DNA from: Escherichia coli
Lineage (GTDB): Bacteria; Pseudomonadota; Gammaproteobacteria; Enterobacterales; Enterobacteriaceae
Reading direction: 5' to 3' (one strand)
Assembly (NCBI RefSeq): GCF_030384885.1
Contig: NZ_CP128613.1
DNA: 64,000 nt
Shown here: in pieces, positions 1 through 64,000 of the stretch
How positions within the stretch are numbered: the stretch's first letter is position 1
Layout: the number at the start of each line of letters is the position of its first letter
The notes under the pieces: generated by a model
Told to the model about the DNA's origin: nothing
The model's database searches: none
Seen by the model: the letters and a program-made list of their open reading frames with translations, nothing else
Translations under genes and position numbers: made by a program

Positions 1-289
1 GCAGCACTGAGTCTACCATGGACATTACACGTTCAACTTCACCACCGAAGTCGGCGTGCCCCGGGGTATCAACGATGTTGATACGGTAATCATTCCATTT
101 GATAGCGGTGTTTTTCGCGAGGATGGTAATCCCACGCTCTTTCTCCAAATCGTTGGAGTCCATCACGCGCTCTTGGGTTTCGGCACGAGAGTCGAACGTA
201 CCAGATTGTTGGAGCAGCTTGTCTACCAGGGTGGTTTTACCATGGTCTACGTGCGCGATGATGGCGATATTACGCAATTTTTCGATCAC
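1..289 (-). CDS. typA: GTP-binding protein TypA/BipA, N-terminal portion only (gene continues beyond window start)
   Basis: Reverse complement of 1-289 translates to a translational-GTPase N-terminus ([16 protein letters not shown]... G1 motif, [15 protein letters not shown]3 motif); initiation appears to be GTG at 287-289. The + strand track ORF 56..337 is the antisense frame of this gene. Confidence 0.85.
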
Positions 290-440
290 AACTTTGCCTC
301 AGGCATTAGAAATAGCGCGTTATTGTACACGGATTAATCGCACTACAAAACAGGATCACAAACATCCTCCGCAAACAAGTATTGCAGAGTCCCTTTGTGA
401 TCGCTTTCACGGAGCATAAAAAGGGTTATCCAAAGGTCAT

Positions 441-523
441 TGCACCAATATGGTGCTTAATGTTTCCATTGAAGCACTATATTGGTGCAACATTCACATC
501 ATGGTGCAGCCCTTTTGCACGAT
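441..523. promoter_or_regulatory. NtrC (NRI) enhancer-like binding sites upstream of glnA
   Basis: TGCACCAATATGGTGCT at 441-457 and GCACTATATTGGTGCAA at 473-489 fit the dyad TGCACCA-N3-TGGTGCA; a weaker copy lies at about 501-523. Position upstream of the glnA sigma-54 promoter matches the known architecture. Confidence 0.7.
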
Positions 524-562
524 GTTAAGCATGATAACGCCTTTTAGGGGCAATTTAAAAGT

Positions 563-578
563 TGGCACAGTTTTCGCT
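563..578 (+). promoter_or_regulatory. sigma-54 promoter (glnAp2-like), -24 GG / -12 GC
   Basis: TGGCACAGTTTTCGCT: GG at 564-565 and GC at 576-577 with the canonical 12-nt register, about 85 bp upstream of the glnA ATG. Confidence 0.75.
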
Positions 579-661
579 TTATCTTTTTTACGGCGACACG
601 GCCAAAATAATTGCAGATTTCGTTACCACGACGACCATGACCAATCCAGGAGAGTTAAAGT

Positions 662-2071
662 ATGTCCGCTGAACACGTACTGACGATGCTGAACGAGCAC
701 GAAGTGAAGTTTGTTGATTTGCGCTTCACCGATACCAAAGGTAAAGAACAGCACGTCACTATCCCTGCTCATCAGGTGAATGCTGAATTCTTCGAAGAAG
801 GCAAAATGTTTGACGGCTCCTCGATTGGCGGCTGGAAAGGCATTAACGAATCCGACATGGTGCTGATGCCAGACGCATCCACCGCAGTGATTGACCCGTT
901 CTTCGCCGATTCTACCCTGATTATCCGTTGCGATATCCTTGAACCAGGCACCCTGCAAGGCTATGACCGTGACCCGCGTTCCATCGCGAAGCGCGCTGAA
1001 GATTACCTGCGTTCTACTGGCATTGCCGACACCGTACTGTTCGGGCCAGAACCTGAATTCTTCCTGTTCGATGACATCCGTTTCGGATCTTCTATCTCCG
1101 GTTCCCACGTTGCTATCGACGATATCGAAGGCGCATGGAACTCCTCCACCCAATACGAAGGTGGTAACAAAGGTCACCGTCCGGCAGTGAAAGGCGGTTA
1201 CTTCCCGGTGCCACCAGTAGACTCTGCTCAGGATATTCGTTCTGAAATGTGTCTGGTGATGGAACAGATGGGTCTGGTGGTTGAAGCCCATCACCACGAA
1301 GTAGCGACTGCTGGTCAGAACGAAGTGGCTACCCGCTTCAATACCATGACCAAAAAAGCTGACGAAATTCAGATCTACAAATATGTTGTGCACAACGTGG
1401 CGCACCGCTTCGGTAAAACCGCGACCTTTATGCCAAAACCGATGTTCGGTGATAACGGCTCCGGTATGCACTGCCACATGTCGCTGTCTAAAAACGGCGT
1501 TAACCTGTTCGCAGGCGACAAATACGCAGGTCTGTCTGAGCAGGCGCTGTACTACATTGGCGGCGTAATCAAACACGCTAAAGCGATTAACGCCCTGGCA
1601 AACCCGACCACCAACTCTTATAAGCGTCTGGTCCCGGGCTACGAAGCACCGGTAATGCTGGCTTACTCTGCACGCAACCGTTCTGCGTCTATCCGTATTC
1701 CGGTGGTTTCTTCTCCGAAAGCACGTCGTATCGAAGTCCGTTTCCCGGACCCAGCGGCTAACCCGTACCTGTGCTTTGCTGCCCTGCTGATGGCCGGTCT
1801 TGATGGCATCAAGAACAAGATCCACCCAGGCGAAGCCATGGACAAAAACCTGTATGACCTGCCGCCAGAAGAAGCGAAAGAGATCCCACAGGTTGCAGGC
1901 TCTCTGGAAGAAGCACTGAACGAACTGGATCTGGACCGCGAGTTCCTGAAAGCCGGTGGCGTGTTCACTGACGAAGCCATTGATGCGTACATCGCTCTGC
2001 GTCGCGAAGAAAATGACCGCGTGCGTATGACTCCGCATCCGGTAGAGTTTGAGCTGTACTACAGCGTCTAA
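662..2071 (+). CDS. glnA: glutamine synthetase (type I)
   Basis: 469-aa ORF with SD GGAGAG upstream; sequence recognised as GlnA ([31 protein letters not shown]...). Confidence 0.98.
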
Positions 2072-2131
2072 TAGTTGAAGTTGTACTACCCGGTGCAAAG
2101 AAGGCCGGGATTTAGTTGCCGTGGAAACTTT

Positions 2132-2158
2132 CAGCCCATCTCTGCATGGGCTTTTTTC
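2132..2158 (+). terminator. rho-independent terminator downstream of glnA
   Basis: Stem GCCCAT (2134-2139) / ATGGGC (2146-2151) followed by a T-run (cttttttct). Confidence 0.6.
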
Positions 2159-2245
2159 TCCGTAACTTCTTTGATGCTTCGCGCTTTTTATCCGTAAAAA
2201 GCTATAATGCACTAAAATGGTGCAACCTGTTCAGGAGACTGCTTT

Positions 2246-3295
2246 ATGGCAACAGGCACGCAGCCCGATGCTGGGCAGATCCTCAACTCGCTGATTAACA
2301 GTATTTTGTTAATCGATGACAACCTGGCGATCCATTACGCCAACCCCGCCGCGCAACAACTGCTCGCCCAAAGCTCCCGCAAATTGTTTGGTACACCGTT
2401 ACCGGAACTGTTGAGCTACTTCTCATTAAATATCGAGCTGATGCAAGAAAGTCTGGAGGCGGGGCAAGGTTTTACCGATAACGAAGTGACGCTGGTCATC
2501 GACGGGCGCTCGCATATCCTTTCTGTGACGGCCCAGCGTATGCCGGACGGCATGATCCTGCTGGAGATGGCACCGATGGATAACCAGCGCCGCTTAAGTC
2601 AGGAACAGCTACAGCACGCCCAGCAGGTTGCTGCCCGTGATTTAGTGCGCGGCCTGGCACATGAGATTAAAAATCCGCTTGGCGGTTTACGTGGTGCAGC
2701 GCAGCTGCTCAGCAAAGCATTACCTGACCCGTCACTGCTGGAATATACCAAAGTGATTATTGAACAGGCGGATCGGCTGCGAAATCTGGTCGACCGTCTG
2801 TTGGGGCCGCAACTGCCCGGTACGCGCGTTACCGAAAGTATTCACAAAGTGGCTGAACGCGTGGTGACGCTGGTGTCGATGGAACTGCCGGACAACGTGC
2901 GGTTGATTCGTGATTACGACCCCAGCCTGCCGGAACTGGCGCACGATCCGGATCAAATTGAACAGGTATTGCTGAATATTGTGCGCAATGCGCTACAGGC
3001 GCTGGGGCCGGAAGGTGGTGAAATCATTCTGCGTACCCGCACCGCGTTTCAACTGACCTTACACGGCGAGCGCTATCGGCTGGCGGCGCGGATTGATGTG
3101 GAAGATAACGGGCCAGGCATTCCGCCTCATTTGCAGGATACGCTGTTTTACCCGATGGTCAGCGGCCGCGAAGGTGGCACCGGGCTTGGCTTATCCATCG
3201 CCCGTAATTTGATTGATCAGCATTCAGGCAAAATTGAATTTACCAGTTGGCCAGGTCATACCGAGTTCTCGGTTTACCTGCCTATCAGGAAATAA
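2246..3295 (+). CDS. glnL: nitrogen regulation sensor histidine kinase NtrB (NRII)
   Basis: 349-aa ORF with the histidine kinase H-box ([11 protein letters not shown]) and an ATP-binding G-box; sits between glnA and glnG. Confidence 0.97.
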
Positions 3296-3306
3296 AGGTG
3301 ACGTTT

Positions 3307-4716
3307 ATGCAACGAGGGATAGTCTGGGTAGTCGATGACGATAGTTCCATCCGTTGGGTGCTTGAACGTGCGCTCGCTGGAGCGGGTTTAACCTGTACGA
3401 CATTTGAGAACGGCGCGGAAGTACTGGAGGCGCTGGCGAGCAAAACGCCGGATGTGCTGCTTTCAGATATCCGTATGCCGGGAATGGACGGGCTTGCGCT
3501 GCTCAAGCAGATTAAACAGCGCCATCCGATGCTTCCGGTCATCATTATGACCGCACATTCCGATCTGGATGCTGCCGTCAGCGCCTATCAACAAGGGGCG
3601 TTTGATTATCTGCCCAAACCATTTGATATCGACGAAGCCGTGGCGCTGGTTGAGCGCGCCATCAGCCATTATCAGGAACAGCAGCAACCGCGTAATGTTC
3701 AGCTTAACGGCCCGACGACCGATATCATCGGCGAAGCGCCAGCCATGCAGGACGTGTTCCGGATTATCGGTCGGCTTTCACGTTCTTCTATTAGCGTGCT
3801 GATTAACGGCGAATCCGGCACCGGTAAAGAACTGGTCGCTCATGCCCTGCATCGCCACAGTCCTCGAGCCAAAGCGCCGTTTATCGCGCTGAATATGGCG
3901 GCTATCCCGAAGGATTTGATCGAATCAGAACTGTTCGGTCACGAGAAAGGCGCGTTTACCGGCGCGAATACTATTCGTCAGGGGCGTTTTGAACAGGCCG
4001 ATGGCGGCACGTTATTCCTCGATGAAATTGGCGATATGCCGCTCGATGTACAGACGCGTTTGCTGCGCGTGCTGGCAGACGGTCAGTTTTATCGCGTTGG
4101 CGGCTATGCGCCGGTGAAAGTGGATGTGCGGATTATCGCTGCGACCCATCAGAATCTCGAACAGCGGGTACAGGAAGGCAAGTTCCGTGAGGATTTGTTC
4201 CACCGCCTGAACGTTATCCGCGTTCATCTGCCGCCATTGCGCGAGCGTCGGGAAGATATTCCCCGCCTGGCGCGCCATTTCCTGCAGGTTGCCGCGCGCG
4301 AACTGGGCGTAGAAGCGAAGTTGCTGCATCCGGAAACCGAAGCCGCGCTGACGCGTCTGGCGTGGCCGGGTAACGTACGCCAGCTGGAAAACACCTGTCG
4401 CTGGCTAACGGTGATGGCCGCCGGGCAGGAAGTGTTGATTCAGGATTTGCCTGGCGAACTGTTTGAATCAACCGTAGCGGAAAGCCCTTCGCAATTACAG
4501 CCGGACAGTTGGGCAACGCTGTTAGCGCAGTGGGCAGACAGAGCGCTGCGTTCCGGTCATCAAAACCTGCTTTCCGAAGCGCAGCCTGAGCTTGAGCGGA
4601 CGTTACTGACGACCGCGTTGCGACATACGCAGGGGCATAAACAGGAAGCGGCGCGGCTGCTTGGCTGGGGTCGCAACACACTGACACGTAAGTTAAAAGA
4701 GCTGGGGATGGAGTGA
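3307..4716 (+). CDS. glnG: nitrogen regulation response regulator NtrC (sigma-54 activator)
   Basis: Receiver domain ([18 protein letters not shown]), AAA+ sigma-54 activation domain ([14 protein letters not shown] motif) and C-terminal HTH; start taken at ATG 3307 ([11 protein letters not shown]) rather than the longer track ORF. Confidence 0.97.
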
Positions 4717-4827
4717 TTCACGGCTTGTGTGTAAAGATTGATTATTGAGCGCAAATTGCTGGTATTTTGCGCTTTACTGTTCCGATAAGTTCAGTATGAT
4801 CTTGCCCGGAAAACGGGGAGAGTCATT

Positions 4828-4938
4828 ATGCTGGAATCAATAATTAATCTGGTATCGAGTGGCGCAGTTGACAGCCACACACCGCAAACTGCCGTTGCTG
4901 CCGTGCTGTGTGCTGCGATGATTGGGCTGTTTAGCTGA
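4828..4938 (+). CDS. yshB: small protein YshB-like (36 aa)
   Basis: Short ORF MLESIINLVSSGAVDSHTPQTAVAAVLCAAMIGLFS preceded by GGGGAGAG; matches my recollection of the annotated small protein between glnG and hemN. Not in the ORF track because it is below the length cutoff. Confidence 0.55.
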   Translation: MLESIINLVSSGAVDSHTPQTAVAAVLCAAMIGLFS

Positions 4939-4939
4939 A

Positions 4940-5060
4940 GCTCGTTGTTTATGCCGGATGCGGAGAAAGTCGTAGGCCTGATAAGACGCGACCAGCGTCG
5001 CATCAGGCATCATGCTCAGATGCCGGATGCAGCGTAAACGCCTTATCCGGCCTACAAAAG
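4940..5060. repeat. REP/BIME-type palindromic repeat cluster
   Basis: Repeated GCCGGATGCGG...CGCCTTATCCGGCCTAC and GCCTGATAAGACGCG...CGCATCAGGC units typical of enterobacterial REP elements. Confidence 0.6.
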
Positions 5061-5166
5061 CAATAATTTCAACAGGTTTTCTTAACCAGCGCATCAGGCA
5101 ATCTTGTTCTCAGCACATTGATGGCGCTTTCGTTTTCTACTTTGTAAACGAAGCGCCATTCACCAT

Positions 5167-6540
5167 TTAAATCACCCGTGAGAACTGCTGCATCCGCGCT
5201 TTCTGGCGCAGATAGGTATCAAAGCACATGCAAATGTTGCGGATCAGCAGGCGACCTTTCGCCGTTACCTGAATCCCCTTCTCATCCACATCCACCAGCC
5301 CATCTTTTGCTAACGGGGCAAGCAGCTTGAGATCTTCTGCAAAGTAATCAGCGAAGTGCAAATCCCACTGTTGCTCAATGGGGGCGTAATCCAGACGGAA
5401 GTTGCAGATGAGCGACTTAATCACATCGCGGCGAATACAGTCATCACGCGTTAGCGCAATACCACGCCACAGCGCATTGCCTTGTTCATCCACTTGCTGA
5501 TAGTACTGCTTCAACTCTTTCTGGTTCTGCGCGTAGCAGTCGCCAATCATGCTGATGGCGGAAACGCCCATCCCCAGCAGATCGGTATCGCCCTGAGTGG
5601 TGTAGCCCTGGAAGTTACGATGCAGCACGCCTTCACGCTGGGCCACCGCCAGCTCGTCATCCGGGCGAGCAAAGTGATCCATACCGATAAACTGATAGCC
5701 CGATTGTGTCAGGAAGGCGATGGTTTCCTGCAGGATATCGAGTTTTTGCTGCGGACTCGGCAGGTCAGCATCTTTGATTTTACGCTGAGCAGCAAAAATG
5801 GTCGGCAAATGCGCGTAGTTAAAGACACTCAGGCGATCGGGGTTAAGTTCCGCCACGCGTTTCAGGGTAAAGGCGAAACTCTCCGGCGTCTGTTTCGGCA
5901 GGCCGTAAATCAGGTCGATGTTGGTGGAGGTAAAGCCAATCTCACGCGCATGGTTAAGCAGTGCAAAGATGAAATCTTCATCCTGCTCGCGGTTAACCAG
6001 ACGTTGCACTTCTTTGTTGAAGTCCTGCACGCCCATGCTCAGGCGATTAAAGCCTTCGGCGCGTAAATGATCGAGTACATCCAGTTCGATTTCCCGCGGA
6101 TCGACTTCGATCGAAATCTCCGCATCGGCATTGAACTGGAAGTTTTCGCGCAGCAACTTCATCAGTCGGCTGATTTGCGCTTTGTTCAGATACGTCGGCG
6201 TACCTCCGCCCCAGTGCAATTGGCTGATGTGACGCCCGGCGAACAGCGGTGCACGATGGACGATTTCTTGCTCCAGTGCGTCCAGATACTGATCGGCCTT
6301 GTGCTGCTGGCGAGTCACTATCTTATTGCAACCGCAGAAGTAACAAAGCTTATGGCAGAACGGAATATGTACGTAGAGAGATAATGGACGCTCAGGATAG
6401 CGCGCCACGGCTTGTAAAAACGCCTGTTCGCCGAAGTCTTCTGAAAACTCCAGCGCGGTCGGGTACGAGGTGTATCGTGGCCCGGAATAGTTATATTTCT
6501 GGATCAGGGCCAGATCCCAGTCGATTTGCTGTACAGACAT
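5167..6540 (-). CDS. hemN: oxygen-independent coproporphyrinogen III oxidase (radical SAM)
   Basis: ORF with radical-SAM CxxxCxxC motif (CHKLCYFCGC); start taken at the ATG giving MSVQQIDWDLA. Confidence 0.95.
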   Translation of the reverse strand: MSVQQIDWDLALIQKYNYSGPRYTSYPTALEFSEDFGEQAFLQAVARYPERPLSLYVHIPFCHKLCYFCGCNKIVTRQQHKADQYLDALEQEIVHRAPLFAGRHISQLHWGGGTPTYLNKAQISRLMKLLRENFQFNADAEISIEVDPREIELDVLDHLRAEGFNRLSMGVQDFNKEVQRLVNREQDEDFIFALLNHAREIGFTSTNIDLIYGLPKQTPESFAFTLKRVAELNPDRLSVFNYAHLPTIFAAQRKIKDADLPSPQQKLDILQETIAFLTQSGYQFIGMDHFARPDDELAVAQREGVLHRNFQGYTTQGDTDLLGMGVSAISMIGDCYAQNQKELKQYYQQVDEQGNALWRGIALTRDDCIRRDVIKSLICNFRLDYAPIEQQWDLHFADYFAEDLKLLAPLAKDGLVDVDEKGIQVTAKGRLLIRNICMCFDTYLRQKARMQQFSRVI

Positions 6541-6728
6541 GCTCACTCCTTCCGATGGCGTCTCTGGCGGCTACGGCGTACCGGCGGATGCCCGTTTCGG
6601 GTCATCAGCCGGTTGCGCAGCCACTTTTGTCGCCGCGACAACCGCTGTAGTTTAACGAATAACCACACCAGATAACATATAACCGGAAGGGTTATCAGCA
6701 GAACGGGAAGGCCCACGGCGGCAATCCG

Positions 6729-7238
6729 TTAGTTGCCCCGCAGCAGACGCATCATGTCTTCTTGCTTCTCGTCTTCTTCCTCTTCTTCGTCATCGTCATA
6801 AGAGAGGCCGAGTTTCTGCATCAACTCATCAATACGATCCAGTTTGGCATCCACCCAGGATTGCTCTTCGGCGCTCAGGGTTTCGCCTGCCTCCAGACGT
6901 TCCAGCAGCGCATCCAGACGCTCATCCGTTTCCAGTAACTCCAACTCCGCCTGCGGTGAAAGCATAGGTTTCTCACTCTTCGGTTTGTGCTGTTTGGTGA
7001 CTTTTTCAGTCACGCCCAATGGAATAGGGGTTTTACTGCCAATACGTGGATCTTTCGGTGCGTTCTGGCCTTTGCTGCCTGACGTGGTGTTACCGCCCGC
7101 TGCGCGGCTGCCCGGCGCATGACCACGACGTTTTTTCTGACGCTTACGGTCACGAGCTTCCTGATCCAGCTCCTCGCGTGTTTTTCGACGCGCTTTTGCA
7201 TGACCTTTGCTGCGTGAGTTTGAAGATGATGGTTTCAT
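6729..7238 (-). CDS. yihI: Der GTPase-activating protein YihI
   Basis: 169-aa basic/acidic low-complexity protein ([19 protein letters not shown]...[12 protein letters not shown]); start chosen at MKPSSS inside the longer track ORF. Confidence 0.9.
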
Positions 7239-7305
7239 AATGGTTCGTCTTTTAGCCGTTTTATTCAGTATAGATTTGCGGCGGAATCTAACAGAAAGCA
7301 AGCAA

Positions 7306-7549
7306 AGAAAAAAGGCGACAGATTACTCTGTCGCCTTTTTTCCTGACTCATAACCCTTAACGGGTCTTACAATCCTTGCAGGCCGCCAACACACCCTGTT
7401 TTTCCATTAGCCGGAACAATCCGTGTTGATTCCATTTCCGTTTAATTACGTCTCCGGACGTTTGTCTTCCTGACAATCCTCTGTCTTCGCCTCCTGGCGC
7501 TCCTGACCCTCATCCTGAGTCATTGTTCCTGTTAGCGTCCTCGCTCTAT
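7306..7549 (-). ncRNA. csrC: CsrC small RNA (CsrA-sequestering)
   Basis: Minus-strand sequence begins ATAGAGCGAGGACGCTAACAGGAACAATGACTCAGGATGAGGGTCAGGAGCGCCAGGAGG and carries many GGA/AGGA motifs; ends in a hairpin (AGGCGACAG / CTGTCGCCT, 7313-7336) plus U-run. Lies in the yihI-engB intergenic region. Confidence 0.8.
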
Positions 7550-7819
7550 GGGTGCTACTTTACGCCTTTGCTTTAAACAAACAATCAACCGCCATCAGTA
7601 TTTGCACATTTTCAGAGTTTTATATAAAAGCAATTAACTGATTTATATAGCTTATTTGACATGCATCGCAGAATTTTCTCTGCTATTTCGCATAAAGACT
7701 ATCGGCAATGTCTCACAAAGCGTATGGCTTTTACTTACAACGCTCACGCCGAAAAATCCGCCTTTTATTATGGTTCAGGTATAATCGCCGCAAAGCTTTG
7801 ACTGACGGAGACGACCGCT

Positions 7820-8452
7820 TTGACTAATTTGAATTATCAACAGACGCATTTTGTGATGAGTGCGCCTGATATTCGCCACCTACCTTCCGATACCGGAATT
7901 GAAGTGGCTTTTGCAGGCCGTTCCAACGCAGGTAAATCCAGCGCGCTGAACACGCTGACTAACCAGAAAAGCCTGGCGCGGACCTCAAAAACCCCAGGGC
8001 GCACCCAGCTTATCAACCTGTTTGAAGTGGCTGACGGCAAGCGTCTGGTTGACCTGCCCGGCTATGGCTACGCGGAAGTCCCGGAAGAGATGAAGCGCAA
8101 ATGGCAACGCGCGCTCGGCGAATACCTCGAAAAACGTCAGAGCCTGCAAGGCCTGGTGGTACTCATGGATATTCGCCATCCGTTGAAAGACCTCGATCAG
8201 CAGATGATTGAGTGGGCGGTAGACAGTAATATCGCCGTACTGGTGCTGCTGACCAAAGCGGACAAACTGGCAAGCGGCGCACGTAAAGCACAATTGAATA
8301 TGGTGCGTGAAGCAGTGCTGGCGTTTAACGGTGATGTGCAGGTTGAAACGTTCTCTTCGCTGAAGAAGCAAGGCGTGGACAAGCTGCGGCAGAAACTGGA
8401 TACCTGGTTTAGCGAGATGCAGCCTGTCGAAGAAACGCAGGACGGCGAATAA
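7820..8452 (+). CDS. engB: ribosome biogenesis GTP-binding protein EngB/YsxC (YihA)
   Basis: 210-aa ORF with P-loop GRSNAGKSS and the typical EngB fold; apparent TTG initiation at 7820 (track translation MTNLNYQQ), with an in-frame ATG alternative slightly downstream. Confidence 0.9.
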
Positions 8453-8459
8453 TTTTCTT

Positions 8460-8570
8460 GCCTTAATGCTTGTGCCGGATGTGGCGTATCCGGCCGGTAA
8501 ATTCAATAGATTACGATTCTACCGTTGGCCTGATAAACATGGCGCATCAGGCATTACAGATCTTTTCTTT
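8460..8570. repeat. REP-like palindromic elements
   Basis: GCCGGATGTGGCGTATCCGGCC and GCCTGATAAACATGGCGCATCAGGC units between engB and spf. Confidence 0.5.
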
Positions 8571-8577
8571 CGCCCAA

Positions 8578-8686
8578 TAAAAAACGCCCCAGTCATTACT
8601 GACTGGGGCGGCTAAAATATTCAGCCAAATCCGATTACGTGAAGTAAAAGGTCTGAAAGATAGAACATCTTACCTCTGTACCCTAC
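8578..8686 (-). ncRNA. spf: Spot 42 small RNA
   Basis: Reverse complement reads GTAGGGTACAGAGGTAAGATGTTCTATCTTTCAGACCTTTTACTTCACG...GCCGCCCCAGTCAGTAATGACTGGGGCGTTTTTTA, the Spot 42 sequence with its terminator hairpin. Confidence 0.9.
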
Positions 8687-8833
8687 GCGACTAACTTTAC
8701 TCTTTTTTGTTCAGTTCAGAAAGCATTTTTTGTAATTTTTTTTCAGTTGTTGCATAGGAATTTCTAATAGCCATCACAAAACGTGACAGCTTATGTTGCT
8801 TACTTACGAAAAAAGGGCATGTTCAGGCGAATC

Positions 8834-11620
8834 TTAGTGCGCCTGATCCCAGTTTTCGCCACTCCCCACTTCCACCAGCAACGGCACATCCAGACGGGTA
8901 CAGTTTTCCATCAGTTGATGAATCTGTTTCGCGACGGCATCGACATCATCTTTATGAACTTCAAATACCAGTTCATCGTGTACCTGCATAATCATACGCA
9001 CACGCGGTTGCTCAGCTTGTAACCACGCATCAACGGCAATCATCGCTCGTTTGATAATGTCGGCGGCGGTTCCCTGCATTGGCGCGTTAATGGCTGCACG
9101 TTCAGCCGCTGCACGACGAGCACCATTGCTGGATTTGATATCCGGCAGATACAGACGGCGTCCGTCCAGCGTTTCAACGTAGCCCTGTTCTTTCGCCTGC
9201 GCACGGGTGCGCTCCATATACTCCAGCACGCCTGGGTAGCGTTCGAAGTAAAGGTCCATGTACTTCTGCGCTTCTTTACGTGGAATGTTCAATTGTCGCG
9301 CCAGACCGAAAGCACTCATGCCATAAATCAGACCAAAGTTGATCGCTTTCGCGCTACGACGTTGCTCGCTGGTGACGGTTTCCAGTGGCAAACCAAACAC
9401 TTCTGCCGCCGTAGCCCGGTGGATATCTTTTCCTTCCGCGAATGCGGTCAGCAAGCCTTTGTCACGCGAGAGATGCGCCATAATGCGCAGTTCAATCTGC
9501 GAGTAGTCCGCCGAGACAATCACATAATCCTCTGGCGCAATAAACGCCTGGCGGATACGACGACCTTCTTCGTTACGCACCGGAATGTTTTGCAGGTTAG
9601 GATCGGTTGACGATAAACGTCCCGTTGCGGTTACTGCCTGGTGATAAGAGGTATGTACACGCCCGGTTTTCGGGTTGATCATCAGCGGCAGCTTGTCGGT
9701 GTAGGTCGATTTCAGCTTCGCCAGACCACGATACTCCAGAATCACTTTTGGCAACGGATAGTCCAGCGCCAGTTCTTCCAGTACCTCTTCCGACGTTGAC
9801 GGCGCACCACCCGGCGTTTTCTTCAGCGGTTTAATGCCCTGTTTTTCAAACAGAATGGTTTGTAACTGCTTGGTGGAAGAAAGGTTAAATTCTTCACCTG
9901 CAATTTCATGCGCTTTCTTTTCCAGCTCAGCCAGACGTAGAGTGAGCTCTTCAGAATGATTATGAAGCACTTTCGGATCGATCTTCACACCGTTACGTTC
10001 AATGCGTGAAAGCACCGGCACCAAAGGCATTTCGATATTCTCGAAGACGTTCAACGGCCCTTTGTGTTTTTGCAGATCCGGCCACATTTTCAGATGCAAC
10101 TGCAAGGTGACATCTGCATCTTCGGCGGCGTAACGTCCGGCCTCTTCGAGGGCAATCTGGTTAAAGGTCAGTTGATTTTTGCCTTTACCGGCAATCTCTT
10201 CAAAAGTGATGGTTTTGTGCTTCAACCAACGTTCCGCGAGGCTGTCCATATCGTGACGCCCGGCAACGCTATTGAGAATGTAGGACTCCAGCATGGTATC
10301 AAACGCAATCCCACGTAGTTCAATGCCGTAGTTCGCCAGAATACCGCGATCGTATTTCAGGTTTTGCCCGACCTTCAGCGCCTTTTCATCTTCCAGCAGC
10401 GGTTTTAGCAACTCGAGTGCACGCTCGCGAGAGATTTGATCGGGCGCATCAAGATAATCATGAGCAACTGGAATATATGCCGCTACGCCTGGCTCGATAG
10501 CAAAAGAAAGCCCGACCAGGTTAGCAGAGATGTTATCGAGGCTGTCGGTTTCGGTATCAAATGCAAATACCGGCGCTTTTTCCAGCTTCGCAATCCACGC
10601 TTTCAGTGTTTCTTCATCAAGGATGGTGACGTAGTTGTCATAAGAAATCACCGTTGCCGTCACTTCTGGCGCGTCGTCTGCAACACTGGTTTCCTGCGGC
10701 TTCGCGGCTGGTTTTGCCCCTTTGGCCTGTAACCATTTGCCCGCTTCGACATCAGCAGTCCAGCGTTTGAACTCATACTTTTTGAACAGCCCCAACAACT
10801 CTTCCGCCGCCGGTTGCTGCACTTCCAGTTGTTCACAGGTCAGCTCCAGTTCAACGTCGGTTTTAATCGTCGCCAGCTGGTATGAGAGATAAGCAACTTC
10901 TTTGTTTTGCTCGAGCTTCGCTGCCATTGTTTTCGCGCCACGGAAGCTCAACCCAGCAATTTTTTCTGGCTCGGCATACAGCGTATCCAGTCCGCCAAGA
11001 CCTTGCAGCAATGCCTGCGCGGTTTTTTCACCAACGCCCGGTACGCCAGGGATGTTATCGGAGGAGTCACCCATCAGCGCCAGGAAATCGATGATCAGTT
11101 CTGGCGGCACGCCGTACTTATTCACCACCTCTTCCGGTCCGAGGATGGTATTCGTCATGGTATTGATAAGCGTAATATTTGGCGTCACCAGCTGCGCCAT
11201 ATCTTTATCGCCAGTGCTGATCAGCACCGGACGCCCGGCTTTTTCGGCTTCGCGCGCCAGAGTACCGATAACGTCGTCCGCTTCTACGCCAGAAACCGCC
11301 AGCAGCGGCAGTCCCATCGCTTTGACCATCGCGTGCAGAGGTTCGATTTGTGCTCGCAGATCGTCCGGCATTGGCGGGCGATGTGATTTGTAATGTTCAA
11401 ACAGTTCATCACGAAAGGTTTTTCCCTTGGCGTCAAAGACCACCGCTGCATGCGTCGGTTTATATTGCATGATTAGACTGCGCAGCATGTTGAGGACACC
11501 ATACATCGCACCGGTCGGCTCGCCTGCGCTGTTAGTCAGCGGGGGAAACGCGTGATATGCGCGATAAAGATAAGATGAACCATCTACAAGGATAAGTGGA
11601 TTTTGGGGGATCTGAACCAT
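8834..11620 (-). CDS. polA: DNA polymerase I
   Basis: 928-aa ORF ([25 protein letters not shown]...) with 5'-3' exonuclease, 3'-5' exonuclease and polymerase regions. Confidence 0.98.
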
Positions 11621-11744
11621 AATGTCCGTGCCTGTTTATCAGATTATGGGTAAAGGATGCCACAGACAGGATGAAAACATGAGTTTTTCACCGCTTTTCG
11701 TGAAAATCTTTTGTAGATCTTCTGGATCGCTCGCAAATCGTCAT

Positions 11745-11753
11745 GTGGATAAC
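11745..11753. promoter_or_regulatory. DnaA box in the polA/yihG divergent promoter region
   Basis: TGTGGATAA is the exact reverse complement of the consensus TTATCCACA; a one-mismatch copy (TGTGGATAG) lies near 11886. Confidence 0.5.
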
Positions 11754-11983
11754 TTTGTGCATAAATTATTTACATCACTTTTAATTTATTATCATGCTTT
11801 TTACAGCATGATGTTTGTCTTTGCTTTTCATACAGTTAAATATAAAGCCATCCCTAATAATTGTGATAATGGGATTTTTTCTAATGTGGATAGATATGAA
11901 TTATTTTTCTCCTTAAGGATCATCCGTTATTTGGGGCGTTTTCTGCTAAAATCGGCGCCTTGCGCTTCTTTAGCGCACTGTCT

Positions 11984-12916
11984 ATGGCTAACCTTTTGAA
12001 TAAATTCATTATGACGAGAATACTCGCTGCGATAACCCTTTTGCTGAGTATCGTATTGACCATTTTGGTCACTATTTTTTGCTCCGTCCCGATCATCATT
12101 GCCGGGATTGTAAAACTATTGCTACCTGTGCCAGTCATTTGGCGAAAGGTTTCGCGTTTTTGTGATTTTATGATGTATTGCTGGTGTGAAAGTCTGGCGG
12201 TATTACTGCATCTGAACCCACACCTGCAATGGGAAGTTCACGGGCTGGAAGGGTTAAGTAAGAAGAACTGGTATCTGCTTATTTGTAACCACCGTAGTTG
12301 GGCAGATATTGTCGTACTGTGCGTGCTGTTTCGTAAGCACATTCCGATGAATAAATATTTCCTCAAGCAGCAGCTTGCCTGGGTGCCATTTCTTGGCCTG
12401 GCATGCTGGGCGCTGGATATGCCGTTTATGAAGCGTTATTCCCGCGCTTATTTATTACGTCATCCGGAACGACGTGGTAAAGATGTTGAAACCACCCGGC
12501 GTTCTTGTGAAAAGTTTCGCCTGCACCCCACCACCATTGTCAATTTCGTTGAAGGCTCCCGTTTCACGCAAGAAAAACATCAGCAAACCCACTCCACTTT
12601 TCAAAACTTGTTGCCACCAAAGGCGGCAGGCATTGCGATGGCGCTAAATGTACTGGGTAAACAATTCGATAAACTGCTTAATGTTACGCTGTGTTATCCG
12701 GACAATAACCGTCAGCCGTTCTTCGATATGTTAAGCGGTAAACTGACGCGAATTGTCGTACATGTGGATTTACAGCCTATTGCCGATGATTTACATGGCG
12801 ACTACATCAATGACAAAAGCTTTAAGCGCCATTTTCAGCAATGGCTGAACTCACTGTGGCAGGAAAAAGACCGACTTCTGACGTCGTTGATGTCATCACA
12901 GCGTCAGAATAAGTAA
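11984..12916 (+). CDS. yihG: putative acyltransferase YihG (PlsC family)
   Basis: 310-aa ORF from MANLLNKF; membrane N-terminus and acyltransferase HX4D-like region ([11 protein letters not shown]). Confidence 0.9.
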
Positions 12917-12920
12917 GTTT

Positions 12921-12950
12921 TACTCGCCTCTGAATGAGCAGAGGCGAGTG
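12921..12950. terminator. bidirectional hairpin between convergent yihG and yihF
   Basis: Perfect stem ACTCGCCTCTG / CAGAGGCGAGT with loop AATGAG, flanked by T/A-rich runs on both sides. Confidence 0.6.
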
Positions 12951-12956
12951 AGTATT

Positions 12957-14387
12957 TTAATGAACAAAACGTCCGGCACGAGACATAAATTCTTCTTCGC
13001 TCATTTCCTGTCCGTTAAAAACAACTTTACCCGGTGTATAACGCAGTTGCAGCGAGGCGGTATTGTTGTCAATCGTGATTAACTGAAACATCTGACCTAA
13101 TGTCATCATCCCGCTGATTTGTTTATCAGCCTGCTTTTGCGCTTTTTCCGCATCCATGCCTTCAGATAAATTAAGCTGTTTTGCGGTTTCTGTGACAACA
13201 TTAAGCGGTAACTTCACGTCAAAATTGAGCGATTTAATATCTTTGTTTGTGGATGATGAAGATTTGGCTGGGTCGGCAATACTGATATCCAGATTGGCAT
13301 TTAGTTCGCCGAGTGCGTTCTTCCATCTTACCGGTTGTTTAATGGTCGGCTCACTTTTTTGTAATAACGGTAAATACTCTTTGAACAATGCAGCATTCAC
13401 TTCTTGCAGAGCAACTTCATCGTTTGCTAACTCAGGGTGTGCAGCAAGCTGCTTCTGCATCGCAATGTTATACTGAATGATAAATTGGCGCACCGCTGAG
13501 GGATCAATAGATTCCGCAATCAAGGACCACTCTCCACTACCGAGTTGCTGATTCCCTTTTGTTAACTTATCAAGTTCGTAGGTCAGATTGACATTGATAT
13601 AATCTTTGTCTTTAACGCGATCCAGCCTGGTTTTTGCAACGAAAGCATCGATTTGGGCAACGTCTTCTCCCTGATTGATAATGTTAATCTGATTGAATTT
13701 CGACTCGCTTTCGCCAACCGGAAATTTCTTTTCTTCTAATCGCGTCAGAGAATCAATGGTAAAACTTTTCGCCGTTACTTTGTTCAATGGCGATAATTCC
13801 AGAACAATATCTTCGACTTTGCCTTCAATATCCAGGTTAGACAATGAGCTACCATCACCATTAAAAGTAAACTGGCCTTCACCAAAAGAAAACTTTCCAT
13901 ATTTTGCAGGGGCAACATCTAATGTCGTGGAGAATGAGCCACCAAACGCGAATCGCAATGTCGCTTCCACGGGCGATTTATTTTTTGCGGCGATAAATAG
14001 CGGTTGTGTCAGTTCATTATTCACTAAGTTCACTTTTGCCGCTGCCAGTGCGGGGATGACATTACCACGCATTAACATTGTGATGGGCAACGGACCGTGC
14101 TCAACATCCACATCAAATGCAACTTTCTGGCCTGGCTTGATATTGAGATCGGGTGCACCGTTATCAAATGTCATTTGCATTTGAAAATGAGAATTAAAAA
14201 AGCCTTTGTCAAAGTTTTTATAACTTAACGTCATATCGTAGGCATGTTCACCTTTCTTTTTAGCATCGTTAAAATCTTTAATGAACTTTTCGACACCAGG
14301 CTGAATTTGCGTACCTGTGTACCATGTGCCACCACCCCAGATTACGGCTAACGCAACAATAATACCTGTAGCTGACTTACGTATCAT
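12957..14387 (-). CDS. yihF: DUF945-family periplasmic/membrane protein YihF
   Basis: Long ORF with N-terminal signal/anchor (MIRKSATGIIVALAVIWGGG); start set at MIRKS, 14 codons inside the track ORF. Start position uncertain. Confidence 0.85.
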   Translation of the reverse strand: MIRKSATGIIVALAVIWGGGTWYTGTQIQPGVEKFIKDFNDAKKKGEHAYDMTLSYKNFDKGFFNSHFQMQMTFDNGAPDLNIKPGQKVAFDVDVEHGPLPITMLMRGNVIPALAAAKVNLVNNELTQPLFIAAKNKSPVEATLRFAFGGSFSTTLDVAPAKYGKFSFGEGQFTFNGDGSSLSNLDIEGKVEDIVLELSPLNKVTAKSFTIDSLTRLEEKKFPVGESESKFNQINIINQGEDVAQIDAFVAKTRLDRVKDKDYINVNLTYELDKLTKGNQQLGSGEWSLIAESIDPSAVRQFIIQYNIAMQKQLAAHPELANDEVALQEVNAALFKEYLPLLQKSEPTIKQPVRWKNALGELNANLDISIADPAKSSSSTNKDIKSLNFDVKLPLNVVTETAKQLNLSEGMDAEKAQKQADKQISGMMTLGQMFQLITIDNNTASLQLRYTPGKVVFNGQEMSEEEFMSRAGRFVH

Positions 14388-14493
14388 ATAAATATTCCCT
14401 GATAAAACAGCAAAACTTTGAATATCCACTTATGCTGAAATAATGTCCAGCGGCAGGACGCATTATCAGAATGTATTTATATTTATTAAATAA

Positions 14494-14522
14494 TAAAAAA
14501 AGCCCGTGAATATTCACGGGCT
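14494..14522 (-). terminator. rho-independent terminator downstream of dsbA
   Basis: Stem AGCCCGTGAA / TTCACGGGCT followed on the minus strand by a U-run (A-run 14494-14500 on +). Confidence 0.65.
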
Positions 14523-14541
14523 TTATGTAATTTACATTGAA

Positions 14542-15168
14542 TTATTTTTTCTCGGACAGATATTTCACAGTATCAGCATACTGCTGAACAAAAACATCCA
14601 TATTGCTGGTATCCATACCCTGCGGATTCAGCTGATATTTACCGTTAACAAACATCGCCGGAACGCCACGCAATTGCACGTCGGCTGCGGCTTTTTCCTG
14701 CTGAGCCACCAGAGATTTCACCACGAAGCTGTTCCAGGCCGCGTCGTACTCTTCACCTTTAATACCTGCGTTGATAAATACATCGCGGATATCAGATGCA
14801 GAACGAATGGTCTGGGTTTTCTGTACGCCTTCAAACAGCGGAACAGTCACTTTGTCTTCCACGCCCAGCGCCATCGCCACTGCCCATGCCTGAGTCAGTT
14901 CTTTGCCCAGATCCCCGCCCATGAAGTTGACGTGGTATTTAGTCATTTTCACGCCTTCCGGCAGTTTTTTCTTCACGTTATCAGAAATATGCAGAACTTC
15001 TTCAAACTGATAGCAGTGCGGGCAGAAGAAAGAGAAAAACTCCAGCACTTGCGGCGCGCCAGCTACCGGTTTTTCCAGGGTAGTGTACTGTTTACCATCT
15101 TCATACTGCGCCGCCGATGCGCTAAACGCTAAAACTAAACCAGCCAGCGCCAGCCAAATCTTTTTCAT
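14542..15168 (-). CDS. dsbA: periplasmic thiol:disulfide oxidoreductase DsbA
   Basis: 208-aa ORF with signal peptide and CPHC active site ([12 protein letters not shown]). Confidence 0.97.
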
Positions 15169-15184
15169 GATCTACTCTCTCCGA

Positions 15185-16171
15185 TTAATACATAGGTGTT
15201 AATTGCAAAGGGGGTTCTTGTAGAACTTTTGCCTGTTCTATAAAAGTCGCCGTCTGTCGCAGCCAGTAATCTTCCCCGGTTAACCACGGGAAATTTTTCG
15301 GGAACGCGGGATCAGCCCAACGCCGCATTAGCCAGGCAAGATAATAAACCAAACGCATGGCGCGTAAAGGTTCAATCAGTCCGATTTCAGCGGTATCGAA
15401 CTCGCTAAATTCTTCATAAGCTTCAATAATAGTTTCCAGTTGCATCCGCTGCTCGGATTTATCGCCATTGAGCAACATCCACAAATCCTGAACGGCTGGA
15501 CCATTACGTGCATCATCCAGATCAACGAACATTGGACCATCACGCCAGAGAATATTCCCGGCGTGGCAGTCTCCATGTAGCCGCAGAACGGTGAAATCTT
15601 CCCGCCAATGTGCTGTAACGGCGGCGATCAGCTCATCTGTCGCTTTCAGGAATGCCGCTTTCAACCCGGAAGGTATCAGTGTAGCGTCCTCAAACAGCTT
15701 GCGTGGCTCAATGAGATATTCATTCAGACCGATGGTCGGGCGATGGATAAAAAGCTGTTTGCGCCCCGTCTGGTGCATACGCCCTAAATAACGCCCAACA
15801 GCTTCCATCTGATCGATATTATCAGCTTCGAACTGGCGACCACCGACGCTTGGAAAAACAGCGAAATAAAATCCCTGATGATTCAATAAAGTCTGACCGT
15901 TAAAGGCCACAGGCGCTGCGACCGGAACCTCATCGTTAACCAGCTGCAACGCAAATTGATGTTCTTCGAGGATTTGATCGGCTGTCCAACGTTCAGGGCG
16001 ATAAAATTTGACGACAAAACGTCGACGATCTTCGTCCTGAAATTGATAGACACGGTTTTCATAGCTGTTAAGCGGGGTAAGACCGGAATCCACCCGGATC
16101 CCATGCTCAAACAGAGCGTCCATGATGGTATCCGGGTGTAGTGTCTGGAAAGTAAAAGCGCTGTTGTTCAT
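15185..16171 (-). CDS. srkA: stress response Ser/Thr protein kinase SrkA (YihE/RdoA)
   Basis: 328-aa ORF with eukaryotic-like kinase motifs (HGDCHAGNILW, DLDD). Confidence 0.95.
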   Translation of the reverse strand: MNNSAFTFQTLHPDTIMDALFEHGIRVDSGLTPLNSYENRVYQFQDEDRRRFVVKFYRPERWTADQILEEHQFALQLVNDEVPVAAPVAFNGQTLLNHQGFYFAVFPSVGGRQFEADNIDQMEAVGRYLGRMHQTGRKQLFIHRPTIGLNEYLIEPRKLFEDATLIPSGLKAAFLKATDELIAAVTAHWREDFTVLRLHGDCHAGNILWRDGPMFVDLDDARNGPAVQDLWMLLNGDKSEQRMQLETIIEAYEEFSEFDTAEIGLIEPLRAMRLVYYLAWLMRRWADPAFPKNFPWLTGEDYWLRQTATFIEQAKVLQEPPLQLTPMY

Positions 16172-16247
16172 CCCATCATCCGGAAAACATTACGAATGAT
16201 GAAGGATATCATTTCACGATGATTTTGGTGGCACCGCTTACAAGCTT

Positions 16248-16517
16248 TTACTCTTTAATTACGCCGCGAGCGCGTAACAGCGCCGTTTTGAAATCTTCTT
16301 CATAATCTTTCTGCAAACCCGGGATCACCGCATCTTTCGCGGAATCACGCATTTTCAGGTGATAGATCAGAATGTCATCCGTCAAATCCGCCAGTTCGCC
16401 GTCAAAACCTGACTCTTTCGCCAGTTTCTGCAAAAATTGCAGCAGGTTAAGGTCTGGCTCTTTTTGCCAGGCTGGCTGGAGGAGTTCAATAACTTCATTC
16501 AGACGTTTACATTTCAT
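16248..16517 (-). CDS. yihD: DUF1040 protein YihD
   Basis: 89-aa ORF from [24 protein letters not shown]; start chosen inside the track ORF. Confidence 0.9.
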
Positions 16518-16586
16518 AGTAATGCTCCTTACTCTTGAGACAGACACGTTAGCAGGGTCAATCCCACAATAAAAGAGGCGATATCG

Positions 16587-17168
16587 GTGAATCTGATGAC
16601 GACGATAACAGGCGTTGTGCTGGCGGGCGGTAAAGCCAGACGAATGGGCGGCGTAGATAAAGGATTGCTTGAATTAAACGGCAAACCATTATGGCAACAT
16701 GTCGCTGACGCGCTTATGACGCAGCTCTCTCACGTCGTGGTTAATGCTAATCGTCATCAGGAAATCTATCAGGCAAGCGGTCTGAAAGTGATTGAAGATA
16801 CACTGGCGGATTACCCAGGCCCTCTGGCAGGAATGCTTTCAGTAATGCAGCAGGAAGCGGGGGAGTGGTTTTTGTTTTGCCCATGCGATACGCCTTACAT
16901 TCCCCCTGATTTAGCTGCCCGGCTTAATCATCAGCGCAAAGATGCGCCTGTCGTGTGGGTCCACGACGGTGAACGCGATCACCCGACTATTGCTCTGGTA
17001 AACCGCGCAATTGAGCCTTTATTACTGGAATATCTGCAAGCAGGAGAACGCCGGGTAATGGCATTTATGCGTCTGGCTGGCGGTCATGCGGTTGATTTCA
17101 GCGATCATAAAGAGGCATTTGTGAACGTGAATACGCCAGAGGAGCTTGCCCGATGGCAAGAAAAGTAA
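16587..17168 (+). CDS. mobA: molybdenum cofactor guanylyltransferase MobA
   Basis: ORF with [11 protein letters not shown] nucleotide-binding motif; apparent GTG initiation at 16587. Confidence 0.93.
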
Positions 17169-17680
17169 TGATACCGCTACTCGCCTTTGCCGCGTGGAGT
17201 GGCACTGGAAAAACTACGCTGCTGAAAAAACTGATCCCGGCATTATGCGCCAGAGGGATCCGTCCGGGACTGATTAAGCATACGCATCATGATATGGATG
17301 TTGATAAGCCAGGCAAAGATAGCTATGAACTGCGCAAGGCTGGCGCGGCGCAAACCATCGTTGCCAGCCAGCAACGATGGGCTTTGATGACGGAAACGCC
17401 AGACGAAGAAGAGCTGGGTCTACATTTTCTCGCAAGCCGGATGGATACCTCAAAGCTGGATTTGATTCTGGTCGAAGGGTTTAAGCATGAAGAGATCGCA
17501 AAGATTGTGCTTTTTCGTGAAGGGGCTGGACATCGACCGGAAGAATTAGTGATAGACAGACATGTTATTGCTGTAGCCAGTGATGTGCCGCTTAAGCTTA
17601 ATACCACATTACTGGATATTAATGATGTTGAGGGGCTGGCTGATTTTGTGGTGGAGTGGATGCAAAATCAGGACGGATAA
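17153..17680 (+). CDS. mobB: molybdopterin-guanine dinucleotide biosynthesis adapter MobB
   Basis: 175-aa ORF with P-loop GTGKTTLL; overlaps the mobA 3' end by 16 bp. Confidence 0.93.
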
Positions 17681-17739
17681 GCAAGAGTAGTCTGGATCAG
17701 ACGCGCCAGCGTCGCATCCGACCTTTTTTTCTGCACCAA

Positions 17740-17772
17740 CGCAAAAAGGCCATCCGTCAGGATGGCCTTCTG
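17740..17772 (-). terminator. rRNA operon terminator (T1-like hairpin)
   Basis: Stem AAGGCCATCC / GGATGGCCTT (17746-17769) with a flanking run, immediately downstream of the 5S gene on the minus strand; a second T-rich element at 17714-17733 may also terminate mobB on +. Confidence 0.7.
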
Positions 17773-17781
17773 CTTGATTTG

Positions 17782-17901
17782 ATGCCTGGCAGTTCCCTAC
17801 TCTCGCATGGGGAGACCCCACACTACCATCGGCGCTACGGCGTTTCACTTCTGAGTTCGGCATGGGGTCAGGTGGGACCACCGCGCTAAGGCCGCCAGGC
17901 A
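17782..17901 (-). rRNA. rrfA: 5S ribosomal RNA
   Basis: 120 nt; reverse complement reads TGCCTGGCGGC...GGAACTGCCAGGCAT, the enterobacterial 5S sequence. Confidence 0.97.
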
Positions 17902-17994
17902 AATTCTGTTTCATCAGACCGCTTCTGCGTTCTGATTTAATCTGTATCAGGCTGAAAATCTTCTCTCAATCCGCCAAAACACCTTCGGCGTTGT

Positions 17995-20899
<2,905 letters not shown>

Positions 20900-21082
20900 T
20901 CACAACCCGAAGATGTTTCTTGCGATTCATCATCGTGTTGCGAAAATTTGAGAGACTCACGAACAACTCTCGTTGTTCAGTGTTTCAATTTTCAGCTTGA
21001 TCCAGATTTTTAAAGAGCAAAACTTCGCAGTGAACCTTTGCAGGTACACTCTGAAGTATTTTTTATTTAATCACTACAGAGA

Positions 21083-21158
21083 TGGTGGAGCTATGCGGGA
21101 TCGAACCGCAGACCTCCTGCGTGCAAAGCAGGCGCTCTCCCAGCTGAGCTATAGCCCC
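21083..21158 (-). tRNA. alaT: tRNA-Ala (anticodon UGC)
   Basis: Reverse complement GGGGCTATAGCTCAGCTGGGAGAGCGCCTGCTTTGCACGCAGGAGGTCTGCGGTTCGATCCCGCATAGCTCCACCA, in the 16S-23S spacer. Confidence 0.97.
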
Positions 21159-21200
21159 ATAACATGTAGTTAAAACCTCTTCAAATTTGCGGTGCAAATT

Positions 21201-21277
<77 letters not shown>

Positions 21278-21345
21278 GTAGAGGTTTTACTGCTCATTTT
21301 CATCAGACAATCTGTGTGAGCACTGCAAAGCACAGTTCTTTAAGG

Positions 21346-22887
<1,542 letters not shown>

Positions 22888-23018
22888 AAAAGTTTGATGC
22901 TCAAAGAATTAAACTTCGTAATGAATTACGTGTTCACTCTTGAGACTTGGTATTCATTTTTCGTCTTGCGACGTTAAGAATCCGTATCTTCGAGTGCCCA
23001 CACAGATTGTCTGATAAA

Positions 23019-23031
23019 TTGTTAAAGAGCA
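23019..23031 (-). promoter_or_regulatory. boxA antitermination element in the rRNA leader
   Basis: Reverse complement reads TGCTCTTTAACAA, the rrn boxA consensus, between P2 and the 16S 5' end. Confidence 0.7.
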
Positions 23032-23068
23032 GTGCCGCTTCGCTTTTTCTCAGCGGCGCGGGGTGTGC

Positions 23069-23096
23069 ATAATACGCTTTCCCGCTACAGAGTCAA
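23069..23096 (-). promoter_or_regulatory. rrn P2 promoter
   Basis: Minus-strand -35 TTGACT (23091-23096) and -10 TATTAT (23069-23074) with a 16-bp spacer. Confidence 0.75.
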
Positions 23097-23186
23097 GCAT
23101 TTTTTTGCTTTTCTCTGTCGAGATTCTCAGAAGAACCCCGCTGATCCGGCGGCGTGTTTGCCGTTGTTCCGTGTCAGTGGTGGCGC

Positions 23187-23237
23187 ATTATAGGGAGTTA
23201 TTCCGGCCTGACAAGAGGAAATTTAAAATAATTTTCC
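23187..23237 (-). promoter_or_regulatory. rrn P1 promoter with upstream A/T-rich UP element
   Basis: Minus-strand -35 TTGTCA (23209-23214), 16-bp spacer, -10 TATAAT (23187-23192); matches the rrn P1 core TCTTGTCAGGCCGGAATAACTCCCTATAATGCGCCACCACTG. A/T-rich UP region at 23217-23237. Confidence 0.8.
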
Positions 23238-23263
23238 GACCGCGCATTTTTTACTCTTTATGC

Positions 23264-23809
23264 TTATTTCAGCGTCGGTTTGTCGGTTAAATGGGCGATT
23301 TCTCGGGCGAAATTCGCCACCTGCTGCCAATCGGTATAGACAACTTCTTTGCGCGTATCCGTTTCACCGCCTGACATCTTCATAATCAGCTTGATCATAA
23401 AGCGGTCGTACCAGCGGTAACGTGGATAACGTAGCGCCCCGGCAATGACGGCACAGCGATCGGGACGCCATTGTGAACTCATCAGAAACTTGCGCGCGTA
23501 GCTGTTGGTCTGTGGAGTACGCTTCTCCGGTTTACGCGCCACCAGGTTTACGGAGTAAAAGGCGCTCGGCATCGAATTCAGCCGCGTCGCATGCTTTTTG
23601 ACAAATTCCTGGAACGCAGAGTGGTAGTGACCATAGCGAATAGAAGCACCAATGACCACACGGTCGTAGTTTTCCCACTGTGGTTCTTCAATGCGGTGCA
23701 CATTGGCGACATCCGCCTGGATCCCCAATTCTTTCAGTTCCGAAGCCAGGTAGGCGGCAATCTCGCGCGTTTGTCCGTCCCTTGTTGAGAAAAGAATTAA
23801 TGTTTTCAC
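23264..23809 (-). CDS. hemG: protoporphyrinogen IX dehydrogenase (menaquinone-dependent, flavodoxin-like)
   Basis: 181-aa ORF with flavodoxin-like N-terminus ([18 protein letters not shown]). Confidence 0.95.
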
Positions 23810-23820
23810 GTATTACTCCA

Positions 23821-25272
23821 TCATTCACGCCAGAAAGTCGGGGTAAAGAGCACCAGTAATGTAAAGACCTCGAGACGACCAAACAGCATATTGGCAATCA
23901 GGATCCATTTAGCCACCGGGTTCATACTGGTAAAGTTATCAGCAACCACGCCAAGCCCTGGCCCCAGGTTATTCAATGTCGCAACAACCGAGGCAAAGGC
24001 AGAAAAGTCATCCACCCCCGTGGCGATAATCGCCAGCATACTGACAATAAACACCAATGCATAGGCAGAGAAAAATCCCCAAACAGCTTCGAGGATACGT
24101 TCCGGCAGTGCGCGATTCCCTAGCTTAATGCTATAGACGGCGTTCGGATGCACCAGTCGTTTCAGCTCACGGTTCCCCTGCTTAAACAGCAGCAGAATGC
24201 GGATCACTTTCAGGCCACCGCCCGTAGACCCGGCGCAACCGCCAATAAATGCTGAACATAACAGCAGTACCGGCAAAAAGAGCGGCCAGCGGGCAATGCT
24301 ATCTGTCGTAAACCCGGCGGTTGTCGCCATCGACACCACCTGAAAAAACGCCTGGTTAATTGTCATCAGCGCCGAACTATAGACATTATGAAACCACAGC
24401 ACGAGGGTACAAATAACCACCAGCGTAAACTGTACGCCGATAAACATGCGAAATTCCGGATCGCGCCAATAAACCTTCAGACTACGCCCACTTAACAGCG
24501 AAAAGTGCAGACCGTAGTTACAGCCGGAGATCAGCAGGAAGATAGCAATGATGGTGTTAATAGTCGGGCTGTCGAAATAACCGATACTGGCATCATGTGT
24601 CGAGAAGCCGCCAATAGCGATAGTCGCAAAGCTATGGCCGATGGCATCAAAGGCATCCATTCCGGCAAACCACAACGCCAGCGCACAGGCGACGGTCAGC
24701 AAGACATAAATCAACCACAGGGTTTTCGCCGTTTCCGCAATTCGCGGGCGCATTTTGTTATCTTTCAGCGGGCCGGGCATTTCTGCGCGATAGAGCTGCA
24801 TCCCACCCACGCCGAGGATAGGCAGTATCGCAACCGCCAAAACGATGATCCCCATCCCGCCAAACCATTGCAGCATCTGGCGATAAAAGAGGATTGCGTG
24901 AGGAAGTGTATCCAGTCCCACCAGCGTAGTGGCCCCCGTGGTAGTCAGACCGGAGAAAGATTCAAAAAACGCATCGGTAATCGTGAGGTTTGGGCTTTCC
25001 GAAAAGATAAAAGGGAGCGCACCGACGCTACCCAACACGGTCCAGAACAGCACCACTATCAGAAACCCTTCACGGGATTTCAGTTCGCCCTTTTCTTTAC
25101 GGTTCGGCCACCACAGCATAGAACCAATGGCAAGGGCGACAAAAAAGGTCTGGGTAAAGGCGCGGCCCGCACCATCCCGGTAGATGAGTGCTACCAGCCC
25201 AGGGATAATCATGGTCCCTGAAAATAAGATGACCAGTAGTCCAACAATTCGGGTAATGGCGCGAAAATGCAT
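23821..25272 (-). CDS. trkH: potassium uptake protein TrkH
   Basis: 483-aa polytopic membrane protein, TrkH/KtrB family, 12 bp upstream of hemG. Confidence 0.96.
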   Translation of the reverse strand: MHFRAITRIVGLLVILFSGTMIIPGLVALIYRDGAGRAFTQTFFVALAIGSMLWWPNRKEKGELKSREGFLIVVLFWTVLGSVGALPFIFSESPNLTITDAFFESFSGLTTTGATTLVGLDTLPHAILFYRQMLQWFGGMGIIVLAVAILPILGVGGMQLYRAEMPGPLKDNKMRPRIAETAKTLWLIYVLLTVACALALWFAGMDAFDAIGHSFATIAIGGFSTHDASIGYFDSPTINTIIAIFLLISGCNYGLHFSLLSGRSLKVYWRDPEFRMFIGVQFTLVVICTLVLWFHNVYSSALMTINQAFFQVVSMATTAGFTTDSIARWPLFLPVLLLCSAFIGGCAGSTGGGLKVIRILLLFKQGNRELKRLVHPNAVYSIKLGNRALPERILEAVWGFFSAYALVFIVSMLAIIATGVDDFSAFASVVATLNNLGPGLGVVADNFTSMNPVAKWILIANMLFGRLEVFTLLVLFTPTFWRE

Positions 25273-25310
25273 CTCTGCCGCTTCCTTAGTTCTGCAAAAT
25301 GAAGTGGGGA

Positions 25311-25925
25311 TTATTCTTCAATCGCTAACAATTGCAATGAACCACGGCTAAAATCCGCCAGTTTTGCGGAAAATTCAGCCACTTTCGCCGCCGGAAGCGC
25401 CACCCGCAGCAGAACGAATGCCTGATAATCACTGTTGATAATTTTGCCGCCACACTGCCCCAGCAACGCTTCAATGCCGGTTAACTGACTATATTCACAT
25501 TGCAAAGTATATTCGGTTAATGGCGTCTTGCGTTGGGTCGTTAGCTGGCGCAGTGCCTGATTCACGCCGCCGCCATACGCTTTCACTAACCCACCGGTGC
25601 CCAGCAATATGCCGCCGTAGTAGCGCACCACCACGGCGGTAATTTCCCCGACGCCGCTGCCCATAAGTTGGGCGAGCATCGGTTTACCTGCCGTTCCCGC
25701 CGGTTCCCCGTCATCAGAGAAACCCAGTTGTTGAGAATCATCCGGTGCGCCAGCTACCCACGCCACACAATGGTGGCGAGCATCGGGATGCTCTGCCCGC
25801 ACCGATTCAACAAACGCTTTCGCCGCCTCAACGCCATCGGTATGCGCCAACAGCGTAATGAAGCGGCTCTTTTTGATCTCTTCAACGACCGTGACCGGTG
25901 CCGCAGGGATTAACCAGCTTTCCAT
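25311..25925 (-). CDS. yigZ: IMPACT-family protein YigZ
   Basis: About 204-aa ORF ([22 protein letters not shown]...); start codon overlaps the pepQ stop (TGATG). Confidence 0.9.
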   Translation of the reverse strand: MESWLIPAAPVTVVEEIKKSRFITLLAHTDGVEAAKAFVESVRAEHPDARHHCVAWVAGAPDDSQQLGFSDDGEPAGTAGKPMLAQLMGSGVGEITAVVVRYYGGILLGTGGLVKAYGGGVNQALRQLTTQRKTPLTEYTLQCEYSQLTGIEALLGQCGGKIINSDYQAFVLLRVALPAAKVAEFSAKLADFSRGSLQLLAIEE

Positions 25926-27256
25926 CACGCCAGTTTCAGATCCCGGGTCATGTTTTCCACGTTGTTTTCGTGGATCACCACGTTGTCTTCGATACGAATG
26001 CCACCAAACGGTTTCAGTGCTTCAATTTTCTGCCAGTTGAAGTGTTTGCTGAACTGCCCTTCACGCCACGGCGCCAGCAGCGATTCGATGAAGTAGATAC
26101 CCGGTTCGATGGTTAACACCATGCCCGGCTGGAGAATACGAGTGCAGCGCAGGTACGGATATTTTGCCGGTGCCGCGAGGTGCGTACCGCTATCATCCTG
26201 CATAAAACCAGCGACGTCATGCACCTGCAGGCCCAGCGGATGGCCGATACCATGCGGCATAAACGGTCCGGTAAGATCATTTTCGACCATCGCCTCTTCA
26301 CTCATATCGGTGATGATTTGATGTTTACGCAGCAGTTTGGCGATACGCTGATGGAACTGGATGTGGTAATCCACATAGCTGACGCCTGCTTTCATGGTAG
26401 CGATCAGCGCCAGTTGTTCATCATTTACGTCTTTCACCAACTGTGCATAGTCGTTGTCGCTTTTTGCCGACCAGGTACGAGTCAGGTCAGCCGCATAGCC
26501 GTTATATTCGGCCCCGGCATCCAGCAGGAAGCTGCGCATCTCTTCCGGTGCCTGATGGTCCAGTTTGGTGTAATGCAGTACCGCAGCATGTTCGTTGAGC
26601 GCCACAATGTTGCTGTAAGGCACGTCGGTATCACGATGACCGGTCGCGGTCAGATAGGCAATGTTGATATCGAACTCGCTCATGCCAGAACGGAACGCTT
26701 CTTCTGCCGCGCGATGGCCGTTGACCGCCATTTTCTGCGCTTCACGCATACAGGCCAGTTCGTACTCGGTTTTGAAGGAGCGGTAGTAATGCAGGTAGTC
26801 GATCACCCCTTTCGGGTTGATATTGCTGGCCTCAATACCCAGTTGCAGCGCACGTTCCGGCACCGGACCGATATAACCGATATTGCCGCGCGCAGCTGGC
26901 AACAGGCTACCAATGCCATCGGCTTTCGGCAGCGCGATCACTTCTATATCTTCAGTCCAGAAGGAGTTCGGCAGCGGTTCAACGTTGTGCCAGTAATCAA
27001 CCGGCAGATAGAACCACAGTTTCGGCTTATTCACGCCATCTACCAGCAGCCAGCAGTTTGGCACCTGAGTTACCGGCACCCACGCTTTGAATTGCGGGTT
27101 CACTTTAAACGGATAGGGATGATCGTCGAGAAAAACGTTGAACAGTTCGCCGGAGTGAATAAGTAACGCATCCAGTTTGAAGCGCGCCAGCGCATCGCGA
27201 GTCCGTTCCTGTAAGGTAGCTATATGATTTTTATAGAGCGAGGCCAGTGATTCCAT
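25925..27256 (-). CDS. pepQ: Xaa-Pro dipeptidase (prolidase)
   Basis: 443-aa ORF of the M24 metallopeptidase family with the metal-binding HGxGHxLG region ([13 protein letters not shown]). Confidence 0.96.
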
Positions 27257-27402
27257 TTTTTACCCTTCTGTTTTTTGACCTTAAGTCTCCGCATCTTAGC
27301 ACAACGTTAATACAGAGCGTGATTTCTGCCGAGCGTGATCAGATTGGCATTTCTTTAATCTTTTATTTGCATATTTTTAACACAAAATACACACTTCGTC
27401 CC

Positions 27403-27419
27403 ATCTGGTACGACCAGAT
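27403..27419. promoter_or_regulatory. FadR operator upstream of fadB
   Basis: Perfect 17-bp palindrome ATCTGGTACGACCAGAT about 25 bp upstream of the fadB ATG, resembling the FadR consensus (AACTGGTCNGACCAGTT). Confidence 0.7.
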
Positions 27420-27444
27420 CACCTTGCGGATTCAGGAGACTGAC

Positions 27445-29634
27445 ATGCTTTACAAAGGCGACACCCTGTACCTTGACTGGCTGGAAGATGGCATTGCCGA
27501 ACTGGTATTTGATGCCCCAGGTTCAGTTAATAAACTCGACACTGCGACCGTCGCCAGCCTCGGCGAGGCCATCGGCGTGCTGGAACAGCAATCAGATTTA
27601 AAAGGGCTGCTGCTGCGTTCGAATAAAGCAGCCTTTATCGTCGGTGCTGATATCACCGAATTCTTGTCCCTGTTCCTCGTTCCTGAAGAACAGTTAAGCC
27701 AGTGGCTGCATTTTGCCAATAGCGTGTTTAATCGCCTGGAAGATCTGCCGGTGCCGACCATTGCTGCCGTCAACGGCTATGCGCTGGGCGGTGGCTGCGA
27801 ATGTGTGCTGGCGACCGATTATCGTCTGGCGACGCCAGATCTGCGCATCGGTCTGCCGGAAACCAAACTGGGCATTATGCCGGGCTTTGGCGGTTCTGTA
27901 CGTATGCCACGTATGCTCGGTGCTGATAGTGCGCTGGAAATCATTGCCGCCGGTAAAGATGTCGGCGCGGATCAGGCGCTGAAAATCGGTCTGGTGGATG
28001 GCGTAGTCAAAGCAGAAAAACTGGTTGAAGGCGCGAAGGCGATTTTACGTCAGGCTATTAACGGCGACCTCGACTGGAAAGCGAAACGTCAGCCGAAGCT
28101 GGAACCGCTAAAACTGAGCAAGATTGAAGCCACCATGAGCTTCACCATCGCTAAAGGAATGGTCGCACAAACGGCAGGGAAACATTACCCCGCGCCCATC
28201 ACCGCAGTAAAAACCATTGAAGCGGCTGCCCGTTTTGGTCGTAAAGAAGCATTAAATCTGGAAAACAAAAGTTTTGTCCCGCTGGCGCATACCAACGAAG
28301 CTCGCGCACTGGTCGGCATTTTCCTTAACGATCAATATGTAAAAGGCAAAGCGAAGAAACTCACCAAAGACGTTGAAACCCCAAAACAGGCCGCTGTGCT
28401 GGGCGCAGGCATTATGGGCGGCGGCATTGCTTACCAGTCTGCGTGGAAAGGCGTGCCGGTTGTCATGAAAGATATCAATGACAAGTCGTTAACCCTCGGT
28501 ATGACTGAAGCCGCAAAACTGCTGAACAAGCAGCTTGAGCGCGGCAAGATCGATGGTCTGAAACTGGCTGGCGTGATCTCCACGATTCATCCAACGCTCG
28601 ACTACGCCGGGTTTGATCGCGTGGATATTGTGGTAGAAGCGGTTGTTGAAAACCCGAAAGTGAAAAAAGCCGTGCTGGCAGAAACCGAGCAGAAAGTACG
28701 CCCGGATACCGTGCTGGCGTCTAACACTTCAACCATTCCTATCAGCGAACTGGCCAACGCGCTGGAACGTCCGGAAAACTTCTGCGGGATGCACTTCTTT
28801 AACCCGGTCCACCGAATGCCGTTGGTGGAAATTATTCGCGGTGAGAAAAGCTCCGACGAAACCATCGCGAAAGTTGTCGCATGGGCGAGCAAGATGGGTA
28901 AAACGCCAATTGTGGTTAATGACTGCCCCGGCTTCTTTGTTAACCGCGTGCTGTTCCCCTACTTCGCCGGATTCAGCCAGCTGCTGCGCGACGGCGCGGA
29001 TTTTCGCAAGATCGACAAAGTGATGGAAAAACAGTTCGGCTGGCCGATGGGTCCGGCATACCTGCTGGATGTCGTGGGCATTGATACCGCGCATCACGCC
29101 CAGGCAGTGATGGCAGCAGGTTTCCCGCAGCGGATGCAGAAAGATTATCGCGATGCCATCGACGCACTGTTTGATGCCAACCGTTTTGGTCAGAAAAACG
29201 GCCTCGGTTTCTGGCGTTATAAAGAAGACTGCAAAGGTAAGCCGAAGAAAGAAGAAGATGCCGCCGTTGACGACCTGCTGGCAGAAGTCAGCCAGCCGAA
29301 GCGCGATTTCAGCGAAGAAGAGATTATCGCCCGCATGATGATCCCGATGGTCAACGAAGTGGTGCGTTGTCTGGAGGAAGGCATTATCGCCACTCCGGCA
29401 GAAGCCGATATGGCACTGGTCTACGGCCTGGGCTTCCCTCCGTTCCACGGCGGCGCGTTCCGCTGGCTGGACACCCTCGGTAGCGCAAAATATCTCGATA
29501 TGGCACAGCAATATCAGCACCTCGGCCCGCTGTATGAAGTGCCGGAAGGTCTGCGTAATAAAGCGCGTCATAACGAACCGTACTATCCCCCGGTTGAGCC
29601 AGCCCGTCCGGTTGGCGACCTGAAAACGGCTTAA
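27445..29634 (+). CDS. fadB: fatty acid oxidation complex alpha subunit (enoyl-CoA hydratase / 3-hydroxyacyl-CoA dehydrogenase)
   Basis: 729-aa ORF from [16 protein letters not shown]; crotonase-fold N-terminus and NAD-binding [10 protein letters not shown] motif. Confidence 0.97.
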
Positions 29635-30807
<1,173 letters not shown>

Positions 30808-30814
30808 CCACTTG

Positions 30815-30940
30815 CCGGATGCGGCGTGAATGCCTTATCCGGTCTACCGACCCGGCACTAATGTAGGCCTGATAAGACGCACCAGCGTCGCATCAGGCAT
30901 CGTGCATCGATTGCCGGATGCGACATAGATCTAAATGCCA
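30815..30940. repeat. REP/BIME palindromic repeat cluster
   Basis: GCCGGATGCGGCGTGAATGCCTTATCCGG, GCCTGATAAGACGCACCAGCGTCGCATCAGGC and a further GCCGGATGCGAC unit. Confidence 0.6.
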
Positions 30941-30976
30941 CTGTATCACTGTATAAAGTTTTAGTTGCCGTTCTTC

Positions 30977-31003
30977 CCGCCTGTCAGGGGCGGGTTTTTT
31001 ATA
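30977..31003. terminator. hairpin terminator between convergent fadA and fre
   Basis: Stem CCCGCC...GGCGGG (cccgcctgtcaggggcggg) followed by TTTTTTAT. Confidence 0.55.
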
Positions 31004-31005
31004 TC

Positions 31006-31707
31006 TCAGATAAATGCAAACGCATCGCCAAACAGGCGATCTTCCCGCGCATTACGCTCACTGCAAAACAGGTCACGGGCAATTTTCGCCATCTCAAAAC
31101 GTCCGGCAATATAGATATCATGCTCTGCCAGCGTACCGTGATCCTGCAATACCGCCGTTAACACAGTGCCAGTACGCCCACGCCAGCCCGCTTCCGGTTG
31201 TTCAACCACCGGCACCACTTGCAAACCTGGATGCTTAAGCGAAAGCGCCTCAAGCTCGGAGAGATCATAAAGATGCTGCTCTTCACGCCCGCCCCAGTAA
31301 ATGGTGATATCACGGTTTGGGTTACGCGCCAGCGCCGTCAGCAAAATCGAGCGCGCATAAGAGAAGCCTGTACCGCCCGCAATCAAAATCATCGGACGCT
31401 CTTCATCATCGCGCAGCCACGCTTCTCCGTGGGGAATATCGACCACGATTTGATGATCTTTGAGGATGCGGTCCATGACTGCTTTCGCGTAAAGGTTGAT
31501 TTCAGAAGCGCCAATATGCAGCTCGATAAACTCTTTTTCATCCGGCGTCGAAGCCATTGAGAATGGACGTTTATCGCGCTCATCCATCACCACCATCAAA
31601 TACTGACCAGCACGAAAAGAAAAGGCCGCGTCTGGCACGATGCGGACACGATATACGGTATCGGTGATAGCTTCTACCGAGGTCACTTTACAGCTTAAGG
31701 TTGTCAT
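31006..31707 (-). CDS. fre: NAD(P)H-flavin reductase
   Basis: 233-aa ORF from [21 protein letters not shown]; ferredoxin-NADP reductase-like fold. Confidence 0.93.
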
Positions 31708-31752
31708 GCGCTTTCTCTGTCGGATCGATAAATAGGGCAAAACAAACGCGCA

Positions 31753-33246
31753 TCAGGCGCTTTTACCGTTGTTAAAAATAGCCAGTTCATCCCAGATGGC
31801 GTCAATATGCGCGACAACATCCGGATCTTTTTTGATGGGACGTCCCCATTCACGCTGGGTTTCCCCTGGCCATTTATTCGTGGCATCCAGCCCCATTTTT
31901 GAACCCAGCCCGGAGACAGGCGAGGCAAAATCCAGATAATCAATAGGCGTATTTTCGACCAACACCGTGTCCCGCGCCGGGTCCATACGGGTGGTAATCG
32001 CCCAAATCACATCGTTCCAGTCGCGTGCGTTGACGTCATCATCGCAAACGATCACAAATTTAGTGTACATAAACTGGCGTAAGAACGACCAGACGCCCAT
32101 CATGACGCGCTTCGCGTGTCCGGCGTACTGTTTTTTGATTGTCACTACCGCCAGACGATATGAACAGCCTTCCGGCGGCAGGTAAAAATCGACAATTTCC
32201 GGGAACTGTTTTTGCAGAATCGGCACGAACACTTCGTTCAACGCTACGCCCAGTACCGCGGGTTCATCTGGCGGACGCCCGGTATAGGTGGAATGGTAAA
32301 TCGCATCTTCACGCTGGGTAATATGCGTCACGGTGAATACCGGGAAACTATCGACTTCGTTATAGTAACCGGTGTGGTCGCCATACGGCCCTTCCGGCGC
32401 CGTTTCACCTTGTTCGATATACCCTTCCAGCACAATCTCCGCACTGGCGGGCACTTCAAGGTCATTGGAGATACACTTCACCACTTCGGTCTTGGTGCCG
32501 CGCAGCAATCCGGCAAACGCATATTCTGAAAGTGTATCCGGAACGGGCGTTACCGCACCGAGAATCGTTGCGGGATCAGCACCCAGCGCCACAGAAACCG
32601 GGAAACGTTCGCCCGGATGTGCCGCGCACCACTCCTGATAATCTAGCGCGCCGCCGCGATGCGACAGCCAACGCATAATCAGTTTGTTTTTACCAATCAG
32701 CTGCTGGCGATAAATACCCAGATTCTGCCGTTCTTTATTCGGGCCGCGCGTCACTGTCAGCCCCCAGGTAATCAGCGGCGCGGCATCTTCCGGCCAGCAG
32801 GTCATAATGGGAATGCGATTGAGATCGACGTCATCGCCAGAGACGATTTTTTGTTGGCAGGGCGCACCACGCAGTCGCTTTGTCGGCATGTTCAATACTT
32901 GTTTAAACTGCGGCAGTTTATCAAACAGGTCGCGGAAACCTTTTGGCGGCTCCGGCTCTTTCAGAAAAGCCAATAATTTACCCACTTCACGCAGCGCCGA
33001 AACATCTTCCTGCCCCATGCCCATCGCCACGCGCTTCGGCGTACCGAACAGGTTGCAAAGCACCGGCATTGAGTACCCTTTAGGGTTTTCGAATAACAGC
33101 GCAGGCCCACCTGCACGCAAAGTGCGGTCAGCAATTTCAGTGATTTCCAGATGCGGATCCACCGGGAGAGTGATACGTTTTAGCTCACCCTGCTGTTCAA
33201 GCAGCGTCAGGAAGTCGCGTAAATCGTTATATTTCATGGCATCCAT
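31753..33246 (-). CDS. ubiD: 3-octaprenyl-4-hydroxybenzoate decarboxylase
   Basis: 497-aa ORF ([25 protein letters not shown]...), UbiD family. Confidence 0.96.
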
Positions 33247-33367
33247 TGTAGCCTCTTAATCTGCGCCCATTATACGGCGTTCATCTTTGCGATGCTGTAA
33301 ATTTGTTAAATTAGCGTGAACTCTGACGGTATAACGCAAACCGGGGAATATAATTAACTTAGCGTAA

Positions 33368-34680
<1,313 letters not shown>

Positions 34681-34721
34681 CCTGTACTCCATATGACAAC
34701 CGCCCTGACGGGCGGTTGAAT

Positions 34722-35498
34722 TTATTCTTCAGTTTTTTCGCTTTCTGCTTCAGCGTCGTTTTCCTCTTCCCGGTTTCGACCCTTACCAACGTAAAAGCGT
34801 GAGAAGAAGACACCAATTTCAAACAAGCAGTACATCGGGATCGCCAGCAGCGTTTGCGAGAAGACATCCGGCGGCGTCAGCAACATCCCGACGACGAATG
34901 CGCCAACCAGCACATACGGACGTTTTTTGCGTAAGTCTTCTGGCGAGGTAATCCCCATCCAGCACAGCAACACAATTGCCACCGGCACTTCAAAGGAGAC
35001 ACCAAACGCCATAAACAACGCCATAACGAAGCTTAAATAGCTGGCGATGTCGGTGGATACCTGTACCCCTTCCGGCGCGGTATTGGCAAGGAAGCCAAAT
35101 GCCAGAGGAAAGACCACAAAGTAGGCGAACGCCATGCCGATATAAAACAACAGAGAGCTGGAAACCAGCAGCGGCACCACCAGGCGACGTTCATGCTTAT
35201 ACAGCGCTGGGGCGATAAACGCCCACACCTGATAGAGAATCACCGGCGCTGACAGAATCAGCGACACCATAAAGGTCAGCTTGATCGGCGTAAAGAACGG
35301 TGAGGCCACGTCGGTGGCGATCATCGTTGAACCTTGCGGCAACTGCTTGATCAATGGCGCGGATACCAGGTGATAGATGTCATTGGCGAAATAGACCAGA
35401 CACAGGAATATCACGATCACCGCGATAATGCAGTTCAGCAGACGCTTACGCAGCTCAATCAGGTGCGTGATAAGCGGTTGAGTATCTTCTACAGACAT
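34722..35498 (-). CDS. tatC: twin-arginine translocase subunit TatC
   Basis: 258-aa six-TM protein ([21 protein letters not shown]...). Confidence 0.97.
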
Positions 35499-35500
35499 GT

Positions 35501-36016
35501 TTACGGTTTATCACTCGACGAAGGGGAAGGTGCAGCGGTTTTCGGTTCAGCGTCCGCAGCTGGTTTTACCGCCGGCTCTGGCGTGGTTTCTGGCTTCTGT
35601 TGCGGCGAACTGGCCTGCGTTTGTGCAGCGGCAGGCGTTACGCCTTCATGCGCAGCTTCATTATCTTTCACCACCGGGTTATGGATGGTGTGCGCTTCAT
35701 CGCTCGCCTTTTCAGGATCGTTTGCAACGTAGGAACGCTTCATCGACTCCGCGGCCTGGCGTAGTTCATCCATCGACGCTTTCAGTTCGGGCGTCAGGTT
35801 AGTGAGGCTCGCCTTTTCAACCTTTTTCAGGCTGTCCTGAAACTCCTGGAGTTTTAACTCCTGGGTCAGTTCGTTCTGCACCGTTGTCGCCAGTGAACGC
35901 AACGCGCGAATCCAGCCAGCTACCGTTTTTACCGCCACAGGCAGTCGTTGCGGCCCCAGAACGACGAGGCCGATGATGAACACCAATAGCAGTTCGCTAA
36001 AACCGATATCAAACAC
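35501..36016 (-). CDS. tatB: twin-arginine translocase subunit TatB
   Basis: 171-aa ORF with N-terminal TM helix ([26 protein letters not shown]) and Pro/Ala-rich tail. Confidence 0.96.
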
Positions 36017-36019
36017 GGA

Positions 36020-36289
36020 TTACACCTGCTCTTTATCGTGGCGCTTCGCGTCTTCTGTTTTAGCCTGTTCCTGATTCGTATCCGCCTGCTTATCGGCGAT
36101 AGTTTTCGCAGTAAAATCAGCATCCTGACTGGTTTTATCCTGCTTTGGTTCATCATCGCTCATTGCTTTTTTAAAGCCTTTGATCGACGCACCAAGATCG
36201 GAACCGATGGAGCCGAGCTTTTTGGTGCCAAAAAGCAGTACAACGATGACGGCAATAATCAATAACTGCCAAATACTGATACCACCCAT
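36020..36289 (-). CDS. tatA: twin-arginine translocase subunit TatA
   Basis: 89-aa ORF from [27 protein letters not shown]; start chosen inside the track ORF. Confidence 0.95.
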
Positions 36290-36367
36290 ACATGTTCCTC
36301 TGTGGTAGATGATGATTAAACAAGGCCGCATTATACGTTACACGGCCCGCCTTGAGCGATGAAAAAA

Positions 36368-38610
<2,243 letters not shown>

Positions 38611-38623
38611 TTCCGGTCTCCTG

Positions 38624-39379
38624 TCAGAACTTATAACCACGATGCAGCGCCACAACCCCTGCCGTCAGGTTGTAATAGTCGACACTTTCGAATCCAGCAT
38701 CCTGCATCATAGCTTTCAGGGTGTCCTGATCGGGATGCATGCGGATAGATTCAGCAAGATAACGGTAGCTGTCAGCGTCGTTCGCGACCAGTGAGCCAAT
38801 ACGCGGCAGCACATGGAAGGAGTAAGCGTCATAGGCCTTACTTAACGGCTCGATAATCGGCTTCGAGAACTCAAGCACCAGCAGTCGGCCGCCAGGTTTC
38901 AGAACGCGATACATTGAACGCAGAGCTTTATCTTTGTCAGTGACGTTACGCAGACCAAACGAAATGGTGATGCAATCAAAGGTGTTATCCGGGAACGGCA
39001 GCGCCTCAGCGTTCGCCTGAACATACTCAACGTTGCCAATCACACCAATATTACGCAGCTTCTCGCGGCCCATTTTGAGCATGGATTCATTGATATCAGC
39101 AAGGACCACTTTGCCAGTTTCACCCACCAGGCGGGAGAATTTCGCTGTCAGGTCGCCAGTACCGCCTGCCAGATCCAGCACGGTCTGCCCGCGGCGTACG
39201 CCACTGCAATCAATCGTGAAGCGTTTCCACAAACGATGTATGCCAAAAGACATCAAATCATTCATGACATCGTATTTCGATGCCACGGAATGGAAAACGT
39301 GGGCGACCATATCCGCTTTTTGTTCCTTCGCGACGGTCTGAAAACCAAAGTGCGTCGTTTCTTGTGACTTATCCACCAT
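38624..39379 (-). CDS. ubiE: ubiquinone/menaquinone C-methyltransferase
   Basis: 251-aa ORF with SAM-binding motif ([11 protein letters not shown]). Confidence 0.96.
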
Positions 39380-39473
39380 CTCAATGCCTGCTCATCAAAA
39401 AATTGTTCCAGAAGTGTAACAGATTGGGCGTCGATGCCCTAGATTTCTACCCGGCTTAACTACCCCCAATGGG

Positions 39474-40901
39474 CTAGCGCGACTGCTGATTATATTCATC
39501 ATCGCGTTGATAAGCTTCATCATTCGGCTGCTCCGGTACCGACCGCAGTCGATACTCTTCATCCTGGCTCACCGCTTGTTCAGCCAAATCCGGATTAATC
39601 TCGCGTTTAATTTCTACTCCTAAACCGCGAAACGCTTCTGCCTGCGCCAGCACATTTCCGCGACCTGAAGAGAGTTTTTTCATTGCCTGGCGATAGTTGT
39701 CCTGTGCTTTGTCCAGACTTTGACCAATCGCGGACATATCATCGACAAACAAGCGCATTTTGTCGTACAACTTGCTGGCGCGATCGGCTATTTTCTGGGC
39801 GTTACGACTTTGATGCTCATAGCGCCAGAGGTTGGCGATAGTGCGCAGCGCCACCAGCAGCGTGGTCGGGCTAACCAGCATGATATTGTTTTTCAACGCT
39901 TCGGTGATCAGCTCCGGCTGGCGGTCAAGCGCCAGTAAAAAAGCGGGTTCAACGGGAATAAACATCAGCACGTAATCCAGGGTTCGCAGCCCCGGCAGCT
40001 GTTGATAATCTTTGCGTCCCAGCAAACGGATATGGTTACGCACCGACGCGATATGTTCCTGTAGCGCGCTTTCGCGGGTGTAGTCGTCTTCTGCGTTGAA
40101 ATAGCGTTCATAGGCGACCAGTGTCATTTTTGCGTCGATCACCACATCTTTGCCCTGCGGCAACCGCACGATGACATCCGGCTGCATCCGCGAGCGGGCG
40201 TCATTTTCGATGCTGACCTGGGTTTCATATTCATACCCTTCACGCAGACCGGAAGCCTCCAGCACACGCGTCAATACTACCTCGCCCCAGTTGCCCTGGG
40301 TTTTATTGTCGCCTTTCAGCGCACGCGTCAGGTTGATCGCTTCCTGGGCCATTTGCGCGTTGAGCTGCTGGAGATTGCGTATTTCGTGAGTCAGGGTATG
40401 GCGTTCTTGTGCTTCTTTACCGAAACTGTCCTGAACCTGACGACGAAAACCGTCCAGTTGTTCACGTAGTGGCGACAACAGGCTGTTCAGACTCTGACGG
40501 TTTTGCTCATCAACCCGGCGATTGCTGTGCTCGAAAATACGGTTGGCGAGGTTTTCAAACTGCTCACTGAGGCGCTGTTCGCTGTTGATCATTTGGCGAA
40601 TTTTATCGTCAGCATGTTGCTGTACGGCCTCCATTCGCGTGGTGACTTCACGCAGATCCGCCTCCAGCGAGGTGTTAATGCTTTGCAGACTGCGCACTTC
40701 ATTATTGAGTAACTCGCACTCAGCACGCCAATGTTCGCTTTGGGTAATTTGTTGTTTTGCCGCACTTAACTCCGCGATCATCTCTTCACGTTCAGCGAAT
40801 TGCTCGGCTTTTTGCTGCGCATGCTGATAACTGGCAATCAGCCAGCCAATCGCCACGCTCACCAACGCAATAACTGCGTAAACCATGATTGAGATATCCA
40901 C
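39474..40901 (-). CDS. rmuC: DNA recombination protein RmuC
   Basis: RmuC family with N-terminal TM helix and long coiled-coil; start set at GTG (VDISIMVYAV...) giving about 475 aa, with an ATG alternative 5 codons downstream. Confidence 0.9.
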   Translation of the reverse strand: MDISIMVYAVIALVSVAIGWLIASYQHAQQKAEQFAEREEMIAELSAAKQQITQSEHWRAECELLNNEVRSLQSINTSLEADLREVTTRMEAVQQHADDKIRQMINSEQRLSEQFENLANRIFEHSNRRVDEQNRQSLNSLLSPLREQLDGFRRQVQDSFGKEAQERHTLTHEIRNLQQLNAQMAQEAINLTRALKGDNKTQGNWGEVVLTRVLEASGLREGYEYETQVSIENDARSRMQPDVIVRLPQGKDVVIDAKMTLVAYERYFNAEDDYTRESALQEHIASVRNHIRLLGRKDYQQLPGLRTLDYVLMFIPVEPAFLLALDRQPELITEALKNNIMLVSPTTLLVALRTIANLWRYEHQSRNAQKIADRASKLYDKMRLFVDDMSAIGQSLDKAQDNYRQAMKKLSSGRGNVLAQAEAFRGLGVEIKREINPDLAEQAVSQDEEYRLRSVPEQPNDEAYQRDDEYNQQSR

Positions 40902-41019
40902 AACGCCTCCAGCCTCATTACTTACCCGCACAAAATAGAATTGTGCTGTACAAACGTCCAGTTTGAAAGAAGTTTCCTGCGAGGCGCTACGCAAAACGAT
41001 CCTTAATTTTTATTATTTT

Positions 41020-41055
41020 ATCCCACAATATGAGACGTAGTTTATATTGTGGGAT
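41020..41055. promoter_or_regulatory. perfect inverted repeat, candidate operator upstream of the IclR-family gene
   Basis: ATCCCACAATAT (41020-41031), 12-bp spacer, ATATTGTGGGAT (41044-41055); about 60 bp upstream of the regulator start in the rmuC-divergent intergenic region. Confidence 0.4.
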
Positions 41056-41116
41056 ATATCACCTTTTCCCCACGTCATTATGTGGAACACTTCAGCAATA
41101 TCATCAGGAGAAACGT

Positions 41117-41884
41117 ATGGCAGATACCTCTTCAACCACCGCTGGCGCACAAACGTTATTACGCGGGCTGGCGGTTCTTAATGCTGTTTATAACGGCTGC
41201 CATGACCTGAAAAGTATCGGCGAGTTCACCGGCACGACCCGGAGCACAACCCATCGTTTAGTCACCGTTCTGGTGGAACAACGCTACCTGCGCCACGTCC
41301 CAACGCAGGGCTACCAACTGGGCGCCAAACTGATCGAATTCGGTGCCAGAGCGCTGGAAAGCACCTCGCTGTACGAAATTGCGCTGCCCGTTTTGCAGCG
41401 TCTGGCCCGTTACACCCTGGACACCGTGCATCTGGGGATCGTTGAAGGCGACGAAGTGCTGTATCTGGAGAAGATCAACAGTCAGCGTGGGCTGGAAATG
41501 CGCTCACGCCCAGGCCATCGCATGCCACTGGCAATCACCGGCATCGGCAAGGCATTGATCCTCAACCGAACAGAAGAAGAGTGGCGCACGCTGTTTAAGA
41601 CCTGTGGTGATGAAACAAAACTGGGCACATTTATTCAGAACATGCGTCGTTATGCCGCCAGTGGTTTTGCTTTTGATCTGGAAGAGAACGAGCCGACTAT
41701 CCGTTGCGTTGCAGCGCCGGTTTACAACGCCCGGGATGAAATTGTGGCGGCTATTTCTGTCGCCAGTACCACTACGTATATGTCACTGGCGCGTCTGGAA
41801 GAACTGGCACCTTACGTCAAATCCTGTGCAGAAGAGATATCCGCTGAACTGGGCTGGGGTAAGCACGTCCGCAAAAATAAATAA
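41117..41884 (+). CDS. IclR-family transcriptional regulator
   Basis: 255-aa ORF from MADTSS with SD AGGAGA; N-terminal wHTH (LRGLAVLNAV...IGEFTGTTRSTTHRLVTVLVEQRYL) and C-terminal IclR effector domain pattern. Confidence 0.85.
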   Translation: MADTSSTTAGAQTLLRGLAVLNAVYNGCHDLKSIGEFTGTTRSTTHRLVTVLVEQRYLRHVPTQGYQLGAKLIEFGARALESTSLYEIALPVLQRLARYTLDTVHLGIVEGDEVLYLEKINSQRGLEMRSRPGHRMPLAITGIGKALILNRTEEEWRTLFKTCGDETKLGTFIQNMRRYAASGFAFDLEENEPTIRCVAAPVYNARDEIVAAISVASTTTYMSLARLEELAPYVKSCAEEISAELGWGKHVRKNK

Positions 41885-41907
41885 ACCATGACTAAAGGAA
41901 ACGGCTA

Positions 41908-42912
41908 ATGTCGGGAAACACCTCATTTATTGCCCTGGACTGGGGAACGTCATCGCTTCGGGCATGGCGTTTTGGCGACTCACCAAATCCACAAGAAAAA
42001 CGTGAATTCCCGTGGGGGATCATGAAATTACCCTCCCAGGCAGCAACACGTGAGGACGCTTTCCACGATACGTTTTTACGTGTCTGCGGCGACTGGCTGG
42101 CACAATCCCCATGCCCGATTCTGGCTTGCGGCATGATCGGCAGTGCGCAAGGGTGGCAACCCGCAGCTTATTTACCTTGCCCGGTCACTCTCGAGGGTCT
42201 GGCAAAGCAGTTGACGCCTGTTATCTACCAGCAGCAGACAATGCTGCACATCATTCCCGGCGTGATTAAAGAAGGTGAAATGCCCGAAGTGATGCGTGGC
42301 GAAGAGACACAAATCTTCGGTGCTATCTCGATGGAACCGGCCCTGCAAAACGCGCTCCGCCAGGGTATGCCTGTGCTGATTGGCTTACCTGGCACACATG
42401 CGAAATGGGCGGTAGTTGAAAACAACACCATTACCGATTTTCGAACCTTTATGACAGGCGAGTTATTTGATGTTTTATCCCGCCATTCGATTCTCGGTGC
42501 CACCATGCGTTCGGGAGATGAACCGCACTGGGATGCCTTCGCCCACGGGCTGACAGCGGCACAAGAGCATCATCAGACCGGATTATTATCGACGCTGTTT
42601 TCGACCCGTTCGCGCCTGCTGACCAGTAATCTTACGCCGTCCTCACAGGGGGATTACCTTTCAGGATTACTGATAGGCCATGAATTATGCGGTCTGGCAT
42701 CCAGTTTGCTACGTGATTTACCCGCCACAACACCGATCGCCTTAATCGGTAGCGCCACTCTGAACAGCCGCTATTCACAAGCATTCAGCCACGTTTTTCC
42801 CGACAGACAGCTACACGCCATTCCTAATGCCACTGAACAGGGGTTATGGCGAATCGCCCACGCTGCCGGGCTACTCTCCACCAACGCCAGGGAATGTACT
42901 CATGCCATTTAA
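41908..42912 (+). CDS. 2-dehydro-3-deoxygalactonokinase-like sugar-acid kinase (DgoK family)
   Basis: 334-aa ORF sharing the motifs I recall from DgoK: ALDWGTSSLRAW, MRGEETQ, PGTHAKW, FRTFMTGELF. Confidence 0.85.
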   Translation: MSGNTSFIALDWGTSSLRAWRFGDSPNPQEKREFPWGIMKLPSQAATREDAFHDTFLRVCGDWLAQSPCPILACGMIGSAQGWQPAAYLPCPVTLEGLAKQLTPVIYQQQTMLHIIPGVIKEGEMPEVMRGEETQIFGAISMEPALQNALRQGMPVLIGLPGTHAKWAVVENNTITDFRTFMTGELFDVLSRHSILGATMRSGDEPHWDAFAHGLTAAQEHHQTGLLSTLFSTRSRLLTSNLTPSSQGDYLSGLLIGHELCGLASSLLRDLPATTPIALIGSATLNSRYSQAFSHVFPDRQLHAIPNATEQGLWRIAHAAGLLSTNARECTHAI

Positions 42913-43531
42913 TACGCTTTTGCAAAAAACCGGGTTAGTCGCCATTTTACGCGGCGTGAAACCGGATGAGATTGTCGCCATCGGTGAAAAGCTGTATGCC
43001 GCTGGATTTCGCCTGATTGAGATTCCCATGAACTCGCCGGAGCCGTTGCAAAGTATCAGTTTACTGCGCGACGCCCTGCCTAAGGACTGCCTGGTCGGAG
43101 CCGGAACGGTGCTTTCGGTGGAGCAAGTCGTCGCGGTTAAAGAGGCTGGAGGCCAGATTATCGTAATGCCGCATTGCGATACTGCGGTGATCCGTCGTGC
43201 CCGTGCGCTGGGTATGTATTGTGCGCCTGGCGTCGCTACGCCCACCGAAGCTTTTGCTGCCATTGAACATGGCGCCAATGCCATCAAGCTGTTCCCGGCT
43301 GAACAAATTACGCCTGAAGTCACCAAAGCCTGGCGTGCGGTTATTCCACAATCCGTTCCGATGTTACCGGTTGGCGGTATCACTCCAGACACAATGGCGC
43401 GTTATCTGAGCCACGGCGCAAACGGCTTTGGCCTCGGTTCTGCGCTATATCGCCCCGGCATGACGCCAGAGCAAGTCTATGAAAATGCAGTACTGTTTAT
43501 GAACGCATGGAACAATTTAAATAGCAAATAA
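42902..43531 (+). CDS. 2-dehydro-3-deoxy-6-phosphogalactonate / KDPG-type aldolase (DgoA/Eda family)
   Basis: About 209-aa ORF from MPFNTLLQKTGLVAILRG; class I aldolase TIM-barrel pattern (EIPMNSP, GAGTV, KLFPA, GGIT). Start overlaps the kinase 3' end by 11 bp. Confidence 0.85.
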   Translation: MPFNTLLQKTGLVAILRGVKPDEIVAIGEKLYAAGFRLIEIPMNSPEPLQSISLLRDALPKDCLVGAGTVLSVEQVVAVKEAGGQIIVMPHCDTAVIRRARALGMYCAPGVATPTEAFAAIEHGANAIKLFPAEQITPEVTKAWRAVIPQSVPMLPVGGITPDTMARYLSHGANGFGLGSALYRPGMTPEQVYENAVLFMNAWNNLNSK

Positions 43532-43555
43532 CTGATAAATAAGGATATAAAAGCA

Positions 43556-44530
43556 ATGATAAAACATCTTACCTTACCGAAAAAAATGGCTGCAATGGTA
43601 CTTCTTGCCGGCGCTGCCCTCAGCACTGCGCCTGTGCAGGCGGCCTCCTGGCCAACCAAACAGATCGAGTTAGTCGTACCCTACGCGGCCGGAGGCGGTA
43701 CGGATCTGGTTGCCCGTGCCTTTGCTGATGCCGCCAAAAACCATTTGCCCGTCAGCATCGGGGTTATCAATAAACCTGGCGGTGGCGGCGCTATCGGCCT
43801 GAGTGAAATCGCCGCTGCCCGCCCTAACGGTTACAAAATGGGTTTAGGCACGGTTGAACTGACCACCCTTCCCAGTCTCGGAATGGTGCGTTTTAAAACC
43901 AGCGACTTTAAACCCATTGCCCGTCTGAATGCGGATCCTGCGGCTATCACCGTCCGTGCCGATGCACCGTGGAATAGCTATGAAGAATTTATGACTTACG
44001 CCAAAGCGAATCCCGGAAAAGTACGCATTGGTAACTCAGGCACCGGAGCAATCTGGCATCTGGCGGCAGCTGCACTGGAAGACAAAACGGGCGTGAAGTT
44101 TTCTCATGTCCCATATGACGGCGCAGCCCCTGCCATTACAGGCCTGTTAGGCGGGCATATTGAAGCGGTTTCCGTAAGCCCAGGTGAAGTTATCAATCAT
44201 GTGAAAGGCGGCAAGCTGAAGACACTGGTAGTGATGGCGGATGAACGTATGAAAACCATGCCTGACGTCCCGACGTTAAAAGAGAAAGGCGTTGATCTCT
44301 CCATCGGCACCTGGCGCGGCCTGATTGTGTCGCAAAAAACGCCGCAGGATGTGGTTGATGTTCTGGCTAAGGCCGCAAAAGAGACGGCTGAAGAGCCTGC
44401 ATTCCAGGATGCTCTGCAAAAGTTGAATCTCAACTATGCATGGCTTGATGGTGCCAGCTTCCAGACCCAAATCAACGAACAGGAAAAGTACTTTGACGAG
44501 TTACTAACTCGGCTGGGCTTGAAAAAATAA
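43556..44530 (+). CDS. tripartite tricarboxylate transporter substrate-binding protein (TctC/Bug family)
   Basis: 324-aa ORF with signal peptide (MIKHLTLPKKMAAMVLLAGAALSTAPVQA) and the TctC-type motifs ...VVPYAAGGGTD..., ...NKPGGGGAIG.... Confidence 0.85.
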   Translation: MIKHLTLPKKMAAMVLLAGAALSTAPVQAASWPTKQIELVVPYAAGGGTDLVARAFADAAKNHLPVSIGVINKPGGGGAIGLSEIAAARPNGYKMGLGTVELTTLPSLGMVRFKTSDFKPIARLNADPAAITVRADAPWNSYEEFMTYAKANPGKVRIGNSGTGAIWHLAAAALEDKTGVKFSHVPYDGAAPAITGLLGGHIEAVSVSPGEVINHVKGGKLKTLVVMADERMKTMPDVPTLKEKGVDLSIGTWRGLIVSQKTPQDVVDVLAKAAKETAEEPAFQDALQKLNLNYAWLDGASFQTQINEQEKYFDELLTRLGLKK

Positions 44531-44546
44531 TCCCGAGGTACGGTCG

Positions 44547-45053
44547 ATGAACACAAAACAGTCTGTTGCTCAACTCGCCGTACCGCACCGCAAGCGCTTT
44601 TCATCCACTGTGGTGGTGGCGCTGTTACTTTGTGTGGTTGCTGGCGCGGTGATAATTAATGCCGCTGATTTTCCAGCAACTGCCATTGAAACGGATCCCG
44701 GTGCAAGTGCCTTCCCTACTTTCTATGCCTGCGCTCTGATTGTGCTCGCTGTCTTACTGGTGATACGCGATCTTTTGCTGGCAAAACCAGTCCCTTGCGC
44801 CAACGCACAGGAAAAACCGGCATTCAGGAAAACGGCAACGGGAATTGCGGCAACCGCGTTTTATATTGTGGCGATGAGCTACTGCGGTTATCTCATTACT
44901 ACTCCTGTTTTCCTCATCGTCATTATGACGTTGATGGGCTACAGGCGATGGGTACTCACACCGGGTATTGCGCTGCTGTTAACGGCAATCCTCTGGTTGC
45001 TGTTTGTCGAAGCGTTACAGGTGCCATTGCCTGTCGGCACATTTTTCGAATAA
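44547..45053 (+). CDS. tripartite tricarboxylate transporter small membrane subunit (TctB-like)
   Basis: 168-aa hydrophobic protein with about 4 TM segments, positioned between tctC-like and tctA-like genes. Confidence 0.75.
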   Translation: MNTKQSVAQLAVPHRKRFSSTVVVALLLCVVAGAVIINAADFPATAIETDPGASAFPTFYACALIVLAVLLVIRDLLLAKPVPCANAQEKPAFRKTATGIAATAFYIVAMSYCGYLITTPVFLIVIMTLMGYRRWVLTPGIALLLTAILWLLFVEALQVPLPVGTFFE

Positions 45054-45065
45054 CAGGGGCCTGCA

Positions 45066-46556
45066 ATGTTTGAAAGTGAACTTTTAACTCAGGGGTTTTC
45101 GACATTACTCAGTAATCCTCAGGCGCTGCTGTTTGCCACGTTTGGAGTGATACTGGGTATTATGATTGGCGCTCTGCCTGGCCTGACAGCGACCATGGGT
45201 GTGGCGATTTTGCTGCCTTTCACCTACGGCATGGAGCCTGTTTCTGGCTTGTTGATGATTTGCGGTGTCTTTTTTGGTGGTGTGTATGGTGGTTCTATCA
45301 CCGCAATTTTGCTCAAAATTCCCGGTACGCCTGCCGCCGCTGCCACCGCCATTGACGGTTATGAGTTAACGAAGCAGGGAAAAGCCGGGCTGGCATTAAG
45401 TGCCGCCACGTTCTCTTCTTTTAGCGGTGGAACGCTCAGCATTATCGTATTGATGTTTCTCTCTCCGGTACTTGCCAGTTGGGCGTTGAAATTTAGTGCC
45501 TCGGAGTCCTTCGCCCTGGCAACCTTCGGACTAAGTATTATTGCCAGTATTTCCGGTGAGTCACTGATTAAAGGGCTGATTGCCGGGGTTGGCGGATTAC
45601 TGATCGCAACGATAGGCCTCGATCCGATGGGCGGTTTTCCACGCTTTACGGGCGGGTTTGTGGAACTGATGAATGTGCCATTTATCCCGGTGATGATTGG
45701 TCTGTTTGCTGCTTCAGAAGCGTTCCGTTCTATGGAACAAAATCAGCATATTCGTCAGAGCGCGAACGTGGCTATCGGCAGTCTGTTACTGCCCTGGCAA
45801 ACGCTACGCCGCATCGCATTAACCATTTTGCGCTCATCAGGATTAGGGGTTTTTATCGGCATGATCCCCGGTGCGGGGGCAGATATTGCAGCTTTTGTTG
45901 CCTATAACGAAACTCGTCGTTTCAGTAAGACGCCTGAAAACTTTGGTAAGGGTGAGATTAAGGCGGTGGCCTCCTGTGAGGCAGGCGCGAATGGCTGCAC
46001 CGGTGGCGCATTGTTACCTATGCTGACGTTGGGGATCCCAGGCGATGCGGTAACTGCCATCATGCTGGGCGCGTTAACGTTACAAGGGATGCAGCCAGGC
46101 CCACTGATGTTTACCGACCACGGCGATATGGTTTATACGCTGTTTGTCGGCATGATCTTTTGTTACTTCATGCTGCTAGTTCTTGGACTGCTCTCTTTGA
46201 AAGTCATCGGTAACGTGGTGAAGATCCCCGGCAATATTCTCACGCCGATGATCCTCGCACTTTGTGTGGTCGGGACTTATGCGTTGAACAATAGCCTGTT
46301 TGATGTTGGCATTATGCTGATTGCAGGCGTGGTGGGCTATTTCATGCAAAAAGGGGGGTATCCGGCATCACCCGTAGTGCTGGCATTGATTATGGGGCCA
46401 ATGGCGGAAAGTAATTTTCGCCGTGCGCTGTCGCTTTCTGGTGGGTCACTCGACTTTCTGTATACCCGACCGATAACCCTGGCATTGCTGACACTGGCAG
46501 CCTTTACGCTACTGACGCCAATAATACGCAAAATTATGCGCTTACGGCGTCAGTAA
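45066..46556 (+). CDS. tripartite tricarboxylate transporter large permease (TctA family)
   Basis: 496-aa polytopic membrane protein with Gly-rich TM segments typical of TctA (GALPGLTATMGVAILLPFTYGM, GGSITAILLKIPGTPAAAAT). Confidence 0.9.
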   Translation: MFESELLTQGFSTLLSNPQALLFATFGVILGIMIGALPGLTATMGVAILLPFTYGMEPVSGLLMICGVFFGGVYGGSITAILLKIPGTPAAAATAIDGYELTKQGKAGLALSAATFSSFSGGTLSIIVLMFLSPVLASWALKFSASESFALATFGLSIIASISGESLIKGLIAGVGGLLIATIGLDPMGGFPRFTGGFVELMNVPFIPVMIGLFAASEAFRSMEQNQHIRQSANVAIGSLLLPWQTLRRIALTILRSSGLGVFIGMIPGAGADIAAFVAYNETRRFSKTPENFGKGEIKAVASCEAGANGCTGGALLPMLTLGIPGDAVTAIMLGALTLQGMQPGPLMFTDHGDMVYTLFVGMIFCYFMLLVLGLLSLKVIGNVVKIPGNILTPMILALCVVGTYALNNSLFDVGIMLIAGVVGYFMQKGGYPASPVVLALIMGPMAESNFRRALSLSGGSLDFLYTRPITLALLTLAAFTLLTPIIRKIMRLRRQ

Positions 46557-46589
46557 TTGATATCGCTCCCCGACGTTGGGGAGTATGAG

Positions 46590-46740
46590 ACTGATGACAA
46601 ACGCTAAATTGCCTGATGCGCTGCGCTTATCAGGCCTACCACAGAAATGCAATATATTGAATTTGCATGCTTTTGTAGGCCGGGTAAGGCGATCACGCCG
46701 CATCCGGCATGAACAAAGCACACGTTAACAACAATCGGAA
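46590..46740. repeat. REP/BIME palindromic repeat cluster
   Basis: GCCTGATGCGCTGCGCTTATCAGGCCTAC, TGTAGGCCGGGTAAGGCGATCACGCCGCATCCGGC units between the transporter gene and udp. Confidence 0.55.
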
Positions 46741-46766
46741 TGCTCCCCTAAGCCAGGGAGCTTTTT

Positions 46767-47531
46767 TTATTTCAGCAGACGACGCGCCGCTTCCACCACG
46801 ATTTTCACCGCCTGGCTTTCGGTTTGTTTCATCGTCTCAGCATTCGGGATCTCTTGTTGGGTACGATTGACGATAACGCCCGCCACCATACCGGCACGAA
46901 GGCCCTGGCTTGCACACATGGTCAGCAGGGTTGCAGATTCCATTTCATAGTTCATTACGCCCATCGCCTGCCACTCTTCCATAGAACCTTTAAAGTGACG
47001 GACTACGCGACCAGAGTAAGTATCGTAACGTTCCTGACCCGGGTAGAAGGTATCAGAAGAAGCCGTCACACCAACGTGAGTGGTGGCACCAATTGACTTC
47101 GCCGCTTCAACCAGCGCGGTCGTACATTCGAAATCTGCGACAGCCGGGAACTCCAGCGGAGCGAAGTGCAGGCTCGCGCCATCCAGACGAACAGACGCCG
47201 TGGTCACCAGCACATCGCCGACATTGATATGCGGCTGGATAGCGCCCGTTGTACCGATACGCAGGAAGGTGCGAATGCCCAGCTGTGCCAGCTCTTCAAC
47301 CGCAATAGAGGTAGACGGGCCGCCGATACCGGTAGAGCAGACGATAACAGGTTTACCATCCAGCTCTGCACGCCAGGTGGTGAATTCGCGGTGAGATGCC
47401 AGCTTAACCGGCTTATCCATCAGCGCGGCGATCTTTTCCACACGATCCGGGTCGCCAGGGACGATGGCAAGCGTAGCCCCTTGTAAATCGTTTTTAGTGA
47501 GGCCGAGATGAAAAACATCAGACTTGGACAT
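46767..47531 (-). CDS. udp: uridine phosphorylase
   Basis: 253-aa ORF from [19 protein letters not shown]; PNP/UDP phosphorylase family. Confidence 0.96.
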
Positions 47532-47792
47532 ATACAACTCCTCTGTGAATCGGTTTAGTCAGAAGAAGCAAAAAGACACTTTACCGAAGGGTTTAACATT
47601 TTTTCGTGACACTCATCACCTTGATGCAAATGCGTTGCATAAATTTACCCAGCAAAAGTGATGCGAATCACATAAATCACTCTTCATTCTGCATGACTGC
47701 ATAAAAGATGAGCCGATTCAGGCAATGTGATTTGTTGCATGCTGACTATAGTTAACATTGCGCAACATTTTTATAAGGGTACGGAGAATACC

Positions 47793-48605
47793 ATGGCAAC
47801 AACACAACAATCTGGATTTGCACCTGCTGCATCACCTCTCGCTTCGACCATCGTTCAGACCCCGGATGACGCGATTGTAGCAGGCATCACCTCTATCCCT
47901 TCACAAGGGGATAACATGCCTGCTTACCATGCCAGACCAAAGCAGAGCGATGGCCTACTACCAGTGGTCATTGTAGTGCAGGAAATTTTTGGCGTGCATG
48001 AACATATCCGCGATATTTGTCGCCGTCTGGCGCTGGAGGGGTATCTGGCTATCGCACCTGAACTTTACTTCCGCGAAGGCGATCCGAATGATTTTGCCGA
48101 TATCCCTACGCTGCTTAGCGGTCTGGTAGCAAAAGTGCCTGACTCGCAGGTGCTGGCCGATCTCGATCATGTCGCCAGTTGGGCGTCACGCAACGGCGGC
48201 GATGTTCATCGCTTAATGATCACCGGATTTTGCTGGGGTGGACGTATCACCTGGCTATATGCTGCGCATAACCCGCAACTGAAAGCGGCGGTGGCATGGT
48301 ACGGCAAACTGACAGGCGATAAGTCGCTGAATTCACCGAAACAACCTGTTGATATCGCAACCGATCTTAACGCGCCGGTTCTCGGCTTATATGGTGGTCA
48401 GGATAACAGCATTCCGCAGGAGAGCGTTGAAACCATGCGCCAGGCGCTGCGGGCTGCTAATGCGAAAGCAGAGATTATCGTCTACCCGGATGCCGGGCAT
48501 GCATTCAACGCCGATTATCGCCCGAGCTATCATGCTGAGTCGGCGAAAGATGGCTGGCAGCGTATGCTGGAGTGGTTTAAGCGGTATGGTGGGAAACGGA
48601 ATTAG
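47793..48605 (+). CDS. ysgA: dienelactone hydrolase-family protein YsgA
   Basis: About 270-aa ORF from MATTQQSGF; alpha/beta hydrolase with nucleophile elbow GFCWGG. Confidence 0.9.
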   Translation: MATTQQSGFAPAASPLASTIVQTPDDAIVAGITSIPSQGDNMPAYHARPKQSDGLLPVVIVVQEIFGVHEHIRDICRRLALEGYLAIAPELYFREGDPNDFADIPTLLSGLVAKVPDSQVLADLDHVASWASRNGGDVHRLMITGFCWGGRITWLYAAHNPQLKAAVAWYGKLTGDKSLNSPKQPVDIATDLNAPVLGLYGGQDNSIPQESVETMRQALRAANAKAEIIVYPDAGHAFNADYRPSYHAESAKDGWQRMLEWFKRYGGKRN

Positions 48606-48996
48606 TTTCCTCTTATTCTATATTTGAGATGGTGAGTGAACGAATGCGTTTTGCTGCCATCTCTGTCCCCCAAAAAATAATCAGTATGAATTGATTGGAG
48701 AGCACGACTCCGCTATTTGACCTTAAGAAAGTCGGCAAGTCATAGTCATAAATGAGTCTCTTCACTGGCAGACACCTTAAAGATTTACCATCAACTCCCA
48801 TTCTCAAACAAACATTAATTATTATCAACACATTCACATTAATTATAAATTACCTCAGACCTTCCTGATAAAAAGATATTAAAGTGAAACATTTTGTTTT
48901 TCACATTTTAGTTCATCCCTTTTAGGCGTAAATAAAGGTAAAAAATAACAATACTATTTTTCTTTCACAAAAAAATTAACAAAAGGTTTTTCAAGG

Positions 48997-50145
48997 ATGA
49001 GTGATATTATCTACCTGACCATAACCGGAGAACAACACGGATGTATTTCCTCTCGTTGTGGAACGAGCACATCAATAGGTAATCGCTGGCAGATTGGTCA
49101 TGAAGATGAAATCTTCGCATTCTCGCTCTCTAATAGTATTACGAATACAGGAAAAGGGTCACATTTGCATGGCCTTAGTTTCTGTAAGTTGATTGACAAA
49201 AGCTCCCCGTTACTTATTAACGCTATTAACAATAACGAGCAGTTGTTCATGGAGTTTGACTTCTATCGGATCAATAGATTTGGTCGATGGGAGAAATATT
49301 ACAACATTCAACTCCGCGGCGCGCTCTTATCAGCAATCAATCACCTGTTTACGGAGAACAATCTGGATACAGAAACCATCACTGTCAGTTATGAATATAT
49401 ACTCTCCAGGCATCTGATTGCTAATACTGAATTTAGTTATTTGGCATTTCCCGATAACTACAATCGTCTGTTTATACCACGGCCAAAAACTAAAGATGAT
49501 AATGGCCTCAAAACACTCAATAGTAAAGCTGTTGGCAGACTGCTTGCTGCTGGCGGCATATACAATGGGAATATCGAAGGATTCAGGGAAACAGCAAACA
49601 AGTTGGGGGGAGATGCACCTGCTGGTTACGATCAAGTTATGGATAACAAAGGGTTACTCATCGCTGGTGCTTCAATAGTTGCTGGAGCAGTTCTGGGGAG
49701 AATGAGACTCCCTGATTTGGAATCACTTGAGCATTTCGGAGCCAGAGGAGCAGTATCAGGAAGACCATTTAATCCCGACCTTGCCGGTGGTCCAATAGAA
49801 AATCTGACGACAGATGGCGTAACAATCAACAGGGAAGGTATCGCTATTGTTGAAAAACACATAGCCAGATTTGGTCATGACCCTGTAAATGAAGTGATGA
49901 TCAATAGACTGAAAGACATTGAGAAAGGAAAAATCCCCCCAGAACAAGTAGATCTTAACTTCTATACTCATGAATGTCGGGAATATCAGCGTTACTGTAA
50001 TCTTGGTTGGGAAACAGGACAACCTGATGGTGACGCAGGCTATGCACTCTGGAATCATACGCATACTGCTACTCTAGAAGATTATAAACTTAAGGGAGAA
50101 CTTAATGACTTATACCACCAGGACGCACTTGACTATGATAACTGA
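48997..50145 (+). CDS. Hcp (T6SS tube protein, TssD) fused to a C-terminal extension; candidate evolved-Hcp toxin effector
   Basis: 382-aa ORF. The N-terminal ~160 aa follow the Hcp pattern (ITGEQHG...NRW..GHEDEIFAFS...KLIDKSSPLLINAI...EFDFYRIN) as I recall it; then a Gly-rich linker and a ~130-aa His/Cys-containing C-terminal region. Low GC and AT-rich upstream region. Confidence 0.8.
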   Translation: MSDIIYLTITGEQHGCISSRCGTSTSIGNRWQIGHEDEIFAFSLSNSITNTGKGSHLHGLSFCKLIDKSSPLLINAINNNEQLFMEFDFYRINRFGRWEKYYNIQLRGALLSAINHLFTENNLDTETITVSYEYILSRHLIANTEFSYLAFPDNYNRLFIPRPKTKDDNGLKTLNSKAVGRLLAAGGIYNGNIEGFRETANKLGGDAPAGYDQVMDNKGLLIAGASIVAGAVLGRMRLPDLESLEHFGARGAVSGRPFNPDLAGGPIENLTTDGVTINREGIAIVEKHIARFGHDPVNEVMINRLKDIEKGKIPPEQVDLNFYTHECREYQRYCNLGWETGQPDGDAGYALWNHTHTATLEDYKLKGELNDLYHQDALDYDN

Positions 50146-50380
50146 AACTGAAATTAACATACTGAAAGTTATGGCTGAGAAAGATATAAACTGGAACTGG
50201 ATGAATCTCGATCGCACACTATCTATAAGGCAAATTCCAGGATTCGGTAATGTTGTTAACATTGTTAACAAATTAGCTAACGAGGGTTTGGTTATTATTG
50301 AGGATAGCGGACATAAGTCTATGCCTCACTACCACGTTACTGATAAGGGATACAATCTCGTGAAAAGTGAGAATAAATAA
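50135..50380 (+). CDS. small protein downstream of the Hcp fusion; candidate immunity protein (alternative: small wHTH-like protein)
   Basis: 81-aa ORF (MITETEINILKVMAEKD...), or 91 aa from the upstream ATG at 50105. Its start overlaps the Hcp-fusion stop (ATGATAACTGA), the arrangement seen in toxin/immunity pairs. Confidence 0.5.
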   Translation: MITETEINILKVMAEKDINWNWMNLDRTLSIRQIPGFGNVVNIVNKLANEGLVIIEDSGHKSMPHYHVTDKGYNLVKSENK

Positions 50381-50527
50381 CGTAGCGTTGATTACTGAAC
50401 AAATCGCTCAGGATTATATTTTGCGAAAAAAATGATTCGGTTATTTCTGTGTCTGAACGGCCGCAGATAGCAAAATGGCTTCCGGTGATGGAAGCCATCA
50501 GATTATTGGCAAAGTGCGTGTTGTTCA

Positions 50528-50562
50528 TGCCGGATGCGGCGTGAACGCCTTATCTGGCCAAC
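50528..50562. repeat. REP element
   Basis: GCCGGATGCGGCGTGAACGCCTTATCTGGCC. Confidence 0.5.
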
Positions 50563-50666
50563 TAAATCTTGAAAATTCAATAAATTGAATAAATTATGTA
50601 GACTTGGTATCAGGCAGTTTTGCCTCTTTCATCGTACTGCAATTTACAGTGACTCGTTAATACTCA

Positions 50667-52928
50667 TCACCCCCGACGCAAATTCTGCGCCGCCTGCACC
50701 ATGTTCGCCAGTGCCGCGCGGGTTTCTGGCCAGCCGCGCGTTTTCAGACCACAGTCCGGGTTGACCCACAGACGCTCTGCCGGAATGCGTTTTGCCGCTT
50801 TCTTCAGCAGGGCTTCAATCCATTCCACGCTCGGTACGTTTGGCGAGTGAATGTCATAGACGCCAGGACCGATTTCATTTGGATAATCAAACTCTTCAAA
50901 CGACTCCAGCAACTCCATGTCGGAACGCGAGGTTTCGATTGTGATGACGTCTGCGTCCAGCGCCGCAATCGAATCCATGATGTCGTTGAACTCGCAGTAA
51001 CACATGTGAGTGTGGATTTGCGTGTCATCTTTCGCTACGGCAGCGTTGATACGGAAAGCCTCCACGCCCCACTGGAGATAGGCATCCCAGTCGCTGCGAC
51101 GCAGCGGTAAACCTTCGCGTAGCGCCGGTTCATCAATCTGGATGATGCCAATTCCAGCGGCTTCCAGATCGGCCACTTCATCACGAAGCGCCAGCGCAAT
51201 TTGTTTGGCGATGGTTTCACGGCTGACATCTTCACGCGGGAACGACCAGCAGAGAATGGTCACCGGGCCAGTCAGCATCCCTTTCACCGGTTTGTCGGTC
51301 AGCGATTGCGCATACTTTGCCCACTCCACGGTAATCGGTGCCGGGCGGCTAACGTCACCAATGACAATCGGCGGTTTCACGCAGCGGGAACCGTAGCTCT
51401 GTACCCAACCGTTTTGTGTAAAGACAAAACCGTCGAGGTGCTCACCAAAGTATTCCACCATGTCATTACGCTCGGCCTCACCATGCACCAGCACATCCAG
51501 ACCCAGACGTTCCTGCTCAACAATGGCCTGCTTGATATGTTCTGCAATGCCCGTACGATAGTTGTTGGCGTCGAGATTACCCTTTTTGAAATCCAGACGC
51601 AGGGTACGGATTTCTGTGGTTTGCGGGAAAGAGCCAATCGTGGTGGTCGGCCACGCGGGCAGTTTAAAACGCGCACGCTGGGCTTCAGCACGCACTTCAT
51701 AGACATTCGCACGCTGACTGTCCTGGGCGGTGATCGCCGCCAGACGCTTTTCTACTGCCGGATTATGTACACGAGTAGAGTGACGACGCGCCTGAATCGG
51801 TGCACTCCACTCTGCCAGAGCTGCCGTGTCACCACTGTTCAGCGCATCGCGCAGCAATGCCAGTTCATGGCATTTTTGCAGGGCGAAGGCAAACCAGCTT
51901 TTCACTTCTGCATCAAGACGCGTTTCCACGCTCAGGTCGATAGGGCTGTGCAGCAATGAGCAGGAAGATGCCACCCACAAATCACGTTTGCCGACAATGT
52001 CCTTAATTTGCGCATATTTCTCGGTAAGATCGGCGCGCCAGACGTTACGACCATTGATAAGACCCGCAGACAGCAGCCAGTCAGAAGGCAGACGCTTGTG
52101 CAGTTCAGCAACGTCATCTTTACCATGTACGAGATCGACATGCAGCCCCTGAACAGGCAGCGCAGTAATGGTGTCGAGGTTTGGCGTTACGCCTTCAAAA
52201 TAGGTGGTCAGCAGCAGTTTCACCTGGCCCTGGAGCGCGTCGTAAGCGGGTTTATAGGCGTCCAGCCACGCCTGCGGCAGTTCCAGCACCAGTGCGGGTT
52301 CGTCGATCTGTACCCACTCAATGCCACGTTTTGCCAGTTCTGCCAACACTTGCTGATAAACCGGCAGAATGTCGTTTAGCAGGCTCAGGCGATCAAACTG
52401 TTCACCTTTCACTTTACCCAGCCACAGGTAGGTAACCGGTCCCAGCAGCACGGGCTTGACCTTGTGGCCCAGCGCCAGCGCCTCGTCCACTTCCTCCAGC
52501 AGCTGCGTCCAGGTCAGTTTGAACTGTTGGCCTTTAACGAACTCCGGCACCATGTAGTGATAGTTGGTGTTAAACCATTTGGTCATTTCCGCTGCCGCCG
52601 CAGGTTCGCCAGTCGGCGCACGTCCACGACCAATACGGAACAGGGTGTCGATATCTACCGAACCATCTTTGTTCTGATGACGTGGCGGAACGTTACCCAG
52701 CAGCAGACTGGTGGTCAGTACATGATCGTACCAGGCAAAATCGCCCACCGGCAGCAGGTCGATACCCGCTTGCTTTTGTTGATCCCAGTGACGAGCACGC
52801 AGTTCACGCCCTACCGCCAGCAGTTCTTCACGCGTGGTGTTCCCGGCCCAATAACTCTCTTGCGCTTTTTTCAGCTCGCGACGCAGGCCAACGCGAGGGA
52901 AACCGAGGGTGTGATTCAATATTGTCAT
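50667..52928 (-). CDS. metE: cobalamin-independent methionine synthase
   Basis: 753-aa ORF ([30 protein letters not shown]...). Confidence 0.97.
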
Positions 52929-53163
52929 TTTTCTTCCTCTAATTATATGTAAATCCTATGGATTTTGAATTTAGGGAAGGCGGCAAGTTTATTCATCCCC
53001 GGGAGCTTACTGAAGTAAGTGACCGGGGTGAAGAAACGCAGCCAACGCACCATAAATTTAAAAGACGAAGGATTTTAGCCGTCCAGATGTTTACACATCC
53101 ATAATTGGCGGTTACTGTATATTCCTCAAGCGCAAATTATTCATGCCGAAGTGAAGGACTTTC

Positions 53164-54117
53164 ATGATCGAAGTAAAACACCTGAAAACGCTACAAGCGT
53201 TGCGGAACTGCGGCTCACTCGCAGCCGCTGCGGCGACGTTGCATCAAACGCAATCCGCCCTGTCTCACCAGTTTAGCGATCTGGAACAACGCCTTGGCTT
53301 CCGGCTATTTGTGCGTAAAAGCCAGCCGCTTCGGTTTACACCGCAGGGAGAAATCCTGTTGCAACTGGCGAATCAGGTGCTGCCGCAAATCAGCCAGGCA
53401 CTGCAAGCCTGCAATGAACCGCAGCAGACGCGCCTGCGCATTGCCATTGAGTGCCATAGCTGTATTCAGTGGCTGACGCCCGCGTTAGAAAATTTCCATA
53501 AGAACTGGCCGCAGGTGGAGATGGATTTTAAATCGGGCGTGACGTTTGACCCGCAGCCCGCGTTGCAGCAGGGTGAGCTGGATCTGGTGATGACCTCCGA
53601 TATTCTGCCGCGCAGTGGCCTGCATTATTCGCCGATGTTCGATTATGAAGTGCGTCTGGTGTTGGCACCTGACCATCCACTGGCGACAAAAACGCGAATC
53701 ACGCCGGAAGATCTCGCCAGCGAAACGCTGTTGATTTATCCGGTGCAGCGTAGCCGACTGGATGTCTGGCGGCATTTTCTTCAGCCCGCAGGCGTTAGCC
53801 CGTCACTGAAAAGCGTCGATAACACCTTGTTGTTGATTCAGATGGTTGCCGCGCGGATGGGCATCGCTGCGCTACCGCACTGGGTGGTGGAGAGTTTTGA
53901 ACGCCAGGGTCTGGTGGTCACCAAAACCCTGGGCGAAGGCTTGTGGAGCCGACTGTACGCCGCCGTGCGCGATGGCGAGCAGCGTCAGCCGATTACAGAA
54001 GCGTTTATTCGCTCAGCGCGCAATCACGCCTGCGATCATCTGCCGTTTGTGAAGAGCGCGGAGCGACCCACTTACGATGCACCCACAGTGAGGCCAGGAT
54101 CACCAGCGCGCCTGTAA
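53164..54117 (+). CDS. metR: LysR-family transcriptional regulator MetR
   Basis: 317-aa ORF with N-terminal LysR HTH ([39 protein letters not shown]); divergent from metE. Confidence 0.96.
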
Positions 54118-54904
54118 TAAACGTTGGCCAGTGCGGCTGTTGGTGCCAGATAGCCAGGTTAACCAACAGCCCTGCCGGAACGTGCATATTATTCATAATG
54201 CCCAGCGTTCCGGCGTCCACCTGAGTCGCGCCGTAGTTCCACATAAAGTAGCCAATACCGGAAGCCACCACGCCAAGAAACACCAGAATGCCCCATTGCA
54301 GCGTGGTTTGCGGCATTTTCTGCGCATTTCCCAGCAAGAACCATGCAATCACCGCCACCAGGAACGCGCCAAGATAGAACCACGCAAAGGCGTTATGCTG
54401 CGGCATCGGGCGAGTTTCCATCAGGCGTTTGTAACCCACCATGCCGATGGCAAAAGTGATATTGGAGAGTTGTACCAGTAACAGGCCGGTCCAGAAGTGG
54501 TCGGTGACCTGATCATAGCGAATAATTCCGGCACCAATCACCGCCAACAAGGCGCTAAAAGCATAGCCCCAGCGCAGACGGCGCTTACTCATGATGTCAT
54601 AAATCAGCGTGATGTAGAGCGGAGTCAGTACGGTGAACAGCAACAGCTCGGAGACCGTCAGGTAGAGATAGGCGCGAAAACTCAGCATATACATCACGCC
54701 AAGCTGCATCGCGCCCACCAGCATATACAGGCCAACCGTTTTCAGGCTATTGCCACGGGTACGCAGAAACGGCAGAAACACGAGTGCCGCCAGGCCAACG
54801 CGCACCAGCACTGCAAAATAGCTATCGACGTGCCCCGCAAGGTACTCGCCATAAAAGCTAAAGGAGAAGGCCCACAGAATCGTGGTGATGATAAGTAGCG
54901 CCAC
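54005..54904 (-). CDS. yigM: DMT-family inner membrane transporter YigM (BioP-like)
   Basis: 299-aa ten-TM EamA-type protein; its 3' end overlaps the metR 3' end on the opposite strand. Confidence 0.9.
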
Positions 54905-54979
54905 AATGGAAAACTCTTTGATTAACGAGTATCCATTGTAGCGAAGTATCAGGTTGACAACTGACCAAATAAAGAACGA

Positions 54980-55780
54980 TTACGATAAATAGAGTTTACG
55001 CAGATAATGCGGCACCGCGTCTTCGGCATTAGTACCAATCACTTCCAGCTCCGGATGCAGATCTTTCAGACGCTGGTGCGCACTGCCCATAATGCAGCCT
55101 TTACCTGCCATCGACAGCATTTCGGCGTCGTTCATCCCGTCACCAAAGGCAATACAATCTTTCAGACTGTAGCCCAGTTTCTTCGCCACCGCTTCCAGGG
55201 CATGGCCTTTTGAAACGCCGCCCGCCATCACTTCCAGACAAGTTAGGGTAGAGAAACTGACATTGACGCGATCGCCCCAACGAGCGTTGATTGCCTGTTC
55301 CAGCGGCAGCAGTTGTTCATGAGAATCACAGGTGAAGAACACTTTACTGACGCCTTCCGGATCCAGTAATCCTGGCTCATACAGCGCATACTTGAACACC
55401 GCTTCTTTAAAAAAGCGCATCTCTTCCGGGCGGTGGCGATTCATAAACCATTCGTCGTCGCGATAAACGTTAGTAATGATGTCCGGGTTGTCGTTGACCA
55501 CGCCAAACAGATCGCTGGCAATGTCGCGATCCAGGTTATGAGCAAAAATCAGATTGCCATCCAGATCGTGAACACGCGCGCCATTGGAGGTAATCATGTA
55601 AGACTTAATCTCCAGATTATCGCGAATTTGCCCTACATCAACGTGGTGGCGACCGGTCGCAAACACAAAGTTAATGCCGCGCGCGGTGAGGAGCTTCAGA
55701 GTTTCTTTGGCGTAAGGGGATAACGTATGGTCGGGAGAAAGTAACGTGCCATCTAAATCAGACGCAACAACCTGGTACAT
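54980..55780 (-). CDS. yigL: HAD-family sugar phosphatase YigL
   Basis: 266-aa ORF from MYQVVASDLDGTLL (HAD motif I DxDGT); start chosen inside the longer track ORF. Confidence 0.9.
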   Translation of the reverse strand: MYQVVASDLDGTLLSPDHTLSPYAKETLKLLTARGINFVFATGRHHVDVGQIRDNLEIKSYMITSNGARVHDLDGNLIFAHNLDRDIASDLFGVVNDNPDIITNVYRDDEWFMNRHRPEEMRFFKEAVFKYALYEPGLLDPEGVSKVFFTCDSHEQLLPLEQAINARWGDRVNVSFSTLTCLEVMAGGVSKGHALEAVAKKLGYSLKDCIAFGDGMNDAEMLSMAGKGCIMGSAHQRLKDLHPELEVIGTNAEDAVPHYLRKLYLS

Positions 55781-55787
55781 AAGAAAT

Positions 55788-56810
55788 TTAAACCTCTGTA
55801 GAGCGGTTTCCGCTGGGTGAGTTATGCCTGTTGAAAAAATCAACAATGGCGTGGAGCGCGACTGAGCGCATTGCGTCCTTTTCAAAAAGGATCTCATGGT
55901 ACGCACCTTTAATTACCAGCGGTCGTCCTCCTTCGACAGGATGGCCCGCAGCGGTGCGGAGTTCACAAAAACGGTCGTGCATGCGGTTATCCACCACGCG
56001 TTCCTCTTCAGCCTGCAAGAGAAGCGTTGGCGTGGCGTCATCACCCGCACCGGCTAACACCTGTTCGCCAGCCAGAATACTTTCGCGTACCCAATGGTAG
56101 GTCGGCCCACCGACGCGAATCGTTGGGTCATCAGCATAGAAGCGTAAGTTACGTCGATATCGCTGTCTGCTGTGGGTCAGTACGTTGATAGCAAACGGCA
56201 ACGCGCGCCAGCGCCCGGTGCCTATTGCATAGCCATCACGGAAACGTGGATGTGCTTCGGCCCAGTTAAGGATCTGCCGCGCCATAAATGACGGCATACG
56301 AATCACGATCCCAAACATTGGTGCAGTTAGCGCAATGGCGTCACATACACCTGGATGGCGTTGCAGAAATAACGTGGAGATCGCACCGCCCATCGAATGT
56401 GCCAGTATATAGCGCTTACGCCACGGACCGGGCTGGACCTCCTGTTGCCAGAATGCCGCCAGATCATCAACATAATCATTGAAGCGATTAACATGCCCAA
56501 GATGCGGATCGGCTAACAGGCGACCGGAACGTCCCTGCCCGCGATGGTCGATGATTAAGACATCAAACCCCAAATGGAACAGGTCGTAGGCCAGTTCCGC
56601 ATATTTTACGTAGCTCTCAATACGCCCCGGGCAGATGACTACCACCCGGTCATGGTGCTGTGCGCGAAAACGGACAAAGCGCACCGGAATGTCATCTACA
56701 CCAGTAAACTCTGCTTCATCACGCTGACGCCAGAAATCAGTCAGCGGTCCCATGGTAAAAGCAGCAAACGCGTTTTCTCTTGTTTCCCAGTCTTTTTGCT
56801 GCTGAAACAT
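55788..56810 (-). CDS. pldB: lysophospholipase L2
   Basis: 340-aa alpha/beta hydrolase with GHSMGG nucleophile motif. Confidence 0.95.
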   Translation of the reverse strand: MFQQQKDWETRENAFAAFTMGPLTDFWRQRDEAEFTGVDDIPVRFVRFRAQHHDRVVVICPGRIESYVKYAELAYDLFHLGFDVLIIDHRGQGRSGRLLADPHLGHVNRFNDYVDDLAAFWQQEVQPGPWRKRYILAHSMGGAISTLFLQRHPGVCDAIALTAPMFGIVIRMPSFMARQILNWAEAHPRFRDGYAIGTGRWRALPFAINVLTHSRQRYRRNLRFYADDPTIRVGGPTYHWVRESILAGEQVLAGAGDDATPTLLLQAEEERVVDNRMHDRFCELRTAAGHPVEGGRPLVIKGAYHEILFEKDAMRSVALHAIVDFFNRHNSPSGNRSTEV

Positions 56811-56920
56811 CGGGTAATCTGCCTCTTAAACCACGTAAAATCGTTTTTTTAAGCGTGCCTGACACAACGCTTCGACAGTAGCGTATTGTGGCACAAAAAT
56901 AGACACACCGGGAGTTCATC

Positions 56921-57541
56921 ATGACCTTAGAATGGTGGTTTGCCTACCTGCTAACATCAATCATTTTAAGCCTGTCGCCAGGCTCTGGTGCAATCAACAC
57001 CATGACCACCTCGCTCAACCACGGTTATCGTGGTGCGATGGCGTCTATTGCCGGTTTGCAGACGGGGCTGGCAATACATATTGTGCTGGTTGGCGTGGGT
57101 TTAGGAACGCTATTTTCCCGCTCAGTGATTGCGTTTGAAGTGTTGAAGTGGGCAGGTGCAGCTTATTTGATTTGGCTGGGAATACAGCAGTGGCGCGCCG
57201 CTGGCGCAATTGATCTTAAATCGTTGGCCTCAACCCAATCACGCCGACATTTGTTCCAGCGCGCAGTTTTTGTGAATCTCACCAATCCCAAAAGTATTGT
57301 GTTTCTGGCGGCGCTCTTTCCGCAATTCATCATGCCGCAGCAGCCGCAACTGATGCAGTATATCGTGCTCGGCGTCACCACTATTGTGGTCGATATTATT
57401 GTGATGATCGGTTACGCCACCCTCGCCCAACGGATCGCATTATGGATAAAAGGGCCAAAACAGATGAAGGCGCTGAATAAGATTTTCGGCTCGTTGTTTA
57501 TGCTGGTAGGAGCGTTGTTGGCATCGGCGAGACATGCGTGA
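56921..57541 (+). CDS. rhtB: homoserine/homoserine lactone efflux protein (LysE/RhtB family)
   Basis: 206-aa six-TM ORF ([27 protein letters not shown]). Confidence 0.95.
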
Positions 57542-57549
57542 AAAATAAT

Positions 57550-57590
57550 GTCGGATGCGGCGTAAACGCCTTATCCGACTTACTCTGATG
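57550..57590. repeat. REP element between convergent rhtB and rhtC
   Basis: TGTCGGATGCGGCGTAAACGCCTTATCCGAC palindrome. Confidence 0.5.
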
Positions 57591-57602
57591 ACGCGTCTGG
57601 CA

Positions 57603-58223
57603 TCAACGCGAAATAATCAAATGAATGCCAAATCCGGCAAATAACGCCCCGGCAAAACCATCAATCCACTTCGCCAGACGTTGATAACCACGGCGCATTT
57701 GCGGTAGAGCAAACAGGCTGGCAACCACCGTAAACCACGCCAGCGTTTCGACAATAATCAACGCGAAAATGCCCCAGCGCTCAGTGGTGCCGACGTTCTC
57801 ACCAACAAACAATGAGAATACCGAACCAAAGTAGATAATCGCTTTCGGATTGGCGAGATTAGTCAGTAATCCTTTGAGGAAACTACGCCCGCTTTTCGCC
57901 AGCTCGACCTGTGGCGCAGGCGCAGAAACAGCCTCTTTTTTCAGCGCGCCACGCAGCATCTGGTAACCCATCCAGCAAAGATACAGGCCACCGCCCACCA
58001 TAATCAGCGTATGCAGCCAGGCCATTTTTTCGATAATCAAATGCAGGCCAAGCAACGCGATCCCTGCCCAAACCATTACGCCGCAGGTAATGCCCAGCAC
58101 GCCCATCATCGCCTCTTTACGGGAACGACTGACAGCGGTCTGAGAAACAAAGAAGAAATCGGGACCGGGGCTCATAAGCGCCACAATATGAACCATGGCA
58201 ACGGTGAGGAATAACATCAACAT
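57603..58223 (-). CDS. rhtC: threonine efflux protein (LysE/RhtB family)
   Basis: 206-aa six-TM ORF (MLMLFLTVAMVHIVALMSPGPDFFFV). Confidence 0.95.
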   Translation of the reverse strand: MLMLFLTVAMVHIVALMSPGPDFFFVSQTAVSRSRKEAMMGVLGITCGVMVWAGIALLGLHLIIEKMAWLHTLIMVGGGLYLCWMGYQMLRGALKKEAVSAPAPQVELAKSGRSFLKGLLTNLANPKAIIYFGSVFSLFVGENVGTTERWGIFALIIVETLAWFTVVASLFALPQMRRGYQRLAKWIDGFAGALFAGFGIHLIISR

Positions 58224-58286
58224 ACAATTGACTCGCGGAGAAATCGTTTACGGAGTCTTCATCCTGGCACTTTTTTATGCTGCTGA

Positions 58287-60116
58287 CTACTCTTCGTCAT
58301 CGCCATCGACATGCGCACGGATAAGTGCCATAAACGGTTTGCCAAAGCGTTCCAGCTTGCGCATCCCAACGCCGTTAACGCTGAGCATTTCGCTGGCGGA
58401 GATCGGCATCTGTTCCGCCATCTCAATCAAGGTCGCATCGTTAAACACCACATACGGCGGGACATTACTTTCATCGGCAATCGATTTACGCAGTTTGCGT
58501 AATTTAGCGAACAGTTTACGATCGTAATTGCCGCCGAACGATTTCTGCATCGCCTTCGGTTTAAGCGCCACAATACGCGGCACGGCAAGTTGTAAAGAGG
58601 ATTCGCCGCGCAACACAGGCCGTGCGGCTTCTGTCAGTTGTAATGCCGAATGCTGGGCGATGTTTTGCGTCACCAGACCGAGGTGGATCAACTGGCGGAT
58701 TACGCTCACCCAGTGCTCATGACTTTTATCGCGACCCATGCCGTAGACTTTCAGTTTGTCATGACCATAGTCGCGGATTCGCTGGTTATTGGCGCCGCGA
58801 ATCACTTCCACTACATAGCCCATACCAAAACGCTGATTCACACGACCAATGGTGGAAAGCGCAATCTGCGCATCGGTTGAACCATCGTATTGTTTCGGCG
58901 GATCGAGGCAGATATCGCAGTTCCCGCACGGCTCCTGCCGCCCTTCGCCAAAGTAGTTCAGCAGCACCAGACGACGGCAAGTTTGCGCTTCGGCAAACGC
59001 GCCCATCGCATTGAGTTTATGGCGCTCGATATCCTGCAACTGCCCCTGCGGCTTCTCTTCCAGACAACGGCGCAGCCACGCCATATCAGCCGGATCGTAA
59101 AACAGCATCGCTTCCGCGGGCAGGCCATCACGCCCGGCGCGACCGGTTTCCTGATAATAGGATTCGATATTGCGTGGAATATCAAAGTGAACCACGAAGC
59201 GGACGTTAGGCTTGTTGATGCCCATGCCGAACGCTACCGTCGCCACCACAATTTGCAGGTCATCACGCTGGAATTTTTCCTGCACGTCCGCACGGACATC
59301 GTTTTCAAGCCCGGCGTGATAAGCCGCTGCGCTGATACCCTTGCTTTGCAGACGTGCGGCGGTGTCTTCTACTTTCGCACGACTATTACAGTAAATAATC
59401 CCCGACTTACCGCGTTGTTCCTGCACGTAGCGCATCAACTGATCGAGCGGTTTGAATTTCTCCATCAGCATGTAGCGAATGTTCGGGCGATCAAAACTGC
59501 TGATTTGAATCAGCGGATCGTTCAGCCCCAGCAGGCGCACGATATCCTGCCGCGTGGTGTCGTCGGCGGTGGCGGTTAGCGCCATAAACGGCAGAGTAGG
59601 AAAACGCTGACGCAGCTGACCGAGCGCGGCGTATTCCGGGCGGAAATCGTGCCCCCATTGGGAGATACAGTGCGCTTCATCAACGGCTAATAACACTGGA
59701 TTCCAGTGCGCCAGATGCTCAAGGAAGTTATCCAGCATCAGGCGTTCCGGCGCGATATACAGCAGGCGGATTTGCCCGGTGCGGCAGCCTGTCATTACTT
59801 CAAGCTGCTGCTCGCGGGTTTGCGTCGAGTTAAGGCACGCCGCCGCCACGCCGTTGGCCTGTAGCTGATCCACCTGATCTTTCATCAACGAAATCAGTGG
59901 TGAAACAACCACGGTAAGACCGTTTAGCAGTAAGGCAGGAATTTGATAGCAAAGGGATTTTCCGCCACCAGTGGGCATGACGACCAGGCAATCGCTACCG
60001 GAAAGTACGGTGTCGATAATCTCTTCCTGGCCGGGGCGAAACTGTTGGTAGCCAAAGGTTTCTTGTAAAACCTGTTTAGCCCCGGACTCCAGATTCAACA
60101 CTTCCGCCTGCGCCAC
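58287..60116 (-). CDS. recQ: ATP-dependent DNA helicase RecQ
   Basis: 609-aa ORF with helicase motifs ([16 protein letters not shown]), zinc-binding cluster (CGNCDIC) and C-terminal HRDC region. Confidence 0.97.
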
Positions 60117-60133
60117 ATTAACCCCGATTGCCT

Positions 60134-60165
60134 GAAATAAAAACAGGCGCTATTTTCAGCGCCTG
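60134..60165 (-). terminator. hairpin terminator downstream of pldA
   Basis: Stem CAGGCGC / GCGCCTG with a U-run on the minus strand (A-run at 60137-60145 on +). Confidence 0.5.
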
Positions 60166-60247
60166 CGCGAGAAACTGCAATGCTTTTAGTCTCTGAGAGG
60201 GTAATCCTGGATGCTGGATTCCAGTTTTGCCTTTCAATCAACTCACA

Positions 60248-61117
60248 TTAGAACAAGTCGTTCAGCATAACCCCCACACCCACACGGGTCTGGTTAAAGT
60301 TATAGTCGATGAGCGATTCGCCATAACCGCTGTAAACCTGGGTATAAAGGCGCACATGCCTGGTGATCGGGTAACTTAAGCCTAACTCCGCACCACCGTA
60401 ACCGGTGTTCCAGTTGTACTGTCCTTTCGCACTCAGCACCGCATCACCCAGGTGATAGCCGATTTTAAGCTGGTAGTAACCCATATATTTGGTGATATCT
60501 GGGTTATCGTCAGTATTCCCCACCACATACCACGGCTTCACCTCTACCAGCCAGTTACCGTTTTCTGCCATCAGACGGGTATAAAGGCGGTTCCAGCTGC
60601 GGGAAGTCGGGTCTGAACGCCCGTTAGAGTCGTGGTTATAACCCATCTCCACATCGCGCAGCGTCCAGCCAGCAAAGCGGTAATCTGTGGCAAAACCAAG
60701 GAACAATTGCGGTTCGTAGTTGGTTTCACGAAACGGTGAAGACTCTTCGCTATTGGACAGTTGCCACCAGGATTTTTGCGTGTAAGAAGCTCCCAACACC
60801 GAATTTGGCCCCAATATTCCGCGCCACAGCGGAAATGCCAGGCTCAACTGGAATTTCACTTCATCCTTACGCGCGTTTTCCGCCCAGTCATAACTGGCGA
60901 TCGCTTCTTTGTTCAGATCGCTGGTTTGGGTGTAGATGAGGTAGTTGGTGTCATAAGGATAGAGCGTGAAAGGATTGTCATGCTCCTGCAGCATATTCGC
61001 AATAATACTGCCACGCACCGCAGGCGCGTCATGCACCTCTTTTACCGTTGCCTCTTGCGCATACACTGCCATTGGCAACATAAACACCGGCAACAACCAG
61101 CCCTGCAGAGTCCGCAT
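60248..61117 (-). CDS. pldA: outer membrane phospholipase A
   Basis: 289-aa ORF with signal peptide (MRTLQGWLLPVFMLPMAVYA) and beta-barrel C-terminal Phe. Confidence 0.96.
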   Translation of the reverse strand: MRTLQGWLLPVFMLPMAVYAQEATVKEVHDAPAVRGSIIANMLQEHDNPFTLYPYDTNYLIYTQTSDLNKEAIASYDWAENARKDEVKFQLSLAFPLWRGILGPNSVLGASYTQKSWWQLSNSEESSPFRETNYEPQLFLGFATDYRFAGWTLRDVEMGYNHDSNGRSDPTSRSWNRLYTRLMAENGNWLVEVKPWYVVGNTDDNPDITKYMGYYQLKIGYHLGDAVLSAKGQYNWNTGYGGAELGLSYPITRHVRLYTQVYSGYGESLIDYNFNQTRVGVGVMLNDLF

Positions 61118-61281
61118 CGGTCGTGTTCTCCGTAACGAATTATTGATTAGATGAATATTTTTCTGCGGGCTATTTTACATACTTAACTCCTTTGCCGTTA
61201 GTTATCCCTTCCTAAAGTAGAAACCAACAAAAAAGAAGCATAAAATCAACATTTCATTAACCAATGAAGTGTAAGGATGAT

Positions 61282-61749
61282 ATGTCTGCCGTACTGACCG
61301 CTGAACAAGCCCTGAAATTAGTGGGTGAGATGTTTGTTTATCACATGCCATTTAACCGTGCGTTAGGGATGGAACTGGAGCGTTACGAAAAAGAGTTCGC
61401 ACAGCTGGCCTTTAAAAATCAGCCAATGATGGTGGGTAACTGGGCGCAAAGCATTTTGCACGGCGGGGTCATTGCGTCGGCGCTGGATGTCGCCGCAGGT
61501 CTGGTGTGCGTGGGAAGTACCTTAACCCGCCACGAAACCATCAGTGAAGATGAACTACGCCAGCGGCTATCGCGGATGGGGACCATTGATCTTCGCGTCG
61601 ATTATCTGCGCCCAGGCAGGGGCGAGCGTTTTACTGCTACCAGTAGTCTGTTGCGTGCAGGCAATAAAGTCGCCGTTGCCCGCGTTGAATTACACAATGA
61701 AGATCAGCTTTATATTGCCAGTGCCACCGCCACCTATATGGTAGGTTGA
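61282..61749 (+). CDS. yigI: hotdog-fold thioesterase-like protein YigI
   Basis: 155-aa ORF from [18 protein letters not shown] with SD TAAGGA; PaaI/4HBT-like pattern. Confidence 0.88.
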
Positions 61750-61800
61750 TAACGTAAAAGCAGGTAAACTGCTTTTACCCATAAAAAATGAGTTTTTCCA

Positions 61801-62691
61801 ATGGATATCAAACAAACGCGGCAGGGCGTATTACTCGCTCTTGCCGCTTATTTTATTTGGGGTATTGCGCCAGCGTACTTCAAGCTGATTTACTACGTGC
61901 CCGCCGATGAGATCCTGACGCATCGCGTGATCTGGTCGTTTTTCTTTATGGTGGTGCTGATGAGCATTTGCCGCCAGTGGTCCTATTTAAAAACGCTGAT
62001 TCAGACACCACAGAAAATTTTTATGCTGGCAGTCTCTGCCGTGCTGATTGGTGGCAACTGGCTACTGTTTATCTGGGCGGTGAACAATCACCATATGCTG
62101 GAAGCGAGCCTTGGTTACTTTATTAACCCGCTGGTGAACATTGTGCTGGGGATGATTTTCCTCGGCGAGCGATTCCGCCGGATGCAATGGCTGGCGGTGA
62201 TTCTGGCGATATGTGGTGTATTGGTCCAGCTCTGGACTTTTGGTTCGCTGCCAATCATCGCGCTGGGGCTGGCGTTTAGTTTTGCCTTCTACGGCCTGGT
62301 ACGCAAGAAAATTGCCGTTGAAGCGCAAACCGGCATGTTAATCGAAACCATGTGGCTGCTGCCCGTGGCGGCGATTTACCTGTTTGCTATTGCCGACAGC
62401 TCAACCAGCCATATGGGGCAAAACCCGATGTCGCTGAATTTACTGCTGATCGCCGCCGGTATTGTCACCACCGTGCCACTGTTATGTTTTACCGCAGCAG
62501 CTACACGCTTACGACTCTCAACATTAGGCTTTTTCCAGTACATTGGGCCGACGCTAATGTTCCTGTTGGCAGTGACGTTTTATGGTGAAAAACCGGGAGC
62601 CGATAAGATGGTGACTTTCGCCTTTATTTGGGTAGCGCTGGCAATTTTTGTGATGGATGCGATTTATACGCAGCGTAGAACGTCCAAATAA
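61801..62691 (+). CDS. rarD: DMT-superfamily transporter RarD
   Basis: 296-aa ten-TM EamA-type protein (MDIKQTRQGVLLALAAYFIWGIAPAYFKL). Confidence 0.95.
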   Translation: MDIKQTRQGVLLALAAYFIWGIAPAYFKLIYYVPADEILTHRVIWSFFFMVVLMSICRQWSYLKTLIQTPQKIFMLAVSAVLIGGNWLLFIWAVNNHHMLEASLGYFINPLVNIVLGMIFLGERFRRMQWLAVILAICGVLVQLWTFGSLPIIALGLAFSFAFYGLVRKKIAVEAQTGMLIETMWLLPVAAIYLFAIADSSTSHMGQNPMSLNLLLIAAGIVTTVPLLCFTAAATRLRLSTLGFFQYIGPTLMFLLAVTFYGEKPGADKMVTFAFIWVALAIFVMDAIYTQRRTSK

Positions 62692-62785
62692 AAAATAAAT
62701 ATATTCTGAAAAAATATGCCGACTCTTGCATGAGAGTGGGCATATTGCCATGCTGACAGGAGACTCACACAAGGATGTAAAATTT

Positions 62786-63166
62786 ATGTTGCGTATATTT
62801 ATCCCAACATCTAACGGTAAGATTTCCAGACGTCGTTATATATTTTCATTTATTTTAATAAATTTCATTTTTGCCTTTCTTATTATCTTTTTTAACGATG
62901 GGGACGCAGGTTTTCTTGTTATTGTCTCTACCATCGCACTCCATTATCTCGTCATCAACATGAATTGCCAACGACTCCGTGATAGTGGTTTCATATATAT
63001 AAAAACTTATATTTTTGGTACATTAGCAGTATATATCATCTCTATCATCACAATGATAGCCGAACATTTTGATTGTTCAGGCAATGGTTCGATGATTTTT
63101 TTGATTTGTTATTTTTCCACTTTCAGTATGCTAATGCTTGCACCTACTGATTCATCAAAACAATAG
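62786..63166 (+). CDS. yigG: small inner membrane protein YigG
   Basis: 126-aa hydrophobic ORF from [18 protein letters not shown] with SD AAGGATG; AT-rich codon usage. Confidence 0.8.
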
Positions 63167-63179
63167 TTATGGAGTATTT

Positions 63180-63560
63180 ATGAGTAAGGAATATATGAAC
63201 GATGGTTCATTAAGTGAAAAATGGAAATATCGCTTTAGTTTTTATGATCAACATGGCTTTCCTGGATTCTGGGGGGCAACACCAGAATATAAAGCAGCAT
63301 TTAAAGCATTAAAAGTAAGACAACGATTAACTATTCAAATTAATTTCATTGCTTTCTTCTGTTCCTGGATCTATCTATTTGTTCTGGGTTTATGGAAAAA
63401 AGCAATTATAGTTCTATTACTTTGCATTCTATCTCTATTTGTTGGTGCACTAATTGGCGTTAACATTTTGGGAATTGCCGTAGCAGCCTATGTTGCTGTT
63501 AACACGAACAAATGGTTTTATGAGAAAGAGGTAAAAGGGTTAAATACCTGGAGCCTTTGA
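63180..63560 (+). CDS. yigF: DUF2628 inner membrane protein YigF
   Basis: 126-aa ORF from MSKEYMNDGSLSEKWKYRF with SD GGAG; two predicted TM helices. Confidence 0.8.
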   Translation: MSKEYMNDGSLSEKWKYRFSFYDQHGFPGFWGATPEYKAAFKALKVRQRLTIQINFIAFFCSWIYLFVLGLWKKAIIVLLLCILSLFVGALIGVNILGIAVAAYVAVNTNKWFYEKEVKGLNTWSL

Positions 63561-63602
63561 ATAACTGGTGGCTTAGCCGGGCTAAACCACCACTCTCGTT
63601 TT

Positions 63603-64000
63603 TTACAACCAGTTCTTCCGTTTAAAGTACAGATACGGTGCCAGGCCCGCGAGGATCATAAAGATAATCGCGCCTGGGTAGCCGAAGCTCCACTTCAGTT
63701 CCGGCATAAACTCAAAGTTCATCCCGTAGCTGGAAGCGACCAGCGTCGGTGGCAGGAACACCACGGATACCACCGAGAAGATTTTGATGATGCGGTTCTG
63801 CTCGATATTGATAAAGCCCATCGCCGCCTGCATCAGGAAGTTCACCTTCTGGAACAGGGATTCGTTATGCGGCAGCAGGGATTCGATATCTCGCAGGATT
63901 TCACGCGCCTGCTCCAGTTGCCCACCCGGTAAGCGTGCTTTACGTACCAGGAAGTTGAGCGCGCGCTGGGTATCCATCAGACACAGGCGAACTTTCCAGC
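63603..64000 (-). CDS. corA: magnesium/cobalt transporter CorA, C-terminal portion only (5' end beyond window)
   Basis: Minus-strand frame ends ...[41 protein letters not shown] with the CorA GMN signature and two C-terminal TM helices; open to the window end. Confidence 0.9.

What the first reader, a model, noticed from the sequence alone, without database searches (positions are those of the whole stretch)
41908..43531. Kinase-aldolase pair without a dehydratase implies the transported substrate is already a 2-keto-3-deoxy acid
The De Ley-Doudoroff-type galactonate pathway uses dehydratase (DgoD), kinase (DgoK) and aldolase (DgoA). Here only kinase and aldolase homologues are present, and the transporter is a carboxylate-type TTT system rather than an MFS DgoT. 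The simplest reading is direct uptake of a 2-dehydro-3-deoxy-aldonate (for example KDGal or a related keto-deoxy acid), phosphorylation, and cleavage to pyruvate plus a triose phosphate. The kinase start codon region also overlaps the aldolase start by 11 bp, indicating coupled translation.
Basis: inference. Interest (0 to 1): 0.55.

Follow-up and report, generated by a model that had tools for sequence, protein, structure and literature searches.

The report
Keto-deoxy sugar-acid uptake and cleavage operon
This is a six-gene accessory operon, present in about a quarter of E. coli genomes including Nissle 1917. It pairs a carboxylate importer with a kinase and an aldolase, and most probably lets the cell take up and split a ready-made 2-keto-3-deoxy sugar acid, although the substrate has never been tested.

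Summary
Window 41908-43531 holds a DgoK-family kinase and a DgoA-type aldolase that overlap by 11 nt (kinase stop over aldolase start, not start over start). They sit in an operon iclR-kinase-aldolase-tctCBA between rmuC and udp.

- **No linked dehydratase.** None lies in the operon or anywhere in the 64-kb window. The same genome does carry an intact dgoRKADT, including dgoD, about 158 kb away, so absence from the operon alone proves nothing.
- **Binding-protein clade.** The binding protein belongs to a distinct clade with pocket signature Y/F43-T163-A165-D/E188. In 14 organisms across four classes, this clade never sits in one cluster with an aldonate dehydratase.
- **What it is paired with instead.** Three unrelated ways of splitting 2-keto-3-deoxy acids: DGOK kinase plus DgoA-type aldolase, PfkB kinase plus Eda-type aldolase, or a GarL/HpaI-type aldolase alone. 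Accessory genes include DEH-reductase-like enzymes.
- **Sister clade.** Binding proteins with signature N163-S165-Q188 sit beside DgoD or IlvD-type dehydratases.

D-galactonate uptake with DgoD acting from elsewhere remains a serious rival. I rate it a new variant of a known kind, of moderate interest.

The parts
40997..46768 (.). Extent of the accessory segment relative to E. coli K-12, where udp and rmuC are only 140 bp apart
   Evidence: K-12 annotation. A blastn of the K-12 junction against the window places the homology breaks at about 40996 and 46769.
41019..41056 (.). Perfect 13-nt inverted repeat TATCCCACAATAT / ATATTGTGGGATA with a 12-nt spacer. It is a candidate operator for the IclR-family regulator (inferred).
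   Evidence: the repeat finder. TCCCA...TGGGA palindromes recur upstream of the orthologous iclR in Buttiauxella, Klebsiella and Brenneria.
41117..41884 (+). IclR-family transcriptional regulator, 255 aa, first gene of the operon
   Evidence: The best NCBIfam hits are BhcR (140.6 bits) and KdgR (126.5 bits), both below their cutoffs. PGAP annotates it as IclR family. The ortholog carries Pfam HTH_IclR plus IclR_C. AGGAG lies 6 nt before the ATG.
41908..42912 (+). DgoK-family (ASKHA) 2-keto-3-deoxy-hexonate kinase, 334 aa
   Evidence: Pfam PF05035 at 1.6e-89 over model positions 1-281/281. PDB 3r1x (2-oxo-3-deoxygalactonate kinase) at 7.9e-37. It is 34% identical to E. coli DgoK and 49% to the Burkholderia cluster kinase. 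dN/dS against Nissle is 0.24.
42902..43531 (+). DgoA-type class I pyruvate aldolase, 209 aa. Its start overlaps the kinase stop by 11 nt.
   Evidence: NF006600 at 322.9 bits (cutoff 207), against eda TIGR01182 at 134.7 bits (cutoff 156). PDB 2v81 at 9.5e-50. The Schiff-base Lys (IKLFP), the Glu (IEIP) and the DgoA-type Val (PVGG) are all present. dN/dS is 0.05.
43556..44530 (+). TctC/Bug-family periplasmic solute-binding protein, 324 aa. The signal peptide ends at about residue 29, judged by eye.
   Evidence: PDB 4x9t (Polaromonas TctC, apo, ligand unknown) at 5.6e-100, and 25hk (Vibrio TTT-C, binds unsaturated alginate oligosaccharides) at 2.4e-64. Pocket signature Y43, T163, A165, D188.
44547..45053 (+). 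TctB small membrane subunit, 168 aa
   Evidence: PGAP annotation. The ortholog carries Pfam PF07331.
45066..46556 (+). TctA large permease subunit, 496 aa
   Evidence: PGAP annotation. The ortholog carries Pfam PF01970. It is 90% identical to Buttiauxella and 71% to Rhodoferax.
46632..46761 (.). REP-like elements followed by a hairpin with a T-run, lying between the convergent tctA and udp genes
   Evidence: Sub-threshold Rfam hits to the REP-derived naRNA4 and ES036. Terminator-like site at 46742-46761.

Best explanation
The operon is a self-contained salvage module for a preformed 2-keto-3-deoxy-hexonate.

- **Uptake.** The periplasmic TctC protein captures the acid and TctBA moves it across the inner membrane.
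- **Catabolism.** The DgoK-family kinase phosphorylates C6. The DgoA-type class I aldolase then cleaves the product into pyruvate and D-glyceraldehyde 3-phosphate.
- **Regulation.** The IclR-family protein encoded by the first gene probably represses the operon at the inverted repeat at 41019-41056 until the keto-deoxy acid, or its phosphate, binds.

By enzyme family the most likely substrate is 2-keto-3-deoxy-D-galactonate (KDGal). In logic the operon is the 'galacto' counterpart of the KdgR-KdgT-KdgK-Eda system for KDG, packed into one operon.

Shown: gene identities, catalytic residues, purifying selection, synteny and the comparative gene-neighbourhood pattern. Inferred: the ligand, the effector, the operator, and the source of the substrate (probably keto-deoxy acids released by other microbes).
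For: 1. **Family assignments.** The kinase and aldolase assignments are strong and the catalytic residues are intact.
2. **Under selection.** All six genes show dN/dS of 0.02-0.25 between the window strain and Nissle 1917. The kinase-aldolase segment covers at least 80% of the query in 1454 of the 1456 E. coli genomes that carry it.
3. **An old, stable unit.** The same six genes, with no dehydratase, sit at the same rmuC-udp site in Buttiauxella and Klebsiella. TctC and TctA are 82-90% identical there, like the flanking core genes. The cassette also occurs in Brenneria, Enterobacter and Uliginosibacterium.
4. **A distinct binding-protein clade.**
   - All 120 best homologs share T/S163, A165 and D/E188 and form a clade in an NJ tree.
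   - Positions 43 and 163/165 lie in the two 'pincer' loops and the docking-aromatic position described for TctC proteins (PMC5812351).
   - The sister clade (A/T43, N163, S165, Q188) sits beside DgoA-DgoD-DgoK (L028) or IlvD/Edd dehydratase plus DgoK/DgoA (L024, L042).
5. **Partners in the cassette clade.** The transporter is combined with three non-homologous ways of consuming 2-keto-3-deoxy acids:
   - DGOK kinase plus DgoA-type aldolase (Proteobacteria);
   - PfkB KDG/KDGal-kinase-like enzyme plus Eda-type aldolase with PTGG (Brevibacillus);
   - a GarL/HpaI/RhmA-type class II aldolase with no kinase (betaproteobacterium L013).
6. **Accessory genes also act on keto-deoxy acids.**
   - An SDR 66-70% identical to Sphingomonas DEH reductases A1-R and A1-R' occurs in Rhodoferax, a MAG and Azospirillum.
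   - An iron-ADH occurs with a second DGOK in Enterobacter.
   - KduD, above its NCBIfam cutoff, lies beside a basal relative (L030).
7. **No dehydratase in the cluster.** This holds in all 14 organisms examined.
8. **Closest ligand-defined relative.** That protein binds lyase-generated unsaturated uronate oligomers (PMC13390454).
Against: - No ligand has been measured for any member of this clade. The closest structure, 4x9t, is apo with an unknown ligand (PMC5812351).
- The genome has DgoD, so imported D-galactonate could be dehydrated by an enzyme encoded elsewhere.
- Homologous IclR-DgoK-DgoA clusters in Burkholderia and Pararobbsia plainly need an unlinked dehydratase.
- Rhodoferax and a MAG add an SMP-30/gluconolactonase-family gene after tctA. 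That hints at an aldonolactone-to-aldonate step.
- A published genomic reconstruction predicted D-galactonate as the substrate of an IclR + dgoK + TTT locus in Salinivirga (PMC5507952).
- DEH reductase makes KDG (erythro), whereas the cassette aldolases are the KDPGal (threo) type. The accessory reductase is therefore not neatly explained.
- I know of no documented environmental pool of free KDGal.
- The pocket-position argument rests on alignment to loops described in the literature, not on a liganded structure.
Confidence: 0.55

Rival explanations
1. The operon is a high-affinity D-galactonate (or other aldonate) uptake system. The TTT system imports the aldonate, DgoD from the canonical dgo operon (or another dehydratase) converts it to KDGal, and the cassette kinase and aldolase duplicate or supplement DgoK and DgoA.
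For: - dgoRKADT is intact in the same genome.
- Binding proteins 52-57% identical to this one lie in operons with DgoD or IlvD-type dehydratases plus DgoK/DgoA.
- Burkholderia-type IclR-DgoK-DgoA clusters lack a linked dehydratase although they need one.
- An SGL lactonase lies in the Rhodoferax and MAG cassettes.
- The prediction by Leyn et al. 2017 (PMC5507952) fits this reading.
Against: - Imported galactonate would derepress dgoRKADT, which already supplies a kinase and an aldolase. Yet the cassette copies are under purifying selection and have been kept for a long time in several genera.
- The dehydratase-linked binding proteins form a different clade with different residues in the ligand loops.
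- In the cassette clade no dehydratase lies in the cluster in any of 14 organisms, while the catabolic partners vary among three unrelated consumers of 2-keto-3-deoxy acids.
Confidence: 0.27
2. The true substrate is an aldehyde-level 4-deoxy-5-hexosulose uronate (DEH or DKI), released when other microbes degrade alginate, pectin or glycosaminoglycans with lyases. After uptake it is reduced to a 2-keto-3-deoxy-hexonate, then phosphorylated and cleaved. E. coli would supply the reductase from elsewhere in the genome.
For: - An SDR 66-70% identical to DEH reductases A1-R and A1-R' lies divergently beside the cassette in three organisms.
- An iron-ADH (aldehyde-reductase type) takes that position in Enterobacter.
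- Azospirillum has KduI, an SDR, a cupin and KdgT a few kb away.
- The nearest ligand-defined homolog binds unsaturated alginate products.
Against: - The enterobacterial cassettes carry no reductase.
- By my own stereochemical derivation, DEH reduces to KDG (4S) and DKI reduces to 2-keto-3-deoxy-L-galactonate. Neither is the 4R substrate expected for the DgoA-type (PVGG) aldolase.
- A1-R is reported to be specific for DEH (PMC8778563).
Confidence: 0.1
3. The cassette is a decaying or silent remnant with no current role in E. coli.
For: - It is absent from about 73% of complete E. coli genomes, including K-12.
- The kinase and TctB evolve fast.
- The simple scan found no consensus sigma-70 promoter on the + strand.
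Against: - All six reading frames are intact.
- dN/dS is 0.02-0.25.
- The kinase-aldolase segment covers at least 80% of the query in 1454 of 1456 carrier genomes.
- A conserved palindrome lies upstream.
Confidence: 0.03

Closest known systems
E. coli dgoRKADT (D-galactonate branch of the De Ley-Doudoroff pathway)
   Same: It has a DgoK-family kinase (34% identical) and a DgoA-type aldolase (47% identical) with the same catalytic Lys, Glu and Val. The two genes are adjacent and overlap. The products would be pyruvate plus glyceraldehyde 3-phosphate (G3P).
   Different: The cassette has no DgoD. It uses an IclR-family regulator instead of the GntR-family DgoR, and a TTT binding-protein-dependent importer instead of the MFS DgoT. 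The kinase is a 'long' form of 334 aa against 292 aa.
KdgR regulon of enterobacteria (kdgT, kdgK, eda): uptake and cleavage of preformed 2-keto-3-deoxy-D-gluconate
   Same: The proposed logic is the same: import a ready-made keto-deoxy acid, phosphorylate it, cleave it, all under an IclR-family repressor. KdgR is the second-best NCBIfam hit of the regulator. The description of the KdgR regulon is from established knowledge, not tested here.
   Different: The protein families differ for the transporter (KdgT), the kinase (PfkB) and the stereochemical type of the aldolase (Eda, PTGG). The KdgR regulon genes are scattered around the chromosome, whereas these form one operon.
Vibrio sp. C42 TTT of the alginate utilisation locus (PDB 25HK; PMC13390454)
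   Same: It has the same transporter family. Its binding protein matches at 2.4e-64 and shares G48, T49, D50, P128, G210, T252 and R254. It handles sugar-acid products rather than tricarboxylates.
   Different: It binds unsaturated oligosaccharides and has an enlarged pocket. It is linked to alginate lyases, DehR, KdgK and Eda, and its second pincer loop is different.
Burkholderia/Pararobbsia IclR-DgoK-DgoA galactose/arabinose oxidation clusters
   Same: These have the closest kinase relatives outside Enterobacterales (46-49% identical). They share the same IclR-kinase-aldolase core and also lack a dehydratase in the cluster.
   Different: They are fed by a sugar ABC transporter, two SDR dehydrogenases, a lactonase and an epimerase. 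They therefore start from a neutral sugar and must use an unlinked dehydratase.
Predicted GalR (IclR) + dgoK + TTT D-galactonate locus of Salinivirga fredricksonii HL-109 (Leyn et al. 2017, PMC5507952)
   Same: It combines the same families: an IclR-family regulator, DgoK and a TTT transporter.
   Different: The authors describe it as part of a De Ley-Doudoroff locus and predicted it to take up galactonate. I could not examine its binding-protein signature.

Membership tests
dgo operon / D-galactonate catabolic system | Galactonate dehydratase DgoD (enolase superfamily) encoded with the kinase and aldolase | tested here: not met
   No dehydratase lies in the cassette or the 64-kb window. A phmmer search with E. 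coli DgoD and an IlvD/Edd reference found none in the orthologous cassettes. DgoD is present elsewhere in the genome.
dgo operon / D-galactonate catabolic system | DgoK-family 2-keto-3-deoxygalactonate kinase | tested here: met
   PF05035 at 1.6e-89 over the full model. PDB 3r1x at 7.9e-37. Substrate specificity was not tested.
dgo operon / D-galactonate catabolic system | KDPGal aldolase with the Schiff-base Lys and the DgoA-type residue at the stereochemistry-linked position | tested here: met
   NF006600 at 322.9 bits, above its 207 cutoff, while the eda model falls below its cutoff. The motifs IKLFP, IEIP and PVGG align with K126, E37 and V154 of E. coli DgoA. The role of V154 is recalled from the literature, not verified here.
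dgo operon / D-galactonate catabolic system | MFS transporter DgoT and GntR-family repressor DgoR | tested here: not met
   The transporter is TctCBA and the regulator is IclR family.
Tripartite tricarboxylate transporter (TTT) | Three components: a TctC/Bug binding protein with the P-[FY]-x-A-G-G-x-x-D loop, a small TctB and a large TctA permease | tested here: met
   TctC homologs in the PDB score down to 5.6e-100. The motif P42-Y-A-A-G-G-G-T-D50 is present, and the motif is described in PMC5812351. TctB and TctA follow from the PGAP annotation and from Pfam PF07331 and PF01970 in orthologs.
Tripartite tricarboxylate transporter (TTT) | Transport of a carboxylate ligand, shown experimentally | not testable with these tools
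   No ligand data exist for this clade. The closest structure, 4x9t, is apo.
IclR/KdgR-type repressors of keto-deoxy-acid catabolism | HTH_IclR plus IclR_C domains, and a palindromic operator near its own operon | tested here: inconclusive
   The family-level match is clear, but every equivalog model falls below its cutoff. A perfect 13-nt inverted repeat with conserved TCCCA/TGGGA half-sites lies upstream. Binding and effector were not tested.
Alginate/pectin unsaturated-uronate pathway (DehR or KduID, KdgK, Eda) | A reductase or isomerase acting on DEH or DKI, encoded with the transporter | tested here: not met
   None is present in the E. coli, Buttiauxella, Klebsiella or Brenneria cassettes. 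One is present beside the cassette in Rhodoferax, a MAG and Azospirillum.

The most novel reading that the evidence does not exclude
The Y/F43-T163-A165-D/E188 clade of TctC proteins is an unrecognised family of transporters for preformed 2-keto-3-deoxy (4-hydroxy-2-oxo) sugar acids. It spans Enterobacterales, Burkholderiales, Rhodospirillales, Hyphomicrobiales and Bacillales. Its members would let cells scavenge intermediates leaked by neighbours that degrade polysaccharides or oxidise sugars. In E. coli B2-type strains (Nissle 1917, ATCC 25922, IHE3034) the cassette would then be a cross-feeding trait that contributes to gut fitness.
Probability: 0.35. Interest if true: 0.6.

Novelty: new variant of a known kind. 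Interest (0 to 1): 0.45.

Why it matters
The cassette is carried by about 27% of complete E. coli genomes. Carriers include the probiotic Nissle 1917, the reference strain ATCC 25922 and the meningitis isolate IHE3034. Its function is annotated only by family names.

If it takes up a ready-made keto-deoxy sugar acid, three things follow:
- The known substrate range of TTT transporters would widen.
- It would be a compact example of a pathway shortened to its last two steps for cross-feeding.
- A strain-specific nutrient niche in the gut would become testable.

The binding-protein signature found here (T163/A165/D188 against N163/S165/Q188) also gives a concrete handle for predicting the ligands of hundreds of uncharacterised TctC proteins.

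Tried and rejected
- **Papers on this E. coli cassette.** Four searches found no experimental study. They turned up only the Salinivirga prediction and the Vibrio TTT paper.
- **NCBIfam on the kinase and the Tct proteins.** No family matched. The kinase's family therefore rests on Pfam and PDB.
- **Ad hoc gene finding in high-GC loci.** It was noisy. One 'gene' in L013 proved to be a shadow ORF, and the real gene on the other strand is a GarL/HpaI-type aldolase.
- **Rfam scan of the cassette.** It found only sub-threshold REP-derived matches and no riboswitch.
- **Simple sigma-70 scan.** No consensus promoter lies on the + strand upstream of iclR.
- **The 284-aa IclR start at 41030.** I rejected it. 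It lies inside the inverted repeat and lacks the AGGAG that precedes 41117, which is also the PGAP start.
- **The 234-aa aldolase start at 42827.** I rejected it. Orthologs are 208-216 aa, and PGAP and the alignments start at 42902.
- **Direct reduction of pectin- or GAG-derived DKI to D-KDGal.** I considered this and rejected it. A Fischer-projection derivation gives the L-threo enantiomer.
Full report
**What is there.** The window is a 100% match to the chromosome of E. coli 2013C-4282. Between rmuC (minus strand, ending at 40901) and udp (minus strand, 46767-47531) lie six co-directional genes:

- an IclR-family regulator, 41117-41884
- a DgoK-family kinase, 41908-42912
- a DgoA-type aldolase, 42902-43531
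- tctC, 43556-44530
- tctB, 44547-45053
- tctA, 45066-46556

The kinase matches Pfam DGOK over the whole model at 1.6e-89 and the solved 2-oxo-3-deoxygalactonate kinase 3r1x at 7.9e-37. The aldolase scores 322.9 bits on the KDPGal-aldolase model NF006600 (cutoff 207) and falls below the cutoff of the eda model. It aligns with E. coli DgoA (2v81, 9.5e-50). It keeps the Schiff-base lysine, the catalytic glutamate and the DgoA-type valine in PVGG.

The 11-nt overlap exists, with the ATG at 42902 and the TAA at 42910-42912. It joins the kinase stop to the aldolase start. It is absent in Klebsiella and Brenneria, and the canonical dgoK/dgoA pair overlaps by 17 nt. It is an ordinary feature.

**Is a dehydratase really missing?** None is annotated in the cassette or anywhere in the 64-kb window. 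The same chromosome carries an intact dgoR-dgoK-dgoA-dgoD-dgoT operon about 158 kb away. The closest kinase relatives outside Enterobacterales sit in Burkholderia and Pararobbsia. There IclR-DgoK-DgoA is followed by sugar dehydrogenases, a lactonase, an epimerase and a sugar ABC transporter, again with no dehydratase. Those clusters must use an unlinked dehydratase.

**Population and history.** The cassette is in 1457 of 5426 complete E. coli genomes, including Nissle 1917, IHE3034 and the 'Seattle 1946' strain. K-12 lacks it, with udp and rmuC 140 bp apart, and the indel spans 40997-46768. The same six genes occupy the same rmuC-udp site in Buttiauxella and two Klebsiella species.

| Protein(s) | Identity across these syntenic copies |
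|---|---|
| TctC, TctA | 82-90% |
| Flanking core genes | 79-97% |
| IclR | 66-72% |
| Aldolase | 57-69% |
| TctB | 49-58% |
| Kinase | 49-59% |

They suggest long residence with repeated loss rather than recent import. All six genes are under purifying selection between the window strain and Nissle (dN/dS 0.02-0.25).

A perfect 13-nt inverted repeat lies upstream of iclR (41019-41031 and 41044-41056). Related TCCCA...TGGGA palindromes occur in Buttiauxella, Klebsiella and Brenneria. I take this as the candidate operator, which is an inference.

**What the binding protein says.** Its best solved relative is the Polaromonas TctC 4x9t at 5.6e-100. That structure is apo with an unknown ligand. 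Next is Vibrio TTT-C (25HK, 2.4e-64), which binds unsaturated alginate degradation products.

All 120 best database homologs (at least 58% identical) share T/S163, A165 and D/E188. They come from Enterobacterales, Burkholderiales, Rhodocyclales, Rhodospirillales, Hyphomicrobiales and Bacillales. Positions 163 and 165 lie in the second 'pincer' loop, and position 43 is the docking aromatic described for TctC proteins (PMC5812351).

Relatives 52-57% identical form a sister clade in an NJ tree. They carry A/T43, N163, S165 and Q188. That sister clade is the one found beside dehydratases:

- DgoA-DgoD-DgoK-TctC in a Comamonadaceae MAG (L028)
- an IlvD/Edd-family dehydratase, close to L-arabinonate dehydratase, plus DgoK/DgoA in Variovorax sp. 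KK3 (L024) and in a Burkholderiales MAG (L042)

**Neighbourhoods of the cassette clade.** In 14 organisms no dehydratase lies in the cluster. Brenneria has a separate IlvD/MFS/aldehyde-dehydrogenase cluster 4-10 kb upstream, on the other strand and beyond three unrelated genes.

The catabolic partners vary, but every one consumes a 2-keto-3-deoxy acid:

- **DGOK kinase plus DgoA-type aldolase** in the proteobacterial cassettes.
- **PfkB kinase plus Eda-type aldolase** in Brevibacillus. The kinase's best hit is the bifunctional KDG/KDGal kinase family, and the aldolase has PTGG and exceeds the eda cutoff.
- **A GarL/HpaI/RhmA-type class II aldolase with no kinase** in a betaproteobacterium (L013).

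The accessory genes point the same way:

- Rhodoferax, a soil MAG and Azospirillum carry, divergently from iclR, an SDR that is full-length and 66-70% identical by eye to the Sphingomonas DEH reductases A1-R and A1-R' (E 1e-103 to 1e-106). The three SDRs are 61-84% identical to one another.
- Enterobacter hormaechei has an iron-ADH and a second DGOK paralog in that position.
- A basal Bacillota relative has KduD, above its NCBIfam cutoff, followed by IclR, a DGOK-like gene and TctC.

Non-orthologous replacement of the downstream enzymes around a conserved transporter, with no dehydratase, is the strongest argument that the ligand class is a preformed 2-keto-3-deoxy acid.

**What does not fit.**

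- DEH reductase yields KDG (PMC8778563). By my own Fischer-projection derivation, DKI would reduce to 2-keto-3-deoxy-L-galactonate. Neither is the 4R substrate expected of a DgoA-type aldolase.
- Rhodoferax and the MAG append an SMP-30/gluconolactonase-family gene. That would make most sense upstream of an aldonate.
- Leyn et al. predicted D-galactonate for an IclR + dgoK + TTT locus (PMC5507952).
- I could not survey whole genomes for unlinked dehydratases.

**Verdict.** D-galactonate uptake with DgoD acting in trans (about 0.27) and uptake of DEH/DKI-type acids (about 0.10) remain open.

In how it would work, the operon resembles the KdgR-KdgT-KdgK-Eda system for KDG. By family it shares only the kinase and aldolase with the dgo operon and fails that operon's dehydratase, transporter and regulator criteria. 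I rate it a new variant of a known kind, of moderate interest, with a clear and cheap experimental test.

Noticed in passing
window 48997-50380: A frameshifted tssD (type VI secretion Hcp-like) gene plus a small hypothetical ORF lie between ysgA and metE, in a low-GC stretch (0.44). In K-12, ysgA and metE are only 39 bp apart, so this is a second small accessory insertion next to the cassette.
   Followed up: partly
window 41908-46556 compared with L002 and L003: Within the same syntenic cassette, the kinase (49-59%), TctB (49-58%), the aldolase (57-69%) and IclR (66-72%) diverge far faster among Escherichia, Buttiauxella and Klebsiella than TctC and TctA (82-90%). The kinase also has the second-highest dN/dS (0.24, just behind tctB at 0.25) within E. 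coli.
   Followed up: partly
L049 5512-6288 (-), L012 5067-6020 (-), L050 5360-6157 (-): SDRs about 66-70% identical to the Sphingomonas DEH reductases A1-R and A1-R' lie divergently beside KDPGal-type cassettes in Rhodoferax, a MAG and Azospirillum. The expected product (KDG, erythro) does not match the aldolase type (threo). This is unexplained.
   Followed up: partly
L051 4079-6258 (-): Enterobacter hormaechei carries a second, divergent DGOK-family paralog (331 aa, no NCBIfam match) paired with an iron-containing alcohol dehydrogenase, next to its cassette. A second IclR gene follows tctA.
   Followed up: no
L049 12184-13098 and L012 13178-14086: An SMP-30/gluconolactonase-family gene directly follows tctA in two cassettes. 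Its best PDB hits are regucalcin at 3e-27, and its role beside a carboxylate importer is unclear.
   Followed up: partly
L013 8900-14202: In a betaproteobacterium, a TTT system of the same binding-protein clade is preceded by a GarL/HpaI/RhmA-type class II aldolase. It is followed by a PRK12394 metallo-hydrolase and sits under a LacI-family 'GntR' regulator. There is no kinase.
   Followed up: partly
window 46600-46720: E. coli-type REP/BIME palindromes (sub-threshold Rfam matches to naRNA4 and ES036) lie between tctA and udp, inside the segment that K-12 lacks.
   Followed up: no
L055 8125-8280: In Cohaesibacter the kinase gene of the cassette is reduced to a 51-codon fragment, while iclR, the aldolase and tctCBA remain.
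   Followed up: no
window 61784-62163 and 40357-40523: PGAP marks yigF (61784-62163) and a small hypothetical gene (40357-40523) as frameshifted pseudogenes in this strain. The window coordinates were converted from the record positions.
   Followed up: no

What the first reader, a model, noticed from the sequence alone, without database searches (positions are those of the whole stretch)
46590..46740. REP/BIME clusters sit at the boundaries of both accessory segments
REP-type palindromes flank the udp side of the transporter cluster (46590-46740) and the metE side of the Hcp module (50528-50562). REP clusters are common in core intergenic regions, so this may only mark the original intergenic DNA, but they are also reported as recombination/insertion hotspots. 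Their position could help define exact junctions.
Basis: partly seen in the sequence, partly recalled or inferred. Interest (0 to 1): 0.3.

Follow-up and report, generated by a model that had tools for sequence, protein, structure and literature searches.

The report
Two ordinary BIME-1 repeats near island ends
The palindromes are real: they are two copies (one intact, one decayed) of a well-known E. coli intergenic repeat sitting between convergent genes, and they neither mark nor explain where the two variable gene segments join the core genome.

Summary
Window 46585-46741 is a complete BIME-1: a z1 REP, a 35-bp L linker with an IHF-like core, a y REP and conserved outer flanks.

The window matches cryptic clade I E. 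coli 2013C-4282. Junction mapping against genomes lacking each segment puts the transporter segment at 40997-46768 and the Hcp segment at 48596-50668. There are no target duplications. The K-12-like empty sites contain no REP.

The BIMEs lie 27 and 39 bp inside the right-hand junctions. The same junctions occur without any BIME in about 1,420 of 1,441 transporter-positive genomes and in roughly 1,000 genomes sharing the metE-proximal backbone. The BIMEs are therefore independent, old unit-precise indels, not junction determinants.

All six REP loci in the window lie in convergent gene spacers (6 of 11 such spacers), so their position here is expected.

E. whittamii carries the orthologous tctA-udp BIME-1. 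The local tree favours an ancestral element deleted in E. coli sensu stricto, by a 177-bp loss between two similar hairpins that bracket it.

This is an ordinary finding: new copies of a known repeat family.

The parts
46565..46583 (+). Hairpin 1 (GCTCCCCGACGTTGGGGAG) just after the tctA stop (46554-46556). In E. coli sensu stricto this hairpin plus a T-run is the whole tctA-udp spacer.
46585..46741 (.). Complete BIME-1 unit (157 bp), absent or present as a unit between genomes.
   Evidence: 87% identity to the fdhE-yiiF BIME-1. Present in 17 of 5,426 genomes, all clade I. An ortholog is present in E. whittamii.
46610..46639 (-). z1-type REP (29-30 nt). Its GTAG lies on the minus strand, facing the linker.
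   Evidence: 0 mismatches, 0 expected. Type naming follows PMC8266576 and PMC3333891.
46640..46674 (.). L linker (35 bp) with an IHF-like core ATTCAATATATTG at 46650-46662 (minus strand; 12 of 13 positions of WATCAANNNNTTR).
   Evidence: The same core sits at the same position in 4 linkers; chance expectation is 0.03 per linker.
46675..46709 (+). y-type REP with an intact 5' GTAG.
   Evidence: 1 mismatch to the pattern. Sub-threshold Rfam naRNA4 hit.
46742..46768 (+). Hairpin 2 (GCTCCCCTAAGCCAGGGAGC) plus T7. It is the only terminator-like site in the spacer and a 74% direct copy of hairpin 1, 177 bp downstream of it. It overlaps the udp stop codon (46767-46769).
40997..46768 (+). Transporter segment (IclR-family regulator, DgoK-like kinase, DgoA-like aldolase, TctC, TctB, TctA). 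It replaces 43 bp of the K-12-like rmuC-udp spacer. No target duplication.
48596..50668 (+). Hcp segment (382-aa extended Hcp plus an 81-aa ORF). It replaces about 54 bp of K-12-like sequence (L003 9828-9881): the last codons of ysgA and the 39-bp ysgA-metE spacer. No target duplication.
50477..50496 (+). Hairpin GGCTTCCGGTGATGGAAGCC. It belongs to a metE-proximal backbone of about 75 bp shared by three different cargo types.
50498..50629 (.). Decayed BIME-1 in inverted orientation relative to the first. Components: flank, y REP 50528-50562 (GTAG mutated to GTTG), L linker 50563-50597 with IHF-like core 50575-50587, z1 remnant 50598-50616 (11-bp deletion), flank. It is a net 131-bp indel relative to Hcp-positive genomes that lack it.

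Best explanation
Both features are copies of BIME-1, the single-copy E. coli mosaic element made of one y and one z1 REP around the long IHF-site linker. BIME-1 corresponds to a REPIN-type doublet.

Each copy sits where such elements normally sit, in the spacer between two convergent genes: tctA→←udp, and small ORF→←metE. On the transcript each lies in the 3' untranslated tail of the last gene of a variable segment, after a first stem-loop. In the tctA case it lies before the real terminator (hairpin 2 plus a U-run). By analogy with studied REP/BIME elements, they would add stable stem-loops to the mRNA 3' end and an IHF site to the DNA (inferred, not shown).

They are not the junctions of the segments and did not cause their integration. 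The segments are old alternative alleles whose ends fall in the last codons of udp, ysgA and metE, and they are exchanged by homologous recombination in the flanking core genes (inferred). The BIMEs are separate, old, unit-precise indels within them.

The tctA-udp copy predates the split of E. coli sensu stricto, clade I and E. whittamii. It was most likely lost in the sensu stricto allele by a 177-bp deletion between the two similar hairpins that bracket it (replication slippage across a quasi-palindrome; inferred). The metE-side copy entered the backbone of one Hcp-module variant before the clade I / sensu stricto split. It has since decayed (GTAG changed to GTTG; 11-bp deletion), so it is a fossil.
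For: Identity as BIME-1:
- REP pattern matches occur with 0 expected by chance.
- The unit is 87% identical, including its outer flanks, to the fdhE-yiiF BIME-1.
- The metE-side copy aligns over its full length to the other two.
- The IHF-like core is conserved in all four linkers.
- The published definition is y+z1, long L linker with an IHF site, single copy, about 140 bp (PMC3333891; PMC1187871).

Junctions:
- BLAST and alignments to K-12-like L003 give 40996/40997, 46768/46769, 48595/48596 and 50668/50669.
- Each allele carries private sequence at the junction and there are no target duplications.

Independence from the segments:
- 1,441 genomes have the tctA-udp junction and only 17 have the BIME.
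- All 21 metagenome contigs carry the BIME-less junction.
- About 1,097 genomes have the metE-proximal backbone and 113 have the BIME.
- O121 and strain 1190 carry the metE-side BIME but no transporter cluster.

Age:
- E. whittamii has the orthologous BIME-1 after the same hairpin (about 91% identity by my count from the alignment, sharing variants not seen in the paralogue).
- The local tree ((window, sensu stricto), E. whittamii) is supported by 96 informative sites against 42 and 39. It matches the published species tree (PMC10100065).
- The metE-side copy in sensu stricto genomes has the same 11-bp deletion and is 94.3-94.6% identical, which is close to the core-gene divergence seen here (about 95-96%).

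Expected habitat:
- All 6 REP loci of the window lie in convergent spacers, occupying 6 of 11 such spacers.

Other:
- The hairpin repeat spacing of 177 bp matches the indel size.
- The spacer RNA folds well below shuffled controls (z = -4.6).
Against: - Polarity of the tctA-udp indel rests on three taxa and parsimony. Recombination among Escherichia clades could mislead it.
- The origin of hairpin 2 is unexplained. An insertion that duplicated the target hairpin is not excluded.
- For the metE-side copy no outgroup is available, because E. whittamii has the empty K-12-like site. 'Gain in variant A' is therefore inferred only from its absence in two other cargo types.
- No functional data (IHF binding, mRNA stabilisation, termination) exist for these copies.
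- The RAYT gene was not examined, as it lies outside the window.
Confidence: 0.85

Rival explanations
1. The REPs were the recombination or insertion substrate through which the two accessory segments entered the chromosome, acting as a REP-mediated integration hotspot.
For: REPs are documented IS targets and sites of rearrangement (PMC1525189, listed; PMC3333891). Both BIMEs lie within 40 bp of a segment end.
Against: - The empty sites have no REP.
- The same junctions exist without a BIME in about 1,420 and about 1,000 genomes.
- The junctions sit at the udp and metE stop codons, not at REP ends, and there are no target duplications.
- The left ends have no REP.
- rmuC-cluster-udp synteny is conserved in REP-free form in Phytobacter, Buttiauxella and Klebsiella.
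Confidence: 0.03
2. The REPs are leftovers of the original core intergenic DNA (rmuC-udp and ysgA-metE) that the segments were inserted into.
For: REPs are common in core spacers. Four other core convergent spacers in this window have them.
Against: The K-12-like and E. whittamii empty spacers (139, 39 and 55 bp) contain only simple hairpins and share no sequence with the BIMEs. The BIMEs lie on the segment side of both junctions.
Confidence: 0.04
3. The tctA-udp BIME-1 is a gain, not an ancestral element lost in E. coli sensu stricto. On this view a RAYT-mediated or recombinational insertion occurred immediately 3' of the terminator stem, duplicating the roughly 19-bp hairpin, and was shared between clade I and E. 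whittamii by transfer or by site-specific reinsertion.
For: - The hairpin is duplicated exactly around the unit.
- The metE-side copy also abuts a hairpin.
- The BIME-less state is by far the commonest and is uniform.
- The more distant genera are BIME-less.
Against: - The local tree places E. whittamii outside window + sensu stricto.
- The flanks show no E. whittamii-like patch in the window (sliding identities).
- The two hairpin copies differ at 5 of 19 positions while the flanks differ by about 5%, which is too many for a recent duplication.
- The fdhE-yiiF and yihA-polA copies have no adjacent hairpin, so there is no general target rule.
Confidence: 0.25

Closest known systems
BIME-1 of E. 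coli (Bachellier/Gilson/Hofnung classification; also described as IHF-binding RIP/RIB elements)
   Same: One y and one z1 REP in inverse orientation with GTAG facing the linker. A conserved long L linker with an IHF consensus core. Single copy of about 140-160 bp. Location in a spacer at gene 3' ends. Presence or absence as a unit between isolates, as already reported for BIME-1 (PMC1187871, citing Bachellier 1997).
   Different: These two copies lie in DNA that K-12 lacks, so they are not in the K-12 BIME/REP catalogues. The metE-side copy is degenerate (GTTG instead of GTAG, truncated z1). The tctA-udp copy is bracketed by two similar hairpins.
REPINs mobilised by RAYT / TnpA_REP (Bertels & Rainey 2011; Ton-Hoang 2012)
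   Same: A REP doublet forming a long imperfect hairpin. The whole doublet, not a single REP, is the unit of gain or loss. It is old and inherited mainly vertically, consistent with the estimated transposition rate of about 1e-8 per generation (PMC8049555).
   Different: No RAYT gene lies in the window and its presence was not tested. The indel boundaries lie about 25-30 bp outside the REPs, beyond the cleavage sites mapped in vitro near REP feet. Loss by slippage between flanking repeats needs no transposase.
fdhE-yiiF BIME-1 of E. coli (closest paralogue found)
   Same: 87% identity over about 158 bp including the outer flanks, with the same architecture.
   Different: It is present in essentially all E. 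coli genomes and has different flanking DNA with no adjacent hairpin.

Membership tests
BIME-1 | One y REP and one z1 REP in inverse orientation | tested here: met
   The y pattern matches at 46675-46708 and 50529-50562. The z1 pattern matches at 46611-46639 with 0 mismatches. The z1 of the second copy is recognisable only as a truncated remnant.
BIME-1 | Conserved GTAG tetranucleotide 5' of each REP | tested here: met
   Both REPs of 46585-46741 have GTAG (read directly from the sequence). In the metE-side remnant the y REP has GTTG, so this feature is not met for that copy.
BIME-1 | Long conserved L linker carrying an IHF consensus site | tested here: met
   Both linkers are 35 bp. ATTCAATATATTG / ATTCAATAAATTG match 12 of 13 positions of WATCAANNNNTTR, at the same position as in the fdhE-yiiF and E. 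whittamii copies.
BIME-1 | Single copy (not a tandem array), about 140 bp | tested here: met
   There is one unit at each locus, of 157 and 132 bp.
BIME-1 | IHF protein actually binds the linker | not testable with these tools
   This needs EMSA or ChIP.
REPIN / RAYT system | REP doublet able to fold into a hairpin | tested here: met
   Inverted repeats I2 and I5. The ssDNA fold has z = -2.8 and no shuffle folds as well (run on 46585-46734, i.e. lacking the last 7 bp of the unit).
REPIN / RAYT system | Cognate RAYT (tnpA_REP / yafM) in the same genome | not tested
   The gene is not within the 64-kb window, and the rest of the genome was not examined.
REPIN / RAYT system | The doublet behaves as the unit of gain or loss | tested here: inconclusive
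   Unit-precise presence/absence is seen at both loci. However, the tctA-udp case can be explained by slippage between flanking hairpin repeats without transposition.
Island integration site / attachment hotspot | Segment junction coincides with the element, and the element (or half of it) is present in the empty site | tested here: not met
   The junctions are 27 and 39 bp away from the BIMEs. The empty sites have no REP.
Island integration site / attachment hotspot | Target-site duplication flanking the inserted segment | tested here: not met
   No repeats occur at 40997/46768 or 48596/50668. Both alleles carry private sequence instead.

The most novel reading that the evidence does not exclude
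The three natural states of the tctA-udp spacer are hairpin only, hairpin-BIME-hairpin, and hairpin-BIME. They might record the integration chemistry of BIME-1, which is still unknown. On this reading, the element inserts immediately 3' of a GC-rich terminator stem and duplicates the roughly 19-bp stem-loop. That would give a target rule and a footprint for RAYT-dependent REPIN spread in E. coli.
Probability: 0.08. Interest if true: 0.5.

Novelty: new member of a known kind. Interest (0 to 1): 0.12.

Why it matters
It matters mainly as a negative result. REP/BIME elements close to the ends of variable segments should not be read as integration scars or used to place junctions. Here they reflect only the general preference of REPs for convergent 3' spacers.

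There is a minor positive value. The locus offers a clean, dated natural example of a BIME-1 kept for the whole E. coli / clade I / E. whittamii divergence and lost once as a unit, with repeats at the deletion end-points. This could serve as a test case for how REP doublets are lost, or possibly gained, a process the literature still calls poorly understood (PMC8266576).

Tried and rejected
- Metagenome scan anchored on the tctA 3' end plus hairpin 1, run to find intermediate allelic states. All 21 hits were the E. coli sensu stricto BIME-less junction, differing only in T6 versus T7. Nothing new was found.
- Rfam search. Only sub-threshold hits to the REP-derived sRNA families naRNA4 and ES036 appeared; no family reached its gathering score.
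- Test of whether the bracketing hairpin is a repeat family. It has only these two copies in the window.
- Idea that BIME-1 targets the base of terminator stems. I rejected it as a general rule because the fdhE-yiiF and yihA-polA copies have no adjacent hairpin.
- Looking for an E. whittamii-derived recombination patch around the BIME in the window (sliding identities). None was seen.
- Bachellier et al. 1997 (PMC1207841), the primary paper on BIME polymorphism, could not be read. Its result is cited second-hand from PMC1187871.
- I first labelled the short REP as z2 from memory. I corrected it to z1 after reading PMC8266576 and PMC3333891.
- My first coordinates for the hairpins were off by 9 bp. 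I corrected them.

Full report
**Source and layout.** The window matches E. coli strain 2013C-4282 (NZ_CP027579.1) essentially exactly. Okuno et al. place this strain in cryptic clade I, the sister lineage of E. coli sensu stricto (PMC10100065). The local gene order is:

- rmuC(-)
- IclR-family regulator, DgoK-like kinase, DgoA-like aldolase, TctC, TctB, TctA (+, 41030-46556)
- udp(-)
- ysgA(+)
- extended Hcp of 382 aa plus an 81-aa ORF (+, 48997-50380)
- metE(-)
- metR

.

- A y-REP consensus pattern hits 46675-46708 and 50529-50562, among five hits in the window against none in 100 shuffles.
- A z1-REP pattern hits 46611-46639 perfectly.
- The first interval is one complete BIME-1 unit, 46585-46741. 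It consists of an outer flank, the z1 REP (46610-39), a 35-bp L linker (46640-74), the y REP (46675-46709) and an outer flank.
- The whole 157 bp, flanks included, is 87% identical to the BIME-1 in the fdhE-yiiF spacer that nearly all E. coli carry.
- The linker carries ATTCAATATATTG, a 12-of-13 match to the IHF consensus WATCAANNNNTTR. The same core sits at the same position in the fdhE-yiiF, E. whittamii and metE-side copies, with 0.03 such matches expected per linker.
- This matches the published definition of BIME-1: y plus z1, long conserved L linker with an IHF site, single copy, about 140 bp (PMC3333891; PMC1187871; REP sizes in PMC8266576).
50498-50629 aligns end to end with the reverse complement of the first unit. 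It is a decayed BIME-1 whose z1 REP has lost 11 bp and whose y REP has GTTG in place of the GTAG that TnpA_REP requires.

I compared the window with a K-12-like genome (L003: rmuC-udp-ysgA-metE).
- The transporter segment is window 40997-46768. It replaces 43 bp of the K-12-like rmuC-udp spacer.
- The Hcp segment is 48596-50668. It replaces about 54 bp of K-12-like sequence, comprising the last codons of ysgA and the 39-bp ysgA-metE spacer.
- The right-hand junctions fall at the stop codons of udp (which gains a Lys codon) and metE (TAA becomes TGA). The left junction of the Hcp segment lies in the last codons of ysgA.
- There are no target duplications. Each allele has private sequence at the junction.
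- The K-12-like spacers contain only simple terminator hairpins and no REP. The same is true of the E. whittamii ysgA-metE spacer.
- The BIMEs therefore lie on the segment side of the junctions, 27 bp and 39 bp inside them.

**The decisive point: genomes that have the segments but not the BIMEs.**
- Of 5,426 complete E. coli genomes, 1,441 carry the tctA-udp junction but only 17 carry the BIME there.
- The rest have a 34-bp spacer made of one hairpin plus a T-run.
- All 21 metagenome contigs with this junction show the same BIME-less state.
- The 17 BIME-positive genomes are the window's own lineage. They are among the 18 genomes that are at least 98.5% identical in polA-yihG, and they include EC42405, another published clade I strain.
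- On the metE side, the 75 bp next to metE, with the hairpin GGCTTCC..GGAAGCC, is a backbone shared by three different cargoes. These are Hcp variant A (as here), Hcp variant B (Nissle, strain 222) and an fdrA-arcC-permease-LysR island.
- About 1,097 genomes have that backbone. Only 113, all those inspected being Hcp variant A, have the 131-bp BIME remnant.
- O121:H19 and strain 1190 have the metE-side BIME but no transporter cluster, so the two segments and their BIMEs are independent.

**Age and polarity.**
- E. whittamii (clade II) has the transporter cluster, the same hairpin 1 and an orthologous BIME-1 at the same nucleotide. It is about 91% identical by my count from the alignment, and shares variants not found in the fdhE-yiiF paralogue. 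It lacks hairpin 2 and the last few bases of the BIME flank.
- With Phytobacter as outgroup, informative sites support ((window, E. coli sensu stricto), E. whittamii) by 96 against 42 and 39. In tctA alone the counts are 26 against 10 and 8. This agrees with the published species tree.
- The simplest history is an ancestral BIME-1 that was deleted once in the sensu stricto allele.
- The deletion end-points are obvious. The BIME is bracketed by two similar hairpins, 46565-83 and 46742-60, which are 74% identical with identical stems and lie 177 bp apart. That spacing is the size of the indel.
- Slippage between short direct repeats across a quasi-palindrome is a classical deletion route. This step is my inference, and I give the ancestral-plus-loss history about 0.65.
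- The alternative is an insertion that duplicated the target hairpin. It is not excluded, but it fits the tree and the 5-of-19 divergence of the two hairpins less well.
- The metE-side remnant in sensu stricto genomes has the same 11-bp deletion and is 94.3-94.6% identical to the window's copy, close to the core-gene divergence seen here, about 95-96%. It too predates the clade I / sensu stricto split, or has been exchanged since. No outgroup is available for its polarity.
- The rmuC-cluster-udp arrangement is conserved at about 70-75% nucleotide identity in Phytobacter, Buttiauxella, Klebsiella indica and K. spallanzanii, with a plain hairpin and no REP between tctA and udp. The 'accessory' cluster is therefore an ancient presence/absence polymorphism, not a recent insertion.

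**Is the position near segment ends more than chance?** No. All six REP loci in the window lie in convergent gene spacers:
- yshB|hemN
- yihA|polA
- fadA|fre
- tctA|udp
- small ORF|metE
- rhtB|rhtC

That is 6 of the window's 11 convergent junctions, and none of the divergent or co-directional ones. Each variable segment ends with a gene converging on a core gene, which is exactly the habitat REPs favour. The two left-hand ends (a divergent and a co-directional junction) have none.

**How it most likely works.**
- Shown: the anatomy, the unit-precise polymorphism and the independence from the junctions.
- Also shown: only hairpin 2 plus T7 scores as a terminator, so on the tctCBA transcript the BIME-1 lies in the 3' tail between hairpin 1 and the terminator. 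The 210-nt spacer RNA folds far better than shuffled controls (z = -4.6).
- Inferred from the studied family: protection of the mRNA 3' end, attenuation, and IHF binding at the linker (roles listed in PMC3333891 and PMC8266576).
- Inferred: the metE-side copy is probably an inert fossil.

**Comparison and novelty.** These are two further copies of a well-described repeat family. Presence or absence of BIME-1 between isolates was reported long ago (Bachellier 1997, as cited in PMC1187871). The one unexplained detail is the duplicated hairpin bracketing the intact copy. A 'BIME-1 inserts after terminator stems' rule is not general.

**Verdict.** The interpretation as junction markers or hotspots is not supported. 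Interest is low.

Noticed in passing
window 48997-50145: RefSeq annotates this tssD/Hcp gene as a frameshifted pseudogene, but the window differs from that record by 1 bp. In the window the ORF is intact: 382 aa, 98% identical and gap-free against the intact strain 1190 protein. Only the N-terminal ~135 aa match Pfam Hcp, so the C-terminal ~245 aa are an unassigned extension, presumably a toxin domain. The O121 C-terminal fragment is annotated 'colicin'.
   Followed up: partly
window 48596-50668 and loci L002, L006, L007, L091: ysgA-metE is a multi-cargo hotspot. It carries Hcp variant A (382 aa + 81-aa ORF), Hcp variant B (377 aa + 85- and 81-aa ORFs; in Nissle also ptsG/hxlB upstream), or an fdrA-arcC-cytosine permease-LysR island. 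All share the same ~75-bp metE-proximal backbone. Window 50136-50272 matches two positions in variant B, which suggests paralogous small (immunity-like) ORFs.
   Followed up: partly
window 40997-46768; loci L009-L013: The rmuC-[IclR, DgoK-like, DgoA-like, TctCBA]-udp arrangement is conserved in E. whittamii, Phytobacter, Buttiauxella and two Klebsiella species at roughly core-gene divergence. The 'accessory' cluster is therefore ancient at this site and K-12 represents an absence state.
   Followed up: partly
window ~4940-5110, ~8470-8560, 30813-30920, 57550-57583: There are four further REP loci, all in convergent core spacers: a multi-REP y/z2 cluster (yshB|hemN), a decayed BIME-1-like doublet (yihA|polA), y+z2+y fragment (fadA|fre), and a single y REP (rhtB|rhtC).
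   Followed up: partly
window 46767-46772, 48590-48605, 50667-50669: The segment junctions fall inside the last codons of core genes. udp gains a C-terminal Lys codon in cluster-bearing genomes, the ysgA C-terminus differs, and the metE stop codon is TGA instead of TAA.
   Followed up: no
window 38000-56000 versus L002/L003: Core genes here (ubiE, rmuC, udp, metE, metR) are only ~95-96% identical to typical E. coli. This is consistent with the strain's published assignment to cryptic clade I. About 18 of the 5,426 complete 'E. coli' genomes in the collection belong to this lineage by polA-yihG identity.
   Followed up: yes

Follow-up and report, generated by a model that had tools for sequence, protein, structure and literature searches.

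Evolved Hcp proteins, recognized by the criterion of Howard et al. as those bearing an extension of more than 60 aa, are an established architecture. Hcp-ET1 is an experimentally validated DNase effector delivered by T6SS2. Hcp-ET1 and YhhZ (found in O104:H4, 55989 and STEC004, and as yhhZ in K-12) are orphan evolved Hcps encoded outside any T6SS cluster, between yhhY and ggt, with a toxin of the HNH/His-Me finger type (PMC5714182; weak HNH match), a hydrophobic stretch after the linker, and a gene for the 164-aa immunity partner YrhA directly downstream. In Hcp-ET3, Hcp-ET4, and Usp, the Hcp domain is joined to a Pyocin_S/IMT domain and a colicin-type DNase. T6EC4 of Citrobacter koseri is an orphan evolved Hcp with a toxin that lacks a Pfam family and with an adjacent immunity gene; both its toxicity and the rescue from it were demonstrated experimentally (Geller et al. 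2024).

Here, a 64,000-nucleotide stretch of Escherichia coli DNA (the window) was analyzed, in which an orphan gene for an Hcp-toxin fusion of 382 aa is followed by a gene for an 81-aa protein. The locus resembles that of Hcp-ET1/YhhZ in lying outside any T6SS cluster, in having a predicted immunity gene directly downstream of the toxin gene, and in the hydrophobic stretch that follows the linker. It differs from it in genomic site (ysgA-metE), in the toxin, which is predicted to be all-alpha and contains no HNH motif, in the putative immunity protein, an 81-aa winged-helix protein, and in prevalence (848 versus ca. 3,600 of 5,426 genomes). Like Hcp-ET3, Hcp-ET4, and Usp, the window protein combines Hcp with a bacteriocin-type cytotoxic module, of a family shared with S-type pyocins and colicins; unlike them, it has no Pyocin_S match at E ≤ 10, carrying a different linker and a hydrophobic segment instead, and its toxin is not a Colicin-DNase. 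The parallel with T6EC4 extends to orphan status, the Pfam-less toxin, and the adjacent immunity gene. Identity of the two toxins was considered and rejected: T6EC4 resembles Tox-REase-5, an alpha/beta nuclease fold, and the window domain is modeled as all-alpha, with no structural match. We conclude that the locus is probably an effector-immunity cassette that was gained by horizontal transfer and that belongs to the evolved-Hcp (Hcp-ET) class of T6SS weapons. The novelty lies in the toxin domain, which has apparently never been characterized, and not in the class, which is already known. The features of the locus are as follows.

47793-48605, plus strand: ysgA (dienelactone hydrolase family), left flank, by annotation and end comparison; last few codons rewritten by the insert
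48606-48996, plus strand: AT-rich upstream region (32% GC), presumed promoter site of the module
48997-50145, plus strand: evolved-Hcp effector gene, 382 aa, an intact ORF that aligns end to end with Citrobacter homologues
48997-49437, plus strand: Hcp/TssD tube-protein domain, aa 1-147, by TIGR03344, PF05638, and solved Hcp structures
49438-49650, plus strand: conserved linker, aa 148-218 (LNSKAVGRLLAAGGIYNGN...GGDAPAGY), by alignments; common to YhhZ/Hcp-ET1-type proteins and non-Hcp carrier domains
49651-49701, plus strand: hydrophobic Gly/Ala-rich segment, aa 219-235 (GLLIAGASIVAGAVLGR), with a mean Kyte-Doolittle value of 1.85 over 17 aa, the maximum of the protein
49729-50130, plus strand: toxin core, aa 245-378, ca. 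135 aa, predicted all-alpha, by matches to 553 representative clusters, conservation, and an AF2 model
49935-49940, plus strand: run of six C residues (C6) within the toxin gene; the run is C5 in strain 2013C-4282, and a frameshift is therefore annotated in that copy
50135-50380, plus strand: predicted cognate immunity gene, 81 aa, winged-helix, with an 11-nt overlap between its ATG start and the toxin stop
50523-50559, minus strand: lone REP-type repeat, within the insert at its right end, by a sub-threshold match to naRNA4 (REP-derived), with many matching places per genome
50667-52928, minus strand: metE, right flank, convergent with the module and unaltered

Borders and origin of the insert

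Comparison with genome L003, in which the site is empty, placed the insert at window positions 48596-50668 (2,073 bp, ca. 2.1 kb), between ysgA and metE of E. coli; homology to L003 ends at 48595 and restarts at 50669. The preliminary description had located the module between these two genes, which stands, and had put its left edge at 48606, which does not, as the insert begins at 48596 and reaches into the last codons of ysgA. About 53 bp of the ysgA/metE intergenic region, including a terminator hairpin, is replaced by the insert. The terminator-bearing interval without the insert is the state in most E. coli; in L003 the ysgA-metE spacing is ca. 38 bp.

The lower GC content that had been noted by eye was borne out by calculation: 0.393 for the insert versus 0.539 for ysgA and 0.555 for metE, with windowed values of 0.30-0.45 over 48600-50550 and of 0.52-0.58 in the flanks. 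The toxin and immunity region was present in 848 of 5,426 complete E. coli genomes (ca. 16%) and most others had the flanks only. Because the insert has 39% GC compared with 54-55% in its flanks, and because the site is empty in most E. coli, the insert is to be regarded, on compositional and comparative grounds, as foreign and horizontally acquired. The site is the known tkt1-island hotspot. The insert has no meaningful flanking direct repeats, and neither an IS element nor an integrase was detected. The number of promoter consensus matches upstream of the module (8) was not in excess of that expected in shuffled sequence (5.9 ± 2.8), and a terminator scan also gave no excess over shuffled controls. 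A search of Rfam returned the sub-threshold REP-derived match only.

The Hcp domain, the linker, and the relation to YhhZ

The ORF previously reported at 48997-50145, with a length of 382 aa, was reproduced, and the proposed order of an N-terminal Hcp domain, a Gly-rich linker, and a C-terminal domain of ca. 130 aa agreed with the profile searches and alignments. Residues 1-147 matched TIGR03344 with an E-value of 2.9e-35 and 121.6 bits, well above the cut-off of 58.9, and so are a significant Hcp-family hit; Pfam PF05638 (E 7e-14) and the solved Hcp structure 6a2v (E 2e-13) were also matched, and TssD was the sole match of the window protein in NCBIfam. One Hcp of the T6SS cluster at aspV in strain 2013C-4282 shares 42% identity with the Hcp domain of the window protein. 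The extension C-terminal to it comprises 235 aa, a size that places the protein among the evolved Hcps. Homologues of 382 aa from Citrobacter are 80-81% identical to the window protein over its full length. These data support assignment of the predicted protein to the evolved-Hcp (Hcp-ET) effector family as a further member.

The Gly-rich part of the protein is the segment at aa 219-235, which comes after a conserved linker. The linker matches phrog_31266 (E 9e-16), and all matches in PHROGs were to families of unknown function and fell on the linker. A linker of identical type precedes other toxins, for example in P0235. Homologues also have a hydrophobic stretch at the position of aa 219-235, even one whose toxin differs, and the segment is possibly membrane-inserting. 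It has a parallel in the PAAR effectors, since homologues of the window toxin in P0127 and P0147 stand behind PAAR-type N-termini with Gly/Ala-rich hydrophobic segments. Tse6-class PAAR effectors deliver cytoplasmic toxins. These effectors are carried by PAAR and the window toxin by Hcp, and the membrane-crossing role of the window segment is putative.

The yhhZ-locus gene and the window gene share ca. 75% DNA identity over nt 1-621, the part that encodes Hcp and linker; DNA homology stops at nt 621, the proteins can be aligned up to about aa 213 and diverge completely afterwards, and the recombination junction falls at about aa 207-218. The yhhZ-locus gene of O104:H4 fits the published Hcp-ET1: its Hcp is an orphan and its C-terminus is of the HNH type, with Pfam HNH matched at no better than E 0.013, and no other match to the window Hcp and linker was present in the O104:H4 genome; it was taken as Hcp-ET1, whose description it fits. 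Homology to an experimentally validated evolved Hcp thus reaches about aa 213. Judged by these alignments, the window gene and yhhZ/Hcp-ET1 are paralogues that differ by a swap of the toxin and immunity cassette. The gene shows the marks of a polymorphic toxin system in the sense of Zhang and Aravind: a constant delivery N-terminus, a toxin swap at the junction, an adjacent immunity gene, and orphan cassettes. The gene probably arose by cassette exchange within a polymorphic-toxin family, with Hcp and linker of the yhhZ/Hcp-ET1 type and another toxin/immunity pair. That pair apparently also circulates on proteins with Rhs, PAAR, or DUF8093 carrier parts, and on colicin-like bacteriocins in company with other immunity proteins.

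The toxin domain

The C-terminal domain corresponds to a toxin core of ca. 135 aa (aa 245-378), which an AF2 model predicts to be all-helical with a pLDDT of 92.8. Residues R256, H288, R291, N298, R304, D319, Y323, H325, E326, E329, R332, W352, H356, E361, and H374 are each kept by 33 or more of the 36 homologues. The core was matched by 553 representative clusters (50% identity), mostly over the stretch aligned with aa 245-378 and at protein C-termini, in Enterobacterales, Pseudomonas, and beyond. Its carriers are Hcp, DUF8093, Rhs, and PAAR proteins, the last with transmembrane segments, as well as S-type-pyocin/colicin-like bacteriocins. One of the bacteriocins is encoded on a 5.8-kb Klebsiella Col-type plasmid together with a lysis gene, and in it the toxin directly follows a Pyocin_S (IMT) domain, a domain associated with cytoplasm-acting nuclease toxins. 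The window toxin probably acts in the cytoplasm.

The Col-type plasmid bacteriocins (the 780-aa protein of Klebsiella pKSB1_9A_5 and that of E. coli O22:H8 p7) contain a cytotoxic domain of the same family as the window toxin, at 47-48% identity over ca. 130 aa and with a TM-score of ca. 0.85, and appear to be unnamed and uncharacterized. As in the window, a small immunity-type ORF comes directly after the toxin. Their deployment is by release through a lysis gene and by receptor/IMT import, compared with predicted T6SS delivery for the window protein. The 87-aa ORF of the Klebsiella plasmid was tried as a homologue of the window immunity protein and rejected, as a forced alignment gave 24% identity and homology was undetectable.

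Pfam searches with the whole window protein and with the 36-member toxin alignment matched Hcp alone and nothing in the toxin core. Searching Pfam with a DUF8093 homologue yielded nothing useful for the core, and precomputed Pfam lists of 120 homologues held N-terminal families only. In the PDB, single-sequence and profile searches with the core gave chance matches only, and no fold match was obtained. No paper on the C-terminal domain was found in the literature searched, a comparison that stands apart from the roughly 350 extended Hcps reportedly treated in the original Hcp-ET paper, that of Ma et al. in Virulence in 2017. The view that the domain may be uncharacterized is consistent with all of this, there being no Pfam, NCBIfam, or PDB relative and no paper found. 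With so many clusters, knowledge of the chemistry of this one domain would allow many toxins to be annotated together and might point to a new antibacterial target.

Known nuclease types were compared with the domain. An HNH/His-Me finger DNase was rejected, as neither HNH nor Colicin-DNase matched at E ≤ 10 and the confident model is all-helical; one of the 36 toxin homologues matched HNH_4 (E 0.087). The five classes of nuclease bacteriocins defined by Pfam cytotoxic-domain profiles (HNH DNase, pyocin S3-type DNase, E3 rRNase, and colicin D and E5 tRNases; Sharp et al. 2017) were likewise rejected, since no cytotoxic profile matched. The net charge of the core averages -3.7 over 36 homologues and is -9 in the window copy. 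An acidic-to-neutral charge is unusual for DNases and RNases, and for this reason a nuclease activity is a weak guess. As a tentative and rather doubtful further reading, the 135-aa domain may found an undescribed class of interbacterial toxin, with a new all-alpha fold, an activity outside the five classes, a miniature winged-helix immunity protein, and deployment by both T6SS and bacteriocins. Such a toxin would probably be a bundle of helices, four of which each supply conserved His, Glu, Asn, or Arg residues, and its acidic surface would suggest, for example, nucleotide or cofactor hydrolysis or protein modification. If so, it would be a sixth kind of cytotoxic domain tied to the IMT domain. 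In the databases, an HNH reading comes from legacy NCBI names alone, some fragments being called "HNH endonuclease".

The downstream gene

The overlapping small ORF that had been noted after the toxin gene was confirmed, with an overlap of 11 nt. A mechanical call begins it at 50105 and gives 91 aa; conservation across genera favors the ATG at 50135, and hence 81 aa. In ten of ten loci from seven genera, a homologous ORF of 81-97 aa begins with an ATG and shares 4-17 nt with the end of the toxin gene, stop codon included. Pairwise identities of toxins and small ORFs are correlated (r = 0.75, n = 45, uncorrected for shared ancestry), and three subtypes of the toxin C-terminal end pair with three subtypes of the small ORF, whatever the N-terminal carrier. 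Other E. coli, and also Citrobacter, have orphan copies of the immunity gene downstream. Since overlap with the stop, co-variation of subtypes, and orphan tandem copies typify immunity genes, we assign the 81-aa product a predicted immunity role. It has no signal peptide and no transmembrane segment (hydropathy maximum 1.05). When toxin, linker, and immunity protein were modeled as one fused chain with AF2, a pTM of 0.79 was obtained; by our estimate, roughly 0.55-0.6 would be expected without confident docking, and pTM is an indirect proxy. The model therefore suggests that the 81-aa protein docks directly on the toxin.

Many copies of the 81-aa protein are called "MarR family transcriptional regulator" by NCBI, and it could accordingly be a MarR/winged-helix transcription factor that regulates the toxin gene and not an immunity protein. 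The predicted topology, HHH-EE-H, and the winged-helix matches in Pfam, weak and the only ones found (HTH_45, E 0.054; EarA, E 0.15), agree with that name. No MarR model of Pfam and no NCBIfam model of any kind matched, however, and MarR proteins are about twice as long. The coupling to the toxin stop in all ten loci, the co-varying subtypes, the orphan tandem copies, and the suggested docking also speak against a regulator, which we consider hardly credible.

Delivery, distribution, and decay

No T6SS core genes had been seen in the 64 kb, and none is annotated there in strain 2013C-4282, whose genome is 99.989% identical to the whole window. A complete T6SS cluster (tssA-M, two hcp, vgrG, and Rhs) is located at aspV in 2013C-4282, ca. 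960 kb from the module, which makes the proposed dependence on a T6SS encoded elsewhere plausible. In the mechanism that we favor, the Hcp domain would allow the protein to be built into, or to ride with, the T6SS tube fired into neighboring bacteria, with the apparatus encoded at another locus (aspV in the near-identical genome). Passage of the C-terminal domain through the inner membrane of the prey might be helped by the linker and the hydrophobic Gly-rich segment. In the prey cytoplasm, the all-alpha domain of ca. 135 aa would act as an enzyme, probably a hydrolase dependent on a metal or on His/Glu; a nuclease comes first among the guesses and is no more than a guess. The 81-aa winged-helix protein would bind and neutralize the toxin in the producer and its kin. 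As a compact two-gene natural system of E. coli, the module could be useful for the study of loading of Hcp-fused toxins and of inner-membrane crossing. Hcp-ET1 is reported to be delivered by T6SS2; in 2013C-4282, the aspV cluster, which is untyped, is the only one identified.

The Hcp-like domain might not serve type VI secretion at all, the module being an intracellular toxin-antitoxin or abortive-infection-type system, or one released by another route. Blondel et al. 2009 held that the orphan evolved Hcps YhhZ and Usp are perhaps not linked to T6SS, and yhhZ paralogues have been retained by K-12 derivatives and by BL21, which according to a review have no T6SS genes; the distance to the aspV cluster and the presence of the identical toxin/immunity cassette behind non-Hcp N-terminal domains of unknown function point the same way. 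Against this, Hcp-ET1, with homologous Hcp and linker, was later reported as T6SS2-delivered, the toxin domain is found elsewhere on scaffolds for interbacterial delivery (Rhs, PAAR, and bacteriocins with lysis genes), and the PADLOC anti-phage defense models gave no match at the locus. We consider a role outside type VI secretion very improbable. Somewhat less remote, and still unlikely, is that the module is a remnant kept mainly for defense, in which the immunity protein guards against toxins of kin or plasmids and the Hcp-toxin goes undelivered, either for want of a compatible or working T6SS or by silencing in an AT-rich, H-NS-type context.

Signs of decay do exist among carriers. About 725 of the 848 have the other toxin subtype, and in Nissle 1917 and N1, the two B2-type genomes inspected, an internal stop makes the toxin of that subtype a pseudogene, while both immunity genes, an orphan copy included, are intact. 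UTI89 has the same two-immunity layout as Nissle 1917, and the toxin fragments of UTI89 and APEC O1 in databases are truncated. Truncated toxin fragments are frequent in databases in general (clusters of 180-, 229-, and 286-aa proteins and, in Shigella, a fusion to IS1), as are orphan immunity genes. By this pattern, decay of the toxin seems to be common, with immunity outlasting it. Given the share of E. coli genomes that carry the region, and a toxin pseudogene with two intact immunity genes in Nissle 1917, the module bears on gut competition. In 2013C-4282, the Hcp-toxin gene differs from that of the window by one base in a C-run, which shifts the frame, and a frameshift is also annotated in the T6SS accessory gene that encodes a VasL-domain protein; the apparatus of that strain may therefore be nonfunctional. 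However, both single-base differences lie in homopolymers and break the gene in 2013C-4282 only, which looks like assembly error rather than decay. The window copy itself has all 382 codons intact and can be aligned over its full length with homologues of other genera, and exactly this intact protein is present on 503 contigs, both of which argue against a remnant.

Insertion of the hcp-toxin module between ysgA and metE

When the ysgA-metE interval was compared across complete E. coli genomes, the two flanks alone matched in most of them, ~480 bp apart in total. We conclude that the module is an insertion, as the preliminary description had proposed. At the empty site of APEC E19057, ysgA and metE are convergent, with ~38 bp between them. 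Alignment of the empty site to the window set the borders of the insert and showed that it displaced ~53 bp, a GC-rich terminator hairpin among them. The features of the locus are:

48596-50668: insert, 2,073 bp
48997-50145 (+): hcp-toxin gene, 382 aa
50135 (+): conserved ATG of the predicted immunity gene, 81 aa; 11-nt overlap with the toxin stop, start kept across genera
50523-50559: single REP-type element, within the insert

The 382-aa ORF, the ORF overlapping its end, and the low GC content, all noted earlier, were found as claimed. The insert contains 39.3% GC, compared to 53.9% in ysgA and 55.5% in metE, and the GC profile was 0.30-0.45 over ~48600-50550 and 0.52-0.58 in the flanks. The insert has neither flanking repeats nor an IS element or an integrase. 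The lost hairpin is bidirectional and was common to ysgA and metE; the insert also rewrote the last codons of ysgA (48590-48605), whose product ends in …GGKRN here and in …GGKKSL in empty-site strains.

As an insertion hotspot, the ysgA-metE interval has been described before: in B2 ExPEC it harbors the 16-kb tkt1 island, and the description of that island lists three "hypothetical" ORFs adjoining metE (Li et al. 2012, PMC3349570). Judged by size and position, these ORFs would correspond to the immunity gene and to toxin and Hcp fragments of this module. In Nissle 1917 and N1, hxlB-ptsG-tkt is located on one side of the interval, while the metE side carries an hcp-toxin gene pseudogenised by an internal stop and two small ORFs. 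In E2348/69, the tkt island is present and the hcp module is absent.

Over its full 64 kb, the window shares 99.989% identity with E. coli 2013C-4282 (NZ_CP027579.1), from which it is set apart by five substitutions and two single-base indels. The hcp-toxin gene is intact in the window: its product aligned over the full length with Citrobacter homologues of 382 aa (80-81% identity), and the exact protein sequence is on record for 503 contigs. The gene is flagged as frameshifted in 2013C-4282, where a run of five C replaces the six found at 49935-49940. The second indel also lies in a homopolymer (G6 at 63271-63276 versus G5 in 2013C-4282) and breaks yigF. Since the only two indels are both in homopolymers, and each breaks a gene in the 2013C-4282 record alone, they look like assembly errors, which suggests that neither hcp-toxin nor yigF is a real pseudogene in that strain.

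Domain organization and kinship with yhhZ

An N-terminal Hcp domain had been predicted, and an HMM search confirmed it (TIGR03344, 121.6 bits with a cut-off of 58.9; PF05638, E 7e-14). The protein is organized as follows:

residues 1-147: Hcp/TssD domain (TIGR03344, PF05638; solved Hcp 6a2v at E 2e-13)
residues 148 to ~218 (window 49438 onward): conserved linker, …LNSKAVGRLLAAGGIYNGNIEGF…GGDAPAGY…
residues 219-235: hydrophobic segment GLLIAGASIVAGAVLGR, Kyte-Doolittle mean 1.85 over 17 aa, more hydrophobic than any other part of the protein
residues 245-378: toxin core, the segment matching most other proteins

The linker region (49438-49701, residues 148-235) matched phrog_31266 (E 9e-16) and phrog_14497 (E 2e-15), both phage families of unknown function, and is also found ahead of unrelated C-terminal domains, as in the homologue P0235. 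It behaves like a transferable pre-toxin module.

When the Hcp and linker part of the gene (nt 1-654) was used as query in a sensitive DNA search, the matching genomes fell into two groups. At least 90% identity was seen in 845 genomes, which carry the window locus type; in ~3,600 others the match was confined to nt 1-621, at ~75% identity. The latter matches correspond to the yhhZ locus (yhhY-tssD-yrhA-yrhD-yrhB-ggt), seen in DH5alpha, BL21, and O104:H4. YhhZ-type proteins are near-colinear with the window protein to ~residue 213 and diverge completely beyond: their C-termini carry an HNH-like motif (…HHKLSLDDGGTN…), whereas the window protein runs into its own domain. Pfam HNH matched the O104:H4 protein weakly, and the window protein not at all. 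In its published description, Hcp-ET1 of O104:H4/55989 is an orphan Hcp that ends in an HNH/colicin-DNase domain, with ETI1 as its neutralising protein and T6SS2 as its delivery route. Because the O104:H4 match to the Hcp-linker query is single and fits this description, we infer that the yhhZ-locus gene of O104:H4 is Hcp-ET1.

The Citrobacter orthologue of the window protein is encoded at the locus equivalent to yhhZ (gntR-yhhW-yhhX-yhhY … ggt-yhhA-ugpQ); some strains have another Hcp, carrying an HNH-type toxin, in tandem with it. Given the shared Hcp-linker part and this site in Citrobacter, the window gene belongs to the same polymorphic family as yhhZ, with a different toxin-immunity cassette and at a second chromosomal site. 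The earlier evolved-Hcp interpretation is supported by both the Hcp domain and this kinship, and, as judged from sequence, the locus is a new Hcp-ET family member, a paralogue of yhhZ/Hcp-ET1 with another cassette. At one Citrobacter locus (L005, 5108-9399), an HNH-type Hcp toxin gene and several small ORFs, one of them Imm35, lie upstream of the window-gene orthologue.

The predicted toxin domain

The C-terminal domain had been thought possibly uncharacterised, and searches of domain libraries bore this out. No Pfam family matched it, whether the query was the single sequence or, in turn, each member of a 36-sequence alignment, and nothing was found in NCBIfam, PADLOC, or PHROGs; precomputed Pfam lists of 120 homologues contained Hcp or DUF8093 only. 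AlphaFold2, run with the 36-sequence alignment, confidently predicted an essentially all-alpha fold (mean pLDDT 92.8, pTM 0.85), in which a short beta-hairpin region is followed by four long and two short helices. At least 33 of the 36 homologues conserve R256, H288, R291, N298, R304, D319, Y323, H325, E326, E329, R332, W352, H356, E361, and H374. When these positions were placed on the secondary-structure string, all four long helices were seen to hold conserved polar residues, a pattern that would be consistent with a catalytic or metal site within a helical bundle. The net charge of the toxin core averages -3.7 (range -15 to +3; -9 in the window copy), and such an acidic-to-neutral core is unusual among nucleases of the colicin type. 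None of the tests made lends support to "colicin" or "HNH endonuclease", the legacy names in NCBI records.

A search of 1.84 billion representatives returned 553 clusters at E <= 1e-3, with the match nearly always C-terminal. Among the 119 AFDB50 matches at the same threshold were PAAR proteins (one from Ralstonia among those listed), RHS proteins, and many proteins labelled "S-type pyocin", "pyosin/cloacin translocation domain", or "colicin", from Serratia, Salmonella, Klebsiella, Pectobacterium, Yersinia, and Pseudomonas. The RHS cores of two long homologues were confirmed with NCBIfam. Gly/Ala-rich hydrophobic segments are found at the N-termini of two homologues, one of which has a PAAR-like region by eye. 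By tblastn, the domain was located on 35 plasmids, including ColE1-type Klebsiella plasmids of 5.8 kb and E. coli plasmids of 7 kb. In the 780-aa protein of pKSB1_9A_5 it forms the end, directly after a Pyocin_S domain (aa 494-631), and downstream lie an 87-aa ORF and then genes for a DNase-type immunity protein and for lysis. The Pyocin_S (IMT) domain is needed for inner-membrane import and is strongly tied to nuclease cytotoxic domains (Atanaskovic et al. 2022). The association with the bacteriocin IMT domain, the transmembrane-bearing PAAR homologues, the hydrophobic segment, and an immunity protein with neither signal peptide nor transmembrane segment together point to the cytoplasm as the site of action. 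The toxin domain is widespread and confidently predicted, and neither family nor structural relatives were found for it.

The Klebsiella plasmid NZ_AP024178.1 (5.8 kb; L014, 59-3377) and E. coli O22:H8 p7 (L015) carry an apparently unnamed colicin-/klebicin-like bacteriocin on small Col-type plasmids. On the former, the 87-aa ORF is unrelated to the window immunity protein and the DNase-type immunity gene is an orphan. Stand-alone loci of Cronobacter, Pantoea, and Enterobacter (L008, L010, L024, L025), with no secretion genes nearby, have the linker-toxin-immunity cassette behind non-Hcp N-termini, namely DUF8093 and a ~140-aa domain without a family.

The predicted immunity gene

Ten toxin genes from seven genera were compared: two each from E. 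coli, Atlantibacter, and Cronobacter, and one each from Citrobacter, Salmonella, Enterobacter, and Pantoea. All ten are accompanied by a homologous 81-97-aa ORF whose ATG overlaps the toxin stop by 4-17 nt; the Citrobacter overlap is the same 11 nt as in the window. Pairwise identities of toxin cores and ORFs were correlated (Pearson r = 0.75, 45 pairs), a figure that still includes shared phylogeny. Three variants of the toxin C-terminus (…ALNYDN, …DATK/ALK, and …DAPSW/PLW) are matched with three ORF subtypes, and the pairing is the same whether the carrier is Hcp, DUF8093, or a third N-terminal domain. Additional ORF copies without a partner lie downstream of the toxin gene in the E. coli strains 28Eco12, Nissle, and N1, and such copies are also present in Citrobacter and Cronobacter. 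An Atlantibacter locus (L023, 1301-4393) has two DUF8093-toxin genes of differing subtype in tandem, each with an immunity gene of its own.

An AlphaFold2 model of a 258-residue toxin-(GGGGS)6-ORF fusion had a pTM of 0.79 for the chain, a value that would be hard to reach unless both domains were confidently placed relative to each other. The ORF part (pLDDT 91-97) was predicted as a winged helix, HHH-EE-H, and the weak HTH_45 and EarA matches of the immunity protein are in line with this fold. The "MarR family" label on some records reflects fold, not demonstrated function.

Secretion system and distribution

The matching interval of 2013C-4282 is annotated with ordinary core genes, glnA to corA, and, as stated earlier for the 64 kb, with no T6SS core genes. 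Dependence on a T6SS encoded elsewhere had been proposed, and the 2013C-4282 genome does contain a complete cluster at 2.46-2.49 Mb, beside tRNA-Asp (aspV) and ~960 kb away from the module. Its genes are tssB, C, E, F, G, tagH, tssJ, K, L, H, vasI, tssA, and tssM, a frameshifted VasL-domain protein gene (annotated as such at L017 37152-38562), two hcp genes, vgrG, and an RHS gene. Of the two Hcps of this cluster, the 159-aa one shares 42% identity with the fused Hcp domain and the other 26%. The T6SS at aspV may be the one that fires the Hcp-toxin. At its Rhs end, the cluster has a group II intron and a damaged ISAs1 transposase gene as neighbors.

The toxin and immunity region was present in 848 of 5,426 complete E. 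coli genomes. The 382-aa subtype of the window accounted for 118 (at least 95% identity; e.g. O145:H28 RM13516), and ~725 at 80-90% identity had a 377-aa subtype together with a dedicated immunity gene of 85 aa and an orphan copy ~86% identical to the window immunity protein. In Nissle 1917 (L021, 2501-4208), the 377-aa-subtype hcp-toxin gene is the pseudogene with the internal stop and both immunity genes are intact; such a strain would be protected without having the weapon.

Elsewhere in the window, an accessory islet between rmuC and udp (41117-46556) encodes an IclR-family regulator, a 2-dehydro-3-deoxygalactonokinase, a KDPGal-type aldolase, and a tripartite tricarboxylate transporter, TctC/B/A. 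For APEC O1, Li et al. 2012 (PMC3349570) mention an islet of unknown function at the rmuC-udp position, with 6 ORFs in ~5 kb.

Follow-up and report, generated by a model that had tools for sequence, protein, structure and literature searches.

Why should an Escherichia coli chromosome carry 391 bp of AT-rich DNA between the core gene ysgA and a gene that encodes an Hcp-toxin fusion, and how might that DNA govern the gene behind it? An initial annotation made from the letters of the sequence took this spacer for horizontally acquired DNA and for an H-NS-silenced promoter, on the strength of its composition. In the following, the window is the whole stretch of DNA that was analysed (64,000 nucleotides), and the spacer is its interval 48606-48996. 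The reading that we favour, with a probability of about 0.65, is that the spacer forms the left end of an acquired hcp-ET-immunity islet and at the same time its control region for transcription and translation, that it is a composite of two unlike halves, and that it may serve as a binding platform for H-NS. A composition anomaly that can be seen by eye would thereby mark both the boundary and the control region of an acquired type VI secretion system (T6SS) effector-immunity islet. The spacer is a real feature of an ordinary kind, foreign and probably H-NS-silenced DNA; AT-rich acquired promoters silenced by H-NS are already well known. The horizontal origin proposed at the outset was right, and the proposed role of H-NS is plausible.

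An acquired islet between ysgA and metE

The position of the spacer given in the initial annotation is exact: it extends from the stop codon of ysgA to the ATG of the hcp-ET gene. The annotation of strain 2013C-4282 (NZ_CP027579.1) was transferred by coordinates onto the entire window; the two sequences differ by 1 bp over the 5.6 kb that were compared base by base. The islet comprises the spacer, the hcp-ET gene, the immunity gene and a right-hand spacer, and its features are collected in Table 1.

Table 1. Features of the ysgA-metE interval and its flanks (positions in the window; a dot denotes no strand)
Feature	Position	Strand	Remarks
ysgA	47793-48605	+	Core gene 5' of the spacer
Weak hairpin on the ysgA stop codon	48591-48611	+	Stem of 7 bp with 3 G-C pairs; T tail poor
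Whole acquired islet, ~2.07 kb	48596-50667	.	39% GC; from alignments with K-12, PEC011 and N1, genome distribution and GC
Left spacer half	48606-48803	.	40.4% GC, ordinary composition
Best coding-strand sigma-70-like match, TTGACC-18-CATAGT	48717-48746	+	Score equals the shuffle mean
Right spacer half	48804-48996	+	23.8% GC; homologous to other hcp-ET upstream regions
ACATTAATTAT in two exact copies, 24 bp apart	48812-48846	+	Not conserved outside E. coli
Block A, TCAGACCTTCCTGA	48855-48868	+	Family consensus TCAGAnnTTCCTCA; 12-sequence alignment
Block B, TAAAGTGAAACATTTTGTTT (TAAAGTGAAACATTTT)	48880-48899	+	About 115-117 bp upstream of the ATG
Exact CpxR consensus GTAAA-N5-GTAAA, GTAAATAAAGGTAAA	48928-48942	+	Consensus scan; predicted
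Ribosome-binding region	48981-48996	+	AAAAGG 10 nt before the ATG and AAGG abutting it; aligns with AAAGGATAAGGA of relatives
hcp-ET gene, 382 aa	48997-50145	+	N-terminal Hcp/TssD domain and C-terminal extension; intact in the window
Putative immunity gene, 81 aa	50135-50380	+	Overlaps the hcp-ET stop codon; 35% GC
REP element in the right-hand spacer of the islet	50523-50559	-	REP scan
metE	50667-52928	-	Core gene, convergent with the islet genes

In K-12 and the majority of E. coli, no more than 39 bp, with a hairpin in them, lie between ysgA and metE. About 2.07 kb (≈48596-50667) take the place of these 39 bp in the window, and the comparison with K-12 shows that the replacement alters the final codons of ysgA and the stop codon of metE. 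The bidirectional terminator hairpin of K-12 is gone from the locus, and the weak hairpin on the ysgA stop codon is the sole terminator-like site from ysgA to hcp-ET. In the reading favoured here, the islet replaced a short convergent-terminator spacer between two core genes.

Among 5,426 complete E. coli genomes the full islet occurs in 384 (about 7%), and the full spacer in 385 at 95-100% identity, strains of O145:H28 among these; O121:H19 strains carry a 60-bp core around block B. About 461 further genomes (about 8.5%) carry a diverged version of the right part, corresponding to 48807-48965 of the window, at ~71% identity. They are B2 strains (UTI89, CFT073 and N1, for example), in which the copy adjoins the hxlB-ptsG-tkt island and lies upstream of an hcp-ET pseudogene and two immunity paralogues, while the gene on its own upstream side is divergent. 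The presence and absence of the islet are better evidence for acquisition than its composition. The computed base composition and codon usage agree with the initial annotation on this point: the islet has 39.2% GC against 51-57% in the flanking core genes, and GC3 is 0.37-0.38 in the hcp-ET and immunity genes against 0.52-0.64 in the core genes on either side. A horizontal origin is strongly supported, and the alternative of an ancestral islet of host-like composition that was lost elsewhere is already contradicted. No integrase, tRNA, insertion sequence (IS) or flanking direct repeats accompany the islet in the window; the module occupies at least five chromosomal sites, a pattern that points to transfer by recombination.

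The gene behind the spacer encodes an N-terminal Hcp (TssD) domain (PF05638, E = 3.6e-14; TIGR03344, E = 2.9e-35, residues 1-147), followed by a C-terminal extension of ~230 aa that has no match in Pfam, NCBIfam, PADLOC or the PDB. The extension is conserved, with invariant H, E, C, R, W and N residues; its AF2 model (pLDDT 53) was too poor for a fold search. An N-terminal Hcp joined to a C-terminal toxin extension is the architecture of Hcp-ET (Ma et al. 2017) or 'evolved Hcp' proteins (Blondel et al. 2009), and the hcp-ET gene belongs to this described effector class (PMC6730261, PMC2907695). The module resembles described members in its overlapping downstream immunity gene, its orphan location, the polymorphism of the toxins and the occurrence of duplicated or orphan immunity genes. 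Its toxin domain falls outside the ET1-ET5 types as listed in PMC6730261, again with no Pfam or PDB counterpart. The 81-aa ORF is a putative immunity gene, judged by its overlap with the stop codon of the toxin gene; in relatives, between one and three paralogues of it are present. A T6SS that could fire the effector is probably available, since the near-identical 2013C-4282 genome matches O157 tssC and clpV in a search with a chimeric query; some other islet-bearing strains lack these genes.

Composition of the spacer and its two halves

At 32.2% GC against 51.0% for the window, the spacer falls within the lowest 0.44% of 391-bp windows. The AT-richest 100 bp in all 64 kb lie inside it (48810-48909, 78% AT), the longest stretch of the window with at least 70% AT runs from 48748 to 49042 (295 bp), and TpA steps occur at a density of 0.098/bp against 0.045 window-wide. 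The reference set for what follows consists of the window's 32 other spacers, which have a mean of 42.7% GC and a standard deviation of 6.2%. Measured against it, the entire spacer is placed at z = -1.69, its left 198 bp at z = -0.37 and its right 193 bp, which are 76% AT, at z = -3.04; the lowest GC of any 193-bp window within the other spacers is 27.5%, above the 23.8% of the right half. The AT-rich signal comes from the gene-proximal half only, which is a new point. The description 'strongly AT-rich' therefore holds for the spacer as a whole and most of all for the outlying right half, but not for the left 198 bp (40.4% GC). Beyond the spacer, AT-rich coding sequence extends for another 1.4 kb.

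Other descriptions in the initial annotation fared less well. The spacer had been called low-complexity DNA, yet its 3-mer entropy is 5.558 against 5.585 +/- 0.024 in mononucleotide shuffles, and its 4-mer diversity and compressibility are likewise the same as those of the shuffles. The long A/T tracts reported for it come down to seven homopolymers, each 5-7 nt long, and a longest A/T-only run of 15 nt. The neighbouring spacers had also been described as dominated by REP elements. The REP scan, however, places such elements in four spacers of the window only (at ~4950-5055, 30813-30899, 46696 and 50528), the last of them inside the islet itself; it returned none in the adjacent udp-ysgA and metE-metR spacers, and no REP palindromic unit in 48606-48996.

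The same numbers bear on a simpler and rather unlikely account, in which the spacer displays the ordinary AT-richness of promoters and is subject to no special silencing, and the gene is driven by a weak constitutive promoter, by the upstream TTGACC-18-CATAGT match or by read-through from ysgA. Spacers in E. coli are AT-rich as a rule, and the spacer as a whole reaches a z score of only -1.69. The yihF-dsbA spacer, a core spacer and the lowest in GC among those of the window, is nearly as AT-rich (29.9% GC), and since some core spacers come this close, AT-richness by itself is no proof of silencing. What speaks against the account is the right half, which is AT-richer than any equal-sized window of the other spacers, together with the 1.4 kb over which the AT-rich coding sequence goes on and the binding of H-NS at the paralogous yhhZ locus of K-12 (PMC3661553).

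The left half has no homologue beyond the ysgA-linked E. coli islets in blastn and tblastx searches, is present once per genome and is treated here as probable junction filler of ordinary composition. It is bracketed by an imperfect 25-nt inverted repeat (48613-48637 and 48794-48818, 72% complementary), and the spacer holds two short ORFs, one of 74 aa on the minus strand and one of 38 aa on the plus strand. Repeat and ORFs could be taken as traces of an element concealed in the spacer, be it a small RNA, a structured leader, a gene for a small protein or the decayed relic of a miniature inverted-repeat element (MITE) or IS. Such an element is highly improbable: a scan of 46.5-53.3 kb returned no Rfam match at E <= 1, and neither ORF has a match in Pfam or NCBIfam. 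As a structured leader the sequence has a consensus folding energy of -1.3 kcal/mol and no covariation, and it folds worse than its shuffles (single-sequence z = +1.1); on these grounds an RNA thermosensor or conserved leader structure was rejected. A MITE or IS relic was rejected as well, as the sequence is single-copy in every genome and has no blastn or tblastx homologue outside the islet.

A conserved cassette upstream of hcp-ET genes

Homologues of the right half lie upstream of 11 other hcp-ET genes, which occupy three further chromosomal sites (hxlB/metE, yhhY/ggt and tusA/dctP) in the genera Escherichia, Citrobacter and Salmonella. These settings include two Citrobacter loci (L008 and L009), the yhhY-ggt locus in E. 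coli, Salmonella and Citrobacter, and the tusA-dctP locus on a contig (L034) that encodes the C. sedlakii-annotated protein P0025. The upstream regions share 96% identity with the window in O145, 70% in the B2 copy of UTI89 and, as the background, 41-57% outside the metE locus. In an alignment of the 12 upstream regions, blocks were defined as fixed positions kept in at least 10 of the 12 sequences. Four elements stand out by this definition, namely TCAGA / CCTCA (block A), block B, GCGTAA (48926-48931) and the AAAGG ribosome-binding region. On this evidence the AT-rich core is predicted to be a family-specific cis-regulatory cassette, which travels with the hcp-ET gene across sites and genera.

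Block B takes the form TAAAGTGAAA..TTTTGTTT in the alignment, where it starts 117 bp 5' of the ATG. It is the best-conserved non-coding element of the family, with a fixed distance to the ATG at no fewer than four loci in three genera, and its dyad symmetry is imperfect. Its role may be that of an operator or of a core-promoter element, with TAAAGT as a candidate -10 hexamer. A metagenome scan for block B identified 8 hcp-ET loci out of 80, in which Hcp homology lies 95-121 bp from the start of the motif; no homology to Hcp or to toxins was seen at the others, which are probably chance matches, since the retrieved set as a whole is low in GC (median 39%).

The hcp-ET gene at the yhhY-ggt locus of E. 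coli is yhhZ of K-12. Its protein is 73% identical to that of the window over the first 230 residues, in which the Hcp N-domain and the linker are homologous. The region upstream of yhhZ, at about 27% GC, aligns block for block with the right half through TAAAGTG.AA.ATTTTATTT, GAGTAAATAAA and AAAGGA. Like the islet of the window, the yhhZ-yrhA segment is an orphan, AT-rich and horizontally acquired. The two systems differ in several respects: yhhZ sits at another chromosomal site, between yhhY and ggt; the toxin of YhhZ is a degenerate HNH (PMC5714182, PMC2907695), whereas the C-terminal domain in the window has no family match; K-12 has no T6SS, unlike the near-identical relative of the strain from which the window derives; and yhhZ has neither an intact TGAAAC half in its block B nor the second half-site for CpxR, both of which the window possesses. 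As the cassette also precedes yhhZ, its regulation is testable in K-12, where the control of orphan toxins could be dissected.

Descriptions of Hcp-ET modules (PMC6730261, PMC2907695) include no upstream regulatory cassette, and no description of the cassette common to yhhZ and the other hcp-ET genes was found in the papers on hcp-ET and T6SS cited here, so that it constitutes a modest addition. A wider proposal, which we offer tentatively and with low confidence, would make the right half the portable regulatory cassette of 'evolved Hcp' toxins at four or more sites in three genera, K-12 yhhZ included. The block AAARTGAAACRTTTT would be the operator of a predicted regulator, the CpxR box would have been added in the ysgA-linked E. 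coli, and orphan effectors would be wired to host signalling on top of H-NS silencing.

Silencing and candidate regulators

According to the reading favoured here, the right half would be the hcp-ET family's own cassette, with conserved blocks, a weak non-consensus promoter and a ribosome-binding site. Its extreme AT content and TpA density could provide a binding platform for H-NS (and StpA). A weak promoter in AT- and TpA-rich DNA is a classic substrate for H-NS/StpA filaments. In DNA of this kind the toxin gene is expected to be silent under laboratory conditions, and its expression to depend on counter-silencing or on an activator that acts at the conserved blocks; it would probably be co-ordinated with the H-NS-repressed T6SS of the host. 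Silencing of this promoter by H-NS is plausible, as AT content stays well above the genome average over at least 100 bp and the DNA is rich in TpA, which is the composition looked for in an H-NS-silenced promoter.

The high-affinity H-NS motif TCGATAAATT is not enriched in the spacer (4 matches with at most 3 mismatches, against 7.9 +/- 2.9 in shuffles), and no site resembles it at better than 3 mismatches; this result speaks against silencing and in favour of plain promoter AT-richness. A position-weight scan for sigma-70 promoters gave a best coding-strand score of 10.6, identical to the mean best score of shuffles, and the site TTGACC-18-CATAGT is accordingly non-significant and no promoter assignable. 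On the minus strand the four best matches score 10.2-11.6, where the shuffles have a mean of 10.6 and a 95th percentile of 13.6. The class of 'promoter islands' was considered for the locus and discarded, as the density of promoter-like sites between 48400 and 50800 is not above chance (8 against 5.7 +/- 2.5 expected).

Transcription may also reach the gene from outside. Read-through from the co-oriented ysgA is possible because only a weak hairpin separates it from hcp-ET, and with the K-12 terminator deleted it would offer a second route of expression, alongside the cassette or, in the account based on plain AT-richness, in place of a regulated promoter. The divergent orientation of the upstream gene in B2 strains means that read-through cannot be the general mechanism of the family.

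Several precedents bear on silencing. In K-12, yhhZ and yrhA are 'promoter islands' bound by H-NS in the ChIP-chip data of Kahramanoglou and of Oshima, and the published binding lies within the yhhZ and yrhA segments and not in the upstream cassette (PMC3661553). In the T6SS2 of avian pathogenic E. coli (APEC), an hns mutant shows derepression of hcp2A, hcp2B and clpV2, and the T6SS of enterohaemorrhagic E. coli (EHEC) is reported to behave similarly (PMC5874247). The APEC/EHEC hcp2B-vgrG unit resembles the window in that an AT-rich promoter precedes hcp and in that it is transcribed apart from the core T6SS operon; the T6SS of the host appears to be of the same type as the hcp2B system, judged by 2013C-4282. 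Both repression by H-NS and direct binding of CpxR-P have been reported for the hcp2B promoter (PMC5874247, PMC6534853), whereas regulation in the window is a prediction, and the two promoter regions share no sequence homology. The T6SS hcp promoter of O157 has no motif in common with the cassette; block B and an N5 CpxR box, both present in the window, are missing from it. The silencing of the SPI-6 T6SS in Salmonella (cited in PMC5874247) likewise concerns low-GC, acquired, T6SS-related DNA in an enterobacterium. There, however, a whole cluster is involved and both H-NS binding and derepression have been demonstrated, whereas in the window it is a 2-kb orphan module that is predicted to be silenced.

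Envelope stress is one signal that might relieve such silencing. The exact GTAAA-N5-GTAAA in the right half is one of two in 64 kb, and shuffles of the spacer give it an uncorrected P of about 0.003 for the N5 spacing and of about 0.014 for N4-8. CpxR-P would bind GTAAATAAAGGTAAA and turn on the effector, an arrangement compatible with H-NS if CpxR acts as the counter-silencer. A scan that allows one mismatch also returns 16237-16251, just upstream of srkA-dsbA, which we take to be a CpxR-regulated locus. All four of the ysgA-linked E. coli variants that were compared have the box in exact form, its first half-site (within GCGTAA) is conserved family-wide, and CpxR-P binds and activates the APEC T6SS2 hcp2B promoter through a GTAAA-type box (PMC6534853) in what is probably the same T6SS type. 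These points have to be set against the fact that the box was found post hoc among many consensus tries, which corrects P to about 0.05-0.25, that UTI89 (4/5), yhhZ, Citrobacter and Salmonella have a degenerate second half-site, that the box has no defined position relative to a transcription start, and that the O157 hcp promoter goes without it. The CpxR box is therefore put forward as a predicted lead, and an envelope-stress promoter is unlikely, somewhat more so than plain AT-richness.

A scan of the whole window for a Fur box, with up to 3 mismatches allowed, gave no match. Inspection by eye against consensus sequences gave no convincing match for sigma-54, sigma-28, sigma-E, sigma-S, CRP, PhoP, OmpR, ArcA or IHF, nor for RcsAB, PurR, ArgR, TyrR or GadE.

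The conservation of block B across at least four loci and three genera, its fixed distance to the ATG and its imperfect dyad raise the further possibility, doubtful as it is, that AAARTGAAACRTTTT is the operator of a dimeric regulator that Escherichia, Citrobacter and Salmonella share, with Cra/FruR as the named candidate. The consensus pattern of Cra is RSTGAAWCSNTHHW. The versions of block B upstream of one Salmonella and one Citrobacter protein (P0007 and P0004) match it at 14/14 positions, but that of the window matches at 12/14 and escapes a scan that tolerates no more than 1 mismatch. In yhhZ the TGAAAC half-site is disrupted, the window shows no enrichment of the degenerate pattern (9 against 13.2 expected), and a search of the literature brought up no connection of Cra with enterobacterial T6SS; block B could equally be a core-promoter element with TAAAGT as the -10. 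A Cra operator in the window was rejected, the exact form being confined to the two relatives. Block B, the CpxR box and read-through from ysgA may all bear on when strains load toxin-tipped Hcp into the T6SS, and if block B is indeed an operator of Cra or of another regulator, the toxin would be tied to a metabolic or other signal beyond generic silencing.

Chromosomal sites and integrity of the hcp-ET module

Modules of hcp-ET that carry the same upstream cassette (loci L028-L035) occupy the chromosomal sites ysgA/metE, hxlB/metE, yhhY/ggt and tusA/dctP; in one metagenomic relative, located at phr/kdp, the upstream region is unrelated. The hcp-ET locus has been struck repeatedly by insertion sequences, as seen at the locus of strain 21AH126 (L026) and in two individual search matches (H112, H118).

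A C tract within hcp-ET comprises six C in the window versus five in RefSeq NZ_CP027579.1 (strain 2013C-4282), and the hcp-ET ORF is therefore intact in the window (382 aa), while it is annotated as 'frameshifted' in the RefSeq entry. The allele of O145:H28 RM13516 is intact and 97% identical, and that of WP4 is annotated as intact and is of equal length. The six-versus-five difference comes from a sequencing error in the homopolymer, or else the tract is prone to slippage.

Feature positions (window coordinates) and insertion sequences at the hcp-ET locus
Feature	Position	Remark
Second insertion	41117-46556	between rmuC and udp
IS3-family element	near 48632-48638	within ysgA/hcp-ET spacer
IS2 and IS903B		adjoining or inside tssD; other strains
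Linker and toxin domain	49510-50145	protein residues ~172-382
C tract	49935-49940	
Immunity gene 3' end	50371-50390	
REP element	50523-50559	
Second copy of 3' end	50587-50606	
Exact GTAAA-N5-GTAAA	61754-61768	inside 51-bp yigI-rarD spacer
yigG-yigF region	62760-63470	about 31-32% GC over 391 bp

Toxin domain, immunity genes and T6SS

The linker and toxin domain, which has H, E, C, R, W and N among its conserved positions as invariant residues, also occurs in fusions with carriers other than Hcp: in Cronobacter and Atlantibacter it belongs to PF26362-containing proteins, and in Pantoea, Lonsdalea and Klebsiella aerogenes it lies within 348-aa proteins. Searches of this region against Pfam, PDB and PADLOC returned no match, and its AF2 model has a pLDDT of 53.

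In the hxlB-metE interval of B2 strains (loci L004 and L027; N1, UTI89), hcp-ET is a pseudogene with an internal stop, followed by two intact immunity paralogues, an arrangement that fits orphan immunity kept after toxin loss. The 3' end of the immunity gene in the window recurs 216 bp downstream as a second, 80%-identical copy, and a REP element separates the two; the downstream copy is probably what remains of another immunity gene, and such a second gene is present in PEC011-type islets.

Not all islet-bearing strains also have O157-type tssC and clpV (one to three matching places), so that in some genomes the islet may carry an effector with no T6SS of this type to deliver it.

Other features of the window

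Relative to K-12, O145 RM13516 and WP4, the window contains a second insertion, with a host-like GC content of 51-54%, that encodes an IclR-type regulator, dgoK/dgoA-like genes and a TctCBA tripartite tricarboxylate transporter. The yigI-rarD match to the CpxR consensus is the only exact one in the window besides one in the ysgA/hcp-ET spacer. The yigG-yigF region, where yigF is annotated as frameshifted, is the sole other patch in the window that equals this spacer in AT-richness.

What the first reader, a model, noticed from the sequence alone, without database searches (positions are those of the whole stretch)
49600..50145. C-terminal domain of the Hcp fusion has a His-Asn-His arrangement suggestive of a His-Me finger nuclease
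The C-terminal region (NFYTHECREYQRYCNLGWETGQPDGDAGYALWNHTHTA) places a His, an Asn about 10 residues later, and a His cluster about 17 residues after that, flanked by Cys residues. That spacing is compatible with a beta-beta-alpha-metal (HNH-like) nuclease, a common T6SS cargo activity. This is a pattern-level inference only; I could not match it to a specific named toxin family from memory.
Basis: inference. Interest (0 to 1): 0.6.

Follow-up and report, generated by a model that had tools for sequence, protein, structure and literature searches.

The report
Hcp-fused bacteriocin-type toxin, not HNH
The tail of this E. coli type VI secretion tube protein is a real, widespread antibacterial toxin domain of the kind carried by pyocin G, pyocin SX2 and carocin D, paired with its own small immunity gene.

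Summary
The quoted peptide is real: aa 321-358 of a 382-aa ORF (48997..50145), an orphan Hcp fusion between ysgA and metE in E. coli, 98% identical (375/382) to PCN033 "Hcp3". The His-Me finger reading fails.

- **Conservation.** N335 (13/58), H354 (4/58) and both Cys (4/58) are lineage-specific.

The domain (aa ~246-378) is a polymorphic toxin module. It occurs on Hcp, PAAR, RHS, DUF8093 and stand-alone proteins across several phyla. It also forms the C-terminal killing domain of S-type pyocins and of colicin-type plasmid bacteriocins.

Immunity genes downstream of the bacteriocin forms match pyocin SX2's immunity protein at both ends and in length. That places the domain in the pyocin G / SX2 / carocin D class. 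Published activities for this class conflict: DNase for carocins D and S3, no DNase but translation inhibition for SX2.

In the window, an overlapping 81-aa winged-helix gene (50135..50380) is the likely immunity. The invariant residues (H288, D319, H325, E326, E329, H356) suggest a metal-dependent hydrolase, most likely a nuclease.

The parts
48997..50145 (+). Whole Hcp-toxin fusion gene (382 aa plus stop). It is 98% identical (375/382) to 'Hcp3' of E. coli PCN033.
   Evidence: ORF. Identity to WP_001280045. Peng 2016 deleted '1149 bp of hcp3' and noted that the second half 'showed no homology' (PMC4882540). At least 80% of the locus is present in 822 of 5426 complete E. coli genomes.
48997..49437 (+). 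Hcp/TssD tube-protein domain, aa 1-147
   Evidence: TIGR03344 E 2.9e-35, 121.6 bits (cut-off 58.9), residues 1-147. PF05638 residues 6-135. PDB Hcp chains 6a2v and 3he1 match.
49438..49731 (+). Linker / pre-toxin region, aa 148-245. It contains a conserved segment (aa 171-236, nt 49507-49704) and a Gly/Ala-rich hydrophobic stretch (aa ~218-238, nt 49648-49710). It has no Pyocin_S/IMT domain.
   Evidence: aa 171-236 match phrog_31266 and phrog_14497 at E ~1e-15, but only over the linker. The segment is conserved in the Hcp-, DUF8093- and 348-aa-type relatives. The Kyte-Doolittle 19-residue maximum is 1.6 at aa 220-238. Pfam finds only Hcp in the whole protein. A role in membrane entry is inference.
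49732..50142 (+). C-terminal toxin domain, aa 246-382 (conserved core 246-378). It is all-alpha and belongs to the pyocin G / SX2 / carocin D class. Invariant residues are H288 (49858), D319 (49951), H325-E326 (49969-49974), E329 (49981), W352 (50050) and H356 (50062).
   Evidence: 473 cluster representatives at E <= 1e-3. Invariant columns. AF2 pLDDT 93.7, helices at aa 279-292, 296-309, 317-335 and 345-362. No PDB relative. The same domain ends S-type pyocins and colicin-like proteins.
49957..50070 (+). It spans helix 3 (H325, E326, E329), a loop, and the start of helix 4 (W352, H356).
   Evidence: Position, secondary structure, conservation.
50135..50380 (+). Predicted cognate immunity gene, 81 aa, winged-helix fold. 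Its start overlaps the toxin stop by 11 nt.
   Evidence: PGAP gene call. Homologous ORFs ('..W.WY.LdR...GLV...Y.iT..G') lie directly downstream of the toxin in 42-44 of 79 loci from many phyla. Weak PadR/HTH_45/DUF4364 hits. A fused paired-alignment model gives pTM 0.81 with H-H-H-E-E-H topology.
49930..49935 (+). C6 homopolymer inside the toxin domain. The otherwise identical genome NZ_CP027579.1 has C5 here and its gene is annotated 'frameshifted'.
   Evidence: Alignment of the window with L001 shows this as the only difference in 1384 nt. Pseudogene flag.
48606..50500 (.). Low-GC insertion (34-46% GC against about 55% in the flanks) between ysgA and metE. It carries only the hcp fusion and the immunity gene, and there is no T6SS cluster in the window.
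   Evidence: Composition profile. Annotation of the matching genome across the window.

Best explanation
This is an orphan 'specialised Hcp' effector-immunity pair. The Hcp domain (aa 1-147) would be built into the tube of a type VI secretion system encoded elsewhere in the genome, and would carry the C-terminal extension into a neighbouring bacterium (inferred from the Hcp-ET paradigm).

The extension ends in a ~135-aa all-helical toxin domain. The same domain family is used as the killing domain of S-type pyocins and colicin-type plasmid bacteriocins, namely the pyocin G / pyocin SX2 / carocin D class. It is also used by RHS, PAAR, LysM-containing and stand-alone toxins from Proteobacteria to Cyanobacteria. 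This distribution is shown.

The toxin acts in the target's cytoplasm. This is inferred from two things: the bacteriocin forms always carry the Pyocin_S inner-membrane-translocation domain, and PyoG import needs FtsH. In the Hcp form, a conserved linker with a hydrophobic Gly/Ala-rich stretch takes the place of that domain and may help cross the inner membrane (inferred).

Catalysis most likely uses a metal-centred cluster of invariant residues on three helices: H288, D319, H325/E326/E329 (an HExxE turn) and H356, surrounded by conserved Arg and Tyr. The most likely reaction is phosphodiester hydrolysis of nucleic acid, with DNA the leading candidate because carocins D and S3 are reported DNases. 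Both the reaction and the substrate are inferred and unresolved.

The producer is protected by the 81-aa winged-helix protein encoded by the overlapping downstream gene, which is predicted to dock onto the toxin domain (shown only computationally).
For: - **Hcp domain.** It scores above the curated cut-off.
- **Breadth.** The toxin domain has 473 clusters at E <= 1e-3. It always lies at or near the C-terminus of proteins from 130 to more than 5000 aa. It has 210 confirmed sites in species-representative genomes of many phyla. RHS/YD-repeat carriers were confirmed.
- **Bacteriocin forms.** Pyocin_S plus this domain occur in Serratia, Pseudomonas, Salmonella and Klebsiella proteins. Col-type plasmid operons carry bacteriocin, immunity and lysis genes in E. 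coli and Klebsiella.
- **Link to the pyocin G / SX2 class.** The 85-96-aa immunity family lies downstream of all 23 bacteriocin-type loci. It starts (M)MLDLEG and ends EKKYGIK, and is 87 aa long in L082. The published ImSX2 primers encode MLDLEG... and ...EKKYGIV, and ImSX2 is 87 aa (PMC10422930). The same paper states that the SX2/PyoG cytotoxic domain is homologous to those of carocin D and S3, and that its predicted structure resembles no known bacteriocin domain. That agrees.
- **Pectobacterium.** P. carotovorum carries the family.
- **Reported activities.** Carocin S3 is a DNase inhibited by its immunity protein (PMC7461348). Carocin D is a DNase as cited in PMC7322526. PyoG needs IMT and FtsH to reach the cytoplasm (PMC9040868).
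- **Catalytic residues.** All eight invariant residues are intact in the window.
- **Immunity.** The gene is syntenic with the toxin across phyla and overlaps it. A paired-alignment co-fold gives pTM 0.81 with only the artificial linker disordered.
- **Origin.** The low-GC island suggests horizontal acquisition.
Against: - No direct alignment with the PyoG, SX2 or carocin D toxin sequences could be made. The link runs through the immunity protein and the literature.
- Pyocin SX2 showed no DNase activity with Mg, Zn or Ni and only 50% inhibition of in-vitro transcription-translation. The substrate is therefore genuinely uncertain.
- The domain is acidic to neutral family-wide (median pI 6.0, 78% below 7). 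The classic nuclease colicin domains, by established knowledge, are basic.
- The window's immunity protein belongs to a different family from ImSX2. hhalign between the two families gives only 23% probability, P = 9e-4.
- Deleting hcp3 in PCN033 did not measurably reduce killing of E. coli W3110, but it did reduce host-cell invasion (PMC4882540).
- No T6SS genes lie in the window.
- The gene is frameshifted or IS-disrupted in several strains.
Confidence: 0.5

Rival explanations
1. One reading: the domain is a His-Me finger (HNH-like, beta-beta-alpha-metal) nuclease with His325 as general base, Asn335 bracing the hairpin and His354/His356 binding the metal.
For: The H...N...HxH spacing exists in the window sequence. 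With the HxH cluster it occurs in only 1.1% of shuffles. NCBI/PGAP label fragments of this domain 'HNH endonuclease'. The carocin S3 paper repeats that label.
Confidence: 0.03
2. Same toxin family and delivery, but the substrate is RNA or the translation machinery (a tRNase or rRNase-like activity) rather than DNA.
For: Pyocin SX2 lacked DNase activity under three metal conditions yet halved protein synthesis in vitro (PMC10422930). The acidic-to-neutral pI argues against non-specific DNA binding. The invariant His/Glu/Arg set would also fit acid-base RNase chemistry (inference). Some family members are annotated 'colicin-like bacteriocin tRNase domain-containing protein', though that may derive from other parts of those proteins.
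Against: Carocins D and S3 are reported to degrade DNA, and S3 is inhibited by its immunity protein. The SX2 effect was weak (50% against 97% for colicin D), and the protein had been refolded from 6 M guanidine. No similarity to any known RNase fold.
Confidence: 0.27
3. The domain is a non-nuclease metallohydrolase, for example a zincin-like peptidase variant. H325 and E329 would be metal ligands, E326 the catalytic base (HExxE in place of HExxH) and H356 on the next helix the third ligand. It would attack a cytoplasmic protein or metabolite.
For: The invariant H-E-x-x-E lies on one helix with an invariant His on the following helix, which mimics the geometry of the gluzincin motif (established knowledge of HExxH+E peptidases). 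The conflicting nuclease reports leave room for another activity. The acidic pI fits.
Against: No Pfam peptidase hit. No structural match to any zincin. The canonical HExxH is absent. Every bacteriocin form carries the IMT domain that the literature associates with nucleases.
Confidence: 0.12
4. The protein is mainly a structural or host-directed Hcp ('Hcp3' virulence factor) and the C-terminal half has no antibacterial role. Alternatively, the locus is a decaying remnant.
For: PCN033 delta-hcp3 lost invasion of PK-15 cells and colonisation but not killing of W3110. The gene is frameshifted in the nearest complete genome and IS-interrupted in others. There is no T6SS cluster nearby.
Against: The window copy is intact with all invariant residues. 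The toxin-immunity pair is conserved as a unit across phyla and in true colicin operons. The PCN033 assay used one prey strain and one condition, and hcp2 loss masks tube function.
Confidence: 0.08

Closest known systems
Pyocin G / pyocin SX2 / carocin D (and carocin S3) cytotoxic domain of S-type bacteriocins
   Same: Same ~135-150-aa C-terminal killing-domain family. It has no Pfam model and no structural relative among known bacteriocin domains. It is followed by a small (~81-96 aa) immunity gene.
   Different: Here it is fused to Hcp rather than to receptor-binding, translocation and Pyocin_S/IMT domains. It is preceded by a hydrophobic linker instead of the IMT domain. It is paired with a winged-helix immunity protein instead of the 'KGPNWKEP..EKKYGI' family. 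Toxin-to-toxin alignment with the named proteins was not possible with these tools.
Hcp-ET effectors of Enterobacteriaceae (Ma et al. [quoted passage not shown]
   Same: An Hcp domain with a C-terminal toxin extension and a downstream immunity gene, often orphan loci away from the T6SS cluster (reviews PMC6730261 and PMC6099711).
   Different: The C-terminal domain matches none of the Pfam families that define the five described clans. T6SS-dependent delivery of this protein has not been shown.
HNH / His-Me finger colicin and pyocin DNases (colicin E7/E9, pyocins S1/S2/AP41/S8/SX1)
   Same: Bacteriocin and T6SS killing domains with conserved histidines, thought to act on nucleic acid in the cytoplasm, and neutralised by a ~10-kDa immunity protein.
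   Different: No beta-beta-alpha-metal fold, no HH-N-H motif conservation and no profile match. The toxin is acidic rather than basic, and the immunity fold differs.
E. coli PCN033 Hcp3 (Peng et al. 2016)
   Same: The same gene (375/382 identical, same ysgA-metE site, 1149 bp).
   Different: It was published as an Hcp paralogue affecting invasion and colonisation. Its second half was reported as having 'no homology'. No toxin or immunity function was proposed.
Small winged-helix proteins (PadR / HTH_45 / MarR-like)
   Same: The immunity protein has H-H-H-E-E-H topology and weak hits to these families. NCBI names it 'MarR family transcriptional regulator'.
   Different: It is only ~80 aa and has no dimerisation helices. 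It is always encoded immediately after the toxin, and is predicted to dock on the toxin. It is therefore more likely an immunity protein than a regulator.

Membership tests
His-Me finger (HNH-like) nucleases | Beta-beta-alpha-metal core: a beta-hairpin carrying the general-base His, followed by a helix carrying a metal ligand | tested here: not met
   AF2 model at pLDDT 93.7. The region aa 317-362 is two long helices joined by a loop, with no hairpin.
His-Me finger (HNH-like) nucleases | Conserved His ... Asn ... His/Asn motif across the family | tested here: not met
   N335 is Asn in 13/58 and H354 is His in 4/58. Only H325 and H356 are invariant.
His-Me finger (HNH-like) nucleases | Profile or structural match to HNH / Colicin-DNase families | tested here: not met
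   [not shown]
Pyocin G / SX2 / carocin D-type bacteriocin cytotoxic domain | Forms the C-terminal domain of S-type bacteriocins directly after the Pyocin_S (IMT) domain | tested here: met
   Homologues with PF06958 immediately upstream. Col-plasmid operons with a lysis gene. The window protein itself lacks Pyocin_S.
Pyocin G / SX2 / carocin D-type bacteriocin cytotoxic domain | Cognate immunity protein of the ImSX2/ImG/CaroDI type (~85-90 aa) | tested here: not met
   Bacteriocin-type homologues have it, with termini and length matching ImSX2. The window carries a winged-helix immunity instead. hhalign between the two families is inconclusive (prob 23%, P 9e-4).
Pyocin G / SX2 / carocin D-type bacteriocin cytotoxic domain | Direct sequence similarity to the toxin domains of PyoG (ETV05907.1), SX2 (EHF11209.1) and carocin D (ADH95192.1) | not testable with these tools
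   These sequences could not be retrieved. The link rests on the immunity-protein match plus statements in PMC10422930 and PMC7322526.
Pyocin G / SX2 / carocin D-type bacteriocin cytotoxic domain | Predicted fold unlike any bacteriocin cytotoxic domain of known structure | tested here: met
   [not shown]
Specialised Hcp effectors (Hcp-ET) | N-terminal Hcp/TssD domain plus a C-terminal extension of more than 60 aa carrying a toxin | tested here: met
   TIGR03344 at residues 1-147, with a 235-aa extension ending in the toxin domain.
Specialised Hcp effectors (Hcp-ET) | Cognate immunity gene immediately downstream | tested here: met
   An 81-aa ORF overlapping by 11 nt, syntenic in 42-44 loci, with co-fold pTM 0.81. 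Protection itself is untested.
Specialised Hcp effectors (Hcp-ET) | T6SS-dependent secretion and killing | not testable with these tools
   No T6SS genes in the window. The only experiment, on PCN033 delta-hcp3, showed no clear loss of killing.
Polymorphic toxin C-terminal module | The same toxin domain recombined onto unrelated delivery domains, with immunity genes that vary | tested here: met
   Carriers include Hcp, DUF8093/PF26362, PAAR, RHS/YD-repeat, LysM-containing, 5000-aa proteins, S-type bacteriocins and stand-alone ORFs. There are two immunity families.
Zincin metallopeptidases | HExxH motif on the active-site helix and the zincin fold | tested here: not met
   The motif is an invariant HExxE. 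No peptidase Pfam hit or fold match.

The most novel reading that the evidence does not exclude
The pyocin G / SX2 / carocin D-type domain, including this Hcp fusion, may be a previously undescribed all-helical metalloenzyme fold whose real activity is not bulk DNA degradation. It would instead be a specific attack on the translation apparatus or another cytoplasmic target, catalysed by an HExxE...H metal site. Winged-helix proteins would then be a second immunity family recruited to the same toxin, either independently or as very distant relatives of the ImSX2 type.
Probability: 0.3. Interest if true: 0.75.

Novelty: new member of a known kind. Interest (0 to 1): 0.5.

Why it matters
**For E. 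coli.** It re-reads a gene present in about 15% of complete E. coli genomes, published as the virulence-associated 'Hcp3', as a toxin-immunity pair. That changes how its phenotypes should be interpreted.

**For bacteriocin and T6SS biology.** It ties together several things under one domain that has no Pfam entry and no solved structure:
- an Hcp effector;
- colicin-type plasmids of E. coli and Klebsiella;
- S-type pyocins being developed as therapeutics (PyoG, SX2);
- RHS toxins of cyanobacteria.

The published activities for this domain contradict each other. The short list of invariant residues (H288, D319, H325, E326, E329, H356) and the E. coli-native toxin-immunity pair give a convenient system to settle what this class of killing domain does.

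**For annotation.** It also shows that the 'HNH endonuclease' label propagating in the databases for this domain is unfounded.

Tried and rejected
- **Profile libraries.** Pfam, NCBIfam, PADLOC and PHROGs on the toxin domain gave nothing beyond Hcp and a linker-only PHROG match.
- **YPK_0952.** This Y. pseudotuberculosis PAAR-pyocin-like DNase looked like an experimentally characterised relative. Its mutagenesis and cloning primers translate to HWKKHGSEFPELTNSKEYVDATHDF and a C-terminus DKMDYWNDQ, so it is a different toxin domain.
- **Carocin S2.** It is colicin D-like, not this family.
- **Retrieving the PyoG / SX2 / carocin D sequences.** Cluster look-up, a third homologue search (which returned only short proteins), supplements and the carocin D paper all failed.
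- **Carocin S3I mass.** The ESI-MS mass (10,218.9 Da) matched none of the immunity ORFs I had.
- **Linker in phages.** Searching phage genomes with the linker gave one mislabelled Salmonella Hcp record.
- **Promoter and terminator scan.** It was no better than shuffles.
- **HEPN, HD-domain, hemerythrin and MazG-like readings.** I considered these from memory and dropped them for lack of motif or fold support.
Full report
**What is at the coordinates.**
The window is an E. coli chromosome segment. It matches 5,425 of 5,426 complete genomes, and NZ_CP027579.1 is identical but for one base. Between ysgA and metE lies a low-GC insertion, 34-46% GC against about 55% in the flanks. The insertion holds two genes: a 382-aa ORF (48997..50145) and an overlapping 81-aa ORF (50135..50380). 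Residues 1-147 of the large ORF are a clear Hcp/TssD domain: TIGR03344 at 121.6 bits against a cut-off of 58.9, PF05638, and PDB Hcp chains. The protein is 375/382 identical to 'Hcp3' of porcine ExPEC PCN033. Its authors deleted '1149 bp of hcp3' and noted that the second half 'showed no homology'. At least 80% of the locus is present in 822 of 5,426 genomes. No T6SS cluster lies in the window.

**Testing the observation.**
The His/Asn/His arrangement exists, but a loose H-x8-12-N-x15-22-H spacing turns up in 32% of shuffles (1.1% with the HxH cluster). An exhaustive search with aa 237-382 found 473 cluster representatives at E <= 1e-3. The match always lies at or near the C-terminus of proteins from about 130 to more than 5,000 aa. 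In an alignment of 58 sequences chosen to be under 62% identical to each other (A1), the invariant residues are H288, F292, D319, H325, E326, E329, W352 and H356. R291, R304, Y323, R328 and R332 are nearly invariant.

**Fold.**

**What the domain is.**
Foldseek against AFDB50 showed the same domain at the C-terminus of several protein types:
- 'Pyosin/cloacin translocation domain' and 'S-type pyocin domain' proteins of Pseudomonas, Serratia, Salmonella, Klebsiella, Morganella and Yersinia pestis;
- a PAAR protein;
- RHS proteins;
- a ferredoxin-fused Pectobacterium protein;
- DUF8093 proteins.

A second homologue search confirmed PF06958 (Pyocin_S) immediately upstream in many. tblastn against plasmids found 35 records. 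They include 7-kb E. coli and 3.8-5.8-kb Klebsiella Col-type plasmids with a classic bacteriocin-immunity-lysis operon. A scan of species-representative genomes found 210 confirmed sites. These span Enterobacterales, Pseudomonas, Burkholderiales, Dyella, Chromobacterium, many Cyanobacteria, Planctomycetes, Kordia, an Acidobacteriota MAG and Rhodobacterales. Some sit on RHS/YD-repeat proteins. This is a polymorphic toxin module.

**Link to named bacteriocins.**
[quoted passage not shown] It has no homology to other pyocin killing domains, a predicted structure unlike any known bacteriocin domain, and 85-90-aa immunity proteins (PMC10422930, PMC7322526, PMC7461348). I could not obtain those toxin sequences.

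I therefore analysed the ORF directly downstream of the toxin in 79 loci, which revealed two immunity families. All 23 bacteriocin-type loci have an 85-96-aa protein with the consensus M.D....KNE..DVILFL....YP.LDR....KGPNWKEP.FV.EKKYGI. The published ImSX2 cloning primers translate to N-terminal MLDLEG and C-terminal EKKYGIV, and ImSX2 is 87 aa. The Enterobacter locus L082 encodes (M)MLDLEGIYKNES...KGPNWKEPKFVTEKKYGIK, which is 87 aa from the second Met. A Pectobacterium carotovorum genome carries a broken copy of the toxin followed by MLDIESIYKNES...EKKYGIK. So ImSX2 belongs to the family that always follows this toxin domain. I conclude that the domain is the PyoG / SX2 / carocin D class, with about 85% confidence.

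**Immunity in the window.**
The other 42-44 loci, including every Hcp, DUF8093, RHS and cyanobacterial form, carry a 77-90-aa protein with the pattern ..DG.W.WY.LdR......GLV....P.Y.iT..G..lL. The window's 81-aa ORF is one of these. It gives weak winged-helix hits to PadR, HTH_45 and DUF4364, and NCBI calls it 'MarR family'.

I fused the toxin and immunity sequences of 35 loci through a (GGGGS)6 linker to make a paired alignment. AlphaFold2 gave pTM 0.81 and mean pLDDT 85.8, with only the linker disordered. The immunity part folds as H-H-H-E-E-H. A pTM that high for a two-body construct indicates a confidently placed complex, but I had no access to coordinates. hhalign between the two immunity families gives a collinear 54-column match including a shared 'LDR', at probability 23% and P = 9e-4. 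Distant homology is possible but unproven.

**Mechanism.**
- **Shown:** the domain architecture, the invariant residues, the helical prediction, and the synteny with immunity genes.
- **Inferred from the Hcp-ET paradigm and the PyoG work:** delivery as part of the T6SS tube, and action in the cytoplasm. The bacteriocin forms all have the IMT domain, which has been linked to cytoplasm-acting nucleases, and PyoG import needs FtsH.
- **Linker.** The Hcp form lacks the IMT domain. It has instead a conserved linker (aa 171-236, also found in phage protein families) with a hydrophobic Gly/Ala-rich stretch. I suggest this helps membrane entry.
- **Chemistry.** The invariant H288, D319, H325-E326-x-x-E329 and H356, plus five conserved Arg, suggest a metal-dependent hydrolase acting on a phosphorylated substrate.
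- **Published activities conflict.** Carocins D and S3 degrade DNA, with S3 inhibited by its immunity protein. Pyocin SX2 shows no DNase activity with Mg, Zn or Ni but halves in-vitro protein synthesis. The family is acidic to neutral (median pI 6.0), with basic-leaning pyocin-type immunity proteins (median 7.95). By established knowledge this is the reverse of colicin DNase-Im pairs.
- **My split:** DNA nuclease about 0.4, RNA or translation target about 0.3, other metallohydrolase (the HExxE...H geometry recalls gluzincins) about 0.15-0.2, remainder other or inactive.

**Caveats on function in this strain.**
The nearest complete genome differs only by C5 against C6 at 49930-49935 and is annotated as frameshifted. 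Other strains have IS2, IS903B or IS1 insertions. In PCN033, delta-hcp3 did not visibly reduce killing of W3110 but reduced cell invasion.

**Verdict.**
The His-Me finger interpretation is not supported, but the broader idea of a toxin (possibly nuclease) cargo is. The finding is a new member of known kinds: an Hcp-ET effector carrying a pyocin G / carocin D-class killing domain. It has a distinct winged-helix immunity partner, and the family's fold and chemistry remain open.

Noticed in passing
window 49930-49935: A C6 homopolymer inside the toxin domain is the only difference from NZ_CP027579.1, which has C5 and whose tssD gene PGAP flags as 'frameshifted'. This could be a sequencing error, strain variation or a slippage-prone switch.
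   Followed up: partly
L031-L036, L039, L042-L046, L052-L054, L062, L072 (cyanobacterial loci): In many cyanobacteria the toxin domain is a stand-alone ~135-145-aa ORF followed by the winged-helix immunity gene, an arrangement like a toxin-antitoxin pair. In Microcoleus (L031-L036) the immunity protein is extended by a C-terminal region that looks HicB-like (..YSAYVPDLPGCVATG..), judged by eye only.
   Followed up: no
L084 (E. coli plasmid pS19_141-d, 6,995 bp) and L085 (Klebsiella variicola 5,783-bp plasmid): Small Col-type plasmids encode uncharacterised colicin- or klebicin-like bacteriocins (747 and 780 aa) ending in this domain, with a 'KGPNWKEP..KKYGI' immunity gene and a lysis gene. L085 also has an extra 'bacteriocin immunity protein' gene between the immunity and lysis genes.
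   Followed up: partly
L086:4665-5590 (Pectobacterium carotovorum GCA_030268765.1): Downstream of an intact HNH-type S-pyocin and its Colicin_Pyocin immunity gene lies a broken orphan cassette. It consists of a Pyocin_S fragment, a toxin domain of this family interrupted by a stop, and an intact 87-aa immunity gene. It looks like a displaced C-terminal module left by recombination.
   Followed up: partly
window 49507-49704 (aa 171-236): The linker before the toxin matches two phage protein families of unknown function (phrog_31266 and phrog_14497, E ~1e-15). The match covers only ~65 residues, after which the phage proteins continue with other sequence. This suggests a reusable pre-toxin module shared with prophage-encoded toxins.
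   Followed up: partly
[not shown]
   Followed up: partly
alignments A3 and A4 (the two immunity families): The winged-helix immunity family and the ImSX2-type family align collinearly over 54 columns with a shared aromatic-x-LDR motif (hhalign P 9e-4, probability 23%). They may be very distant relatives rather than independent recruits.
   Followed up: partly
window 41117-46556: A block encoding an IclR regulator, 2-dehydro-3-deoxygalactonokinase, the matching aldolase and a TctCBA tripartite tricarboxylate transporter lies between rmuC and udp. From memory these two genes are adjacent in K-12, so this may be a second accessory insertion near the hcp island.
   Followed up: no
(database names): Public annotations of this toxin domain disagree: 'HNH endonuclease', 'colicin', 'klebicin D activity protein', 'Colicin-D' and 'colicin-like bacteriocin tRNase domain-containing protein'. 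The immunity protein is named 'MarR family transcriptional regulator'. None of these names is supported by the tests run here.
   Followed up: yes
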